Source of the DNA: Octopus vulgaris | Lineage: Eukaryota | NCBI GenBank assembly: GCA_951406725.2 | Contig: OX597817.1 | Location: 66,836,001 to 66,900,000, forward strand | Direction: 5' to 3' | Length of the DNA stretch: 64,000 nucleotides | In this document: piece by piece, positions 1 to 64,000 of the stretch | How positions within the stretch are numbered: the first letter of the stretch is position 1 | How the letters are laid out: each line of letters starts with the position of its first letter | Notes under the pieces: generated by a model | Database searches by the model: none | What the model was told of the DNA's origin: nothing | Seen by the model: only the letters and a program-made list of their open reading frames with translations | Translations under genes and position numbers: made by a program

Positions 1-140
1 ATCACCATGTCGCGCACATATGGTTGTGATGCATGTGCCTGGTGTACCTTTATCAGACGGGTAGTCATGATGGGTATATTGGGCTTCGTATATTTTACCC
101 CAGTGTCACTTTGATGGCATGAACTGCTCTCTCACTCAAT
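1..140 (+). mobile_element. 3' end of an interspersed retroposon followed by an (AAT)n tail
   Basis: The same sequence occurs in reverse complement at about 49870-49990 and is followed by (AAT)n at 138-240. Confidence 0.7.
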
Positions 141-152
141 AATAATAATAAT

Positions 153-190
<38 letters not shown>

Positions 191-249
191 TGATGATGAT
201 AATAATAATAATAATAAAAACAATAACAATAATAATAAAGTTGACTAAC

Positions 250-431
250 AGTGACAAGCATTCTTTCATCACAGTGAAGTAAGGCTGTTTGGAGATTAAG
301 GTACAGCATTGTGGTATGTAAACAGTGATGGTAGATGCAGTAGAGCTTTCTGAGAAGACAGAACCTACATCTGATTCCGAATTGTCCTGCTGCTGCCGTT
401 GTTGTTCCAGAGATACTGAGCCATCAGCACT
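250..431 (-). CDS. DENND3: DENND3-like coding exon 4 (start of core DENN); gene continues beyond the left edge
   Basis: Acceptor ctattgtag, donor CT|gttagt, 182 nt. Encodes SADGSVSLEQ...TVYIPQCCTLISKQPYFTVMKECLS, resembling the DENND3 VPxxxCxxSxxPYxxxxKxCLS segment. Confidence 0.88.
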
Positions 432-1084
432 CTACAATAGACAATAAAATATAAGTAACATAATTAGATTTAATCTATGGTTTAAATAAATCAAAAAATT
501 AGCAGAGAATCATAACAGTCAATGGTAGTTCCTTCACTCTATGTAAACAAAATGCATGTCTTATATTGATTTCAAATTTTGACACAAGGCCAGTAATTTC
601 AAGGTTGGGGGTGAGGTAAGTTGATTACATCAACCCCAGTATTCAACTGGTACTTATTTTATCAACTCCGAAATGATGAAAGGCAAAGTCGACCTTGGCA
701 GAATTTGAACACAGAACATAAAGATGGACAAAATGCCACTTAACATTTTACCCAGCATGGTAATGGTTCTACCAGCTTGCTGTCTTACATGCCTTATACA
801 TATTGAAAAACTTAATAAAATATTTTCACATTGGTTATCGATACAAAGTGACATACTTATAAAGATAAGTATTTATTTTACTTTGTATTATCTTTTTCCC
901 TCTTCCTCTCCTCTGTTTCTTCTCCTTCCATCCAATACTTTTCCCTTTGTTATTCTTTCCACTGCCATCCTCTCACAATAAGTTCTGTTCTTTTCCATCA
1001 TGGAGCACTTTCTTTTGCTTTGCAAGAAACAAGATAACACCAACAGCACTAATACAACAAAAAGCACTAGCACCCAGTAGACAC

Positions 1085-1481
1085 TTATTTCTTCATTGCC
1101 CACAAGGGGGCAAACAAAGACAAACAAAGGGATTAAGTCGATTACATCGACCCCAGTGTATAACTGGTACTTATTTAATCAACCCCGAAAAGATGAAAGG
1201 CAAAGTCGACCTCGGTGGAATTTGAACTCAGAACGTAACGGCAGACGAAATACCTATTTCTTTACTACCCACAAGGGGCTAAACACAGAGAGGACAAACA
1301 AGGACAGACAAACGGATTAATTCGATTACATCGACCCCAGTGCATAACTGGTACTTAATTTATCGACCCCGAAAGGATGAAAAGCAAAGTCAACCTTGGC
1401 GGAATTTGAACTCAGAACGTAGTGGCAGACGAGATACAGCTAAGCATTTCAACCGGTGTGTAACGATTCTACCAGCTTGGC
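1085..1481 (-). mobile_element. tRNA-derived SINE, dimeric (tail type A)
   Basis: Head gccaagctggtagaatcg with B-box gagttcaaattcc. Two ~185-bp units joined at 1254. Confidence 0.85.
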
Positions 1482-3425
1482 GATGGTAAAGCAGTAGGCA
1501 TTAGGCAGTGCATCAAACTGCAGAAATCTATCCAGAAATGAAACACTGAAGGAGGATGTGGTCCTCTGACGTGTAGAATCCTGATGAACTGTCCGACCCA
1601 TGTCAACCTAGAAAGCACACATAAAATGATGATGATGACAATGGCAGCAGTGACAACGACAGTAGTGGCAGTAATGATGACAATATTTGTGTACTTATGG
1701 CAAGATAGCATTCTATTGATTCCATCAATCTTCCACTCTTTTAACAATAATACTGGTAATTGTTTCTAATATAGGTTAGCCATATAGTGGAAGGGGCTTA
1801 GTTAATTACATTAACTCCAATATTTGAATGGCACTAACATCTTCATCTCTCAATCCATCTTTATATAACTTCTCTATCTCACTCCATATATCCTTGTAAA
1901 CTTCTAGTTTACTGTTTCTTTGTATTTTCCTATATTACTCCACGTCTTTATGACTAATAAAGAAAAAAATTATCATTAATATAATTATTGATTATAAATA
2001 TATAAATTAATTAATAATTCTAATTACATTCTAAACTTTAATATCACTAAGGCTAACTTTGTCTTTCATCTTTCTAATATCAATAAAATAAAGTACCATT
2101 TAAGTACTGGATTCAGTATAATCGGTTATTTTTGTCCCCCAAATTTCTGGACTCATGCCTTGTGCTAGAAACAGTTATCATCGTCATCATCATGATCATC
2201 ACCACTGCAGCAGCGGCAACCGCTGCTGCCCACTGCCGTCTGCCGCTGTTGCTGCCCGCCGCCACTGTCGCTACTGCTGCCCAGTGCCACCGCTGCCAAG
2301 GTGGCAAGCATGCCAGGCAAAATGCTTAGCTGCATTTCTTCCAGTTTTACATTCTTGAGTTCAAGTTCAATTAAGGTTAACTTTATCTTTCATCTTTTCG
2401 GAGTCATTAGAATAAGTAATAGTTGAGGATGATGGATGTAATTGACCAGCCCTCTCCCCCCAAATTTCAGGCCGAGCAAAATGCTTAGCAGTATTTTGTC
2501 CATCTTTATGTACTGTGTTCAAATTCTCCTGAGGTCAACTTCACCTTTCATCCTTTCAGGGTCGTTGTTGTTGTCATCATTATTGCTCTGAATTGGTAAA
2601 ATCATTAGCATGCAGGACAAAATGCTTAGCAGCATTTCTTCCAACTCTTTACATTTTGAGTTCAAATTCTAACAAGTTAGATTTTGCCTTTCATCCTACC
2701 AGGATTGATAAAATGAATTACAAGACAATTTAATCAACTAACCTCTCCCCTTGAGTTTATAATCTTGTATTTAAATTAGCAGTCATGATTAGTTTTCATA
2801 CACCTCAAGATTCCAATCACCTTGCAGTCTGGGCAATTGTTGCTTTCTGACTTCCACTGACTACACTGCCAAATTGGTAAGGACCAGTGAATACTTGACA
2901 ACATTCAAGGTGTCAGATGCCCAATCTTGATCTTTTCTTGATCCAGGACTGCAACTCTATCAAAAAGATGAGATGCAGAAAAATGTGCCTTACAAATGGA
3001 GACCACCTGGTACTCCAAGATATATAACAGGAAGTACAACAACAGCAACAATGACAACATTGGTGATGATGATGGTGGTAGTGGTGGTTTTGATTGAGGC
3101 TCAAATTTGGAAATTTGGTGGAGCAGGGATTAGTCAATGCCATTGATGCCAGTACATGGCTGGTACCTTTTTTATCAATCCTGGAGAGATGAAGGGTAAA
3201 GTTAACATTGTCAAGTTTTGAACTCAGAACATAAAGAGATTGAATAAATACTACAGGACATTTTGTCCAACACCCTAGGAATTCTGTCATGTCAATTACT
3301 TGTGAAAGTTGCCCTTAAAGTTGAATGACTTTTAATTAGTTGAGAATAAAACTAGGATATAAAGATATGACTGATATAAGCAGAATGAGGAGAAATTCTT
3401 ACAGACTTTGACAAAGTTTACTTAC

Positions 3426-3553
3426 CAAAACAGCTTGATACTCTCGAAAGAATGTTAAGCATGTTGCATATGATCTGTCACCAGTGTAACTGGTTAAAAC
3501 CAAATAATGGACCATGTTTTCTTTTGGTTTTTTCTTGTATACTTTTGATCCAT
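3426..3553 (-). CDS. DENND3: DENND3-like coding exon 3 (uDENN)
   Basis: Acceptor atttaag, donor TTG|gtaagt, 128 nt (phase 1 to 0). Encodes DGSKVYKKKPKENMVHYLVLTSYTGDRSYATCLTFFREYQAVL, matching the HxxVLTxxxGxRxY DENN motif. Confidence 0.9.
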
Positions 3554-5293
3554 CTTAAATATAAAAATGAGGAAAGAATGTCAAGAAAATATATATATAC
3601 ACACATAGCAACACAATCACATAAAAATATGCAGATAGATTGTGAGTAGTATAGCATTGGGAGTCGTTCTGAAAGTAGGAGGTGTTGAGGTGTTGGTAGG
3701 TGGAGGCACATGACTTAGTGCCTCCACCTACCTGTTGTTGCTAAAGTGTCTAAAATTTGATAAAACTGTCCACAAAAGGGATGTGAAGAAGCTTTTTTTT
3801 TTTTTGTTAAAAGTGTTGTTTTCAACTGTCTACAAACATAACCAGGCTGAGATAATGCATTCTTCCAAGAGAGAATAAAACAAATTCGCAAACTGGAGTG
3901 GGAAGGGAGACTAACCACCCACAGCCCTCCCTCCCCACCTCATGGCTACGTGCCTGCTTCAAAGTCATATCTTATGATATCTGTCTGTGTGTGTGAGTGC
4001 TAATACCTTGGCTTATCAATTTAGTGCTACCATCCATGCTATCACTGTATGGTAGTGATAAGTTGGTACAGACTAAAATCAAGGAACATATATAGACATG
4101 AACCATAAGTGTGAAATTTATGACTTTAAGGAAACTAATCATTTGTATGAGTTTGTGCATGTGTGTGTGTGCACGTGTACTTGATAGTCAAAAATTCATT
4201 TGTACTATGTATTTTCCTACATTACTGGGCCCTTAATGACATGCTTTCTTTGAATATCTGTCAGTATCCTTTAACTGCAAAATTATATTTCATGGTTATT
4301 CTAGTAATGATGTTAAATAAGTACTAACAAAATAGAACTGGTATTTTCTGCCTGTCACATTGCTTCAATAAACTTGAAGTAGTTTCAAGCATGACATTCC
4401 TTTAACAAATGATAGAATGATCAATAAAACTACTTTCTGCAGTTAAGGGTAATGAAATTTTGAGTGATTATATCTGATTTCTGCAGCAAAAGGCTTAAGG
4501 CAGAAAACTAAAAAATTCTTGAAGTCTCAAAAAATTCTAGGGCCCATCATCACTGATGGCCTTGCTTGGCAATCTTACATTCGTAACATAGTAAAAATAG
4601 CTTTCCAAGGACTGGCCTTTTTCTTTAGAGCCAGAAAAATTAGTCCAGTGTAACACTTGTGGTTTTGATGACAAATAAAGCTAAATCCTACCATGAGTTA
4701 TCTGTCTCTATTTATTGTAAAAATGAATAAAAAAAAGTAACAGGAACATATTTCTCTCACTGTATAGTTATTCAATCTGGCTTGAACTTCTATAATGTTC
4801 CAAGCATTAATTTTATATCTTATTTTCCTTTTATACTGTATTTTGATCACTCTCGGTTAAAACTGGCAAATGCATGGTTCACTGCATTTATAATAGTAAG
4901 ACTGACAAAAGGAGTGTCTATGTGTCTAGGATAAAACATACATGCCAAGCTATTTTTGTTGAAATGCATTAATTTATTGACTTTACATTTTCAAAGCTAT
5001 ACACCAACAAAAGATGCATGCACATGAGCACACACATTAATATATGCATGTGTGTGATGGACTTCCACACACTTTCTATCTACCAAATTCTACTTACAAG
5101 GCATTGATCAAGCCCAAACTATGATAAATGACACCTGCCCAAAATGTTATGCAGTGAGATCAAACTCTGAATCAGGTTGTTGGGGAAAGGGAATTCTTAA
5201 ACACAACCTTGCTGGCATCCAATCAAAATGCTTCCAGCCACACAACAACAGCAAATGTGAGGAATGTTCCAAACTAGGGTGATTTCTACTTAC

Positions 5294-5588
5294 CTGGGAA
5301 GCAAAAGTGAGCAATGTTTTCAATATCAGCAAGCAAACTACTTTGACTGGCATTTTCAGAATTTTGTTCATTATCTGCAGATCTTGTCTCTATATTTGAT
5401 TGGCTGTAGTCTCTGGGGAATATTTGTTGTAGTTTTGGATCTGATACTGTAGTATCTGTGAGAATTTCTTCCACCAGGCATGGATAAAAATGTGTAACAA
5501 CATTGGATGAAAAACAACTGAGAAGCTTTGGTTCGTATGTCAGAGCAAACATATTATGTAAACTGGTGATAGATTTTTGTGGATAAAT
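5294..5588 (-). CDS. DENND3: DENND3-like coding exon 2 (uDENN)
   Basis: Acceptor tatttcag, donor CCAG|gtaagt, 295 nt (phase 0 to 1). Encodes IYPQKSITSLHNMFALTYEPKLL...IENIAHFCFP, containing the uDENN FCFP(D/G)G motif. Confidence 0.9.
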
Positions 5589-6129
5589 CTGAAATAGAAA
5601 AATTAATAGGATTGTAATCTAAAGAAAGGAATAATAACAAATCTTTTATGTTTTTGCTATACTCAGCATTTCTGCAAAAGTGACCAATAGAATAAGTACC
5701 AGGTTTTTAAGAAAAAGAAAAGTTAAGTACTGAGGTCAATTTGTTTGACTAAAATTCTTCAAGGTGGTGCCCCAGCATGGCCATAATCTAATGACTGAAA
5801 CAAATAAAAGACAAAAGATAAGAGATAGCTGTCATAACCGTCAATTGGTGTAAGGTACCAGATTCAAGGTGTAATTCCTTAAACAGAACAATGAATAATC
5901 TGGTCCATGAATGCAGGCATGGAAGAAGAACCAAGATGTGGGATGAAGTTGTGAGAAATGATCTTCAGATATTGGGACTCACCAGAGGAGATGAGGAAGG
6001 ACTGAAACCCTCCCAGCAAAGTAAAATTCATGTCCATGACACCTCCTCTTTCTCCCACAACCCATCCATGCTCATCACCGATGTTTTTCAACACCCACCC
6101 CACCCCCTATTCTCCCTTATGTGTCTACC

Positions 6130-6350
6130 TATTTCTTTACTACCCACAAGGGGCTAAACACAGAAGGGACAAACAAGGACAGACAAATGGATATCAACCC
6201 CAGTGCATAACTGGTACTTATTTAATCGACCTCGAAAGGATGAAAGGCAAAGTCGACCTCAGCGGAATTTTAACTCAGAATGTAGTGGCAGACGAAATAC
6301 CGCTACGCATTTCACCCCACGTGCTAACATTTCTGCCAGCTTGCCGCCTT
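6130..6350 (-). mobile_element. tRNA-derived SINE monomer (tail A) with TSD
   Basis: Full head and tail, flanked by ct(t/c)atgtgtctacc at 6116-6129 and 6351-6364. Confidence 0.85.
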
Positions 6351-6929
6351 CTCATGTGTCTACCTACCAGCACACAAAATGTTCCTGTCAAATCCCTTCC
6401 CCTTCACCTCTAGCTTCCACTCTCCTTTTAAAATCTTGTGAATTTACCCACTTACCTACCTTCTCCAATCCATGGTCCATTTCACTACTACACCACCCTG
6501 TGACTCGGGTATATGGCCCCTGCCCTCTCTCTGTCTTCTCTCTCTCTCTTCTCCATCTGAGGTAGCTATGTATCTTTTCAAGTGCAAAACACCTCTGTCC
6601 CTCAATACAATCCCCCCCCACCAGTTGAGGGATCTTATTCTGCAAGTCATATGGTGACTTCACTGCTGCTGATACTACATAAAAAGCACACAGTACACTT
6701 TGTAAAGTGGCTGGCATTTGGAAGGGCATCCATCTGTAGAAACCATGCCAAAAAAAAAAAAAAAATGGCAGAGCTTGGTGTAGTCTTTTGATTTGCCTGT
6801 TCTTGTTAAACTGTCCAGCATGGAAAATGGACATTAAAAAATGATGATGATGAAGATGATAATGATAGATAGATAGGATGTTCGTCTGTCTGTGTGTCTA
6901 TCTATCTACATGCACACACACACACTTCA

Positions 6930-7500
6930 TATTTTTAACATCTGTTGTCCATGCTAGCATGGGTTGGACAGTCTGACTAGAGCTGGCAAGCTGGTGGGGG
7001 TGGCTGCACCACATTCCAGTCTGATTTGGCATAGTTTCTATGGCCAGATGTCCTTCCTAATGCCAACCACTTCATAGAGTGTGCTGGATGCTTTTACATG
7101 ACACTACACAGATGCTTTTATGCATTGCCACACAGGCATTTTTATGTGGTATTACACAGGCGCTTTTATGTGGCATCACCAAGGGTTCTGTTCACAGTCA
7201 GAAGAATCGGTCTCAACACTTCTGCTGTGGGGTATGGGTCTCCTTGAGTACGGCCAGGTGCCAGGTGTCTCAGTCCTTTGTCATCTCACCTGAAAAGTTC
7301 AGCTTCTAGAGGTTGTTCTTCAGTACTTCATCCCATATCTTCCTAGGTCTCCCACTTCCATGTGTCCCATCCACTTTGAGAGATCAGCACTTCTTTACAG
7401 AGCTGTCAGCATCCACCAGCATCACATGACCAAACCAGCACAGTCTCCTCTCTTGGATACACAGCAACAATTTCCTCTTATGCCTAACTTCTCTCTCAGA
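6930..7500 (-). mobile_element. RTE-clade LINE 3' fragment
   Basis: Minus strand reads LREKLGIR..RRLCWFGHVML..GRPRKIWDEVLK (RTE C-terminus) with stops. Its 3'UTR recurs at about 1490-1640, 6690-6870 and 9780-9950. Confidence 0.75.
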
Positions 7501-7819
7501 CCACTGGCACTCATATACATATGTTTATGAGTGTGTCCTTGTGTCTGTATTTGTTCCTGCACCACCACTTAATCACTGATGTTTTGTTTACATCCCTGCA
7601 ATCTAGTGGTTAGCAGAAGATAGAGTAAGTACTAAACTTAAAAATAAAAATAAAAGTAAGTACTGGGATCAATTAGTTTGACTAAAAGTCTTTCAATATG
7701 GAGCCCCAGTAAGGCTGTAGTCAAATTATTGAAGCAAGTAAAAGATAAAAGATATTGTTAACAGAAACATGGTAAGTAAAAGATTAAAAGAAAATTAAAA
7801 TATGTGAATAAAATCATAC

Positions 7820-7918
7820 CTGAGTGTTAAATGGACACAAACCAGTGGTATCATCCATACCAACTAGTAACATCATTTCAATGAAACTATTTGTTAGTTT
7901 TAACTTTCTTTCATCCAT
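7820..7918 (-). CDS. DENND3: DENN domain Rab GEF (DENND3-like), first coding exon
   Basis: Manual translation MDERKLKLTNSFIEMMLLVGMDDTTGLCPFNTQ, resembling the uDENN N-terminal strand. Exon 7820-7975 has a tttcag acceptor and a CAG|gtatga donor, phase 0. An in-frame stop lies just upstream of the ATG. Confidence 0.85.
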
Positions 7919-10031
7919 TTTGGAACATCAAATATCTATTTGTAGCAAAGACATATTGCATTATGGTGCGACTGTCTGAAACATTAAAGCAAAAGAAAAT
8001 AAAAATCTATTATAGTCAAAGAGTCACTGTTAAAGACAAAATTCTTCAATTTTTCAAAATGAAAGACATGCATTTTGTTGTTATTATCATTGTTGTTTAG
8101 GCCTATTTCAGCCCTAATCAGATAGACATATGATTAAATATATTCCATGTCTGCCCTAACTTTTCAGATAACATTATCCAATATATCCTTCATTATTATC
8201 AAGAGCACTATTGCTAGCAGGTCAAGTAATCATATAAAGATTTCCTCTTTGTCTCATGATGTGCAGTTTTTTATGAAGAGGTATGTTATTGGGGAGGATG
8301 TTAAATGATGATGATGCTGATGATGGATGGAATAAAATGAAATTAAAAGAAGTACATAGTATGTATGTATTATCTATGTGTGTCTCCTTATCTTGACATC
8401 ATAATTGTCCCTTACTTCCAGTTGACAGTAGTCTGTACACTACTGTCTCTGGTGACTTAGTGTAGTCATTGGTACAATATTCCAAAACAGGAAGCAGAAA
8501 AATTAGTTTCCTATTATGATCTATGGTTATATGATTAAGTGAACTTAATATCAATGATATCTAGAATATATGTTCCTTGAATTCATATAGAATTTGTCAC
8601 AGTTTGCATTCAATGTGATACACAACCTAAGACATGTAAGTAGTTTGGGCAAGTAGGAGATACTTGCCCAAAGTGTCATGTAGTGGGACTGAAGCCAGAA
8701 CCAGGTGGCTGGGAAGCAAACTTCTTACCACACAGTCATTCCTGCACCGATATCTAATGAAAAAAATAAAATTAATCTTTAATTTTACAAATTCACATTA
8801 AATTACTGCTTTGGTTTGAAGGCTTAAATGGTGTTTTTGTTATGGTTTTGAATAAAAGTAGTTTTTACAAATGTTCACAACCTTACAAAAACTATATCAG
8901 CTAAGCAAATGGCTTTCTCTAAACGTATTAAAAACACTATGACATATTCTAAAGAGTGTTTCAGAAAATTATCTCTTTTCTCTCAGCATACAAAAGACAA
9001 ATTTAGATGGGACAAAATGAATAAAACAAGATAAGGTAAATTTGCCACTTTGATTCTCCAGAATTACATAGGAAAAGAAGACCTAAACACAATATCTATT
9101 CATAGACACCAGAAAGATTAGAAACATATGAAAAACTTAAAATATCTAGGTCAAATGAAAGAGGATCTTGGAAAAATGGGATATGTTATGAATTTAACAA
9201 AACTCGACAAAAAAAATTTTCTATAGCTTCTTTATGATTTGCAAGAGTGGCTCTCTTCTTGATATATTTACGTATTATGCAGTTAAAGAGAAGAAATTAC
9301 TGAAATCTGTCATTAATTATTTTACCCCACCTTATATATAATTTTTATGAAAATTGAAAATGATCAAATTAGACATTAATGTGGGGAAAAATTGACATGG
9401 GATCCAACAGAGAAAACAATCTTGATTGTTAAACATCAAGAATTATCAAGGTATTTTATTAGCAACCCCAATCCCAAATGGATTTAAGTTGAGGAAAAAT
9501 TTCTGGAAAAAAATAAAGTACTTGTCAGCTGACTATGTTTCAAACTCTCAATTTCAATAACAAAAATTATGCTGACCAATTTTTATTACGAAAGATGTCG
9601 CAATACTTTGCAATGTAATGGTTTCAATCAGGTAGGAAGAAAGTAACAAGAAAACAGAAAATACTCAACTTGCCCCATTTTCCCATTTTGCACCATCACA
9701 CCTACTTCCTAGACTTGTTACAGATCATCATCACTTTGCTCAGATCCTACTATGTATGTGTGTGCATGTGTGCGTGCGTGTGCATGTATTATCATCATCA
9801 TTGTCTAAGTTCACTTTTCCATACTTGCATGGGTCAGGCAGAATTTGTTGAGGAAGGTTTTCTTCTGCTGGATACCCATCCTGTTGCCATTCCTCACCTA
9901 TTTCCAAGCAAGATAATATTTCCCATGGCCAGACATGTTTTTCAGAGCCAACAATGTTTGTATGATAGTGATACTTATTTACAAATATCACCTAATGTCA
10001 AAACAAGCACACACACACACACACACACAAA

Positions 10032-10071
<40 letters not shown>

Positions 10072-10074
<3 letters not shown>

Positions 10075-10578
10075 GGAGTAAACACATAAATGTGAAACAA
10101 GGTGGAAAAAAAGAGTACTCAAATACCAGTGGTAGAGTAATATGCTTTATTTAAAGCAGCAGAAAATTCAACATCAGACAGTTTTCTAACAAAAATTGTC
10201 TGATGAACGGCAACGAGAAACTCAGAGTAACAGATTTTGTTGAATTTTCTGCTGCTTTAAATAAAGTATATATATATATATATATATATAAATATATATA
10301 CATACCGCAGTAAACACATAAATGCGAAACAAGGTGGAAAAAAAAAGAGTACTCAAATACCAGGGGTAGAGTATTATGCTTTATTTAAAAGCAGCAGAAA
10401 TTCAACGAAACCTGTTACTTGGAGTTTCACGTTCCCGTTCGTCGGACAGTTTTGTTAAAATTTTTTAACAAAACTGTCCGATGAACGGGAATGTGAAACT
10501 CCGAAACAAAACTGTCCGACGAACGGAATAAACTCTGAGTAACAGGTTTTGTTGAATTTCTGCTGCTTTTGAATAAAG

Positions 10579-10610
<32 letters not shown>

Positions 10611-10720
10611 ATCCAAACATGAAGACACAACAACGCGAGGACGTGGAACAAGTATAGTATTACTGGACGCTCAGGAAAGAAGGGAAGATGGAGGAAACAC
10701 ACGCACAAAAACAAACATGA
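10072..10720. mobile_element. Penelope-like terminal (pLTR) remnants arranged as tandem and inverted repeats, with hammerhead-like motifs
   Basis: Two tandem units (from 10072 and 10304), each internally palindromic (ctttatttaaagcagcagaaa...tttctgctgctttaaataaag). C(T/C)GAYGA..GAAAC cores at 10200, 10478 and 10517. Confidence 0.65.
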
Positions 10721-10774
10721 GGATCTGTGAGCATGTGTGTTAATATCACTTTGGGAGGTCAGTAGCTATAGTAA

Positions 10775-11390
10775 TAGGTGTATGAATGGGTGGGTGTGGT
10801 TGTGTGCTTTTGTCTGTGTTGGCATGTGTGTGTAGATGGAGTGGGAATGTGTATATGTGTGTGTGAGTGTGTGTGTGTGCACATGTGTATGGCTGAATGT
10901 GTGTCTCTCTCTCTGTCACTGTCTCTCCCTCACTCTATATATATGTATGTGTGTGTGTGAGTGGGTATGTGTATGTGGGGGGATGTATGTGTCTCTGTGC
11001 ATGTGAGTGTGTGTGGAAGTGTATGTACATGTGTGTATATGTCTACATGTGTTAGTGCATTGTGTATGTTGTGCATGGAGGATTGTGTGTGTGGAAGTAT
11101 ATGTGTGGTCATGTGTGTGTGTGGGTGTGTGCGTGCGTGTGTGTGCATATATGTGTATGTGTAGGAATGTGTATGTGTGTCTATATGCATGGGAGCATTG
11201 TGGAAATGTATGCATGTGCATGTATATGTGTGCATTTGTGTGTGGAGGTACATGTGCATTCATATATGTATATGTGTGTGTGCATGTGTGTGAGAAGGAG
11301 AGAGAGGTGAGATGGAGTGTGTGAGTGTGTTGGTGTAGCCAAAGGTGTAGATATTATGTGTATGTGTGTCTGTGTGTGTGCATATACATA
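10775..11390. repeat. Degenerate (GT)/(GTAT) low-complexity tract
   Basis: Directly visible alternating purine-pyrimidine tract. Confidence 0.9.
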
Positions 11391-12519
11391 TATGGCAATT
11401 TCTGTCTTTTACCATCTTACTGCCTTTACCAGAGAACCAGTCTTCACAAAACTTTGCATACATGTTAAACTAACATCCACTTCAATAATAGGCTAATTGG
11501 ATTTCAATAAAAATCTATAATGGGTCCCCTTGGGGGTTGGGGGTTGGACTATTATATGATAAAATGAGAAGGGTGCAAAGAGTGTTAGTGCAAGGGAAAT
11601 ATAGTGGCATAGTGAGTGTGATTGATATCAGGGAAGGGGAGAATAGTGTTGTGTAGATACTTTTGTAAATACATAACTACATGCATACACACACACACAC
11701 ACACACTGCACACATAACTTTTAAAATGCCAAGGAAAGGAAAGAAAGGTGGGTGTGAGGAATGTGCAGCTTTAAGAAGAAAGGGGGTAGGTGGCATTTCT
11801 GCTGTCCATCACAAAGAAACACTCATACACAGACACACGCACACGCATACAATATATGCATATATATGTACATACATACATATGTCTACTATACACCATT
11901 TTAAACTCATGATTATCTGTGTGTACATTTGTAAATGTGTGTGTGTGTGTGATGTCCTATAACTGTCTGTCTCTCTGCTTTTGTAGGTTTTCTCCTGTTG
12001 CTGTAGCATATTGTGAAATTTTAAAATTACATCAAAATTTTAAAATTTGGTGTATTGAAATAATTTTCCATGTTGAATTTGATTTCGTTATTTATTTGTT
12101 TTAGAAAAGTTGCAGAAAAATGTGACCGAGGTTTAAAGTTTAATCCATTTTACCTAATGAGAAAACAGGATTTGGAAGCCAGCATTCTGTGTATGATAGC
12201 TGTCTATCACAAAATGAAAGCAAAACCATTACGAGGAGGAATTTTATTAAACAAACGAAAGCAAAGCATTATGACGACCAAAGTAGTAAGAATTTCATAA
12301 GTTTTAATAAGTTTTAATGAATAAAGTCATGTGAAAAGGAAAAAAAATCTTCAACGAAGTTTTTTTGCAGAAAATTGCACGATTTGTCTCATTTTTTGAG
12401 AAAAAATATAAAATATATATATTTGACATGGAATAAAAAATGTATATAAGACATTGTACTGTAAAAATTGCTTGGCAACAATGGGCTATTAAACTATTAT
12501 ATATAAATATATATATATA

Positions 12520-12560
<41 letters not shown>

Positions 12561-13910
12561 CAGGCTTCTTTCAATTTCCGTCTACTACATCCACTCACAA
12601 GATTTTGGTTAGTCTGGGGCTAAAGTAGATGACAACGAAGGTGACGGGCAGTGGAACTTGAGAAGCAACAATCACGTCTATATTAGTGTACACACACACA
12701 CACACAAGCATAATTACAGATTGGGGTTAAATATTTCGTATAGGACCCATTCGTACCTCAGTGTGAAATAATTTTTTTCCACAGGTTTCTTCGAGTGCAT
12801 TCAACGTAACTGACCTCCAAACCCATCGCAAGCCACTTTTCTTCGGTGGGGATTGTGGAGTTTTCCTGGAAACTCGGAGATTCCCACCAACTGAGTTTTG
12901 TTTCGCGTTTTTTTTTTCTTTTCTATGTTATTTCGCATGCTTTCAATGAATGTGACATTGAAATCATGCGTAAACGGCACCTTTCCCTAGAAAAGGAAAG
13001 ATTTGACTGCTATTTCTAGAAAAAAAACAAAAAAAAAAAAACACGCGAACGGGTCCTTTACGAAATATTAACCTTTTTTAAATGCAGCAGTTTTGATGAG
13101 GTTTACTAATTTAGATTCCTCTCAATCAGCTGTCTTATTTAAGTGCACCTAAAACAAAAATGATACAGAAATAAGGAAACCATACAGTTTAAAAGTTGTA
13201 TCTATGCGTTTATTTCCCATTTTTGAACACACTTTATAATTAATTTTTTGCGTCAACAGTTTTCTGTCATAATAGCTGAAAATGTAGCAAGGTACTGGTC
13301 CTTTTCAATGAACTTAACTGCATTTATTTGCTCAAGAATTGGATTAGCTACAGGGCGTTGGAATAGTTGAGAAAAAGGAGTGTTGATTTGAATGAAGATA
13401 AATATTATTCAACTACTACCGTGAGCGAATGATAGACACACACACAATGTTTAGTCGTTTAAGAGTTCATGAAAAATATATGCGCTGGCATATTTGTCAA
13501 TAGACAAGTATATTAACGAAAGTATACAGTATTATAAGATCTGTTTATAGGTTAATTTAAAGCAAGTTTATGAATAACAACAAAATATTCACTGACGAAA
13601 ATGTAGACTCAATATTTTTCACACACATACATCCATGTGTGTATGTGTGTGTGTGTATGTGTGTGTGTGTATGTGTGTGTGTGTATGTGTGTGTGTGTAT
13701 GTGTGTGTGTGTATGTGTGTGTGTGTGCATGCATGTCTGTATGTATGTACGTAAGCTAATGCGTACATACGAAGTTCGTATGTATGTATTAAGGTAAAAA
13801 ATTTACCTGTATTAGTTTAGTTACTTGGTTAGATCTGTTTCATTTCATTTGTCTTTACCTCACATCGCTAAATCATTTAAGAAAACCTTGAACGTTATGT
13901 TCATGCTTAC

Positions 13911-14100
13911 CTGTCATTCTTCCTTTCGAGATCTCCTTTACATACTAATTCCTACCCGCTGACGAGTATTGCTCATTACGAAATATGTAGAAATATAATA
14001 ATTGAATCTATAGTGGGTACTTAAGTGCATACACGGTGACTTGTACGTTTGATATAGTCTCGTGTGCGATCGATCTGGGTCACCTTTTCAGTCAAACTTC
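13911..14100 (-). other. Candidate non-coding 5'UTR exon / promoter-proximal region of the DENND3-like gene
   Basis: Strong donor CAG|gtaagc at 13910-13909 in unique, CpG-normal sequence. The ATG exon has an acceptor, so an upstream exon is required. A second candidate donor is AAG|gtaaca at 15501. The 5' boundary is a guess. Confidence 0.35.
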
Positions 14101-14396
14101 TGTTGTAAGAGGTAATTCCTAAAATAGTGAATGGTTGCTTCTAGGTTCTTCTCAACCCTCTATATCAGTGTTCCTCAAACATTTTGTAACCAATGGACCC
14201 CTTTGATTCCTATTTTACTAGGAACCAAAAGAGAAACATATAGAAGGAGACGTGATAGCCACGCCCGTATTGCTATCAGTACCCTAGGGAGCGTCCAAAC
14301 TGGCGTAGTGTTTACTAGGGAATGAGGATAGCCGGGAGTAAACGTCTGAGTGGGTACTTATTGATCTCGTCCTATTTGCAATACTTCTTCATGAAT

Positions 14397-14463
<67 letters not shown>

Positions 14464-14496
14464 CGCGTTGACGCATGCATATACATAGTAAATATT

Positions 14497-14719
14497 TGTT
14501 TCTTTATTACCCACAGGGGGCTAAACATAGAGAGGACAAACAAAGGGATCAAATCAATCACATCGACCCCAGTGTGTAACTGTTACTTATTTAATCGACC
14601 CTGAAAAGATGAAAGGCAAAGTCGACCTCGGAGGAATTTGAACTCGGAACGTAACGGCAGACGTATTACCTTTAAGCATTTCGCCCAGAGTGCTAACGTT
14701 TCTGCCAGCTCGCCGCCTT
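14497..14719 (-). mobile_element. tRNA-derived SINE monomer (tail A) with 15-bp TSD
   Basis: tacatagtaaatatt at 14482-14496 and 14720-14734 flanks the element. Confidence 0.9.
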
Positions 14720-14940
14720 TACATAGTAAATATTGCATACATAATCACATATACAGATGCAATGTATGTGTGCAATGTTTGTATATATGCACATACATAC
14801 AAACATTGAAATATATATATATTTTTTAATCACCTTACTTTGAAATTGTATGGATAATACCGTACTAAATTCTAGTGCTTCAACTTAAGTACCATATTCA
14901 TCTGAATCTAAATCTTTGCTGAACTCATCTACCATACCCA

Positions 14941-14991
<51 letters not shown>

Positions 14992-16626
14992 CACACACAT
15001 AAACTGTTAAGAGTAGATATTAGACCTTGATCTTAGCCATAAGACTGATATATATATATAGTCGGAATTTATAAAAAAAACAAACAATATATATATATAT
15101 ATATATATATAAATGTGTGTGTGTGTATGCATGTATGTATGAATATATATGTATGTATATATATAAATGTATATAAATATGTGCACCACACACGCATACA
15201 ATTGTATATACGTAGATGTGTGTGTGTAACAGAAAATACAAAATATAGATATATAGAAAGCAAATTGTACAGGTAAAAAGATTGGTTGACAAGGTGGGGT
15301 GAAAGGGGATAAAGAGGAGAGGGGCGGGAGCTGATTGAATCAGCGATTGAATGAAAGCAGCTCTAGTCTCTCACGGTACCTGTGTAACATTCGATACATA
15401 CCTGACTGACGTAGAAGGCAGTCACGTTTGCGGAATAATATTTACTTTAAGTACACCCAGGACTTTATATATATTTTAACATCAAAATTTGTATATGTTA
15501 CCTTTCTCCTTTATATGTAAAACTTTGTCCTTGTTTGGGTTTTTCTTCTATCATTGAGGTGAATTTTTGACAACCAGGTAATTCTGTTGTTGCTAGTGGT
15601 TGCTGTATTGATTAATCTCACATAGTAAAATTTGAAGTTAGGATCGGATTTTGTGGTTACCGTCGCTGCTGGCGATGATGGTGTTACGTAAAATCCCAAA
15701 TATTTACATGAAAAAGTTGGCTCAGCACAGACTATTAAGTGAAAAGAACTATCAAGACATACTTTTCAAATGATACGTGCTCTTATACGTACACACATAC
15801 ATATATATAATGCTCAGAACGAGGGAGTGATTGTGGTAGTTGTGGTGCTTGGTGATAGTGAATGTGTACAAACTACCTGAGTGTAAGTGTGTGCAAGCAT
15901 TTCTGGTTGTAAAAAAGAGACTATACAGACGTTCGAGTGATCCGAAACAACAACACTTACATAAAGCACTTATACTTTCATGTTTTTCCCGGTGAGGGCA
16001 ACGTTTGACACAAAATACGTTGTTGTAGACGAGAAAATCGGATGTGTGAAATTGATATTAAAAGGAAAGAATGAAAATACGAAAAATGAATAGTGACTTT
16101 TTTTCTGACAAAAGAACGAACTATATTAACTCAAAGTTCGAGGATGCCGGTCTAAAATATAATTGGGATACTTTGTTATACAATTAATACACTTGACACA
16201 ATATTTTCCCTTGTCGTGAAACATTCTGTGAGTGTGAATGTGTCTGTCTGTATGTATGTATGTATGAATGCATTGTACTCAGGATTGTTATGTAAATACA
16301 ATGTATTTTTTTATCTTATAGTACAGACTGTATATCTGAAAAGGATTAATTCTTATCTAAATTCTATTATATTTTTGTTTTTATTGACAGGCATCACACC
16401 CATACATACGCACACATTTAAAGTTATGATGGTTGTGTTTGTATTTCCACTTACAAAATAAATCTCCGGGCAAATTGAAAAGAATCCACTGTATCAAATA
16501 GAGTAGTGTTATGGTATATATTTGCCCAGGCTTCTTTCATACCCTATTACACAATTTGAAGCCCAGAGGCAATCTCCAGACAAAGGTGGTTAGTGGTGTG
16601 AACTCCGGTTCATGTCTGACTGTCTA

Positions 16627-19028
16627 CAATAATTCCTTGCTTATCGTGGGTGTTAAGTTCCAGAAACCCCTCGCGGTTGGTGAAAATTCGCAAAGTAGAA
16701 ACAATACTGTGTTGTAGGTTTTTTAAAGTTATTTTTATAATTTGTATATATTTATTTTATTATTCTTTTATATTTAAGCAGCAAAAGTAAAGAATATGCA
16801 CACCCGGTGTTTAGGGTTAGGGCTTTTGTTACGCCGAAAACGGGTAGTGTGTGTATTCTTTACCCTTGCAATTTAAGCCTTTATAAACTCTCTGCACGCC
16901 CTTAAAAGTACCTGTGTCTTTTTTTTTTTGTGGTTGAGGAACATAGTGATGGGCAGTTACTGGTGCTGCCTTTTCTTCTGTGCAAAGAGTTTTATATAAA
17001 CTTCCATGGCTCCGTTGATTGCATTTCTGAATTGCAACGCTTGCATCATCTGGGGTTTCCAATCTTCCGTCATTCTCTGGTCTAAAAACTATACTGCTAT
17101 ATTGAAGTGAGCGTTATAACAATTCGACAGTAAGGATTACAACATTGGAGTTGTCTAGAGTTGAGAGGCATTCTAGTGATAGGCCAACTCCTTCTTCCCC
17201 TGAATTCTCTTGTTCTTCTTTCTCACTTGTTCGACTTCGCCATCTCTGTCAGATCTTCATCCGTTAACGGATCTGAGTGGGCTTTGAACAAATAATTAAC
17301 GTCCCAGGTAGTCGGTGAAGCCATCTCCTAGCAATTTTGTCAGCTTCACTGCCTTATCTACATCAGAGTGGTAGATTTCGTCAGGAGAAAATCCTTTATA
17401 ACCTGGCCATAATTTCTTCCAGCTGGCATTCAAAGTCCCGTTGCTTCATCTCCTTTATAGCCTTCTGAATATTTTGGAGACACGTTGCATTGGTGTATCC
17501 ACGCCAGTACGCCTTCAGCGAGAAGTTGTCATCCGAGTCCATAACCTCGACCAGGTGTTGCAAGGAGTTTCGCGTACAGAGCTCCTTTAAAGTACGAATA
17601 ACGTCTTGATCCATGGGCTGGATCAGCGATGTGGTATTATGCGGTAAGAATTCGATTTGTACGCCCTCATACGACAGGTCGAGCGCATGACCTCCAACAT
17701 TGTCCATTAAGAGAAGCACTTTGAATTCCAGTCCTTTTTCGGCGCGATGAACCTTGACTTCGGGGATGAAACACTGGTGAAACCAATCTGATGTCAGTGG
17801 TTTCGTTATCCATGCCTTCCGGTTGTGCATCCAATGCACTGGCAGCAGATTCTTATTTTTGTTTTTGAGGGCCCTTGACTTTTTGGACTTATAAATAAAC
17901 CCTCGCTTAATAATAAAGCCCGCAGCATTTCCACACATTATAATTATGACTCGATCTTTGTACGCCTTATTCCAGGGGCTCTGGTCTCCTCCTTCATAGT
18001 GAAAGTCTACGATGGCATCCGTTTCCAAAAGAGATCAGTCTCAATCATATTGAAAAATTGTTCACGCGAATATCCTACTTCTTTGACGATAGTCTTGAAC
18101 GTCTCGTTCGCGTACTCTTCAGCGGCGGGTTTCTCAGCAGAGGCAGCTTCTCCATGCAGGGAAACATTCTTAAGGTTGAATCTCCTTTGAAATTTATCAA
18201 ACCAGCCCTTGCTGAATTTAAATTCGGTTGACCTTCTCACAGATGGTATTAGTATCCAATGCAATGTTCTTCCTGCAGTCACTGATCCAAAGGGTTAATG
18301 CAGACTCCGTCCTTATGATGGCCTTATTGCGGAGAGTTACCACCCTTTTTGCTGTCTCGTTAAATGTCACTTTTGCCGCTGCCCTTATATATTGTTCATC
18401 CTTCTTGATGTAGCGAACGGTAGATTCATTGATGCCGTAATGGCGGCCTTCATCTGCATACCTTCTCCCTTCCTTAAGCATGTCGAGGAGACTCACCTTC
18501 TCTGCTATAGTAAGCATCTTCCACTGGCGCTTGGGTTCACTGCGGGAAGCCTTAGAAGGTGCAGAACGTTTGGATCACATCGTATGGCTTGAAATAAATT
18601 CACAATTTTTCACACAAATGCAAAACAACACTACACACTCACCTCCCGAGTTACGTTTTCCATACAGTATGTGCGACTCTTTGTTTAGTCATCTACGGTA
18701 CACTACATATTTTCTTTTGATATATTTTAATTAATGTGTTATACAGTGAAGTACTTTACTGTCTTTTCATTCACACTCACAGAATGTTTCACGACAAGGG
18801 AAAATATTGTGTCAAATGTATTAATTTATTAATTTTTAGGCGTGAAAATGATTATTTTACCACAAAAATAATTGAAATCTAAAAAAAAAAAATAATAAAT
18901 ACCGATTGGCTGCAGAAACCCGCAATATACTGAGGAGTCTGCGATATAAATTTACATGTATTAGCCTGAAAAATCCGCGATGTACTGAGGGTGCGATAGA
19001 TGAACCGCAATATGGCGAGTGATTACTA
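16627..19028 (-). mobile_element. Tigger/pogo (TIGD1-like) DNA transposon, near full length, decayed
   Basis: Frameshifted ORFs give a CENP-B-type HTH (MLTIAEKVSLLDML), FSKGWFDKFQRR and a DDE_1 region (NKAYKDR, LLLMDN, NTTSLIQPMDQ). Degenerate ~23-bp TIRs with TA flanks. Confidence 0.92.
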
Positions 19029-19323
19029 TATATGAATGCTATGTTACATTTTCTCATCTCAGTCGGTGATTTTGAGTTGTCATGAACAAACTGCAGCCCG
19101 CAAGGCTTTTTGAATGACACGCCTAACGAAAAAACTATTTTTTTTAGTAGTGCGACCCCCACCTGATGTGGGGGTCGCACTACTTATCACATGTGGCTCG
19201 CTTCTCGATAAAGGTTGCCCATGCCTGTTTTAGAGTTTATTTTGGCCAGTTCGGTGGCAAGGTTGTAAAGAAAAAGAAGTCTCGCTCATTTCATCATTCT
19301 TTGTTCACTTACTCATCCATTTA

Positions 19324-19413
<90 letters not shown>

Positions 19414-19859
19414 GGTGAGGGTGAGAGAGAGAGAGAAAGAGCGAGAGAGAGAGGGAGGGAGAGAGAAATAATACATTTCTAAATATCTCAGAGAGATATA
19501 TGCAGTAGTGGTACCATAGAGTAGTGTATGCTGTCAACTTAATGTGATAGTCCCATGAAGGGAATCACACTACTGTTATTTAGCCCTAGAAAGCAGCAAC
19601 GCTTGGAGAGTGGAGGACCATTGCCTGCTTAAGTTTGTGATTCCGCTGGCTTTTGTGTCATCATTTAGGACTTAGCCAGAGAGATGAGATTATGAAAAGG
19701 TGACAATTGTCCTGTAGTAATCAATGATTTAGATGTGGCTGCAATAGTAAAACAAGCATCTCTGGAAAACACGCTCTAGCATCCATTTTCGAAGACTACG
19801 AGGTATTCTCATCTCGTGGCCTATCGGGAGCGAGTGGCAGTGTAGCAATGCTACTCCGG

Positions 19860-21325
19860 AAATGTTTAGATCTCCAAGTATGAGCTATCTTCCTGGACCT
19901 GGATGGTATGGTCGTGATCCCGAGCAGGTCTATCAACGACAAATTCTACCTTATGCGATACATTGTAGAGAGAAAGCTGGGACTAAGGCTGGTTTCGGTG
20001 GGGGCCTGATCAATTTAGATCAGTCGAAAGCTTTCGATAGGGTCAACCATCGCTACTTGAAAGCCGTCCTTAAAGCGTCCGGTTTCGGACCCGTTTTCAG
20101 ATGCTTGATTACTGTATTGCACAGCGGTACCTGCTTGGTAGTTAAAGAAAATGGCCACCTATTGGAACCGTTTAGTATCGCACGTTCGGTCTGATAGGGC
20201 TGCTCGCTGTCACATTTTATATATGTGCTGGCTCCCGAGCTACTTCTGCAGAAGTTGGAACAGTTAAGAAGCCTCCCTTTTGAAATTTGACTCGGGAGGG
20301 CAGTTTCGACGTACGCGGACGACGTCACCGTCAGGGTGTCGGACGCCTCCAAAGTGGAAACAGTCTGCTCTATTGTAAGGAAATATGAGTCGGTTGCAGA
20401 GGCCAAAATCAATGCTGACAAGTTGGTGGGATTGGTGACTGGGCACCAGGAGAGGCAGATCGATGCCGTCGGACACTGGACTGACGGACCAGTTAAACTG
20501 CTCGGGGTCTGGTTTGGTCTCGACCACAATGTGATTAAGAATTGGGAAGAAGTGACGAACAAAGTGGCTTGTCTTACCCAAAAAATGGGCAGAGAGGAAA
20601 ATGTTCTTGAAAAATCGGGCAGCGGTGGCGACTGCCTACATCGCTTCTATCATTATTTATTGTCTGACCATCGTACCTTGCCCCAATTACTGCGTAATTA
20701 GATTGGGGCGTATCCTGCTTATTTTCTTGTAGAAGGGACGCATTCCAATGGTCAGGCGGTCGGTCTGTTGCTGGCTCCCTCTGCGTGGCGGCTTAGGCAT
20801 GCTATGGCTTTTGATTTGCAGACACGCACTCAGGTTGCGTCACCTGCAACGATTTCTAAAAGGTGAAACGGGTGTGAGTTCCGTTTGTGAAACACACCTT
20901 TCCGCAGCTTGTCTTCTTGACGGAGCTGCTGTCCTGAGTAAAAGATAGGCCGAGACTGGGCGCTTGGCTCTTAGCATGTCGTCAGGCGCTCACTGTCCTC
21001 AACAAGTTGGGCAATAGGATCAGTGGATGTTTCACTTTAGTTATATACAGAAGATTAGTAGCGTGCAAGTGCAACAACGTCCTCGGAGTGACCCTAGGCG
21101 TCGACGAAGACGAACTGGCAAGTCTATTCCGGAGGACTTTCCGATCAGGGACTAGTAAAGATAATTTCCAGATGTCTTTGGCTTGGCAGTGCTATCGGGG
21201 GGCGCTACCGGTTCAAGATAAACTCTACAATCACAAATGTGCTGTCAGATGGGCTTGTTCGAAGTGCTCACAGAGTGACGAAACTATTTTGCATGCACTC
21301 GTTCGGCGTCCGGGCATTGCTAATT
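19860..21325 (+). mobile_element. L1/Tx1-clade LINE ORF2 fragment (RT and C-terminal zinc finger), pseudogenised
   Basis: DQSKAFDRVNH and YADD (tacgcggacgac at ~20312), LPLRGGLG, ALPVQDKL, CSKCSQSDETILH. Multiple stops and frameshifts. Confidence 0.88.
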
Positions 21326-21473
21326 TAACAAAAACATCTTTAAATGATTATTCTGGAGCATATTCAACATCTACTTCAATTTCTGCTTGTCGTTTTGTTT
21401 AGATTGGCGTTTTGTTTAAATTTTTGTTGAATAAAATTTATTGAAAAAAAGCTGCAATACCCTAATACTATTA

Positions 21474-22190
21474 AGGCGGCGAGCTGGCAGAAACGTTAGC
21501 ACGCCGGGCGAAATGCTTAGCCGTATTTCGTCTGCTGATACGTTCTGAGTTCAAATTCCACCGAGGTCGCCTTTGCCTTTCATCCTTTCGGGGTCGAAAA
21601 ATTAAGTACCAGTTACGCACTGGAGTCGATGTAATCGACTTAATCTGTTTGTCTGTCCTTGTTTGTCCCCTCTGTGTTTAGCCCCTTGTGGGTAGTAAAG
21701 AAATAGGTATTTCGTCTGCCGCTACGTTCTGAGTTCAAATTCCGCCGAGGTCGACTTTGCCTTTCATCCTTTCGGGGTCGATTAAATAAGTACCAGTTAC
21801 GCACTGGGGTCGATGTAATCCGTTTTGTCCTCTCTGTGTTTAGCCCCTTGTGGGGAGTAAAGAAATAGGTATTTCGTCTGTCTTTACGTTCTGAGTTCAA
21901 ATTCCACCGAAGTCGACTTTGCCTTTCATCTTTTCGGGGTCGAAAAATTAAGTACCAGTTGCATATTGCGGTCGATCTAATCGATGGCTTCTTCCCCAAA
22001 GATTTCAGGCCTTGTGCCAAGAGTAGAAAAGAAAATGCTTAGCGGCTTTTCATTCGTTTTTACGTTCTAAGTTCAAATGCTGTCGGAGTCGGCTTCGCAT
22101 TTCATCTTATCAAGGATCAATAAAATAATTACCAGTTGAGTACTGGGATCGATGTAACCTACTTCCCAAAAATTGGTGACCTTGAGCAAA
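21474..22190 (+). mobile_element. SINE multimer: head, two tail-A units and a tail-B unit, followed by an older SINE fragment
   Basis: Units rejoin at AAATA|GGTATTTCGTC (21706 and 21868). The third unit ends in the cccc aaa..tttcaggccttgtgcc tail. Confidence 0.88.
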
Positions 22191-22621
22191 AATTTTATTA
22201 TAATTATTATAATTTTTATTGTATGTGAATTAATGTTATATGACATTCTGCGTGGTTTGCGTGAGAAAAAGTGAAAATTTGCGGGCGGCTTTGATTTTTG
22301 TTTTTCTGTGTCAAAACGAATTGAAGTCACAAGAAAAAAGTGCATAATTTGTGTGTGTGTGTGTGTGTGTGTGCGTGCGTGCGAGAGAGAGAGTGAGAGA
22401 GAGAGGGTGAGAAAGAGAGAGAGTGAAGTAGACAGAGAGTCAGAGAATGAGGGGCAGGTGATTTGTATTAGGTATGTTTTTCTATACGTGTGTTTGTGTG
22501 TGTGACAAATGATAATGTGACTATGTGTGTGTGAATATTTGTATTGCGTGACGAAGAAAGTTGAATGTACGCGAGAGAAAGAAACAGAACGACAGCCTGA
22601 GAAAGTGGGTAAAGTGTGTGT

Positions 22622-22652
<31 letters not shown>

Positions 22653-22841
22653 CGTGTGTGCGCGTGTGTGTGTGTATGTTAGCGTGTGTGTGTGTATGTT
22701 AAGTAGTATAAATATAAGCATATACGTACATGCCTATATTTGAATGTTTGTGCGTGTGTGACGGAAAGCAACATTTCAAAGTCTTTCCACCATTGAGGTG
22801 TCTTACACGAATGCGCGCTCGCATGTGTACATATACATGTA

Positions 22842-22884
<43 letters not shown>

Positions 22885-22886
<2 letters not shown>

Positions 22887-23249
22887 TCTTTACTCTTTTA
22901 CTTGTTTCAGTAATTTTACTGCGGCCATGCTAGAGCACCGCCTTTAGTCGAGCAAGTACCAGGACTTATTCTTTGTAAGCCTAGTACTTGACGAACCGCT
23001 AAGTTGGTTCTAAAGCGATGTTGGGGGAACAAACACAGACATAAACACACACACACACACGCACACACGCACACACGCACACACGCACACACAGGCTTCT
23101 TTCAGTTTCCGTCTACCAAATCCACTGACAAGACTTTGGTCGGCCCGAGACTTTAGTAGAAGTTACTTGCCTAAAGTACCATGCAGTGGGACTGAACCCG
23201 GAACCATGTGGTTGGTAAGCAAGCCACTTACCACACAGCCACTCCTGCA

Positions 23250-23252
<3 letters not shown>
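22885..23252 (-). mobile_element. Second tRNA-derived SINE family, inserted in (TA)n
   Basis: Head ggtgcaggagtggctgtgtggtaag...gggttcagtcc. Other copies at about 8660-8750, 34808-35120 and 52110-52400. Confidence 0.8.
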
Positions 23253-23301
<49 letters not shown>

Positions 23302-23327
23302 CATACATACATACATACATACATACA

Positions 23328-23363
<36 letters not shown>

Positions 23364-23604
23364 TATATAGGCATACTTATACATGTGTACTCCCAACCGA
23401 CTTTGTTTCCTCATAATCGAAGAATGATTTTTTTTTAATGAAATTTTCTGCAAATACCTTTCATTGTGCGTAGGCTCACAATTACACCGGAATTCGATAG
23501 AAAAAAATTGGTGCTCTCGTACACAATACATTCTGGCCATGGATTTTTCGAAGGAAGGGCACGAGGTCAGAAGGGAATACAATTTCCGGAGAAAATAGCG
23601 TAAA

Positions 23605-23908
23605 GCACAGCTCCCATGACATTCGGAAACATTTTTTCACGCTAAGAGTTGCTGAAGCATGGAAGAAACTGCCGGCATCAGTTGTTAGTTGTCGGAGCAC
23701 TGCATCCTTCAAAACTTCCATGCTTCCTGAGATTCGCCAGCACTACACCTGATTTTCTCCCCTCCATACACACGCAAGCATGTACCTGACTCGTACACTG
23801 TTCACTTTCCAGACATTTGTACATTACTGCATATGCTTTATACGCACTTTTGACAAATTGTGGTGCACCTGAGCACTGTATACAATAATTTCATTACTTA
23901 TATTATTT
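23605..23908 (+). mobile_element. CR1/L2-like LINE 3' end
   Basis: KHSSHDIRKHFFTLRVAEAWKKLPASVV...SFK, a typical CR1 ORF2 C-terminus, followed by a 3'UTR and a (TTA)-like tail. Confidence 0.75.
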
Positions 23909-24445
23909 AGAAGGGTGCACTTCTTTTGTTGGGGTGGAGAGGGGGACATGACCCTCAGGCCCCTATCCTTGGGTCCGTCCATGCTGGCACACATCACATA
24001 TAACTACAAAATGAAACTTGAAATATCGGAAACAAAATTGTGATGTATGTTAATATGTATGTATACGAGATCACCAATTTTCTTATTTTCATATTAATTA
24101 ACAATATAATCGTAATCTACACACTCTAAAAGGTATTTGCAGAAAATTTAATCTGAAAGATATCCATTTCTTTTTAGAAAGATATGAGTAAACAAAACCG
24201 ACTAGAGTGAATTCTCCGAAACTCTTCACTCTACCCTCGGGAAATTGCTTTTTTCACTGCAAATTCCGTATTCTACATAACCGTATTCTACATCATCTAA
24301 AGCATATTTATAGAAAAATATAAAATTTTTTTTCTGGAAGTTATAAAGAAACAAAGTCGGTGGAGTCGAAACAATGTCGGGGAGCCTCATGGGTGCACAG
24401 AAAAAGGCGGGGGAGGATCCTTTTCTCTTCATCCTCCCCCTCCCT

Positions 24446-24524
24446 CTTCTTCTTCTTCTTCTTCTTCTTCTTCTTCTTCTTCTTCTTCTTCTTCTTCTTC
24501 TTCTTCTTCTTCTTCTTCTTCTTC
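24446..24524 (+). repeat. (TTC)n microsatellite
   Basis: Perfect trinucleotide run. Confidence 0.95.
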
Positions 24525-24525
24525 A

Positions 24526-24925
24526 GGTGTCGAGCTGGCAGAATCGTTAGCACACCAGGCGAAATGCTTAGCGATATTTCGTCCGCCGCTGCGTTCTTAG
24601 TTCAAATTCCGCCGAGGTCGACTTTGCCTTTCATCCTTTCGGAGTTGATAAATTAAGTACCAGTTACGCACTGGGGTCGATGTAATCGACTTAATCCCTT
24701 TGTCTGTCCTTGTTTGTCCATTCTGTGTTTAGCCCCTTGTGGGTAGTAAAGAAATAGGTATTTCGTCTGTCTCTTACGTTCCGAGTTCAAATTCCGCCCA
24801 GGTTGAATTTGCCTTTCATCTTTTCGGGATCGATGAATTAAGTACCAGTTGCGTACTGGAGTCGATCTAATCGACTGCCCCCTCCCACGAATTTCCAGGC
24901 CTTGTGCCTGCCTATAGTAGAAAGA
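24526..24925 (+). mobile_element. SINE dimer (tail A + tail B)
   Basis: Junction AAATA|GGTATTTCGTC at 24757. Confidence 0.85.
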
Positions 24926-25109
24926 ATTATAATTATTATTTATTTCTTACCCTAATTATATCTTGACCTGTTTTGGTTTTAACTTTCTATATGGCCTGTC
25001 CGTCTTTTCACAATTTTATTTTTATTTCATTTTGATCTTTGTTTTTATAACACTTCCAATCAGTTAAGATCAGAAGCCACGAGAGCCACTGCCTGGTACT
25101 GCATCAGGA

Positions 25110-25188
<79 letters not shown>

Positions 25189-25399
25189 GTTGTTGTTGTT
25201 GTTGTTATCATAATTAAGGCAGTAAGGTGGCAGAATTAGCATGCCAGGCAAAATGCTTAACGGCATTTCATCTGTCTTTACGTTCCGAGTTCGAATTCCG
25301 CCGAGTTGGACTTTGCCTTTCATCCTGTCGGAGTCGATAAAATAAGTATCAGCTGAGTACTGGAGTAGGTTGTTTATTTACAGAATAATTTAGTTAACT

Positions 25400-27009
25400 G
25401 AAAGTATCATTTCAGTCATCCATTTGGGTGTTTTATTTAAAAGGTTTACAGGTTTACCCGTGATCCATACCTGCCTCATTCGTTACTTAAAAAGGAAATA
25501 TACATACACTATGCCTCTCGTTTTTAACAGCATCTGCAGAAGGAAGTTGTGGATGACATTAATTACATATACGAAACACAGAAACAAAATGCTGATGGAC
25601 CTAAGATGCAAAATTAAGCCCTGTAAAGTTCGAGTCCACACCATGAAACATGATGAAGATTATACCATAATTAAGCACGTTAGTGAACATCATCATAGTT
25701 CGTGTGCTCCAAAACCCGAAGTTCGCGAAACTTTAGCGGACCTAAAGGCACAAGCAGCTGTTTTCCAGGAATCTTTTCGTCCATTAATTGCGACTGCTCG
25801 TGAAAAGCTTGATGAAAATGAAATGGCTCACATGCCCTCCACTTCGTGTGTAAGTTCAATATAAGTAACTGACGTGAAGCAAAAGTAAGTACCCTCCAAT
25901 CCATCAGAGTCGATTTGGTTATGAGATACCCATGAATACAAGTTCCTTGATAGTGGCGAACTTTTCTTGCAGTTTGATAGTGGTGAAAATGATTCTGACA
26001 GATTATTTGTGTATGCAACTGATAAGGGACTTGATGACTCAGTAAATGTAAAATACTGGGCAGGTAATGGGACATTTAAGCGCTCCTTAACTACATGTTA
26101 TCAGTTGTAAATGCTTCATATTCAATTGGGTTCATTCAGTGTTCCACGATTGTTTGCTTTAATTCCAAACAAGAACCAAAAAAACTTACACCCGCCTTTT
26201 TAATAAGCTAAATGAATTACGCCAAGGACTAAGTCCCGAAAAAGCTTTGATGAAGTTTGAAAAAGCTCACATCAATAGCATTTTATTTGTTTCCTAGTGC
26301 TTCCATCTCATGTTGTCTTTTTCATCTATCTCAAAATGTGTACAGAAAAGTATGTGAATTTGGCTTTAAGGAAAGATAATGAGTCCAGTATTAAAATCAG
26401 ATACTGGCATTTTTTCCTCTTGATGATGTGATTGATGGATTCGAATATCTTGTAGATGACAACGATCTTCCGTAAGAACTTGTGTCCTAAGAACTTGTGA
26501 AATATCGTACATAAGATGCGTGCGAGGTTGAGGAATTAAACAACGAAGAACTTTGTTTCCCTTTGATAGTTGGAAAGTCCGCTTTAGAACAGAATCGGGT
26601 ATGCCTCGCACTAATAACCATTTAGAGGAATATCACAACGCACTACAAAGTTCTTTAACTTGCACACATCCAAATCTATGGAAATTAATTACTGCGTCGA
26701 AAAGGAAAGAACATTTGGTGCAACTGAGAAAGGTTGGATTTGATCAAGGTGAGATCTGCGAGACTAGAAAAAGTATATAAAGTATAGAAAAAGGTTATAA
26801 ACAAACGGCTGCAGCTAATTATTTGAGCGATATAGCCCCGAAAATAAGATAGGTTTTTTTACGAGCAATAGCTCATAACCTTCCTCATTATGGAAGCTTT
26901 TAGTAATATTTTTTATGCTTTACTAAAGATTTTATTTTATATTTATACAACGTTATATTTTTTTCTAATATTGGGTGTGAAATTACCAGGAGATATATTA
27001 CCAGCTACC
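25400..27009 (+). mobile_element. MULE (Mutator-like) transposase remnant with right terminus
   Basis: FLYWCH-like CKIKPCKVRVHT..H-H, WAGNGTFK (DGTF motif), FEKA, CLFHLSQNVYRK and PRTNNHLEEYHN..HPNLWKLI. Many stops and frameshifts. Confidence 0.85.
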
Positions 27010-27899
27010 GTATGCATGTGTGTATGTATGTATGTATGTATGTATGTATGTATGTATGTATGTATGTATGTATGTATGTATGTATGTATGTATGTATGCG
27101 TGTGTGTATTTATGTATGTTTGTGTATGTATGTATATGAAAGTAGTATTACGTCAGCCAATAAAGTAAATGAACTGTAAACTTTAGCACACATAGTAAGA
27201 TATGTAGTTAAAAGCGATGTTGTGGGTACATAAGTGTTGAAAACGCACTTTCGGAGTAGCGAAAGTTCCTAGGGGATATCTAATGTGGCGATGGACTCTT
27301 GCCTTTTGACAGTTTATGCAATTCCAAGCCCATTGAAGAACATTTCTGTTGATATCTGGGCAAATGAAACGAGGTGAAATGAATTTTTCCGATGCTACAA
27401 CTCCCGGATGTGAAGAAAATAAAAAACTTGACGTCTATATTTAACAAACGCAAAAGGCCGTCCATGATCAGTAGAAATACCAGGTCAAATATACCTCGTG
27501 AAAGTAGGCACATGTAGAAGACAGAACTTTAAAGGAAATGACTCGGCGTTTTTCAGTTGTAGTAATTCTTCATCCGGTTCTTGGCTCATAGCAATTTTTT
27601 TCCAAATCAATAGAATCGCTGGAGTGCAGAGAATCCACACAATAACTAGAACCCTTGATATAATAAATATCTGTAGTAAACTGCAATAGAAAATAAAGGT
27701 GTCTAATTTTCTTTAGAGATTGTTTATTTTGAAGAGCAAAGGTCAATGGTTTGTGGTTAGCATATATGACAAAGTTTCTTTTTTCTAGGAAATGACAAAA
27801 ATATTAAACTGATAGATATACCGCTAATAATTCCCGGTCGAATGTTATATATCTAGTTTCGGTTGGTTTGGTTTCAAACACTTCAAGAAAAACAGGACA

Positions 27900-28205
27900 A
27901 TTATTGTAAAACTTCGTGCAAGCATGAAGTTACGCTGGCAAAACGCTGCTCCTCTAGATGAAAACCTTACCTGTCATAGTGGTTTTGTAGCACGAAACAA
28001 AGCAGGTCTTGCTGGCCACTCAAGAAAACACATAGTGAATGATCAACAAGCACCCAAGCAAACTGAGTCCCCAACTCGTTCCATTTGCCAAAAGGTTTGC
28101 AAGGCACCAGCAGGCCCCAAGAGATACATTCGTGTCTATAGAACATGATCAACGCTTTATTTTATTGAACTCTCATTTGTCATGACAAGAGAATCCATCA
28201 TAAGT
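27900..28205 (+). mobile_element. Non-LTR (RTE-like) 3' end with two decayed C2H2 fingers
   Basis: Reads C..GFVARNKAGLAGHSRKH and ICQKVCKAPAGPKRYIRVY, then a short 3'UTR. Confidence 0.5.
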
Positions 28206-28705
28206 ATAAATGAGTTTGTATACCTGATACATGTACAAATATTCCAATGCTCGTGCAATCACTTTCATAGAATTATTAGAGAGGGGCTATAAAATAAAAT
28301 GAAAACAAACATTTATTTTTATTTATTTGTTTATCTTTTGCAAAATTGTGGTCTTCAATTTTTACAAAATACAAATCCGAAAAATTAGTTTTTGGTAAAC
28401 TAAATACTACATAATTTCCTACACTATACTTTAGGACTACTATACATACAATACATTTAGCTAAATGGAAATACTTCAATATAAGTATCTCAATATTCAA
28501 ACAACAATGCATTATCTATAAGAAACTGTTCCACTGTTTTTTTTTTTGTTTTGGTCTCTTTTATGTTGGAAATTTAGGCCTTCCGGATTACATAAAGGTC
28601 ACCAGTAGAATATTGTGGCTTTGCAGTTAAGGAGTTCGCAGTATAACGGGTTCGATGCTACCACGTAGCACTTTGGGTCAATTCTATTTTGACCCAATCT
28701 AGAAT

Positions 28706-28791
<86 letters not shown>

Positions 28792-28890
28792 AAATAAATA
28801 TTAATATATATATATAAATATTTATATGTATACATACATATACATGTGCGCGCCTCTGTATATTATGTATATATATGTATATATATGTTT

Positions 28891-31641
28891 TGAAACGAGC
28901 TTGATGTCGGTGAGTATCCTCGTGGACTTTCGGGGTGCACAAAGCAATCACTCACTAGCCGTTGCTTTAATAATCCAGAATTCTACAAGTCAGAAACAAC
29001 AAAACGCAGACGTGAAATATATATATAATTACTTTATTCTCTTTCTTGGTAAACAATAACAATAAGTGTGTTATCTGATGTCCTTGATTCGGGCGCGCAA
29101 GGCTGAAAGTTAATAGATTGTAATATTTACAATCTCCAGCCCAAAAACAGAAAGGATTCAAGATGGCGTCGAACAATGGAGACGATGTTGGTCTGCAACA
29201 ATTTTGGTTAAAAGTCTTCGGCCAAAGGACTGCTAGAATCCGTTCGAATGGAGAGAATATATGCGTGACCGTCGCCGTCAATCGCTGGGTCCCAAGTCAC
29301 CGCTTGCTGGACGCTAGCGGTCAAACGTTCTACGACCCCCTTGCCTCGCTAACTGCTACGTAGGCAATAGGGTCGTGCTACCGGTGGTTCGCGCATGCGC
29401 GAGAGGGCCCTTCCTTTCTGTGCCTTGGTGAAGGCACTAACACGCGCGAAATACAAATGGTCGGTGCGCGAGCGCGCACCGTTATAATATCACTACAGGC
29501 TCCCCTCCAGTGCGTACGCACGAAAGGAAACATTGTAGTGACTGCAAAACTCAAGGTGGACACCAGATAACCAAATAGCACACAATAATATAATGGCAAA
29601 ATTTATAACATACACAAGAAATTTACCAAAGGAAAAAGAGAAAAAATACTCAATGAGCAAAAATCAAGAGTGCATGCATGAAAGTGTATACGCCACAAAA
29701 GTATAAACCCTTCCGCTGAAGGGAGCGGAAGAAAAGGCAGAACTCACAGTTATTGAACCTAGGCGAAATTAAAATCCAACTTCTCTAAAGGTGGTTGATC
29801 CTGCAAATAGCAGTTAAATCAATTGCTGCAGGAGATGAAATGGAATTGACAGAATCTCGCTAGTAACACAAAAGGCAAAAGTGCAAACATGCTGGTGTGA
29901 TGCGCGACACAGATAATTTTCTGTTAATTACGTGACCAACAAGGGACTAACAGGGAAAAATAATTACGCCTATAAATCGGCGCAGCGCATATGAACATCC
30001 GACATGAGTCGGGAAAAGAAATCAAGCTAACGCAAAACGTGTTGCAAAACAAGGCAAGTACACGTGCGAAGCAATAGGCGCATGAAATGCAATAGTGCTT
30101 GCCAGACCAAAAAACAGCAAATGAATATGCCAGTGGTTAAGCGATTATATGCTTCGTTCGTATAGGAACAAAAGTATGACATGCTGGCGCGTTATAATGG
30201 ACAAACAACCCTCTCTATGTATACGTGACCAACCTAGGGTCTATAGAAATGAGGGGTGTCCACAAAAGGCAAATTTAGCATGGAACAAAACAAGCGAGAA
30301 AAGCACGTGTGACGTATGTATGTGAGAGAGAGCATTTATGTGTGTGTACGTGTGTGCGACAGAAATACATACAAGGTGAATGCGAGCAAAATACAAAAAA
30401 ATACAGCGCATAGAAAAAATGTCTCTCGGGCTATTCCAGACAAGAATTAATTTACCAGTCTGTAATAGCCTGATGTACAATAGCAGTTCGTTCTGTAACA
30501 GAAATGTTGAAATCACAAAATGCAGATGCCGATTGAACACATATCGTGTAACGGTTGTGGCTTCAATGCTGTGACAGGTTAACTGGAACAGAAGAAATCT
30601 CGTAGAAAGTGCTGTAAAATCCTTGGTGTGCTAATGCACAAACGGCAAGTGGACTAAACTTCCGCGAGTTGCTATGTACATCTTGGTGGAGGTCGACGGT
30701 GTTGAAAGGCGACGTTGGTGGTGGAAGGCGACTGTAGTGGACTTGGGACAACATCGTTCTCAGTGATGATGGCGACGAAGATAGCGACGACGTGAAGTAG
30801 ACAGACGACGAAGGTGGAGAAAAGGCATCGAATATATGATGGCGTCCGTCATCATGGCTGTAGAAGAAGAAAGAGGCTCCTTCTACTACTGTTTGTGGTG
30901 GCCGGAAAACAAATCGTCGAAAGATGAATGCGTAGAGTTAAATCGTGTTCCGACTTCGCAGAAAAACTGGATTTTTTTTTGTTGATAAGTGATCTCTGGT
31001 TTTAGACCAGAATCACGTCGGGAGGTCACCACTTGTAACAAGCTTGAGTGAAGTAAATATCTCTTGTGCACTTTCGGGGTGCACAAAGCAATCACTCACT
31101 AGCCGTTGCTTTAATAATCCAGAATTCTACAAGTCAGAAACAACAAAACGCAGACGTGAAATATATATATAATTACTTTATTCTCTTTCTTGGTAAACAA
31201 TAACAATAAGTGTGTTATCTGATGTCCTTGATTCGGGCGCGCAAGGCTGAAAGTTAATAGATTGTAATATTTACAATCTCCAGCCCAAAAACAGAAAGGA
31301 TTCAAGATGGCGTCGAACAATGGAGACGATGTTGGTCTGCAACAATTTTGGTTAAAAGTCTTCGGCCAAAGGACTGCTAGAATCCGTTCGAATGGAGAGA
31401 ATATATGCGTGACCGTCGCCGTCAATCGCTGGGTCCCAAGTCACCGCTTGCTGGACGCTAGCGGTCAAACGTTCTACGACCCCCTTGCCTCGCTAACTGC
31501 TACGTAGGCAATAGGGTCGTGCTACCGGTGGTTCGCGCATGCGCGAGAGGGCCCTTCCTTTCTGTGCCTTGGTGAAGGCACTAACACGCGCGAAATACAA
31601 ATGGTCGGTGCGCGAGCGCGCACCGTTATAATATCACTACA
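28891..31641 (-). mobile_element. Non-autonomous LTR retrotransposon (Gypsy-type cis signals)
   Basis: LTRs at 28891-29497 and 31034-31641 (TG...CA). 4-bp TSD gttt at 28887-28890 and 31642-31645. PBS matching the tRNA-Trp 3' end (aatcacgtcgggaggtcacca, 31011-31031). PPT at 29498-29510. No retroviral ORF in the 1.5-kb interior. Confidence 0.92.
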
Positions 31642-32096
31642 GTTTTATAAATATAATAGATAATGAACAATTTTAAATAATGTTGGATTGGGATCACCAT
31701 TCTGCCTAAAAAAATGGATCTACAAATTCAATATCCCTACATACCTCACATCTATTTTCTTTCCTCCACCTCACTCTCTATTTTGTATCCTATCTAAATT
31801 AACTATTACTTAACCATCCTCTCACACCGTCTCCGATGAAGGGATATCTATATATATAAAACTGAGAATGTGTGTGTGTGTGTGTGTGTGTCTGTCTGTT
31901 TGTCTGTCTGTGTGAATCCCAAACAACTTGAGAACTACATAACCAATTTCATTCAAATTTTACACATGCCTTACTTAGGGTCCGGGGAGTGTCATGGGCA
32001 AAAAAAATGTTTAACTTCTTGCCTAGGGTGAGCCCACAGCAATATCATATCTTCTCCACTATTTCAGTATTACGTGTTAAAAGTGAAACAAAAGCA

Positions 32097-33800
32097 CCCT
32101 GGCCTTGCCTTGCTGGCTGGAAACTTGCCTTGGCTGGCTGGCATGTTTTTAGCTGCCTGGCTGGCTGGCCGACCCGGTTTTGGATACCTGGCTGGCCCGA
32201 CTGTGGCTTGCTGGCTGGAAACTGGCCTAGGCTGGCTGGCTGGCTAGTTGTTGGCTGCCTGGCTGGCCCGGTGTTGGCTTGCTGGCTGGCCTGGCTTTGG
32301 CTGGCTGGCCCGGTTTTGCATACCTGGCTGGCCGGGCCTTAGCTTGCTGGCTGGAAACTGGCTTAGGCTGGATGGATGGCCCTGTTTTAGATACCTGGCT
32401 GGCCCTGAACTTGTCTTGCTGGCTGGAAACTTACCTAGGCTGGCTGGCTGGCCAGGTCTTGAATGCCTGGCTTGCCCAGCTTTGGCTTGCTGGTTGGTCT
32501 GGCCTTGACTTGCTGGCTGGCCCGGTTTTGGATACCTGGCTGGCCTAGCCTTGGCTGGCTGGCTGGCCTGGTCTTGGCTTCCTGACTGGATCGGCCTTGG
32601 CTTGCTGGCTGGCCTGGCCTTGGCTGGCTGGCTGGCTGGCTGGCCCGGTTTTGGGTACCTGGCTTGACGTGCGTTGGCTTGGTGGCTGGAAACTTGCCTA
32701 GGCTGGCTGGCTCGGTTTTGGATACCTGGATGGTCCTGGGCTTGGCTTGCTGGCTGGAAACTGGCCTAGGCTGGATGGCTGGCCCTGTTTTGAATACCTC
32801 GTTGGTCCTGGACTTGGCTTGCTGGCTGGCCGGTTCTTGGCTGCCTGGCTGGTCCGACCTTGGCTTGCTGGCTGACCTGGCCTTGGCTGGCTGGTTCGTC
32901 CGGTTCTGGATACCTGGCTGGCCCGGCATTGGCTTGCTGGCTGGAAACTGGCCTAGGCTGGATGGCTGGCCCGGTTTTGGATACCTGGCTGGTCCTGGAC
33001 TTGGCTTGCTGGCTGGAATCTTGCCTAGGCTGGCTGGCTGGCCGGGTCTTGGCTGCGTGGCTGGCCCGGCCTTGGCTTGCTGACTGGCCCGGTTTGGGAT
33101 ACCTGGCTGGCCCGGCGTTGGCTTGCTGGCTGGAAAATGGCCTAAGCTGGCTGGCTGGCCCGGTTTTGGATACCTGGCTGGTTCTAGGCTTGGGTTGCTG
33201 GCTGGAAACTTGCCTAGGCTGGCTGGCTGGCCGGTTCTTTGCTGCCTGGCTTGCCCGGCCTTGGCTTGCTGGCTGGCCCGGTTTGGGTACCTGGCTGGGC
33301 CGGCGTTGGCTTGATGTCTGGAAACTTGCCTGGGCTGGCTGGCTGGCCCGGTTTTGGGTACCTGGCTGGTCCTGGGCTTGGGTTGCTGGCTGGAAACTTG
33401 CGTAGGCTGGCTGGCTGACCTGGTCTTGGCTGCGTGGCTGGCCCGGCCTTGGCTTGCTGGCTGACTGGCTGGCCCAGTTTGGATACCTGGCTGGCCCGGC
33501 GTTGGCTTGCTGGTTGGGAACTGGCCTAGGCTGGATGGCTGGCCTTGTTTTGGATACCCGGCCGGTCCTGGACTTGATTTGCTGGCTGGAAACTTGCCTA
33601 GGCTGGCTGTCTGGCCAGGTCTTGGCTGCCTGGCTGGTCCTGGACTTGGCTTGCTGGCTGGAAACTTGCCTAGGCTGGCTGGCCGGCCGGTTCTTCGCTG
33701 CATGACTGGTCCAGCCTTGGCTTGCTGGCTGGCCTGGCCATGGCTGGCTGGCCCGGTTTTGGATACCTGGCTGGTCCTGGGCTTGGCTTGCTGACTGACG
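32097..33800. repeat. GC-rich complex minisatellite built from GGCT/GCTGG modules (~35/70-bp higher order)
   Basis: Recurrent modules cttgctggctggaaacttgcctaggctggctgg and cccggttttggatacctggctgg. The top strand is very A-poor. Confidence 0.92.
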
Positions 33801-35234
33801 CAAGCATTGTTATTATTATTATGGTGCATTGTTGCGCCATTCACAACACAGTATTATTATTTATTATATTTTTTATCATTTACTTGTTTTAGTCATTAGA
33901 CTGTGGCCATGTTGGAGCATTTCCTTGAAGGGTTTTAGTTGAACAAATTAATTCCAACACTTGTTTCTAAAGTCTGGTACCTATTCTATCGTCTCTGTTG
34001 CCAAACTGCTAAGTTTTGGTGAGATAAACAAACTAATATTGCTCTTCTTGCCTGTCAAGCAGTGAGGGGTGGGACAGGTAGACACACATACATACACACA
34101 CACACACACACTCATACGCATATGCATATATATGTGTGTGTGTATATATATATATAAAACTGAGAATGTGTGTCTGTCTGTCTGTCTGTCTGTCTGTGTG
34201 AATCCCTAAAATCTGAGAACTACACAACCAATTTCATTCAGATTTTACACATGCCTTACTTAGAGTCCGGGGAGTGTCATGGGCAAAAAATGTTTAACTT
34301 CCTGCCTAGGGCGAACCCACAGTAATATTATATCTTCTCCTCTATTTCAGTATTACGTGTTAAAAGTGAAACAAAAGCATCTCTCTATTGTATATATATA
34401 TATATATAAAACTGAGAATGTGTGTCTGTCTGTGTGAATCCCTAAAACTTGAGAACTACATTCAAATTTTACACATGCCTTACTTAGGGTCCATGGATTT
34501 ATATGGGCAAAAAAAATTTTGACTTCTTGCCTAGGACGAGCTCATAGAAATATATCTTCTCCACTATGAATCCCTAAAACTTGAAAACTACACAACCAAT
34601 TTTATTCAAATTTTACACATGCCTTACATCGGGTCCATGTAGTGTAATATGTATACATGTATATGTATAGATGTATTTCTATAGATATACATGTATATGT
34701 ATACATGTATGTCTAGATGTATATATATAAATGTATATGTAATATGTACACATATATATATACACATATATACATGCATACATATATACACCCATACACA
34801 CATACATAGGCGCAGGTGTGGCTGTGTGGTAACAAAAAATTGGTTCCAAAACACATGGTCCTCAGTTCAGTCCCACTGTGTGGTAACTTGGCATGTGTCT
34901 TCTGCTATAGCCTCAGACCAACCAAAGCCTTGTCCGTGGATTTTGTAGACAGAAACTGAAAGAAATCAATTGTATGTATATGTATGTATATATGTAAGTC
35001 TATGTGTGTGTCTTTGTGTTTCTCCCTCATCACTGCTTCACAACTGGTGTTCGTTTATTTACATCCCCATAACTTACTGGTTTCACAAGAAGAAACTGAT
35101 AGAATAAGTACCAGGCTTATCAAAATATAAAAAAGCACTACGCAGTGTCTCATATTTTTGTTTGCCCACTCAGTTGTATCTATCAATTTATCATTGTGTG
35201 TGTGTGTGTGTGTGTGTGTGTATACATATATATA

Positions 35235-35334
<100 letters not shown>

Positions 35335-35399
35335 ATTTCGTAGACAGGAACTGAAACAAATCAATCGTATATATATGTATGTATATATGTAAGTGTATG

Positions 35400-38100
35400 G
35401 GTTTTGGTATTGGCAACATGAATGACAATGGTCAGAGACTACTTGAATTTTGCACATACCATAACCTGTGCATCACCAACACATTCTTTGCCAACAAGAC
35501 ATCCCACAAGTCATATTGGAGACATCCAAGATCTCACCACTGGCATCAGTTGGATCTTATCATTACACGAAGATCCTTTCTGAATTCTGTTCAACTGACC
35601 CGTAGTTACCACAGCACGGATTGTGACACAGATCATTCACTAATAAGAAGCAGGGTGAGGATTCTGCCTAAAAAAGTCCATCACTCCAAGAAAATGGGCC
35701 GACCACGCATTAACACTGCCAGAACCTCGGATCCTACGCTGCGAAAATGTTTTGCTGTTTCTATCAAGGTTGCCCTCAGTAGCTGCCCAACCTCCTCTGC
35801 TGAAAGTTGGTGGAATTATATCAGGGAAGCTTTGTATACCACATCAATAGATACTTTCGGCATGATTCAGTGCTGGGCTCTCAGAGCTGGAAACAGTTAT
35901 CGAAGCAAAGCGTGCAGCTCTTATGCAATACAAGAGGGATTCTTCTACAAAGTCACTCGAAGAACTCAGAAGGGCAAGAAATAAAACCCAACTGACTGCC
36001 AGACGCTGTGCAAATAGGTATTGGCAGGAAATCTGTCAGAGTATCCAGTCAGCTGCTGACAGTGGCGACACCCGTGGGATGTATGCCGGTTTGAAGAAGG
36101 CCCTCGGTCCATCCGCAACCAAGTCAGCCCCTCTGAAATCAACTACTAGAGATCTCATCAAGGACCAAAGCAAGCAAATGGATAGATGGGTGGAGTACTA
36201 CCAGGATCTCTACTCACGGGAAACTACGGTAGCTGAGGCTGCAATCGAGGGTGTCAAGATCTTGCCAGTCATGTGTGAAATTGACAGTCTGCCATCTATA
36301 GCAGAGCTCACCAACGCTATAGACTCCCTAGCAAGTAACAAGGCTCCGGGAAAAGACAGCATCCCCTTAGAGATCATCAAAACCAGCAAAAACACCATCC
36401 TGCTTCGGCACCTTTATGAGCTTTTGTGTCAGTGCTGGGAAGAGGGTACAGTTCCTCAGGATATGCGGGATGCTAACATCATTACGCTTTACTAAAACAA
36501 AGGTGACCGAAGTGATTGTAACAATTACCGTGGAATATCTCTTCTAAGCACTGTTGGAAAGGCCTTTGCTTGCGTTATCCTGTCCAGGCTACAACTGCTT
36601 GCTTTTCAAATTTATCCAGAATCGCAGTGTGGCTTTAGAAGAAGCAGATCAACTATTGACATGATATTCTCCATACGCCAACTTCAGGAGAAGTCCAGAG
36701 AGCAGAAAATGCCATTATGTATGGCCTTCATTGATTGGACAAAGGCCTTTGACTGGGTAAGTAGAAAAGGCCTCTTCATCCTGCTCCAAAAAATCGGATG
36801 TCCACCAAAGCTGCTGAGGATCATCAAATCTTTCCATGATGATATGCAAGGTACCATACAGCACAATGGTTCAACATCAGCCGCCTTCCAAATAAAAAAC
36901 GGAGTAAAGCAAGGTTGTATCCTTGCCCCTACATTATTTGGCATCTTCTCGCTGCGGCTGTCACATGCCTTTGAGATATCAGATGATGAAGTGTTTCTGC
37001 ACAGTAGAAGTGACGAGAAACTGTTCAATTTCTCGCGTCTTGCAAAGACCAAAATCAGAAGCGTCCTGATCAAGCAGATGCTATTTGCTGATGATGCCAC
37101 TCTGGTATCACACACAGAAGAAGCCCTACAAAGGCTCATCAACTGTTTTGAGCATGCATGTAGCGACTTTGGCTTAGTTATCAGCCTCGAGAAGACCAAC
37201 ATCATGGGTCAGGCTACATTGGACATCCCAAACATACATATTGGAGGCCACAGACTACAGGAGGTGGAGAAGTTTACCTATCTTAGCTCTACCGTCACCT
37301 ACAACATATCCCTTGATGCTGAGCTCAATATACGCATTGGCAAGGTAGCTACTGTGATGGCCCAACTCTCCAAACGGGCATGGGACAACAATAAGCTGAC
37401 CAAGACCACAAAAATGAAGATTTACCAGGCATGTGTACTTAGCATTCTACTGTATGGAAGTAAGACTTGGACGCCATACACACGCCAAGAGTGTCGCCTA
37501 AATATCTTTCACCTGCGCTGCCTCCAGAAAATCCTTCGCATCAAATCGCAGAATTATGTCCCCAACAAAGATGTCTTCAAGCAAGCAGGAATACCAAGCA
37601 TGTTTGCACTCCTCACACAAAGACGTATGAGATGGCTTGGACATGTTAGCCGTATGGAAGATGGTAGAATCCCCAAGGACATACTCATCAGAGAGCTTGC
37701 TAGAGGCATTAGGTCTGTGGGAAGACCGTTCTTACGATACAAGGATGTTTGCAAAAGGGATATGAATGCCTGCAACATCAATATTACCAACTGGGAAGCT
37801 GTTGCCAGTAACCGTGGAGATTGGCGACGTACCGTAAAGGAGGGAACACAAAGGAGTGACATAGAGAGAGAGAGGAGAAATGGAAAGACAAGAAAAGACG
37901 TCAACAAGAAAGTATGACTTTACAACCAGCCAGGCAAAGTCTTCGCTACATTTGCGGCAACTGCCAGAGGGAGTGTTTGTCCAGGATAGGACTACACAGC
38001 TACAGCAGGAGATGTATTAGGACATGAAATGTAAAAGCCGGACTAGATTATTTTATGCACAACTCCATTGTCTCCCGAGACAAAAAGGATGCTAACAACA
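35400..38100 (+). mobile_element. RTE-clade LINE, 5'-truncated (partial AP endonuclease plus RT), lightly decayed
   Basis: NDNGQRLLEFC, WHQLDLII, DTDHSL, KAPGKD, NYRGISLL, KAFDWV, GVKQGCILAP, LFADD, RRMRWLGHV, a terminal CxxC finger and a (CAA) tail. One stop at 36493 and frameshifts. Confidence 0.95.
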
Positions 38101-38142
38101 ATATATATGGATTTCGTAGACAGGAACTGAAAGAAATCAATC

Positions 38143-38243
<101 letters not shown>

Positions 38244-38470
38244 TGTATGTGTGTGTCTTTGTCTCTGTGTTTCACCCTCATCACTACTTCACAACTGGTG
38301 TTCATTTATTTACATCCACATAACTTACTGGTTTCACAAGAACAAACTAATAGAATAAGTACCAGGCTCATCAACATAAAAAAGCACAAGGCTGTGTCTC
38401 ATAATTTTGTTTGCCCACTCAGTTGTATCTATCAATTTATCTTTGTATGTGTGTGTGTGTGTGTGTATGT

Positions 38471-38625
<155 letters not shown>

Positions 38626-39496
38626 CACCCTAATGTGGGCCTGAACTCCCAAATTTTAGTTATTTCTTTTATGTTCCAAAACTAGGTCAAAAGTACTGAA
38701 TGGATCTTTATGAAATTTGAAAATTATATTCTATGCATAAGGGCCATAACCCCTATGACAATTCATATATTTTTGCTGTTGATGAAATTTAAACCATAGA
38801 TATTAGACACAAATGAAGTAATATTTATAAAATTTCATCTTCTTACAAGTTAGAAAGACCCCTCCATGGGGACTTAACACCCACAATTTTGTCATTTTAT
38901 CTAAGCAAAAACGAATACAGTTGTGCTCTTGGAAGCTGTAGGGTTACCCGAGCATAAAAGTTGAGCATTATTTCTAATTCAATGGTACAACAGTGTTAGA
39001 GTCTGCTTTGACATACACTTGGATTGTGATTTCTGCAATGTGCTGCATAAATTGGCATGTAAATGAGAGGCATCTTTGTCTCCACTGATTCAGTTGCAAA
39101 GTGTTGAGTAAAGTTATTTGATTGCAGACCTCCTTTCAGTCTTTTTATTATCACTCGGTCACACATAGTCCCCAGATGGTAACATTGATTTCAAGGCCTT
39201 CCCAGATGAGTGACTGGTTATTCAAAGACATTTATAGATTGTAAATTTATTCTGTCCAGTTACGTATCAGTATAGTGGTCATTTGCAAACTCCAGAGATG
39301 ACACTTTCATTTCTCCTTAGCCCTCACGTCACACAGTTGTTAATGTTTATTTCAGTTGGGTCACACCCTACCAATTGCTATAGATTCGTAATGCATCTTA
39401 CGGTTGCGCCTGTCGCCTGGATGGTGAGGAATCCTATATTGGGAGTGGTAACGACTAGGGTAGGGTAACTGACTTTTTATTGTGATCATTCGTCTT

Positions 39497-39648
39497 TTGG
39501 TTTCCTGTAGCTTTGCTCTCTTTACAAACCCAGTGAACACATATTTCCTGTTTCAAAGAAATTGAAATAGATATATTTGGTTTCCTGTAGCTTTGCTCTC
39601 TTTTACAAACCCAGTGAACACATATTTCCTATTTCAAAGAAATTCAAA
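39497..39648 (+). repeat. ~80-bp tandem duplication
   Basis: tttggtttcctgtagctttgctctc...tttcaaagaaatt occurs twice in tandem. Confidence 0.9.
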
Positions 39649-40142
39649 CAATAGTTATAAGACCCAAGTTAAAAAGATTCTCAACAATTTAACTTCTCTG
39701 GTTTAAATTAAAATGCCCACCCCAACAGGGGCCTTAACTCTCACATTTTAGAGCTCCATGACCTTCATTTTTCAGGAGCAAAATCTTTTCAACAGGTTCA
39801 ATAAGACTGGAATTTTGGAATATGCGCATAAAAATCAGTAGTATGGGATACATGTGGCACGATTACAATTTTTTAGGTTGTGTAAAGAGGGAAATAACCC
39901 TCATCTGCAATTTTGATGAAATTCGAAACATAGATATTCCAGTTCATTAGAGAAAATATAACAGAAAGTGTAATTCTTCAATTGTATGTAACACGGGCAA
40001 CGCCGTGTATCTCTGCTAGTAATTAATAAATATCCTGGAAACATCTGTAAGATCTTCTGTCTATAAATGTTCTAATATCTACACAGCCTTTTTTTTTTAT
40101 CTCATTACGCAAACAATTCTTATATTAATATATATTTATACA

Positions 40143-40177
<35 letters not shown>

Positions 40178-40874
40178 ATTCTAGATTGGGCCAAAATAGA
40201 ATTGACCCAAAGTACTACGTGGTAGCATCGAACCCGTTATACTGCGAACTCCTTAACTACAAAGCCACAATACTTTACTGGTGACCTTTATGTATTCCGG
40301 AAGGCCTAAATTCTAGCATAAAAGAAACACACACACAAAAAGAAGAAAAAACAGTGAAACAGTTTCTTATAGATAATGCATTGTTGTTTGAATATTGAGA
40401 TACTTATAGTGAAGTATTTCTACTGAACTGAACTATATGTATTGTTTTAAGGTATTGTATATTGTTCGAACACACACACATATACACTTATATATGATGA
40501 CGTTCGTATGTATGTATGTATGTATGTATGTATGTATGTATGTATGTATGTATGTATGTATGTATGTATGTATGTATGTATGTATGTGTGTATGTATGTG
40601 TGCGCGTGTGCGTTCGTATTTGTGTAAAAGTGTGCCCGCGCATGCGTGTGCGGTTTGAATCTATCTTGTTTCCTTCTGTACTCATTATTGGATTCAGTCA
40701 CTGGAATGCGGTCCGCCTTCAATGGTTAAGTTAGTCAAATCAACACAGTGCTTATTTATTCTATCCGTCACTCTTTGCTGGACAGCTTAGTTACATATTC
40801 GTACGCAGAACAACATTAGTTGTCAAGCGCTGATAAATACCCCGCTAATCTCTGCCTGTCTGTCTGTCTCTCTC

Positions 40875-40905
<31 letters not shown>

Positions 40906-41405
40906 CATACATACATACATACATACATACATACATACATACATACATGCACATATGTGTATATGAGTTTATGTGTGTGTGCGCGTGTGTGTATGTACGA
41001 TATCGTTTCCTGGATTCATAGTTAAGAATTGAAACTGTACTCTAGATCTTAATAAGACCTTATAGTGGTGTTGGTGTTATCTATTTTTCGTGGTAACATT
41101 GGCTTAATGATACACTATAATTTAGTCAGTATGAGAGAGAAGGAAGTCACTGTATCTGCTGATAACAACAAGAGGATAGAATACACGAGACGCTTGTATT
41201 AAGTCATAACTTTTATTATTGGAGATAATGCGTTCATATACAAGGTTAGTTGAAAGAAGCTTATAACATTACATAAATTTGTTCTGTCTGCAGTCACATA
41301 TATCCAAGTAAGATAGGCGAACGAGTAGGCTTAAGTACAGCGGCTTGATCCAGTACACGTTGAAGAATCAACATGCACTGAACGGCGCGAATTAGAATTT
41401 CTTTG

Positions 41406-41735
41406 CATGGCTCAGTGGCTAGAGCGTCGAGCTTACGATCGTGAGGTTGTGAGCTCGAATCCCGGACCGGGCTGCGTGTTGTGTTCTTGAGCAAGGCACT
41501 TTATTTCACGTTGCTCCAGTTCACTCAGCTGTAGAAATGAGTTGCGACGTCACTGGTGCCAAGCTGTATCGACCTTTGTCTTTCCCTTGGATAACACTGG
41601 TGGTGTGGAGAGGGGAGGCTGGTATGCATGGGCGACTGCTGGTCTTCCATAAACAACCTTGCCCGGACTTGTGTCTAGGAGGGTAACTTTCTAGGTGCAA
41701 TCCCATGGTCATTCATGACCGAAGGGGGTCTTTAC
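41406..41735 (+). mobile_element. tRNA-derived SINE (third family) inserted in an LTR
   Basis: A-box tggctcagtgg and B-box-like gagctcgaatccc. Absent from the partner LTR. Confidence 0.85.
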
Positions 41736-42247
41736 CCTATATAGGTATGAACCGGAAGTTCCAGAAGAATCTCGAACATTCTAGGAGCTCGAGGGAAATT
41801 ACTCTCGTTACATCCCTTTTCCGTTTTGTTTGCCGTCGTAGCCGTCATAACTCTCCTCTTAGACGGACAGTCGATAAGCAGAATCATTGTAGCGACCCAG
41901 AGCAGATACGAAGCAAAACGAGGTGGCAGAAACATGTGCTTGCAAACAGGTAGTAAAATAGAAAAAGCAATACATGCATCACAATGCATTACTGAATATA
42001 ATTGTAGAGTTTGGCGCAGTAAACCTTTAGCTACATAGCTATGCACATCAAGCTAAATAAAAAAACATGGAAAATGAAAATATAATGTGAAAACATACAT
42101 AAGAACAATGTTTGCGAATGACGTTCTTTGAAAAAGAAATAACAAATAGTTTGTGTTGTAATACAAAGTTAAATGTACATAGTTCTGGATAATTTTAGTG
42201 TGAGTGCGACAGTACACGAGAAGTTCCAGAATAAGGTGTATGCTGCA

Positions 42248-42777
42248 TCTCTCTATATATAAACGGCAGTTTGTGAGTCTGTGTGTCTGTGTGTCTGTGT
42301 GTCTGTCAGGTTGTACCCTCACCCTGACCACGGCTTTCAACCGATTCTGATGAAACTTGACACACACATAGCCCAATGTCATAATTCAAAACTAACGAAG
42401 CGAAAATTTTGAAAAGTTCCCCCAGTTCTGAAAAAATTGATAAATTCGACATGGGGTCGAGAATCTAAGCCTTTTATTTGCAACACATTTTCTGTTGTAG
42501 TTTTCGCAACTTGCAATCGATTTTCACCAAACTCATGGTGAAGCTTAATGTTACCCTAAGAAACTTAATTCTGACGTTAGTTTTCCATGCAATACCTTAC
42601 CATCAGAAAAAATCGATAAAATCATGCCATTTTGGGAAATCGCGTTCAAATTCAAGATGACATATTTTCGACAATATCTTTCACAAATTGGCAGGAATTT
42701 TTTTAAAATTCACGGCGAGCATCATGTCTGCTCCAGGGGCTCTTACATACTCGGGCAATGCCGGGCTATGCTGCTAG
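42248..42777 (+). mobile_element. Non-autonomous Helitron, complete
   Basis: A|TC start, (GTCTGT) microsatellite, 3' ctcgggcaatgccggg hairpin and CTAG|T. Confidence 0.85.
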
Positions 42778-45700
42778 TATATTATAAAAGGAAGCTGAAG
42801 GAAGTTCTTCGTAGCTTGCTGCCTGGAAAGGCGGTTTCCGCGAAACAGAGCAAGTGTAAACATGACGTGCAAGCGTGATAGCTAACGTCCAGGAAACCGG
42901 AAATCACAGGATGCGAAAGTCAAGGTGTAAGAGAGTGCGATGTTGGCTGCTGAGACATAAGCAGTGCCAAGATTTAACCTGCGAGGGCGGTGGGTCGCTT
43001 GCAGAGGCAAGGCTGTAGGTGCTAGAAAAGCGAACGTGACTAGCGAAGCGAGTCAAACCATAAGGATGGCGACAAAAGAAGTTCCATCATGCAAGAGAAT
43101 TGGTGTTGATCAGGCATCAGCGGAAGAAAATGCATGGAACGCTACATGATGGAAAGAAAAATATATATGCGTTTATAAGAGGTGGTTCGCGTGTCCTACA
43201 AACCAGAGAGCAAAAACACGTAAGGAGCTTATTTGCCGTATGAGAAAGGCTTGAGAAAAACATTCAGCTAGAATAAACCTAGAAATGTGTGAGATTGGAT
43301 AGCATGAGGCAGATAGTATGTATGTACATTGAGCAATAAAATGTGCAAGTGTAACTGCTGAAAGCACTGTGAAACAACACTGATTGCAAAGTCTGATGCA
43401 GTAATTCGCAGCGAGAGCTGAGCATCTAAGTCTGAGTGTACGAGATGAGGTGCTGAATAGAGAAGAAATTGGAATAGAAAAGCTCATGATGAGGCTGAAA
43501 AAAAATGAAAGAACAAGAATACATGCAGAATGTTCAGTTTGTTGAATAACTGTTCCAATGAATGTTGTTAAGAAATGCATGGTTGGGATTAGGAAGCTGT
43601 TTGAAGTGCAATCCAATTGTGCGGTGCTCAGAGTGACTGGAATTTGCTGTATAAGGCCACAAAACCTGTTGCTGTACATAAAATGGCGCAGAAACGAGTC
43701 GAAACCATGGTGGTGGTAGCGTTAGCGCTGTAGTTAGGTACAAAGGCTGAAGCGGTGGTCGCGGTATTGATGACAACGATGTGTGCATGGCTGTTGAAGT
43801 CCGGCTGCATGGCAGATTCGAGACAGGCGAATGCAGTAGAGAATTGTCGAGATTTGGCGCGCGCATCCACTGCGCATGCTCAGTGGTAATTGCGCGGGAA
43901 AAACTAGCGAGGAAGATGAAGACGGACGCCATGCTGGAAACGTTCCAAAGTGAATTTTCTGGCAAAACGTTGACAGTCGACACGGTGAGAGGAAATTACT
44001 TCAAAGGAGATTATTTGAAAGAATACCGTGTATTTCCTTGTAAGAAGAATGCATACTCTGTTAAGTACGAGTACGAGGCGAAGAAGACGAATTTTAGAGG
44101 TTCACTTGAACAAGAGAAAATATCCTGACGTCGGGCCAATGATTCTTAGTTGAGATGCGAGCAAAAACTGCGATTCTATAGCTCGGTCTACCATGTGCTG
44201 TGACAGAATCGAGTTGTGCCAACCATAGTTCAGCGTCGCCGGAATAAGCTGGTATGGAAGTGTTACTCATGATTATGACAAAGAACAGGCTTGATTAGTG
44301 ACTTTTTTGTTGGACGTGGAAAACGCGAAATTATTTTAAAATTAGAATATCAGAAGTCGTGGTAGAGTAATATAGGAATTACCTTGAAAAATGTAAAATC
44401 ACGTCGATGTACCATTTGCTGTGGTTTGCGCATCCAGACAAGGAGGTTATTGTGTTCTTAACGTCGTGAGGATCACCATTTTATAGTGGAGCGGCTAACA
44501 TATTCTTAATGTGGTGGTTCACCATTTTAAGGTAGAAAGCCGTGTTCTTAACGTCGAGGGTCACTATTTTATAGTAGAAGGATGTGTTCTTAACGTCGGG
44601 GGTCACCATTTTTTGTGGTGTCGGTGTTATCCATTTTTAGTGGTAACATTGGCTTAATGACACACTATAATTTAGTCAGTATGAGAGAGAAGGAAGTCAC
44701 TGTATCTGCTCATAACATCAAGAGCTTGTATTAAGTCATAACTTTTATTATTGGAGATAATACGTTCACATACAAGGTTAGTTGAAAGATGCTTATAACA
44801 TTAAATGAATGTGTTCTGTCTGCAGTCACATGTCTCTAAGTAAGGAAGGCGAACGAGTAGGCTTAAGTACAGCGGCTTGATCCAGTACACGTTGAAGAAT
44901 CAACATGCACTGAACGGCGCGAATTAGAATTTCTTTACTTTATATATGAATGGACCAGAAATCCCCGACTTCCACGTAAAACCGGAAGTTCCAGAAGAAT
45001 CTCGAACATTCTAGAAGCTCGAGGGAGATTACTCTCGTTTAATCTCTTTTCTGTTTTGCTTGCCGTTGTAGCCGCCAGGGATCACTACAACCTATTTTTT
45101 CTTTCATTCGGCTTTAGGGTTATTTTCTTTCTTTCTTTCGGGCGTTAATTATTGGCAGCATATGTATCCGTCGAACATTTTCCCCCCATGCTAGAAGGAT
45201 CTATTTTCAGCGTATATGCAGACCAAAAACCCCTCGTATACGCTTTTAACACGAAGCCTGATCGCCACTCAGAGAAATTCACCGCCTCGATTTCATAACA
45301 GAATATTCCACAATTTATAATTTAAAGACACACAAATTAAAGTATAAATTCATTAAATGAGATCTTAACAAACTCATTATAATGTGTGCCCCAAAATGCT
45401 TAATAAATGAAAATTACATATAACCATAGTAAAGAGATAAATCATTGGCTGTAACGATCAACAAAAACAACGGAGCCAATTCTTAAACACTAATTATTAA
45501 AACACGGAATGGATATATTCAATGTTAAAGAAAAAAATGGAGTGGGTTTCATGTTTACCACACAAAGTAACAACTCCAGACATGTTTGAGTCGTATTTGA
45601 CCTTATTAGCGAAATGAAGCATAGTTTTGCCAGCACTTAAAGGGTCATAGGTAACTGAGAGATATAAAGAATTTAAACTAAGAACGTTGAATGATTAAGA

Positions 45701-46667
45701 AAGATTTAAATATTGATTAGGAGGGAATACCATAGTTTTTGTTCGCAAAAAGTATATAAAAGAAGAAAGTACTTTCGTAAGGGTGATAACCAGACTTGTC
45801 AGGTTTTTTTCTCCTTTTCAGAACTTCATAAACCCAGTGGAACAACCAGAGTGTGTGCCGCCCGTGGCCTCCTTTGAGTTTACCGCCCCCAGGTCCCCGA
45901 GCCTACTCAGCTGACCCAAAAGTGCCACGCCCATAAAAGCGTCGCCCGGAGAGATCTCTGATAACACCCTCATTAGCTACGCTACTGCATTAACCCTATC
46001 TATTCCTATATGCTTTAATTATTTTATTTCTCATATTTTGATTTACAATCATCGGATTTTTTTGCGAATCCATTCTACTTTACCTGTGTCTCATCATCTG
46101 TGGTTAAAAATTTTAGGAACTGTTGGAAAGGCACGCTGCTGTCTTTCCTCCTCTAGCTATTATGCGACGACAATTATTAAAGAGTTTTATGTCACTATTG
46201 TGATTGTATCTTCAAAGCAGTTACTTTCGCCGTGTGTGTTTCAGTCAATAACAATAAACATGTGCGAATTTCCACCTTGGTCTGTTTCTTGGTTTCTTTT
46301 GCGTTAATTTTTGGTAACAATCAGTCCTGCAGTTTATTTGACAAATTCCGTTCGAATTTCGTAATCTACAAAGTAGAACGTTTCATACAGGAAATAATGA
46401 ATGAACACTTTACGAACGAAAACTACAATATTACCGGGGAAATTCCCAACGACCGTATTACGGTTGGATCATTATTAAACTAAGTACGTTAACCCCGCTT
46501 AACTACGTGTACTTTATGCAGAAGTCATTCCTGGGAAATTTTCACCAGTCATTATTTCAATGAATTTATATTTTGTTTTTAGTATTTATAAACATATTTT
46601 TCCAATATCAAGAGATATTGAAGAAAATCATCAATTGTTCTTTGCATTTATTGTTTGAACATTATTA

Positions 46668-46774
<107 letters not shown>

Positions 46775-47112
46775 ATTATTATTATTATTTAGATTTCTAA
46801 CTTTGAAGAGATATATACTGACATGTTATTGTTTCATTTACTTATATTGTATTGTTAACATTCGTAATGTATTGTTTATTGTATGAATTTGGAAAGATGA
46901 CACTTATTGCGAATTCACATTACTGTGTTGTCATTGTTGTTGTTGCTGCTGATGTTTCAATTCGGTTCGGCCTCAATCTGAGTAGACCTATGATCAAAGT
47001 TTTTTTTTTTAAAATTCATAATTAATACTCTTATATTTCCCCCTTAGATAAGTTCAACGTGCACAAGGCGCTAGGCTGAGTTGAAGGATATAATATAATA
47101 CAATACACCATA

Positions 47113-48005
47113 CGAGGCGAGTAACCAAAAGAAACTGGAATTTTGCAATATTACTTTATTCACTTAATATTACATATTTACACTTTTATCACCTTCAAAG
47201 TATTTTCCATTCGAAGCAATGCATGTCCAAGTGCGTTCTCCACTATTCGAGGCAGTGCTGGAACTCTTGGGAAGTGATGCCTTTTAATGCCTCCGTCGTT
47301 TTTTCTTCACCTTTTCCACATCTGCAAATTCCATAGCACCAGCTTTCGTCACCAGTGATGAACTTCGAAAAAAGGGTTGGATCAACTTCCAACTGTTCTT
47401 TCAGTTCACGATACGCAATCAGTCGTGACTGCTTTTGATCTTCTGTGAGGAAACGAGGCACAAATTTTGTTGCAACTCTTTTCATCCGCAATTCCTCGCT
47501 CGAAATTCGTTGGTAGGATCTCCAGGATATACCAGTCATATCAATGAGTCCGTCAATTGTTCGGTGACGGTCCTTCATGAATTTTTCTGATGTTTTCATT
47601 CGTTCGGGAAGTCGACGGTCACCCTGAACGAAGTTGGTCTTCAAGCGATAAGTGACCATTCCTGAAGCGTGAAAACCACTCATAGACTTGTGTTTTGCTC
47701 ATGGCAGTGACCTTGTAAACTCTTTGAAGCATGACAACTGTTTCAGCCACCGTTTTCCCCAGCAGGAAACAGAATTTCACGGAAGCACGCTGTTCCTTCG
47801 TTTTAGCTATCGCAAAAATCGACAAACAGGGCAGAAGCACTGCAAAACAAAGACGCACCACGTGACAGTACGACTTCATCCGACCACACCGGGCGGCAGA
47901 CTGATACCAGAGGGTCGCAGCAAGTGGCTTCTAGCGACGGAAGCCTGAAGTACCACGGGCTTGTCACACAGAGAACGTTTCCGATTACTTTTGGGTAACT
48001 CCTCG
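47113..48005 (-). mobile_element. mariner transposon, internally deleted
   Basis: Imperfect ~28-bp TIRs (cgagg..aaccaaaaga) with TA TSD. Encodes EQRASVKFCFLLGK, VYEWFSRF, KFVPRFLT and ITGDESWCY. Confidence 0.92.
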
Positions 48006-48699
48006 TATGATACAATATAATATAATATAATATAATATAATATAATATATTATAACAAATATAATTTTGTTATGGATATATATATATGCATATACGCGTA
48101 TGTACACACGCACATATTTAAACATGTAAATACATACATAGACATCCTTATGTACGTACTTTCATGCATACATATTTATATACATACATTTATGCATACA
48201 TGACGTACACACGCGCTCACGCGCTCATACATGCACGTATAGCACACACACATTTATAAATTTTTCAGATTTATCACCACTAAAACTATTGAGTTCCGTT
48301 TATATTTGTCATCTGATAGCCGGTATCTGTGGTCGAGATCAATAAAGCAAACTTCAAGTTTAAAATCTGAATGAATTTGTTAGACATACACATGTATGTG
48401 TGTGGGGGGACGGTGTATGTGTGTATGTATGTATGTGTATATATATATGATGTGTGCGTGCGCGCGCGTGTAATAATATATAACAGGATGTATTATAATA
48501 ATACAGCTGTGTACTGTTTCAGACAATGAAAGTAATGCACTACAGAAACGGAAGTCAGAATCCGGAAGTGACGACAATAAAATTGGTAAGAATTGAGGTA
48601 AAAAGTTAAAACGAAAGTTTGAGATTTACAATATTTAAATATGTAACGGGGGAAAATGTTCCTGCTAGCTGGCAGATACACGTCAGTATCTGAACTTTT

Positions 48700-48865
48700 A
48701 TTTATGACATCAGTTATATATTAAAGAGAACATTCCATACTGCATTGCAGCACAAATATGCGCAGTAGGGGCTGATAACAGAGCGACTGAAATTCGACTC
48801 AATGAACTTAAAAGCTTTCTAAAATTACAAAAAATATCCATTGAAATTAACTGACGATAAAAATC
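48700..48865 (+). mobile_element. Penelope RT thumb-region fragment
   Basis: Manual translation IKENIPYCIAAQICAV..RLNELKSFLKLQK(fs)YP resembles the Penelope NIPYxxAxRI...LxELKxFLxxxxYP segment. Confidence 0.6.
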
Positions 48866-49290
48866 AAGAAGCAGATCTTTTTGAGCTGGCAGATCTCAGA
48901 TTAGGGAATCTAGACAAAAATTGAAAAGGATAATATGTCTTGGCAACACTCATGATCTGAGAGTATTGAACATATTTATTAGCATTCAGGTAAACCTTTA
49001 CATCTGGTTTCAAAGCATTAAAATGAAAGATTTATAGTAATTTTTTCTTTCAATGTCATTGAACTGCGGTCAGGCCGGATCGGCTGCAAATGATAAGGTC
49101 AGTTATATAGACCAGTCATTTATCATCGTCATCATCAACATTATCATTAGTATTGTTCAAATTTTGCCGAAGTCAACATTGCCTTTCATCCTTTCGGAGT
49201 CGATAAAATGTGTACCAGTTGAGTACTGGGATCAATGCAATCAACTAGTCCCCTCCCCCAAATTTCAGGCCGTGTGACTATAGTAGAAAG

Positions 49291-49361
<71 letters not shown>

Positions 49362-49377
49362 CATTATTATTATTATT

Positions 49378-49868
49378 TTCTTATCTAGACACAAGGCCCG
49401 AAATTTTTGGGGAGGTGGGCCAGTCGATTAGATCGACTCCAGTACGCAACTGGTACTTAATTTATCGACCTCGAAAAGATGAAAGGCAAAGCCGGCCTCG
49501 GCGGAATTTGAACACAGAACATAAAGATAGACGAAATACCTATTTGTTTACTACCCACAAGGGGCTAAACACAGAGAGGACAAACAATGACAGACAAACG
49601 GATTAAGTCGATTATATCGACACCAGTGCGTAAATGGTACTTATTTAATCGACTCGGATAGGATGAAAGGCAAAGTCGACCTCGGCGGAATTTGAACTCA
49701 GAACGCAGCGGCAGACGAAATACCTATTTCTTTACTACCCACAAGGGCTAAACACAGAGAGGACAAACAAGGACAGACAAACGGATTAAGTCGATTATAT
49801 CGACACCAGTGCGTAACTGGTACTTATTTAATCGACTCGGATAGGTTGAAAGGCAAAGTCGACCTCGG
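49378..49868 (-). mobile_element. SINE trimer (tail A, tail A, tail B)
   Basis: Junctions at 49724 and 49540. Confidence 0.85.
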
Positions 49869-50299
49869 TGAGTGAGAGAGCAGTACCTGCCATCAAAGTG
49901 ACACTGGGGTAAAATAATCGAAGCCTAATCTGATAAGTGTACACCAGGCACATGCATCACAACCATGTTTGCGCGACATGGTGATCTCATATCAAGATAA
50001 ACAGTGCATGACCTTGCAGGTGGGGCCCAGTTAGAATTTTCTTCATGTCGAGTAGCTCATCCTATTCAAAAGATCCTTGAATAAGGGTTGTTTAAGGACG
50101 ATGAACGAAACACCTAAGTTTCCAGAGGTGAATTATTCAAACCCCAAAGAATTCCTCTCAACACATGACTATAATGCTCTCCCACTACTTCTGCTCGTGA
50201 TCAGAGATGCATATATCGCCAGTCACAAAGGAACATGCTCAACTGGTTAAGGACAAGCAAATCTGTGGTATTGAGCAGAATATTTGCTGTACCCCATCT

Positions 50300-50600
<301 letters not shown>

Positions 50601-51069
50601 AGGTGGTGTGCTGGCAAAATGCTTAGCGGTATTTCGTCTGTCTTTATGTTCTAAGTTCAAATTCCGCCTAGGTCAATTTTGCCTTTGTTTCCAGGGGCTG
50701 AATTATTTAAACCCCAAAGAATTCCCATCAACCCATGCCTATAATGCCCTGCTCATGATCGGAAATGCACATGTTATCAGCCACTAAGGAACATCCTCAA
50801 CTAGTTAACGCGAAACAATTGACAAGCTAATCTGTATTATTGAGCAGACATTTTGTTGTAGCCCATCTTTTATACCAAGACAAAACATCTACATGATTTC
50901 TCTTCCAATCAGTGGAAATCAGAAGCTGTGAGAGCCAGTACCTGCACGCCGTGCAAAATGTTTGCCTTTCATCCTTTCGGGGTCGATAAATTAAGTCCCA
51001 GTTGAGGTCGATGTGAACAGCTGTCACTCTTCCCCAGTAAACCCAGGCCTTGTGCCTAGAGTAGAAAGG

Positions 51070-51143
<74 letters not shown>

Positions 51144-51265
51144 TAGTTTGTCTGAGACTTATTTTATGCGACTTAGTCGAACATCATCCGGTTAAAACGA
51201 CCAGATAGTTCAATATATGTGTGTGCGTGTGTGTGCGTGCACGTGTGTGTGCATGTGTGTGTATG

Positions 51266-51296
<31 letters not shown>

Positions 51297-51344
51297 TATA
51301 TATGTATATATATATGTATATATATGTATATATATGTATATATG

Positions 51345-51570
51345 TCCGAGTCAGTCGTCATGCTAGATCGTTAGCCACTACACACATTTTTTCTCTCCTT
51401 TTATTCTCCTTGTTTCTGTCCTTGTTTTTTTTCTGTGTCCCTTTCTGTAGAAGAGCGTAGGCTCGAAACGTAAAAGACTTTTTCTATTCCTGAGCGTTAT
51501 ACTAATACATCTGTTTGTTTTGTACACCACCTGTCTTCGTCTTTTGTTTTTTTTCGTAAACTCTCCCTAT
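51345..51570 (+). mobile_element. Penelope-like terminal remnant with hammerhead-like motif
   Basis: tagaagagcgtaggctcgaaacgtaaaag at 51448-51476. The tail resembles the reverse complement of 10610-10700. Confidence 0.55.
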
Positions 51571-52934
51571 ATATATATACATAGAGAGAGAGATACACAT
51601 ACATACATATATACATACATACATACATATATATATATATAGGTATATATGTATATATGCATATATATATATATCATTTATATTATATATGTGTGTGTGT
51701 GTGTGTGTGTTTGTGTGTATGTGTGTATGTGTGTGTGTGTGTTCTTTAATACAAAAAAAATAATAGAAACTCAAACTAGACAACCTTGTTGCGTTATTTA
51801 CTAGAGAGTATTTTTCATATAATTTGTTTCTTTTGTTGTTTTATTCTGCGGGCTACTTATTTCTTTAGAAAGGTAGAGACAGAGAAAGAGAGAAATAAAT
51901 CTCTGTGTGCGAGTGTGATTGTGTGTGTGTGTGTGTGGGGGGGGGGGGTAACAAGGAGAGGGAAAGTGATATATCGCTCGCATATTCCCACCCTCATTAC
52001 TAACGCAATGCAGGTCATGGAGATGTATGACGTTTATATATTTGTAGTTGAGATGAGTCATTGCTATATTTTTCCGGATTACTAATCATATCTTTTGTGT
52101 ATCTTTTTCTTTTCCTTTTACTTGTTTAAGTAATTTGACTGCAGTTATACTGGAGCACCGCCTTGAAAGGTTTTTAATCGAACAGATCGACCCCCAGGAC
52201 TAATTTCTAAAGTCTAGTTCTCATTCTATCGGTTCTCTTTTGTCGAACAGCTATGTTACGGGTATGCAACCACACCAGCATCGGTTGATAACGAGGGGGT
52301 GGGGCAAACAGACGAAAATACACACAGACACAGGGATACACACACACACACACACACACACTCACACACACACGACGGGTTTCTTCCAGTTTCCATCTAT
52401 CAATAGGCATTTCGTCTGTCGCTACGTTCTGAGTTCAAATTCCGCCAAGGTCAACTTTGCCTTTCCATCCTTTCGAAGTCGATTAAATAAGTACCAGTTA
52501 CGCACTGGGGTCAATATAATCGACTTAATCCGTTTGTCTGTCCTTGTTTGTCCCCTCTGTGTGTAGCCCCTTGTGGGCAGTTAAGAAATAGATATTTGCA
52601 GTGATTTCACATTCAAGTCACAAAACACGCAGGCGAAAAGAATCCCGTGGTATGAAGAATCAACACAGAACAACGTGCGGCACAGATACAAGTGAAGTGA
52701 AACACAACACAGCAAGCAGTTGTCATGGTAACAAGCTGCTAATGCCACGCTGACTGTTGATTGGCTAAAATTACCCAAATTTCCCAACTTTAATTCCAAA
52801 TAACATCAGATTCTTTAATTTATGAGATAAAGTAATTAGTTGATCGTACTCAAAATTCAGAGTTGCATCGATACACGAAAATTGAAAGCAATCTGAGCAA
52901 AATTAAAGAGGGCTCATTTTTTGCGAATGAAACT

Positions 52935-55916
52935 ATAATGGAATTGTCTGGCGCCAGCATTGTACCAGGGAGTGCCAGGATGGTACCGTAAAGGAGTTCA
53001 GCAGAGGAGAAACCTAAGTCTGTTTTACAGCAGTGCGACAACCAAGAAGAACGATAGGCAAGAATTCTGTCCAAGACTGCGGATCAGGAGTGACACGTAG
53101 AGCGGCACTATTGGAATGGCTTCAGACCAACGAGAGAAACGATTGACGTATGTCAATATATGGGAAACTACAACTGACAGGCTATGGTCCAACCAGATCA
53201 ATGTGGACATGGCGAAAGCAAGTCTCCGGCGGAGAAAACTGTCCAAGAGGAGCGCGAATGTGCCTGTGGATTTTAGAACGCTTGCATTTCACACAAGAGC
53301 GTGCCCAAGCGGTGATCATGCGGCGCTTATTAGGCCAGGAAAACCGAGCCGTAATAAGCTTCACCGAGGCAGCGATGCCAGGATGTGCCAGTGAATGCGA
53401 GGCATCAAACACAGAACGCTGGTGGTTCGCAGGTACAAACGGTCTGGGAGAACCAGTCGCTGTGTCACAAAGGATTGTGCCTTCAGCAGACCGGAAGTGG
53501 AAGATAGGTAAACTTGCAACAGGACAACTTGGTGGAAGTTAGATCCAATGTGTACAGAGCTGGCTGATCCTGCGCAATGCCAGTTAAATCGATTGCAGCA
53601 AGAGATGAAAGAGAACACACAGGAGACGAAAGAGTGCGTCAGCAGGTATGTTCTCTGTTCCAGGTATATGCCGAATGTCACTCGTGAACTGGGAAATGTA
53701 GTCCAGGTGGCGAAAAGCACGAGGCGAGTGTTTGTCCGATTTAGATGACAGAGCAAACGTCAGAGTCTTGTGGTCAGTATAAAATACAAAATGACGAACC
53801 GGCAGATAGATCACTAAGAGTTCACGATCAAACGTACTGTAACGACGTTCAGCTGACTTTAATTGACAAGAAAAAAGAATTGCCAAAGGTCGACTTTGAT
53901 TGTCGACGGTATGTTGCAAAACAGTACCAACCGCAGAATCCGATGCAACAACTGTTAAAGAGAGACGAGCAACAGGAACCGGACGTGCAAGCAAAGGAAC
54001 AGAAGCTATTTCCTTCTTGATTGACTCAAAAAAAGATAATGCCTCGGCAGATAGAGTGATAGGAGAATTTGATTTGAAAGTCAGATCAACCAGCTCTGGG
54101 AAAGAAGCCAAGAGGTAATGGAACTGGTCACCAGCAGTGGCGACAAAAAATGACGGGCTGAGAACAGTATTAGTAATAACCTGAGTAGGCGTAAACAAAG
54201 ACGTAGAATCGTCTACGAGTCTCTGTCGCCTGACATCTACTAAGTGAAAGTAGTTTAAGGAGTCCGTGCCCAGAATGGGGTACGGTAGATTTGTTATAGC
54301 AAAATCTCACCTAAAATCCCTGCAAAGGTTGAGATCTAGGTGTAATGAGACCTGACCGTAAGTTTTTATCGGGGATAGATTCACCGCGTGCATGTAATGG
54401 CAGATTACTTCTGCTTGTCTGAAGTAAGACGCAAAGGCCAAATAGAACAGCTGGATCCGGTGTCAACCATTAACGATTCGTTAAACACACGATCCTTAAC
54501 GAAGAATGCACGATGAGATGAAAAATTGCGGAGGATTTTGAAGTGCCCAAATCTTCCGTAACTAGTTTCACGACAGTTTGAACGATGGGCTTTATCCTTG
54601 AATGTGGCATGGTACCAGCCGAGACTGGAAACCGTTGGAGTAGAACTTGACGACCGGGACTTAGAACGGCTTCTGCTGCGAGGACGACGAGAGCTGGCAT
54701 GTTCTCGCGACAATGTGTCCATGCGACGTGCTAATGCATCGATTCTCTCCAAAATGTCGTCATGTAACGTGGGAGAAGACTTTGTGATAGTAGAGGAAGC
54801 TACTACGGGGCCCGAACAGGTATGCTGCACAGTGAACTCTATGATCTTGTCCGCGATGGTGGCTATCTGATCGAGCGAATTGGAGTCGACCGTTGTGGCC
54901 AGTATGGATTGGACATTCGGCAGTAGTTGAGAGAAAAACAATTTCCTAAGCAGAGGATTGTTCTCAAGTGGAGTGTCGCTGAGTTCACACAAACGACGAA
55001 GAAACTCAGATGGCGTCCGAGATCCCAGATTTTCATCCTGCATCAGTGTCTGGAATTTCCTTTTCGCGGATGGTGTGTTCCGACGGAGAACCTCGGATTT
55101 GACGGACACGTAATTCGTGTCCGGATGTGGGTCAGTAATGAGATCTTTCACTAAGCGTGCAAGGGGTGCAGGCATCCTACAGTACAAAAGATTTAAGCTG
55201 CTGTTGGTGAGGTACCGCATGGGTGGAAAAAATACGCATCCAGTTGAGTGAACCAAAGCGTGACATCACCAGAGTACGCGGGTAAGTTGGGAAGACTCAT
55301 TTTGTATAGAGAAAAGAAAAAAGGACTAAAGAACCGACAAAAGTGTTGCTGGAATAGTAACGTGTGTGCGAAAAAAATATTCTTACCAAAATTTTTGATT
55401 TTTTTTTTGTGTACTGTGTGCAACAATGAAAATAAAAAATTCTTTTTTTAGTCACCAAACCTGTGTTGCAGTCCGCTGGAAAAAAATCTTTGTGTATTTT
55501 TTTAAGAAGTCGTCAGAAAATGGCCGGCGAACTGGTAATTTTTTTTTTTTTTTTTCAACACGTGAGGCAATCCGAACATTGCGGTAGACAGGAACGATGG
55601 CTGGAAGTTGATGGTCGGCTTGCTTGAAGTGTCCTCCCGAAGCTGCATTTGTGTATGTACTGGCATCAAACGTTGACGGTCGACTTTGTGGGAGAAATTA
55701 CTTCAAAAGGAAATTACTTGAAAGAATACCGTCTAGTTGCATGTGGGAAGAAAACATACTCTGCGAGGTACAAGTTCAAGGCGAGAAACACGAATTCTAA
55801 AGGTTCACTTGAACGAGAGAAGATAGTCTGACGTTGGGCCAGACTGCCATTCAGGTGAGGCATCTACAATGAGAAAGCTTGCCGCTGCCGAAATCCTTTT
55901 TCCGTCGGGGTCACCA
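52935..55916 (-). mobile_element. Ty3/Gypsy LTR retrotransposon, decayed (gag, protease, RNase H, integrase; RT core deleted)
   Basis: Gag MSLPNLPAYSGDVTLWFTQLDAYF...RTPSEFLRRL, protease LMVDTGSS, RNase H ASDSAVGTVLQ..ERRYSTFDRELL..YTDHK, integrase HSLAHPG..CVKC..HIDLVGP. PBS-Trp cgtcggggtcacca at 55903-55916. Confidence 0.93.
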
Positions 55917-56239
55917 TTTTTTAATGGAATTGAAGGCTTGTGATACCTGTGGAATATCTCCTTCTCCCATTATAATTATTTCCGTAGTCTTAAGGATATG
56001 GAACACGAAAAAGTTTACAAGCGCCGTGCAATTCAATAGTCGTTTATTTTTAGTTCTCGTTCATGTGACTCGCTCCCAGTGATCGTCTTTATGGCCGCGC
56101 GTGGTTCGTTATAGCTCCGTTCACGCGAGGTTTATTAACTCTGGAGATAACAGTTGATGTTAGAGCGGGATAAGAGTCCGTTGTGAGCTGCCAGCTTCGC
56201 AGTGTTTCTCAGCGTAAGTGAGAAGGAAGAAAGAGATGA

Positions 56240-57368
56240 TTTTTTATTACCCACAAGGGACCAACGAAGAGAGGACAATACAAACACATGTGGGGACATA
56301 TAAAAACGAAAAAATAAATAAAAATTAAAAAATTAAAAAATTAAAACGTATGATATGCATGAATGATACAATGAAAATGATAATGAAAGTGAGCTACTTG
56401 CCTCACTTCAAGCAGCATCACATGCTTCCTTTTATCTTATAAATTCCAAGTACTTTATACCATATTTCTCGGTCAGTTACTCGTACTTTATATTGTCTGG
56501 TATCGTCTTTAAATCAGAAATCACCCTCCAACACTTATAACCCCTCTTAAATTTCAATATTTCGTCTTTTTAGCTTTCGGACACCCGAACACATAAGTGC
56601 CATCCCTCAATGTTTGTGCATCCTTTGACATGGACAAATCTTGCAGTCTTCCATTTTGTTATCTTATTGAGCAGTTCCTTGTCCACACCTTCAACCATCA
56701 TACACACGAAACAATTTCATTGGGCGGGGGAGTTTGTATTTCTTCTTTTTCTCTTGCTTTGTGTAGGAGGGGAAAGAGTGAGTTTGGTGACTGTGGGGGA
56801 GAGGGTATGGGTGGAGTTGGTATAGTTTGGGGTTCTACTTCACTCTGTCCTTTCTTCCTCTTCCTTTTTCTTCATTCAGTTACCACCCACTGTTCTTCGT
56901 TTCTCTTTTTTTCTTATTGCACCTTCTCCGGCTTCTTTCCAGCTTCCTCCTGACTTTTCGGCGTCTGTAGAGGGCAGTGTGCTCTAATGTGACTTTTTGG
57001 CCACATTTGAAGCAACGAGGGGTTCTGCCCTCCACCCACACTTTCAACACTACATCTCCAGTGGTCACCGTTTCCACCAGTGTTCCTGCAGTACCCTGTA
57101 TGATCAGGTCCAATATTTGGCCTTTCCATACCGAATTTTCTGTTTTTGTGACTTGGAGGACGGCTATTTCTTCTTTACTTCCTAGAAGAACAGCCGCTGC
57201 AACCCAAGCCACATCTATTTATGGTGGAATTCCCTCCACTCTAATCCTGGAAGTCCTTCTTCCAAGATAAGTGGGTAGAAGGACCACTTTTTCCGACTTT
57301 ACTGTGGTTACTGTGTGTTCTTTTGCTTTTCCTTCTGTCTTGAAATGGACCACAATTGTTCGGTATAA
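56240..57368 (-). mobile_element. Tx1-like ORF1-only derivative (half-LINE) with a SINE-like 3' tail
   Basis: LLPTYLGRR..VEGRTPRCFKCGQKSHIRAHC zinc knuckle, homologous to the ORF1 at 59430-59940. Followed by an AT-rich 3'UTR and the tail gtcccttgtgggtaataaaaaa, with no recognisable ORF2. Confidence 0.7.
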
Positions 57369-57370
57369 CA

Positions 57371-58819
57371 AGGATAAGTCCATCGGCTTGTGGCTCGGCA
57401 GCTGGAGTGGCAAGACGATAACGCCCAGTGTCGTGGGGTACTGAACGGATAGTCCTGTTAAGTTGCTTGGAGTCTGGTTTGGACCGGATTCCCAGACGGG
57501 GAAGAATTGGAGTGGGGTGGCAAATAGGGTGAAGGCCCTAACCCGGACCTTGTCTGGAAGGGCACTATCCATGAAAGGGAGGGCGGAAGTGGTGCAGGTG
57601 TACATTGCATTAATTATCACCTACAGTCTGACCATTGTCCCTTGATCTGATTCGTGGCTAAGCATGTTGGGACGCCTTCTCTTCCGCTTTTTGTGGAGAT
57701 GAGGAAAACCGTTTGTGAGGCGCTCTGTTTGCTCTCAAGAACCGCTAAAGGGTGGGTTAGAGATGCCATGGCTAATGATGTTCAGGCATGCGCTGAGGCT
57801 AAGGCACTTCTGACTCTATCTGGTTAGTGACCGGGGTCGGAATTCGCTGGCGGAGGAATCCATTCCACGACTGGCTTCCTTGGAGGAACTCAAACCCAAC
57901 CTCATTAAAAGACGTAACACGACTGAATGGCAAAAGGAATACCGACAGGCACTCGTGCTAATCCATAAGATGGGCAAGGGTAGTAGCGGGAACACCACCT
58001 CGGTATTCTATAGTGGAATGGTAGAATTTAAGAGGGACGACGTCCTAGGAGAAGCTCTGGGGCTCAATGAAGGCCAACTAGCTAACCTGTTTCAAAGAAC
58101 TTTCAGGCCGGGGTACCTAGATAACTACCAGAAATCCCTGACCTGGCAGTGCTATAAGAGTGCGTTACCTGTTCGCGACAAATTGTCTAGGCATGGAATG
58201 TCTGTGCCAGCGGCATGCCTAAGGTGCGGGCAGGGCGCTGAAACCGTTCTGCACGCTCATGTACAGTACCCGGTGCTTTCGGGGTTGATAATTTACGAAG
58301 AACACTTACTGTAGTATCTAGGAAGAGTACAGTCGTCTGCTGAGTCCGAGTCAAGATTGTACCACCACCCGGACTATCAAAGGAAGGTAACGAATGTTTT
58401 TTTATGCACAGTCGCAGTACTGAAAGAGTGTATATGGAAAACTAGAATGAAAGGTGTCGCGACGGGAATTATCATCTCCGGCCCTGGTTTGTTCTATTAG
58501 TTCAGATATCATCTGAAGAGCAAGATAGGGCTGGAGAGGAGACACCTGTCGTGAAGTATATTCGGGAAAAGATGGAAGGATGTGGCAAGAAGTTGGCTAC
58601 GAATGACTCTACTTAATCTTATCCATGCTAGAAAAGTATGGTATAGCTGTTGGGCTTCACGGCCAAGTGAAAACTTGTAAACTTTTAAAACATAACATTC
58701 ATCATCATATTTTTAAAACCACTTTTAAAAGAACTCATAAACGCACTATTATTTATTTGTAATGTCCTGTACTGCCTCCTCTATGTCTGATATATAATTA
58801 GCGTAATAAAGAATAATCG
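57371..58819 (+). mobile_element. L1/Tx1-clade LINE 3' portion (post-RT, zinc finger, 3'UTR)
   Basis: LLGVWFGPD, LSMKGRAEV, ALPVRDKL, CLRCGQGAETVLH. Homologous to 20400-21325. Confidence 0.88.
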
Positions 58820-58832
58820 CTTAGGTACATCT

Positions 58833-61579
58833 ACTTTTGGCTGCTGCGTGTTTGTGAGTAATTTGTTATTATCTAATGCTTCATTGTTATTGCACTGTTT
58901 GTTGTACTTGTTGAAATTCGAACTGTTGTTAATTTGTGAACAATTATTTTCACCCTGCCGGGCAGAAAATTGTGAAGTTTGATATTGTTGGAAACAACTG
59001 CTATTTGAACTTGTAATTTGAGCTCTTTGATTTTTTACCCTTTACAGCGTTAAAAAATATTATTGGTGTTAAATAATTTTGGCAAAAATATTTGTTGTCA
59101 ATTTGTATATTCCTTTTGAAAGAATTTATTTTTCTGTAAAATTTCATTATGGAGTACGACTTACTGTCTTAGGAGGATTTCCCATAAATGAAACAGGTAC
59201 CAAGTAAATAAACTGATAATATGAAACAAGTACTCAAGGAAAAGCAAGTTTTTGGGCCGCTGTAGGCGGTAATATGATAAGAGCTGGAGGTGACTATGGT
59301 AGAATTGCTCAAGTATACGAATCTCACAAAAAAAAAAACGGTAGAAAATTGCTCCCTCCGCAATAAATTGTACAGAATACAGCTGCGAGAACGGTAGTAT
59401 ATAAGACGTATAATATAAAGGGGAAAAAGGGTTGTGACATGTACAAATGAAGTAATTGAAAGGAGTCTAGCGCCTATATGGAACAAAATTGTGTACGTTA
59501 GCCGTGATAGAAGGAATGCCACGGTCGAGGCACAGTTTGCTAACGAGAACACAGTGAAGGAATTATCAACCAGAACATTAAAAAACGATGAAATAATTTT
59601 GCTACCAACATATTTGTGCAGAAGAAAGGCAAAAAATCACTGGAAGAAATACCGGCTAGATTCGACGAAATTTGGATAGCAGCAGCCATCAACTACGATA
59701 TGGGAGAAAAAAATGTCTATTTTATAGATGAACAAAAAAGAGGCTGAAAATTGGAAGGCGCTGACCCTTGAGGTCGTGGGTCAAGTCACCCTAGAAATCC
59801 TAGAAGGGCTGCTTGATAGGGTGTTTATAGGAGAGGGGCTGAGTGTGAGGGTTGCAGTAGAGGGGCGTAGGCCACGCTGCTTTAAGTGCGGCGTAAAGAG
59901 TCACGTCCGCTCTGAATGTAAGCCCCTCCCTAAAAAGAACCGTTAAAGACGCGAGAAAGAGAAACAAACGGCAAGGATAGCCGAAAACACCGGAAGAAAC
60001 ACAAGAAATAGCTCAAAACACAGATGAAGAAATCGACTTTACTGTGGTAAAATCCCAAAAGAGGAAAAAGGCCCAAGCCCTGGACTTCCCTCCTCTTTCA
60101 CAGAAAACAACTAAGTCAGTTACAGACACACACGAAAAAAACACCCCACACTATCCCCTTGCTAAAACCTATTACCCAACCCCACCCTAAGACGCAAAAT
60201 AAAATAGTCTTTCAATGACAAAAACGAAGTACCAGCAAGAGTCATTAGAGCTCATTACAAAGCGCAGGTTTACAAAGCCAGCGAGGACATGCCCCCGCAC
60301 ATCCGAATCGCAAGGATGGAGATGGGACTATTCGCCGAACTGAAAGGGAGATATCCCGACGACTTAAAAGATGTGAGCCAAGAGATGGCCGGTAGAACCT
60401 TTTTGGTAATTCCAGCGGCTACACCACAAAAGAGAAAGGATGGGAAGGAAGCTAAATTCTTGCAGCCCCTCCTCAAATTTAAAATGTAAGTAAGCACTCT
60501 TTACTTTGGATATTAAGCTAGGATGTGTAAATGCGCGTGGCCTAGGGTCGAAATGGAAACAAATGTGTCTCCTGAACGACCTTAGGTCACTAGATAGAGA
60601 TGTTTTTGCTGTGACTGAGTTTAAACTGAACGGGCCACAAGCGTTCTCGCCTTTTCTAAATGGCTACGAGAAATTTATTTCTCCTAGTCGGCGGAGGTGT
60701 AGTGGTCTTATTCTGGAAAAACTTGGACGTGCAGGTAAGTACAGTCTTTCTGGACCCAGCAGGTAGGCTGGTCAATTTGGATGTAACACACGTAAGTAAA
60801 CAGTTCTTCGGGTTAGCTGTCTACGCACCAAAAGAGTGTAGATAGGCTGGTTTTTACCGGGACCTGGATAATTTCTTAGTGACGTCAAAAACTAGTTGTA
60901 CTAGGAGACTTTAACACTATTCTCGACGCACGGGTGGATAGTGTTGGCTCGACTGATCGAAGGGGAAACCCTGGCCTCAAAAGGCTACTTGAAAGCTATA
61001 ATCTAGTAGACCGATACAGATTGGATGAACCGCTCGTTCCACAGAAGACGTGGACTAATAACGATAGTTCGCTCAGATCATATATAGATAGAATATTCGT
61101 TAGAGATAGAAATACGTTTAGTTGTCCATGCTTTTGTTGTGTCCCTTACACGGATCACAAGTTTGTGAGGTGTACCTAGATAAGTGTCATAGGTAGAAAC
61201 AAGGGTACTGGAAAATGAAAAAGTCTATTTTGACTTGTAAAACCTTCTGTGGCCGGGTTAAGGAGTTAGTGCAGAGGGCATTAACCGGTGCCATTATTAA
61301 AAATAGATGGTGGTGTGCCCTCAAGCAAGCCATTCGTTCTGAGTCTATTAGATTTAGTAAACAGTAAAGTCTAGATAAGACTAGAATAGAAGGGGCCTTA
61401 ATTAAGGAATTAGATGAGGCCAAGGAGCCTGACTCTGCATCCAGAGTGATGGCGGCGAAAGTGGTTTTTTTTTCCGTCATCTCAAAGCTAAACACGAAGG
61501 GTGTAGATTCAGAGCTAAACTTCGTGTGGTGTCGTCCCATCTATGTGTGATATATAATTATCATAATAAGGAGTCATTT
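58833..61579 (+). mobile_element. L1/Tx1-clade element: 5'UTR, ORF1 (CCHC), endonuclease, RT deleted, 13-bp TSD
   Basis: RPRCFKCGVKSHVRSEC, then APE motifs CVNARGL, LGDFN, SYIDRIF and TDHKFV, then a jump to the family 3' tail at ~61530. TSD cttaggtacatct at 58820-58832 and 61580-61592. Confidence 0.9.
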
Positions 61580-61781
61580 CTTAGGTACATCTCATTGACA
61601 AGAGTAAAAAACCTCGAAAGATCGCTGTCTGAGATTCCTGACAGATGGCGACATTGAACGAACTGCATGTTTTCACACCTTTTTACCTTAAGAGATATTT
61701 TTCTTCATGGTAACTGCAGTCTATTTGCCTTTTAGCTGTTGAAATATATGACAAACATATTTCAACTAACTTAAATTCTGC

Positions 61782-61842
<61 letters not shown>

Positions 61843-62314
61843 AACATCTTAGCCTTTGTACCATTTTTGTAATGAAATAATACTTACTTGGGGTCGATGG
61901 TATCGACAAAGCACTTCCTTCAAATTTGTTGGTCTTTTACCAAAATGAAAAGTCATTATTTTATATTCTAGGATAAATGCAGATACATTTGTAAAAGAAA
62001 CACTTCAAACAGAGAGGGAAGGGAAGGGGATGGAGAGGAAGAGAACAGAAAGGAGAGAATAAGTAAAGATGCGTTGACGTCAGAAATTTTGTTACATCTT
62101 TATCTTCTTCCTACTACCCCTCCCATTTCGTGTTTGAATATACGTTTTACTGTCACTCTTTCTCTTTCACGTTTACTTTGACTCTCCTTGTAAGTCAGGT
62201 TTATACTTCTTACAAACCTTTGTCTCACTTTCCCTATCTCTCGTGTTTTCCGTATATATTTCTGCATTGATGCCATTATTTTTGCCTCTCTTTATTCTTT
62301 CCCTCTTTCTCACC

Positions 62315-62370
<56 letters not shown>

Positions 62371-63791
62371 ATTCGCCATTATTAATACCAACGTCACCGC
62401 CAACGCCTTTACCATCGTCACAACCATAAGAGTTCATTCTCTTTTCTCTAATTACTTCCCTTCGCCTTACGTAGCATGTAGTTAAGAACGTTCTAATATA
62501 TAGCTTACCAGGAGTAATTACAGTTAGACCATAACTGTTTTAAATACGAATAACGTTGAAGATGATGATACTTTTTTTTTTTTACCTTTAAAGGTTGGCA
62601 AAAACATTGGGTGCGATAAAGGTGATATTGCGTGGAGATACCTAAAAGAGCGTGTAAAAAAAGAATAACAAAAGCGTTATAAAGGCAAGTGAAGCCGCAC
62701 TATGTTTCATGACTACTGTTGGACTCATAAGAAAGACTTGTCCGGGAAAATGGTAAAATGTCAGAAACTCGTTTGGATTCAGCACCAATAATGCTACATG
62801 AATCAGCTACTTATATTTTAGAGACATTTTTTTTGCGGTTTACCAAGTATTACATTTATCGAAAACTTTAAAAGAATTTAGTAAAAGGATAGGGGACATA
62901 ACTCTAGTAATTAACTAGCAAGGATTATCGTTCTTGGTTCTATTTACCGTCTGTTTTGTTTTTGCAAACATTACCAAAGGTTCATCATTATAACACAGAC
63001 ACTTCGATGCATGCATAAAACAATTCTAATATGATTGAATTAATAAAGCAGCACAGACTTAGAATATTGACTTCTAAATGAATGTTTTCGAGATAATATA
63101 GAGTTACTTACTCTTACGTCTTTAAAATAAACCGTAAATAAAAAAAAAACTGATTTGTAAAACGAATCGGTTAGTTTGCATGCTTAGATTATTTAATGAC
63201 AAATATAATAGATATTATCATAAATACCTTAAGGTTTTAGGGAGACTGAAACCCCGTTTTCTTTTTCTGCATTTTTTTTCTTTGGCGATAGCAAGCCTTA
63301 AACTGTCAAAGTTATTCTTAGACAAAATTTAATTTCCTTTCTTCTTTTTTCTTTCACCTCTCTGAAAGTTTCTTCTCTCCTACCGACGCACAACGTACAC
63401 AGTTCTTTAATTATTTTACCTAAAACTATTGTTAAATTTGGATCTTTACCTTTTGACCGACAGATTTTAAAAAATAATTTTTTGTAACTAAACACTTTCA
63501 AACTTCGTATACTGGTAGAATGTGTCACATAAAACATCTTTTACTCTTGGCGTTGTTGAGAAAATTCTGTATTTTGGAAGTTATTTCTTGTTAAAGTTGT
63601 CGTATTTTGGTAACTTCAACCAATCAATGACGTGTATTCAGCTGAATAAAATTACTGCTGTTGTTTGTCAACAACAACTTCCGGCAGTGTATATTTCGTT
63701 TGTCACAGTTATTTATGACATATTTCATCTCAGTTACGCTTGTATATGGCACCACCATAATCGTTCGTGCTTCATTTTAAATTGTTTCCGT

Positions 63792-63930
63792 AACTCTAAC
63801 CCTAAAACCCCAACCTTAACCTTAACCCTAATCCTAAAACCTTAACCCTAACCCTAACCCTAAAACCCTAGCCCTAACCCTAAAACCCTAAAACCCTAAC
63901 CCCAAAGCTAAAACCTTAAAGCTAAAACCA
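63792..63930 (+). repeat. Degenerate interstitial (CCCTAA)n telomere-like array
   Basis: About 18 imperfect aaccct/aaaaccct units followed by non-telomeric sequence. Confidence 0.8.
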
Positions 63931-64000
63931 GTACAAACACACGAACGATGTCATAAATAACTAACAAACGAAATATATACCGCCGATAGTTCTTGACAAA

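Follow-up and report, generated by a model that had tools for sequence, protein, structure and literature searches.

Compound copies of a two-tailed octopus SINE joined at one base of the SINE head

At position 21474 of the 64-kb stretch of octopus DNA analysed here (the window), successive SINE units are joined at one and the same base of the SINE head, and the same join recurs at three further loci. Is this junction cut anew at each locus by machinery that homes into SINE heads, as the original prediction proposed, or is it inherited from parent copies that were already multimeric?

Four arrays with a common junction

BLAST of three SINE copies of the window against the window itself resulted in 15 merged SINE loci in 64 kb. 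The units and loci on which the argument is built are listed below; the A- and B-box-like elements of the head were assigned by their likeness to the general box consensus.

21473..21521 (+): SINE head preceding the junction site; A-box-like element at 21485-21495
21522..21705 (+): first unit with a mutated site of its own (CGTATTTCGTC), a B-box-like element at 21549-21559, the AAATT signature in its body, and tail A
21706..21867 (+): headless unit in the middle of the array, with tail A, the TAAAT signature, and a deletion of 22 nt; 4/162 differences from the A majority
21868..22030 (+): headless terminal unit of a young tail-B subfamily (named B2)
22031..22190 (+): older headless SINE copy adjoining tail B by a different junction, its start lying farther upstream in the head by about 13 nt
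1086..1482 (-): dimer of head and first unit (1482-1255), junction 1254, and a terminal variant tail-A unit akin to monomer 14499; an outer duplication of 9 nt with 1 mismatch, now decayed, is possible
24525..24925 (+): dimer in which head and first unit (24525-24756) are followed, from junction 24757, by a terminal B2 unit
49378..49868 (-): headless trimer of tail-A units 49868-49725 and 49724-49541 (a local duplication) and terminal B2 unit 49540-49378
6130..6350 (-): tail-A monomer of full length with its head site intact and a target duplication of 14-16 nt that starts (TA)GGTAGAC
14497..14719 (-): full-length variant tail-A monomer, exact 15-nt target duplication starting AATATTT
52406..52590 (+): solitary tail-A unit that lacks a head and begins at the junction base, AATA before and GATATTT after; likely the remnant of an array
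56240..56284 (-): decayed tail-A-only fragment, flank outside the target bias

When both strands of the window were searched, the 16-mer across the junction, AAATAGGTATTTCGTC, was found six times, at 1254(-), 21706(+), 21868(+), 24757(+), 49540(-), and 49724(-), which are exactly the positions first reported. The 3' junction is precise in a multicopy target, with 6/6 junctions at one base, and the six junction 11-mers are all perfect. The sequence GGTATTTCGTC occurs eight times in the window, six times at the junctions and twice in the intact SINE heads 6301 and 50628. Tail A ends all six upstream units, and tail B ends the terminal unit in three of the four arrays, the exception being the variant tail A at 1085; both regularities had been noticed originally and hold. 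Two quoted details required correction. The long tail string given for the junctions is not exact at all six (21868 has GGGGAGT, 49540 has AAACAAATA, and 49724 has one C fewer), and the duplication reported at 6129 exists but is really 14-16 nt long with one mismatch and begins with the TA of the tail itself. Four tail-A ends, at 1085, 14499, 52591, and 56240, were absent from the earlier account. The array at 49378 lacks a head, and the one at 21474 is followed by a further, older headless unit, its fourth, for which the join lies at another position of the head. The SINE arrays are real and precisely joined, and they form a variant of compound and tandem SINEs; all array counts refer to four arrays in one 64-kb window.

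The junction base corresponds to about position 50 of the SINE, between the box-like elements, and lies within the 6-nt loop of a predicted 11-pair stem of the folded head (z -2.4). If the RNA were cleaved in this hairpin loop, an end-to-end jump of the reverse transcriptase or a circular template would make the junction afresh in copying; the start of unit 52406 at that very base also fits such a route. However, no ribozyme family was detected by Rfam at the gathering score, nor up to E 10 on 21440-22060, the neighbouring units at 21474 and 1085 are not copies of one template, and the target bias described below is left unaccounted for. We regard loop cleavage as hardly credible. A rolling-circle or retrozyme-like origin was rejected on the same grounds. 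ARAGORN predicted no tRNA genes and Rfam gave no tRNA match to the head. The tail-A end GAAATA is the reverse complement of TATTTC just beyond the junction; the resulting short hairpin across it (21696-21716) was not significant in comparison with shuffles.

Both tails contain a small inverted repeat around a common CTTGT loop (21682, 22008, and others), which suggests related LINE partners of tails A and B. The tail profiles matched no LINE in the window. A LINE-like element at 35355-37917 is spread over three frames, with RVT_1 in a 473-aa frame and a 3' end that matches neither tail. The window also holds a DDE_1 transposase remnant (17396-18574), an LTR-type pol remnant with RT-RNase H domains (53147-55265), a GC-rich imperfect tandem array with 23- and 72-nt periods and long open frames (32200-33850), and two identical 109-aa translations about 2.1 kb apart (28967-29296 and 31111-31440), which reflect either recent duplication or an artefact of the assembly. 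A cluster of four diverged, older SINE copies occupies one strand at 2025-2760, where a tail-B stub is joined to a headless unit at 2473. The treatment of 50613 and 50961 as one split SINE was dropped; a head remnant was found at 50931.

Target bias of the tail-A ends

The tail profiles located 11 tail-A ends in the window, six at the junctions and five elsewhere. The flanks of four of the latter, AGTGTCT, GGTAGAC, AATATTT, and GATATTT, match the GGTATTT of the head at 19/28 positions, where 7.6 were expected (p about 1e-5); without copy 6129 the match is 15/21 (p 3e-5). The fifth flank, of the decayed fragment 56240, agrees at 1-4/7 depending on the register, and with it included p is at most 2e-4. 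Head-site-like flanks thus occur also at the newly noticed ends 1085, 14499, and 52591, though not at 56240, and the proposed GGTA-like bias of tail-A insertions is real outside the arrays, at 4/5 ends. The duplications of 14-16 nt at 6129 and 15 nt at 14499 indicate that the targets pre-dated the insertion. Ordinary 3' microhomology may contribute at these two loci, as a duplication can include the last bases of the tail. Target site duplications were clear at 2/10 loci examined (6129, 14499), with decayed candidates at 629 and 1085; no outer duplication was found at the arrays 21474, 24526, and 49378.

According to the original prediction, the endonuclease of a partner LINE prefers GGTA-like DNA, each junction arose independently, and the resident A box was kept. 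The bias at 4/5 non-array ends, which holds without 6129, and the pre-existing targets marked by the duplications at 6129 and 14499 both speak for such homing, as do the different subfamily pairs that join at one base and the existence of free B2-like copies. Scar-like changes were also observed at the sites of the first units. In first units 21522, 24573, and 1438 the GG of the unit's own target site is altered, in each of them differently. The GG is kept in 5/5 free heads under about 20% divergence vs 0/3 first units (post hoc Fisher p 0.018). Counted over 13 nt from the site, the first units show 5 changes in 39 bases vs 1/78 at the junctions (p 0.015, also post hoc).

The strength of the bias was estimated by a motif model, for which a per-mismatch penalty was fitted to the four flanks that follow the bias, with every 7-mer of the window as background, and 10 or 20 perfect SINE sites were assumed. 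Independent ends were counted, 49724 being dropped as a duplicate and 56240 left out. The model predicted 4-8% of insertions at SINE heads vs 5/9 observed (P of at least 5/9 = 1e-5 to 3e-4); taken to its 95% likelihood limit, it gave a share of 15-26% (P = 0.005-0.053). The bias is therefore too weak to place 5/9 ends at SINE heads by independent endonuclease homing at each junction. The model ignores longer-range and structural recognition, so that homing is lowered by this result, not excluded. The likeness to R2 that had been drawn also fails on strict specificity: the fitting non-array ends match 4-6/7 of GGTATTT and then 0-3/8 of the next 8 nt (positions 8-15), and one end only 1-4/7.

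The heads point in the same direction. Heads 1085 and 24526 carry AGAATCG, whereas heads 21474, 6129, and 14499 carry AGAAAYG, and proteins P0002 and P0011 of O. bimaculoides, the two in which a free tail-B copy is informative on this point, have the AGAAACG type as well. The array head differs from the presumed host type in 2/3 cases (the numbers are small and partly derived from the proteins of another genome), and the inheritance of the host A box was accordingly not borne out. No second head was present in 3/3 head-bearing arrays, though both monomers are full length. Together with the position sorting, the equal ages, the duplication at 49724, and the second junction described in the next section, which would require a second specificity of the enzyme, these observations leave endonuclease homing unlikely.

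The same bias could also be set by the RNA. A read-through RNA with GGUAUUUCGUC beyond tail A might pair with the nicked target and bring the SINE back to its own head, a kind of self-homing that we consider doubtful but worth weighing. The guide would send tail-A-primed insertions to short look-alikes and, far more often, to young SINE heads, and the junction would be regenerated at each locus; this extension is put forward with the same doubt. The non-array flanks pair with such a guide at 25/28 positions when G-T and U-G are allowed (p about 3e-6). PMC6530143 and the review PMC6007223 provide a precedent in 3' RNA-target annealing; the insertion of R2Ol increased from 12% to 96% with a longer target-matching flank (PMC6530143). 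However, the transition-type degeneracy equally suits an endonuclease, flank positions 8-15 match only 0-3/8, the intact sites 6301 and 50628 remained uninvaded, and flank 56240 misfits.

Unit subfamilies and the origin of the arrays

An alignment of 24 units and a tree of 16 bodies were used to compare the units. The AAATT signature is present in 3/3 head-bearing first units and in 0/7 other tail-A units, which carry TAAAT. The terminal B2 units (3/3) have TTTTC, AAATT, and GATCTAATC in common; none of the 4 free B copies compared shows all three together, although the free B copy 50961 has AAATT. No first-unit-type monomer and no free B2 copy were found in the 64-kb window. The tree contains 1 starred branch of 13 and shows neither presence nor absence of clustering by position; the claim that units sort by position is based on the diagnostic columns. 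A single pre-formed master had been named as the pattern that would speak against homing. The sorting by position agrees with such a pattern, whereas the single master does not stand: downstream of the head-bearing first units lie three different kinds of neighbour (variant A, A, and B2), and one master for all arrays was rejected. Several founders or recombination are therefore needed.

The pairwise differences of the bodies were 41/354 (11.6%) among the first units and 46/354 (13.0%) among the terminal B units, compared with 65/687 for the four other tail-A units and 76/444 for the free B copies. The upstream units were expected to be younger than the terminal B unit, and measurably they are not; the similar divergence of both groups fits a joint insertion. 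The two tail-A units of 49378 differ at 4/144 positions and share 5 derived letters (support 98/93, the sole starred branch). Judged by these letters, junction 49724 is a local duplication, which speaks against an independent origin of each junction.

Given that duplication, a founder junction might have been moved and expanded at the DNA level, by unequal recombination or gene conversion among dispersed near-identical SINEs; SINE arrays are attributed to unequal recombination in PMC10702118 and PMC11481361. However, the adjacent tail-A units at 21474 (14/162 differences) and 1085 (21/169) are no closer than units of different loci. Neighbours more alike than the units of other loci, as expected of a SINE satellite, were found in one of the three adjacent tail-A pairs (49378). 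The bias of the non-array ends would also be unexplained, and spread at the DNA level appears very unlikely. The four arrays represent four different unit arrangements. The terminal unit at 1085 has 5 derived letters in common with monomer 14499, and one of these lies 18 columns beyond the junction.

The account that we favour, with doubt still slightly outweighing confidence, is that the arrays are compound copies of a two-tailed octopus SINE, the join being inherited from a few multimeric parent copies and not cut anew per locus. Tail-A insertions would prefer GGTATTT-like sites, of which the SINE head would be the best match, and a tail-A unit would have landed in a head in a small number of founder events; at least two would be required, one into a B2 copy and the other into a variant tail-A copy. 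As the duplicated target would be homologous to the interior of the incoming copy, the 5' join could be resolved there and one head left. Transcription from the single head would then read through tail A and turn the arrays into templates, which might be copied whole or be primed at an inner tail A. Template switching or recombination of near-identical units, along with local tandem duplication, would produce new unit numbers and neighbours. Read-through RNAs could end in the next unit: TTTT is lacking in 2/3 first units and present in all four terminal units. TTTT does not stop full-length copying, since free copies with TTTT exist (14499).

This founder account is favoured because the units sort by position, with AAATT in the first units and B2 at the end, and inheritance is preferred to fresh cutting because the motif predicts 4-8% at SINE heads where 5/9 were seen. 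Unit 52406, which starts at the junction base after AATA with no tail upstream, was also counted in its favour. Against it were counted the free copies of B2, the missing outer duplication at three arrays, and the 0/95 database proteins with the position-50 junction. Masters leave unexplained the changes in the own-site GG of the first units, compared with the GG kept in free heads.

Copies outside the window were examined for the same features. Antisense translations of the SINE were found in proteins named Octopus bimaculoides, and the family is therefore octopod. Among the O. bimaculoides proteins, P0002, P0004, and P0011 contain free tail-B copies with AAATT and their own head, and B2 is therefore not confined to the ends of arrays. 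The annotated O. bimaculoides proteins P0003 and P0007 contain an antisense SINE segment ending at one common head position, which suggests exonisation or mis-annotation. A similar internal head deletion of about 22 nt is seen at 50600-50686 and in P0004, possibly a subfamily.

The contig sets of organisms D, E, and F gave 210,537, 124,514, and 212,713 records on 24515-25000, respectively, as expected of a dispersed, high-copy family; raw-read run X22, with only 20 reads there, was left out. The summed depth of the junction bin relative to the last tail-A bin was 0.40, 0.29, and 0.26 in D, E, and F; these ratios are not copy shares, as the bin includes 4 tail bases. The contig pieces listed over the junction have fewer than 31 letters on one side, none bridging it by the 31-letter rule. 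The tail variant at 24744 rose from 13% in D to 58% in E and 78% in F. This hints at an association of the junction with the GGGTAGT tail; of the tails of this type in the window, 7/7 are followed by GGTA. The loose ends before the head are ATT-rich in D and E, like the (ATT)n flanks of most tail-B copies of the window.

A different joint, from tail A to head position 16 (24754 to 24540), was found in 2 contigs of E and 3 of F, and in proteins P0009, P0017, and P0082 tail A is joined near head position 16-17, as deduced from amino acids, with frameshifts in the reading. There is apparently a second, older fixed junction at head position 16-17, and it suits founding and amplification better than one fixed cut site. 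The position-50 junction was found in 0/95 database proteins, a weak negative, as most of these are old copies, but one that lends the frequency of the junction no outside support. A scan for the tail-A pattern across metagenome, viral, and prokaryote collections yielded 130 loci, which are chance hits, their SINE matches never exceeding 30 nt; the SINE body pattern was found in 0 viral contigs.

The RNA guide would explain the three different neighbours and the heads that follow the first unit and not the host, as well as hosts of a young subfamily (TTTTC in 4/4 terminal units and 0/6 others) and the six perfect junction 11-mers. However, the terminal units are not significantly older. Extended to both junctions, the idea is that the SINE programs its own target: a chance self-insertion would place a read-through guide in the RNA, specificity residing there and not in the endonuclease, and the junction at position 16-17 would represent an earlier round. 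We hold this, too, to be somewhat unlikely.

Known systems and significance

One of the octopus elements OR1 and OR2 is about 390 nt long, close to the 400-nt dimer here, and an octopus SINE dimer may already have been described with them. OR1/OR2 are named as CORE-SINEs in PMC4824008, PMC4758252, and PMC5804259. They (Ohshima and Okada 1994) resemble the present SINE in the Octopus host, the head, which here is putatively of tRNA type, and the nature of a short, abundant, dispersed repeat; their sequence was absent from two of the three supplements of PMC4824008. Literature searches returned no paper that describes either a SINE with its own head as target or the octopus arrays seen here; subscription papers or Repbase may contain one.

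The closest parallels are SINE multimers of other animals. The blood clam multimers, described as TSD1-(SINE)n-TSD1 in PMC11481361, likewise have a complete head on the first unit and later units cut at one head position. In contrast, their inner tails are truncated and belong to the same SINE, whereas the octopus arrays have complete, different tails, varied subfamilies, and a target bias of the monomers. Squamate SINE satellites and jerboa Dip/B1 tandems (PMC10702118) share SINE-built tandem units and local duplication as at 49378; the octopus arrays differ in having 2-3 heterogeneous units and a fixed junction inside the head, while the jerboa multimers are described there as consisting of full-length units. 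R2, R1, Utopia, and the tRNA-targeting NeSL-like elements also have a precise 3' junction in a multicopy RNA-gene-like sequence (PMC4640811 and PMC6530143). Compared with R2-type elements, the specificity of the octopus SINE is weak and its target is its own family.

Most tail-B ends (24925, 49290, 49378, 51068) adjoin (ATT)n or ATT-rich sequence. Dong-R4 LINEs target TAA repeats and, given the (ATT)n flanks, are a possible partner of tail B. PMC13282606 reports Dong-R4 LINEs as active in octopus and SINEs as 11.6% of the O. vulgaris assembly.

Arrays of this sort blur SINE copy counts, ages, and the building of consensus sequences. If only inheritance from masters holds, the arrays are an ordinary compound SINE with an unusually clear history. 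If the read-through variant were true, the target choice of a non-autonomous retroposon would be heritable via its RNA and self-reinforcing, and this would bear on the roles of RNA-DNA pairing and the endonuclease in the site choice of LINE machinery.

What the first reader, a model, noticed from the sequence alone, without database searches (positions are those of the whole stretch)
56240..56300. Tx1-like half-element shares its 3' tail with the tail-A SINE, identifying a candidate partner LINE
Seen: tttttattacccacaagggaccaacgaagagaggacaatacaaaca aligns with the SINE tail read on the same strand (tttctttactacccacaaggggctaaacacagagaggacaaacaagg). Established: many SINEs borrow the 3' end of the LINE that mobilises them, and Tx1-clade LINEs are often target-specific. 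The 14-15 bp TSDs of tail-A SINEs (6116/6351, 14482/14720) fit an L1/Tx1-type endonuclease. Inference: this is a Tx1-dependent SINE with a shared tail, an unusual pairing.
Basis: partly seen in the sequence, partly recalled or inferred. Interest (0 to 1): 0.7.

Follow-up and report, generated by a model that had tools for sequence, protein, structure and literature searches.

The report
ORF2-less LINE remnant with SINE tail
In an octopus-like genome, a broken jumping-gene remnant that has no reverse transcriptase ends in nearly the same 47 bases as an abundant short repeat (SINE), so it cannot be the SINE's motor itself, but both likely ride the same unseen Tx1/L1-type jumping gene, a pairing not yet proven.

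Summary
The match is real. About 47 nt at 56240-56286 (minus strand) match the extreme 3' end of the tail-A SINE: 39/47 identical, score 48 against a whole-window shuffle maximum of 36 (0/150), nhmmer E 2.9e-06. It is the only non-SINE match among 11.

The carrier is not a LINE that could move the SINE. It has a Tx1/L1-type ORF1, a stop, 168 nt and the tail, with no endonuclease or RT. It abuts, head to head, two ORF2-bearing Tx1-like pieces that end differently; one resembles tail A weakly, the other not at all. All three sit at one site of a likely Ty3/gypsy LTR.

Best reading (0.45): the tail is the element's own 3' end, and element and SINE are fellow passengers of an unseen Tx1/L1-type LINE. 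Rivals: a stray SINE fragment (0.2), a SINE tail captured by the ORF1 element with a non-Tx1 partner (0.25), an inversion product (0.1).

The decisive test, other copies of the 3' end, could not be run: no genome is held and no other DNA copy was found. The one other ORF1 copy found (a protein) shares the downstream flank, so it may not be independent. The 13-15 bp TSDs do not identify the clade.

The parts
56240..56286 (-). 47-nt 3' tail shared with tail-A SINE: 4-bp hairpin with CUUGU loop, then AATAAA and a short A run
56240..56407 (-). 168-nt T-rich 3' untranslated stretch between the last ORF1-frame stop and the tail end; no SINE body and no ORF2 remnant
56408..57368 (-). 5'-truncated, decayed Tx1/L1-type ORF1 (knuckle broken by a frameshift, low-complexity linker, likely C-terminal domain; at least 4 stops)
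   Evidence: 61% identity to an O. bimaculoides CCHC protein; relatives align up to about 57368; homologous to ORF1 of piece c
57366..58819 (+). Tx1/L1-like piece b: end of RT region, zf-RVT C-terminus and 3' UTR; joined head to head with the ORF1 element, overlap of a few bases
   Evidence: zf-RVT E 6.8e-07; translations; about 45% identity to ORF2 piece at 19751-21330
58833..61579 (+). Tx1/L1-like piece c: 5' UTR, ORF1, APE endonuclease, then a jump to the last about 60 nt of a 3' end like b's
   Evidence: Exo_endo_phos E 1.7e-06; 53-nt 85% repeat with b
58820..58832 (+). 13-bp direct repeat, left copy (likely TSD of piece c)
   Evidence: only two copies in the window
61580..61592 (+). 13-bp direct repeat, right copy
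55464..56239 (-). Likely Ty3/gypsy 5' LTR, main part: ends ...GCAACA, followed by a PBS-like TGGTGAC and gag; host of the three insertions
   Evidence: LTR reading inferred from termini, no second LTR found
61580..61653 (-). Likely start of the same LTR (TGTCGC...), beyond the three insertions
   Evidence: inferred
6130..6350 (-). Full tail-A SINE with 13-bp TSD (6119-6131 / 6354-6366)
14497..14719 (-). Full tail-A SINE with 15-bp TSD (14482-14496 / 14720-14734)
21473..22033 (+). SINE array: tail A, tail A, tail B units
1086..1482 (-). SINE array: two tail-A units
24525..24925 (+). SINE array: tail A, tail B
49375..49866 (-). SINE array: tail A, tail A, tail B
52406..52590 (+). Headless tail-A SINE

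Best explanation
The stretch 56240-57368 is a 5'-truncated remnant with a Tx1/L1-type ORF1, no ORF2 and a last 47 bases that match the tail-A SINE end; those bases are likely its own RNA 3' end, and it and the SINE were likely both copied in trans by an autonomous Tx1/L1-type LINE, not seen in this window, that would recognise this tail. Shown: the match, its 3'-coterminal position, the ORF1, the lack of ORF2, and the SINE TSDs. Inferred: that the tail was part of the element's RNA; that reverse transcription was primed there, at a site in a Ty3/gypsy LTR also used by two other Tx1-like pieces; and that an RT-bearing relative with this tail exists and reads the hairpin plus A-rich end. The element would be a Tx1-side analogue of half-L1 (HAL1), or an ORF2-deleted copy like neighbour c.
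For: (1) The match is far above chance and ends exactly where the SINE ends. (2) No SINE head or body lies upstream. (3) The tail is the first AATAAA plus A run after the ORF1 stop, 168 nt downstream; a retroposed copy needs a 3' end and no other is visible. (4) It is more diverged from the SINE than SINE tails are from each other: mean 77% (73-81) against 91.5% (81-98) for 9 of 10 copies, copy 1086 left out for an internal deletion. The ORF1 differs from its one known relative by only about 9% at DNA level (156/191 aa, simulation). Eight differences in 47 have p 0.0008 at 4.3% decay, 0.006 at 6%, 0.06 at 9%. (5) A chance tail-A end within 170 nt on the same strand has probability about 1% for one given point. 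(6) Tail A weakly resembles the 3' end of ORF2-bearing piece b: end-anchored 2-4 of 2000 shuffles for SINE tails and 28 of 2000 for this tail; the 3 tail-B controls show nothing. (7) Piece c kept only its last about 60 nt after an internal deletion and has a 13-bp direct repeat, in the range of the SINE TSDs. (8) CATCTC follows this tail 1 nt downstream and also closes the repeat after piece c on the other strand, and TAGGTA lies at 7 of 10 tail-A junctions and at both b and c ends. Items 6 and 8 were noticed after the fact.
Against: No RT-bearing element with tail A was seen. Piece c's end has no similarity to tail A (423-1016 of 1000-2000 shuffles as good), and b's local similarity is weak (5, 12, 17, 40 and 133 of 1000 for five SINE copies). 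b and c fold a different hairpin loop. The element has no TSD. The hairpin is not unusually stable (z -0.77 to +0.80), and this tail's predicted minimum-energy fold uses a different, longer pairing. The CUUGU hairpin is shared with tail-B SINEs that end in (ATT)n, which fits a SINE-borne tail. A SINE array sits directly behind another Tx1-like piece at 21473 on the same strand, so adjacency happens. At 10-12% decay the divergence argument fails (p 0.09-0.20). The only other ORF1 copy shares the downstream flank and may stem from the same insertion. The ORF1 C-terminal domain did not score against a profile of relatives, so the ORF1 end is placed by position only. No RT tree was made, so 'Tx1' rests on motifs.
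Confidence: 0.45

Rival explanations
1. Captured tail. The tail belongs to the element's RNA but came from the SINE, by a template switch during one insertion or in the master copy. The SINE's true partner may be another clade (for example Dong/R4), and the ORF1-only element would then hitch-hike on that LINE.
For: Tails A and B share a CUUGU-loop hairpin with changes on both sides at 3 of 4 pairs, so the hairpin may be old SINE property. Tail-B copies end in (ATT)n and one also has a microsatellite at its 5' side. ORF2-bearing b and c lack tail A. Dong-R4 is the most active LINE group listed for O. vulgaris (PMC13282606 Table 1). That Dong targets TAA repeats and R4 makes 13-bp TSDs is recalled, not tested.
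Against: The covariation is essentially one A-versus-B contrast among related sequences, on a structure chosen by eye. Tail A has no microsatellite and resembles b's end weakly while tail B does not. A one-off switch should leave a tail as SINE-like as other SINE copies.
Confidence: 0.25
2. Stray SINE piece. A 47-nt, 5'-truncated, older SINE fragment happens to lie at the end of a decayed Tx1-like ORF1 remnant.
For: Tail-A ends are common (10 in 64 kb). A SINE array directly follows another Tx1-like piece. Divergent tail-A variants exist (copy 1086). Several element ends in the window were open to such a coincidence.
Against: About 1% chance per element end. It would be the shortest and most diverged tail-A piece (8-10 differences against 0-4). 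The ORF1 element would be left with no 3' end of its own. No TSD flanks the 47 nt (searched the left flank only).
Confidence: 0.2
3. Inversion product or internal site. The ORF1 piece and piece b are one twin-primed insertion, or the element runs past 56240, so the 'tail' is internal to a longer RNA.
For: Head-to-head junction with a few bases of overlap at about 57366-57371. The other ORF1 copy is linked to the same sequence about 260 nt beyond the tail.
Against: No TSD brackets the pair. It needs a deletion of about 2 kb at the inversion point. b's end is 85% like c's, whose ORF1 is distant from this one and is followed by ORF2 within about 20 nt. The sequence beyond the tail reads as a Ty3/gypsy LTR.
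Confidence: 0.1

Closest known systems
SINE/LINE pairs with an L1-clade tail: maize ZmSINE2/3 with LINE1-1_ZM, Chlamydomonas SINEX-3_CR with L1-1_CR (PMC3747384 passages and Table 1; PMC3472496 passages)
   Same: tRNA-type SINE whose last tens of bases match an L1-group element; hairpin plus A-rich end
   Different: There the LINE is an autonomous family with many copies. Here there is one ORF2-less copy, in an animal. [quoted passage not shown]
SINEU with Tx1-Mar in crocodilians (PMC4494074 passages and section 16)
   Same: SINE likely moved by Tx1-clade LINEs that pile into another transposon
   Different: SINEU has snRNA heads, and the link was argued from shared target, age and 5' heads, not from a shared 3' tail in the parts I read.
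HAL1, half-L1 (PMC5753468 passages)
   Same: Non-autonomous, ORF1 only
   Different: Described from mammalian L1 and as multi-copy families. Here the ORF1 is CCHC-type and copy number is unknown.
Molluscan SINE superfamilies with exchanged tails (PMC4824008 passages; PMC11481361 passages)
   Same: One SINE body with several tails (A, B); 35-61 bp LINE-derived tails at 72-95% identity; tandem SINE arrays
   Different: Partners found in bivalves are CR1, CR1-Zenon, L2 and Nimb; Tx1 is not mentioned in PMC11481361 (0 occurrences).
Octopus SINEs OK, OR1, OR2 (named in PMC4824008, PMC4758252 and a supplement of PMC9115989)
   Same: tRNA-type octopus SINEs
   Different: No sequence was available to compare, so identity is untested; the window's SINE may well be one of them or a routine library entry.

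Membership tests
SINE/LINE shared-tail pair | 3'-coterminal sequence homology above chance | tested here: met
SINE/LINE shared-tail pair | The tail-sharing element encodes endonuclease and RT | tested here: not met
   No ORF2 between ORF1 and tail; ORF2-bearing b and c end differently
SINE/LINE shared-tail pair | Tail present in several independent LINE copies | not testable with these tools
   No genome; no read or contig data on the locus; no DNA relatives in the three collections
SINE/LINE shared-tail pair | Shared stem-loop with compensatory change | tested here: inconclusive
   4-bp stem pairs in 90.9% of 44 cells; this tail keeps it by one C-G to U-G change; not more stable than shuffles; also in tail B
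SINE/LINE shared-tail pair | Trans-mobilisation shown | not testable with these tools
   needs a cell assay
Tx1 clade | ORF1 with RNA-binding domains and CCHC knuckle | tested here: met
   Relative P0002 has zf-CCHC; a relative's nearest Atlas clusters are CCHC/ZCCHC3-like; this copy itself has no Pfam hit and a frameshifted knuckle
Tx1 clade | ORF2 with APE, RT and C-terminal zinc finger | tested here: not met
   Absent from this element; present in pieces in b, c and 19751-21330
Tx1 clade | Placement in the Tx1 clade by RT tree | not testable with these tools
   No RT in the element and no reference RTs available; L1 versus Tx1 is not resolved
Tx1 clade | Target-sequence preference | tested here: inconclusive
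   Three pieces at one LTR site, shared short motifs at junctions; one locus, noticed after the fact
HAL1-type ORF1-only element | ORF1 followed directly by 3' UTR and tail | tested here: met
HAL1-type ORF1-only element | Amplified as its own family at independent sites | tested here: inconclusive
   One other copy (P0056, 156/191 aa) but with the same downstream flank
tRNA-derived SINE | Multi-copy, short, with TSDs | tested here: met
tRNA-derived SINE | tRNA-related head with A and B boxes | tested here: inconclusive
   Box-like motifs seen by eye against a recalled consensus; ARAGORN 0; no tRNA hit in Rfam
OK/OR1/OR2 or MetaSINE | Sequence match to the family consensus or central domain | not testable with these tools
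   Consensus not found in readable supplements (file 1 of each not searched). The likeness of the body to the Meta domain is recalled only.

The most novel reading that the evidence does not exclude
The octopus tail-A SINE is mobilised by a Tx1-clade LINE through strict recognition of a shared 3' hairpin tail, and that LINE also supports an ORF1-only half-element family that homes to a Ty3/gypsy LTR, while the SINE itself inserts into its own head. This would be an animal Tx1/tRNA-SINE pair with a common tail, absent from the pair lists I read.
Probability: 0.3. Interest if true: 0.62.

Novelty: new variant of a known kind. Interest (0 to 1): 0.4.

Why it matters
SINEs make up 11.6% of the O. 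vulgaris assembly, and L1-Tx1 has 13 recently active families there (PMC13282606). None of the papers I read names the LINE that moves octopus SINEs. L1-group LINEs almost never share a tail with a SINE (3 of 58 pairs, none Tx1; PMC3747384, PMC3472496), so a true pair would show strict 3'-end recognition in an animal Tx1 and name the motor of a large genome expansion. It would also give a 47-nt signal that can be tested directly. As it stands it is a single-locus lead, and the element found cannot be the motor.

Tried and rejected
Other copies of the 3' end. No genome is held. 20 of 24 listed runs hold part of 55700-61800, with no RNA holder listed; no reads or contigs were laid, so these shares, including the 0.06 rows, are not used as evidence. 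ORF1 scans found no relative in metagenome, genome or viral contigs. The tail pattern gave 0, 0 and 3 matches; the 3 are bacterial contigs that share only 20-30 nt with the window and are treated as chance. The O. vulgaris transcriptome supplement of PMC9115989 could not be read (84 characters held); two more of its files were too large and one was not searched.

Protein searches. One hit each for the N- and C-terminal ORF1 parts among longer proteins, none among near-length proteins for the C-terminal part. None of the 150 fetched ORF1 relatives also matched the window's ORF2 pieces. A C-terminal profile from 8 relatives did not detect this ORF1's end. PDB searches of two ORF2 pieces were blank. 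The Atlas search of piece b gave only zf-RVT clusters.

Rejected. The RTE-like LINE at 35355-37917 as tail donor (a 9-base match only). Homology of the upper 3' UTR to b's UTR or to c's ORF1/ORF2 junction (362 and 444 of 1000 shuffles). P0056 as an independent copy (shared flank). Younger tail-A units inside older tail-B hosts (body identities 0.88 against 0.85-0.91, no age gap).

Literature. Nine searches found no octopus SINE-Tx1 tail pair. Ohshima and Okada 1994, Repbase/Dfam entries and the 2015 octopus genome paper (not held) were not seen and may already name this SINE or pair. Earlier-finding look-ups by place and sequence were empty.

Full report
Setting. ORF1 relatives are named from Octopus bimaculoides, O. 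sinensis, O. vulgaris and Argonauta, so the window is octopus-like. No whole genome is held.

Observation. The SINE runs on the minus strand at 6130-6350 and 14497-14719, and so does the element, so the match joins two 3' ends. It covers about 47 nt with 39 identities and score 48; no shuffle reached it (0 of 2000 locally, 0 of 150 on the whole window, maximum 36). A SINE-only profile finds it at E 2.9e-06, the next non-SINE hit being E 1.2. It is the only one of 11 motif matches that is not a SINE end. The TSDs are 13 and 15 bp.

Anatomy. Reading the minus strand from 57368 gives a 5'-truncated ORF1: 61% identical over 106 aa to P0002, a CCHC protein, and homologous to ORF1 of piece c. A linker and a likely C-terminal domain follow, then a stop at 56408-56410, 168 nt of T-rich sequence, and the tail ending in AATAAA and a short A run at 56240. 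There is no ORF2 remnant and no SINE body upstream of the tail. The element therefore cannot supply reverse transcriptase. At about 57366 it abuts, head to head, piece b (RT end, zf-RVT, 3' UTR). Piece c follows (ORF1, APE, then a jump to the last about 60 nt), bounded by a 13-bp direct repeat found only twice in the window. The flanks read as a Ty3/gypsy 5' LTR, from TGTCGC at 61653 to GCAACA at 55464, with a PBS-like site and gag beyond. This is inferred from the termini; no second LTR was found.

For a true shared tail. The match stops where the SINE stops and is the first poly(A)-type end after ORF1. It is more distant from SINE tails (mean 77%) than they are from each other (91.5%; 9 of 10 copies), with 8 differences in the best alignment or 10 in the multiple alignment against 0-4 for SINE copies. 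The ORF1 is about 9% from its one known relative. Eight differences are unlikely at 4-6% decay (p 0.0008-0.006) and borderline at 9% (p 0.06). A chance neighbour has about 1% probability per element end. Tail A weakly resembles b's 3' end and tail B does not. Short motifs recur at the junctions: CATCTC just after this tail and at c's end on the other strand, and TAGGTA at 7 of 10 tail-A ends and at b and c. Six of those seven are array junctions that may not be independent. All of these motif points were noticed after the fact.

Against. No RT-bearing element with tail A was seen. c shows no similarity and b's is weak (5-133 of 1000 shuffles over five copies). The element has no TSD. The hairpin is not more stable than shuffles. 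Its CUUGU loop is shared with (ATT)n-ended tail-B SINEs, with two-sided changes at 3 of 4 pairs (11 distinct rows, structure chosen by eye), so the tail could be SINE-borne. A SINE array lies right behind another Tx1-like piece at 21473. At 10-12% decay the age argument fails. The second ORF1 copy, in the unnamed gene model P0056, continues into 19 residues also encoded about 260 nt beyond the tail (17 of 19 identical). The rest of P0056 is a Helitron with no match in this window, so it is probably another locus. That fits repeated targeting of this LTR, but equally one insertion copied with the LTR, or an orthologous site. TSD length does not single out L1/Tx1 (recalled), and the clade call rests on motifs, not a tree.

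What could not be tested. Other DNA copies: the collections gave none, no reads or contigs were laid on the locus, and the transcriptome supplement of PMC9115989 was unreadable. Unseen supplements (file 1 of PMC4824008 and of PMC4758252; several files of PMC9115989) could hold the SINE consensus or copies of the element.

Mechanism. Most likely (0.45) the tail is the element's own 3' end, and element and SINE are fellow passengers of an unseen Tx1/L1-type LINE that primes reverse transcription at a hairpin plus A-rich end and leaves 13-15 bp TSDs. Rivals are a SINE tail captured by the ORF1 element with a non-Tx1 partner (0.25), a stray SINE fragment (0.2), and an inversion or internal site (0.1). 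The tail is part of the element's RNA in the first two, together about 0.7.

Comparison. It works like a strict SINE/LINE tail pair but fails the membership test on the RT and is untested on copy number. Ohshima's table has 3 L1-tailed SINEs in 58 pairs and no Tx1 (PMC3747384: passages and the first part of the tables section; PMC3472496: passages). SINEU is Tx1-linked through target and head (PMC4494074: passages and section 16). HAL1 is the ORF1-only precedent (PMC5753468: passages). Bivalve SINE partners are CR1, CR1-Zenon, L2 and Nimb (PMC11481361, PMC4824008, PMC4758252: passages). Also seen: PMC13282606 (first third of the text and supplement passages), PMC8967140 (passages and supplement search), PMC5786205 and PMC3531059 (passages), PMC9115989 (passages and part of the supplements).

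Verdict. A real and well-placed sequence match, an overstated interpretation, and a useful lead that one genome-wide search would settle. Interest 0.40; most novel reading probability 0.3, interest 0.62 if true.

Noticed in passing
window 1254/1255, 21705/21706, 21867/21868, 24756/24757, 49540/49541, 49724/49725: In 6 of 6 array junctions after tail A, the next SINE unit is headless and starts at the same base (GGTATTTCG). Either the SINE inserts into its own head with a seamless 5' join, or arrays spread as multimers. No age gap between units.
   Followed up: partly
window 55464-61653: Three Tx1/L1-like pieces are stacked at one site about 60-75 nt from the start of a likely Ty3/gypsy LTR; the site is quasi-palindromic (GAGATG ... 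CATCTC). Possible targeting of an LTR.
   Followed up: partly
window 58833-61579: Piece c lost most of ORF2 but kept exactly the last about 60 nt and a perfect 13-bp flanking repeat, which may mark the minimal 3' signal.
   Followed up: partly
window 22003-22033, 49262-49330, 49330-49405, 51040-51110, 572-602: Tail-B SINEs share the CUUGU-loop hairpin with tail A through swapped stem pairs; several end in (ATT)n or (AAT)n repeats, which suggests a different partner LINE.
   Followed up: partly
window 55577-55860 and 43889-44155: The LTR-like flank and a second region share about 290 nt (80% over the best 192 nt) encoding a short unknown protein with no Pfam match, followed by GGTCACCATTTT-type repeats.
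   Followed up: partly
window 53100-55303 (minus): Decayed Ty3/gypsy gag-pol remnant (RT_RNaseH, DUF7041); no 3' LTR found.
   Followed up: no
window 19751-21472 (plus): Fourth Tx1/L1-like ORF2 piece, lacking its own C-terminus and 3' end, followed directly by a SINE array.
   Followed up: partly
window 35355-37917 (plus): Long RTE-like LINE remnant with APE and RT (clade by recalled motifs); its end does not carry tail A.
   Followed up: partly
window 31900-33900: GC-rich tandem repeat that keeps long open frames on both strands (up to 472 aa).
   Followed up: no
window 17396-18574 (minus): Tigger/pogo-like DDE_1 transposase remnant (E 1.2e-29; family name recalled).
   Followed up: no
window 28967-29296 and 31111-31440: Two identical 109-aa frames 2144 nt apart, pointing to a recent local duplication or an assembly duplicate.
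   Followed up: no
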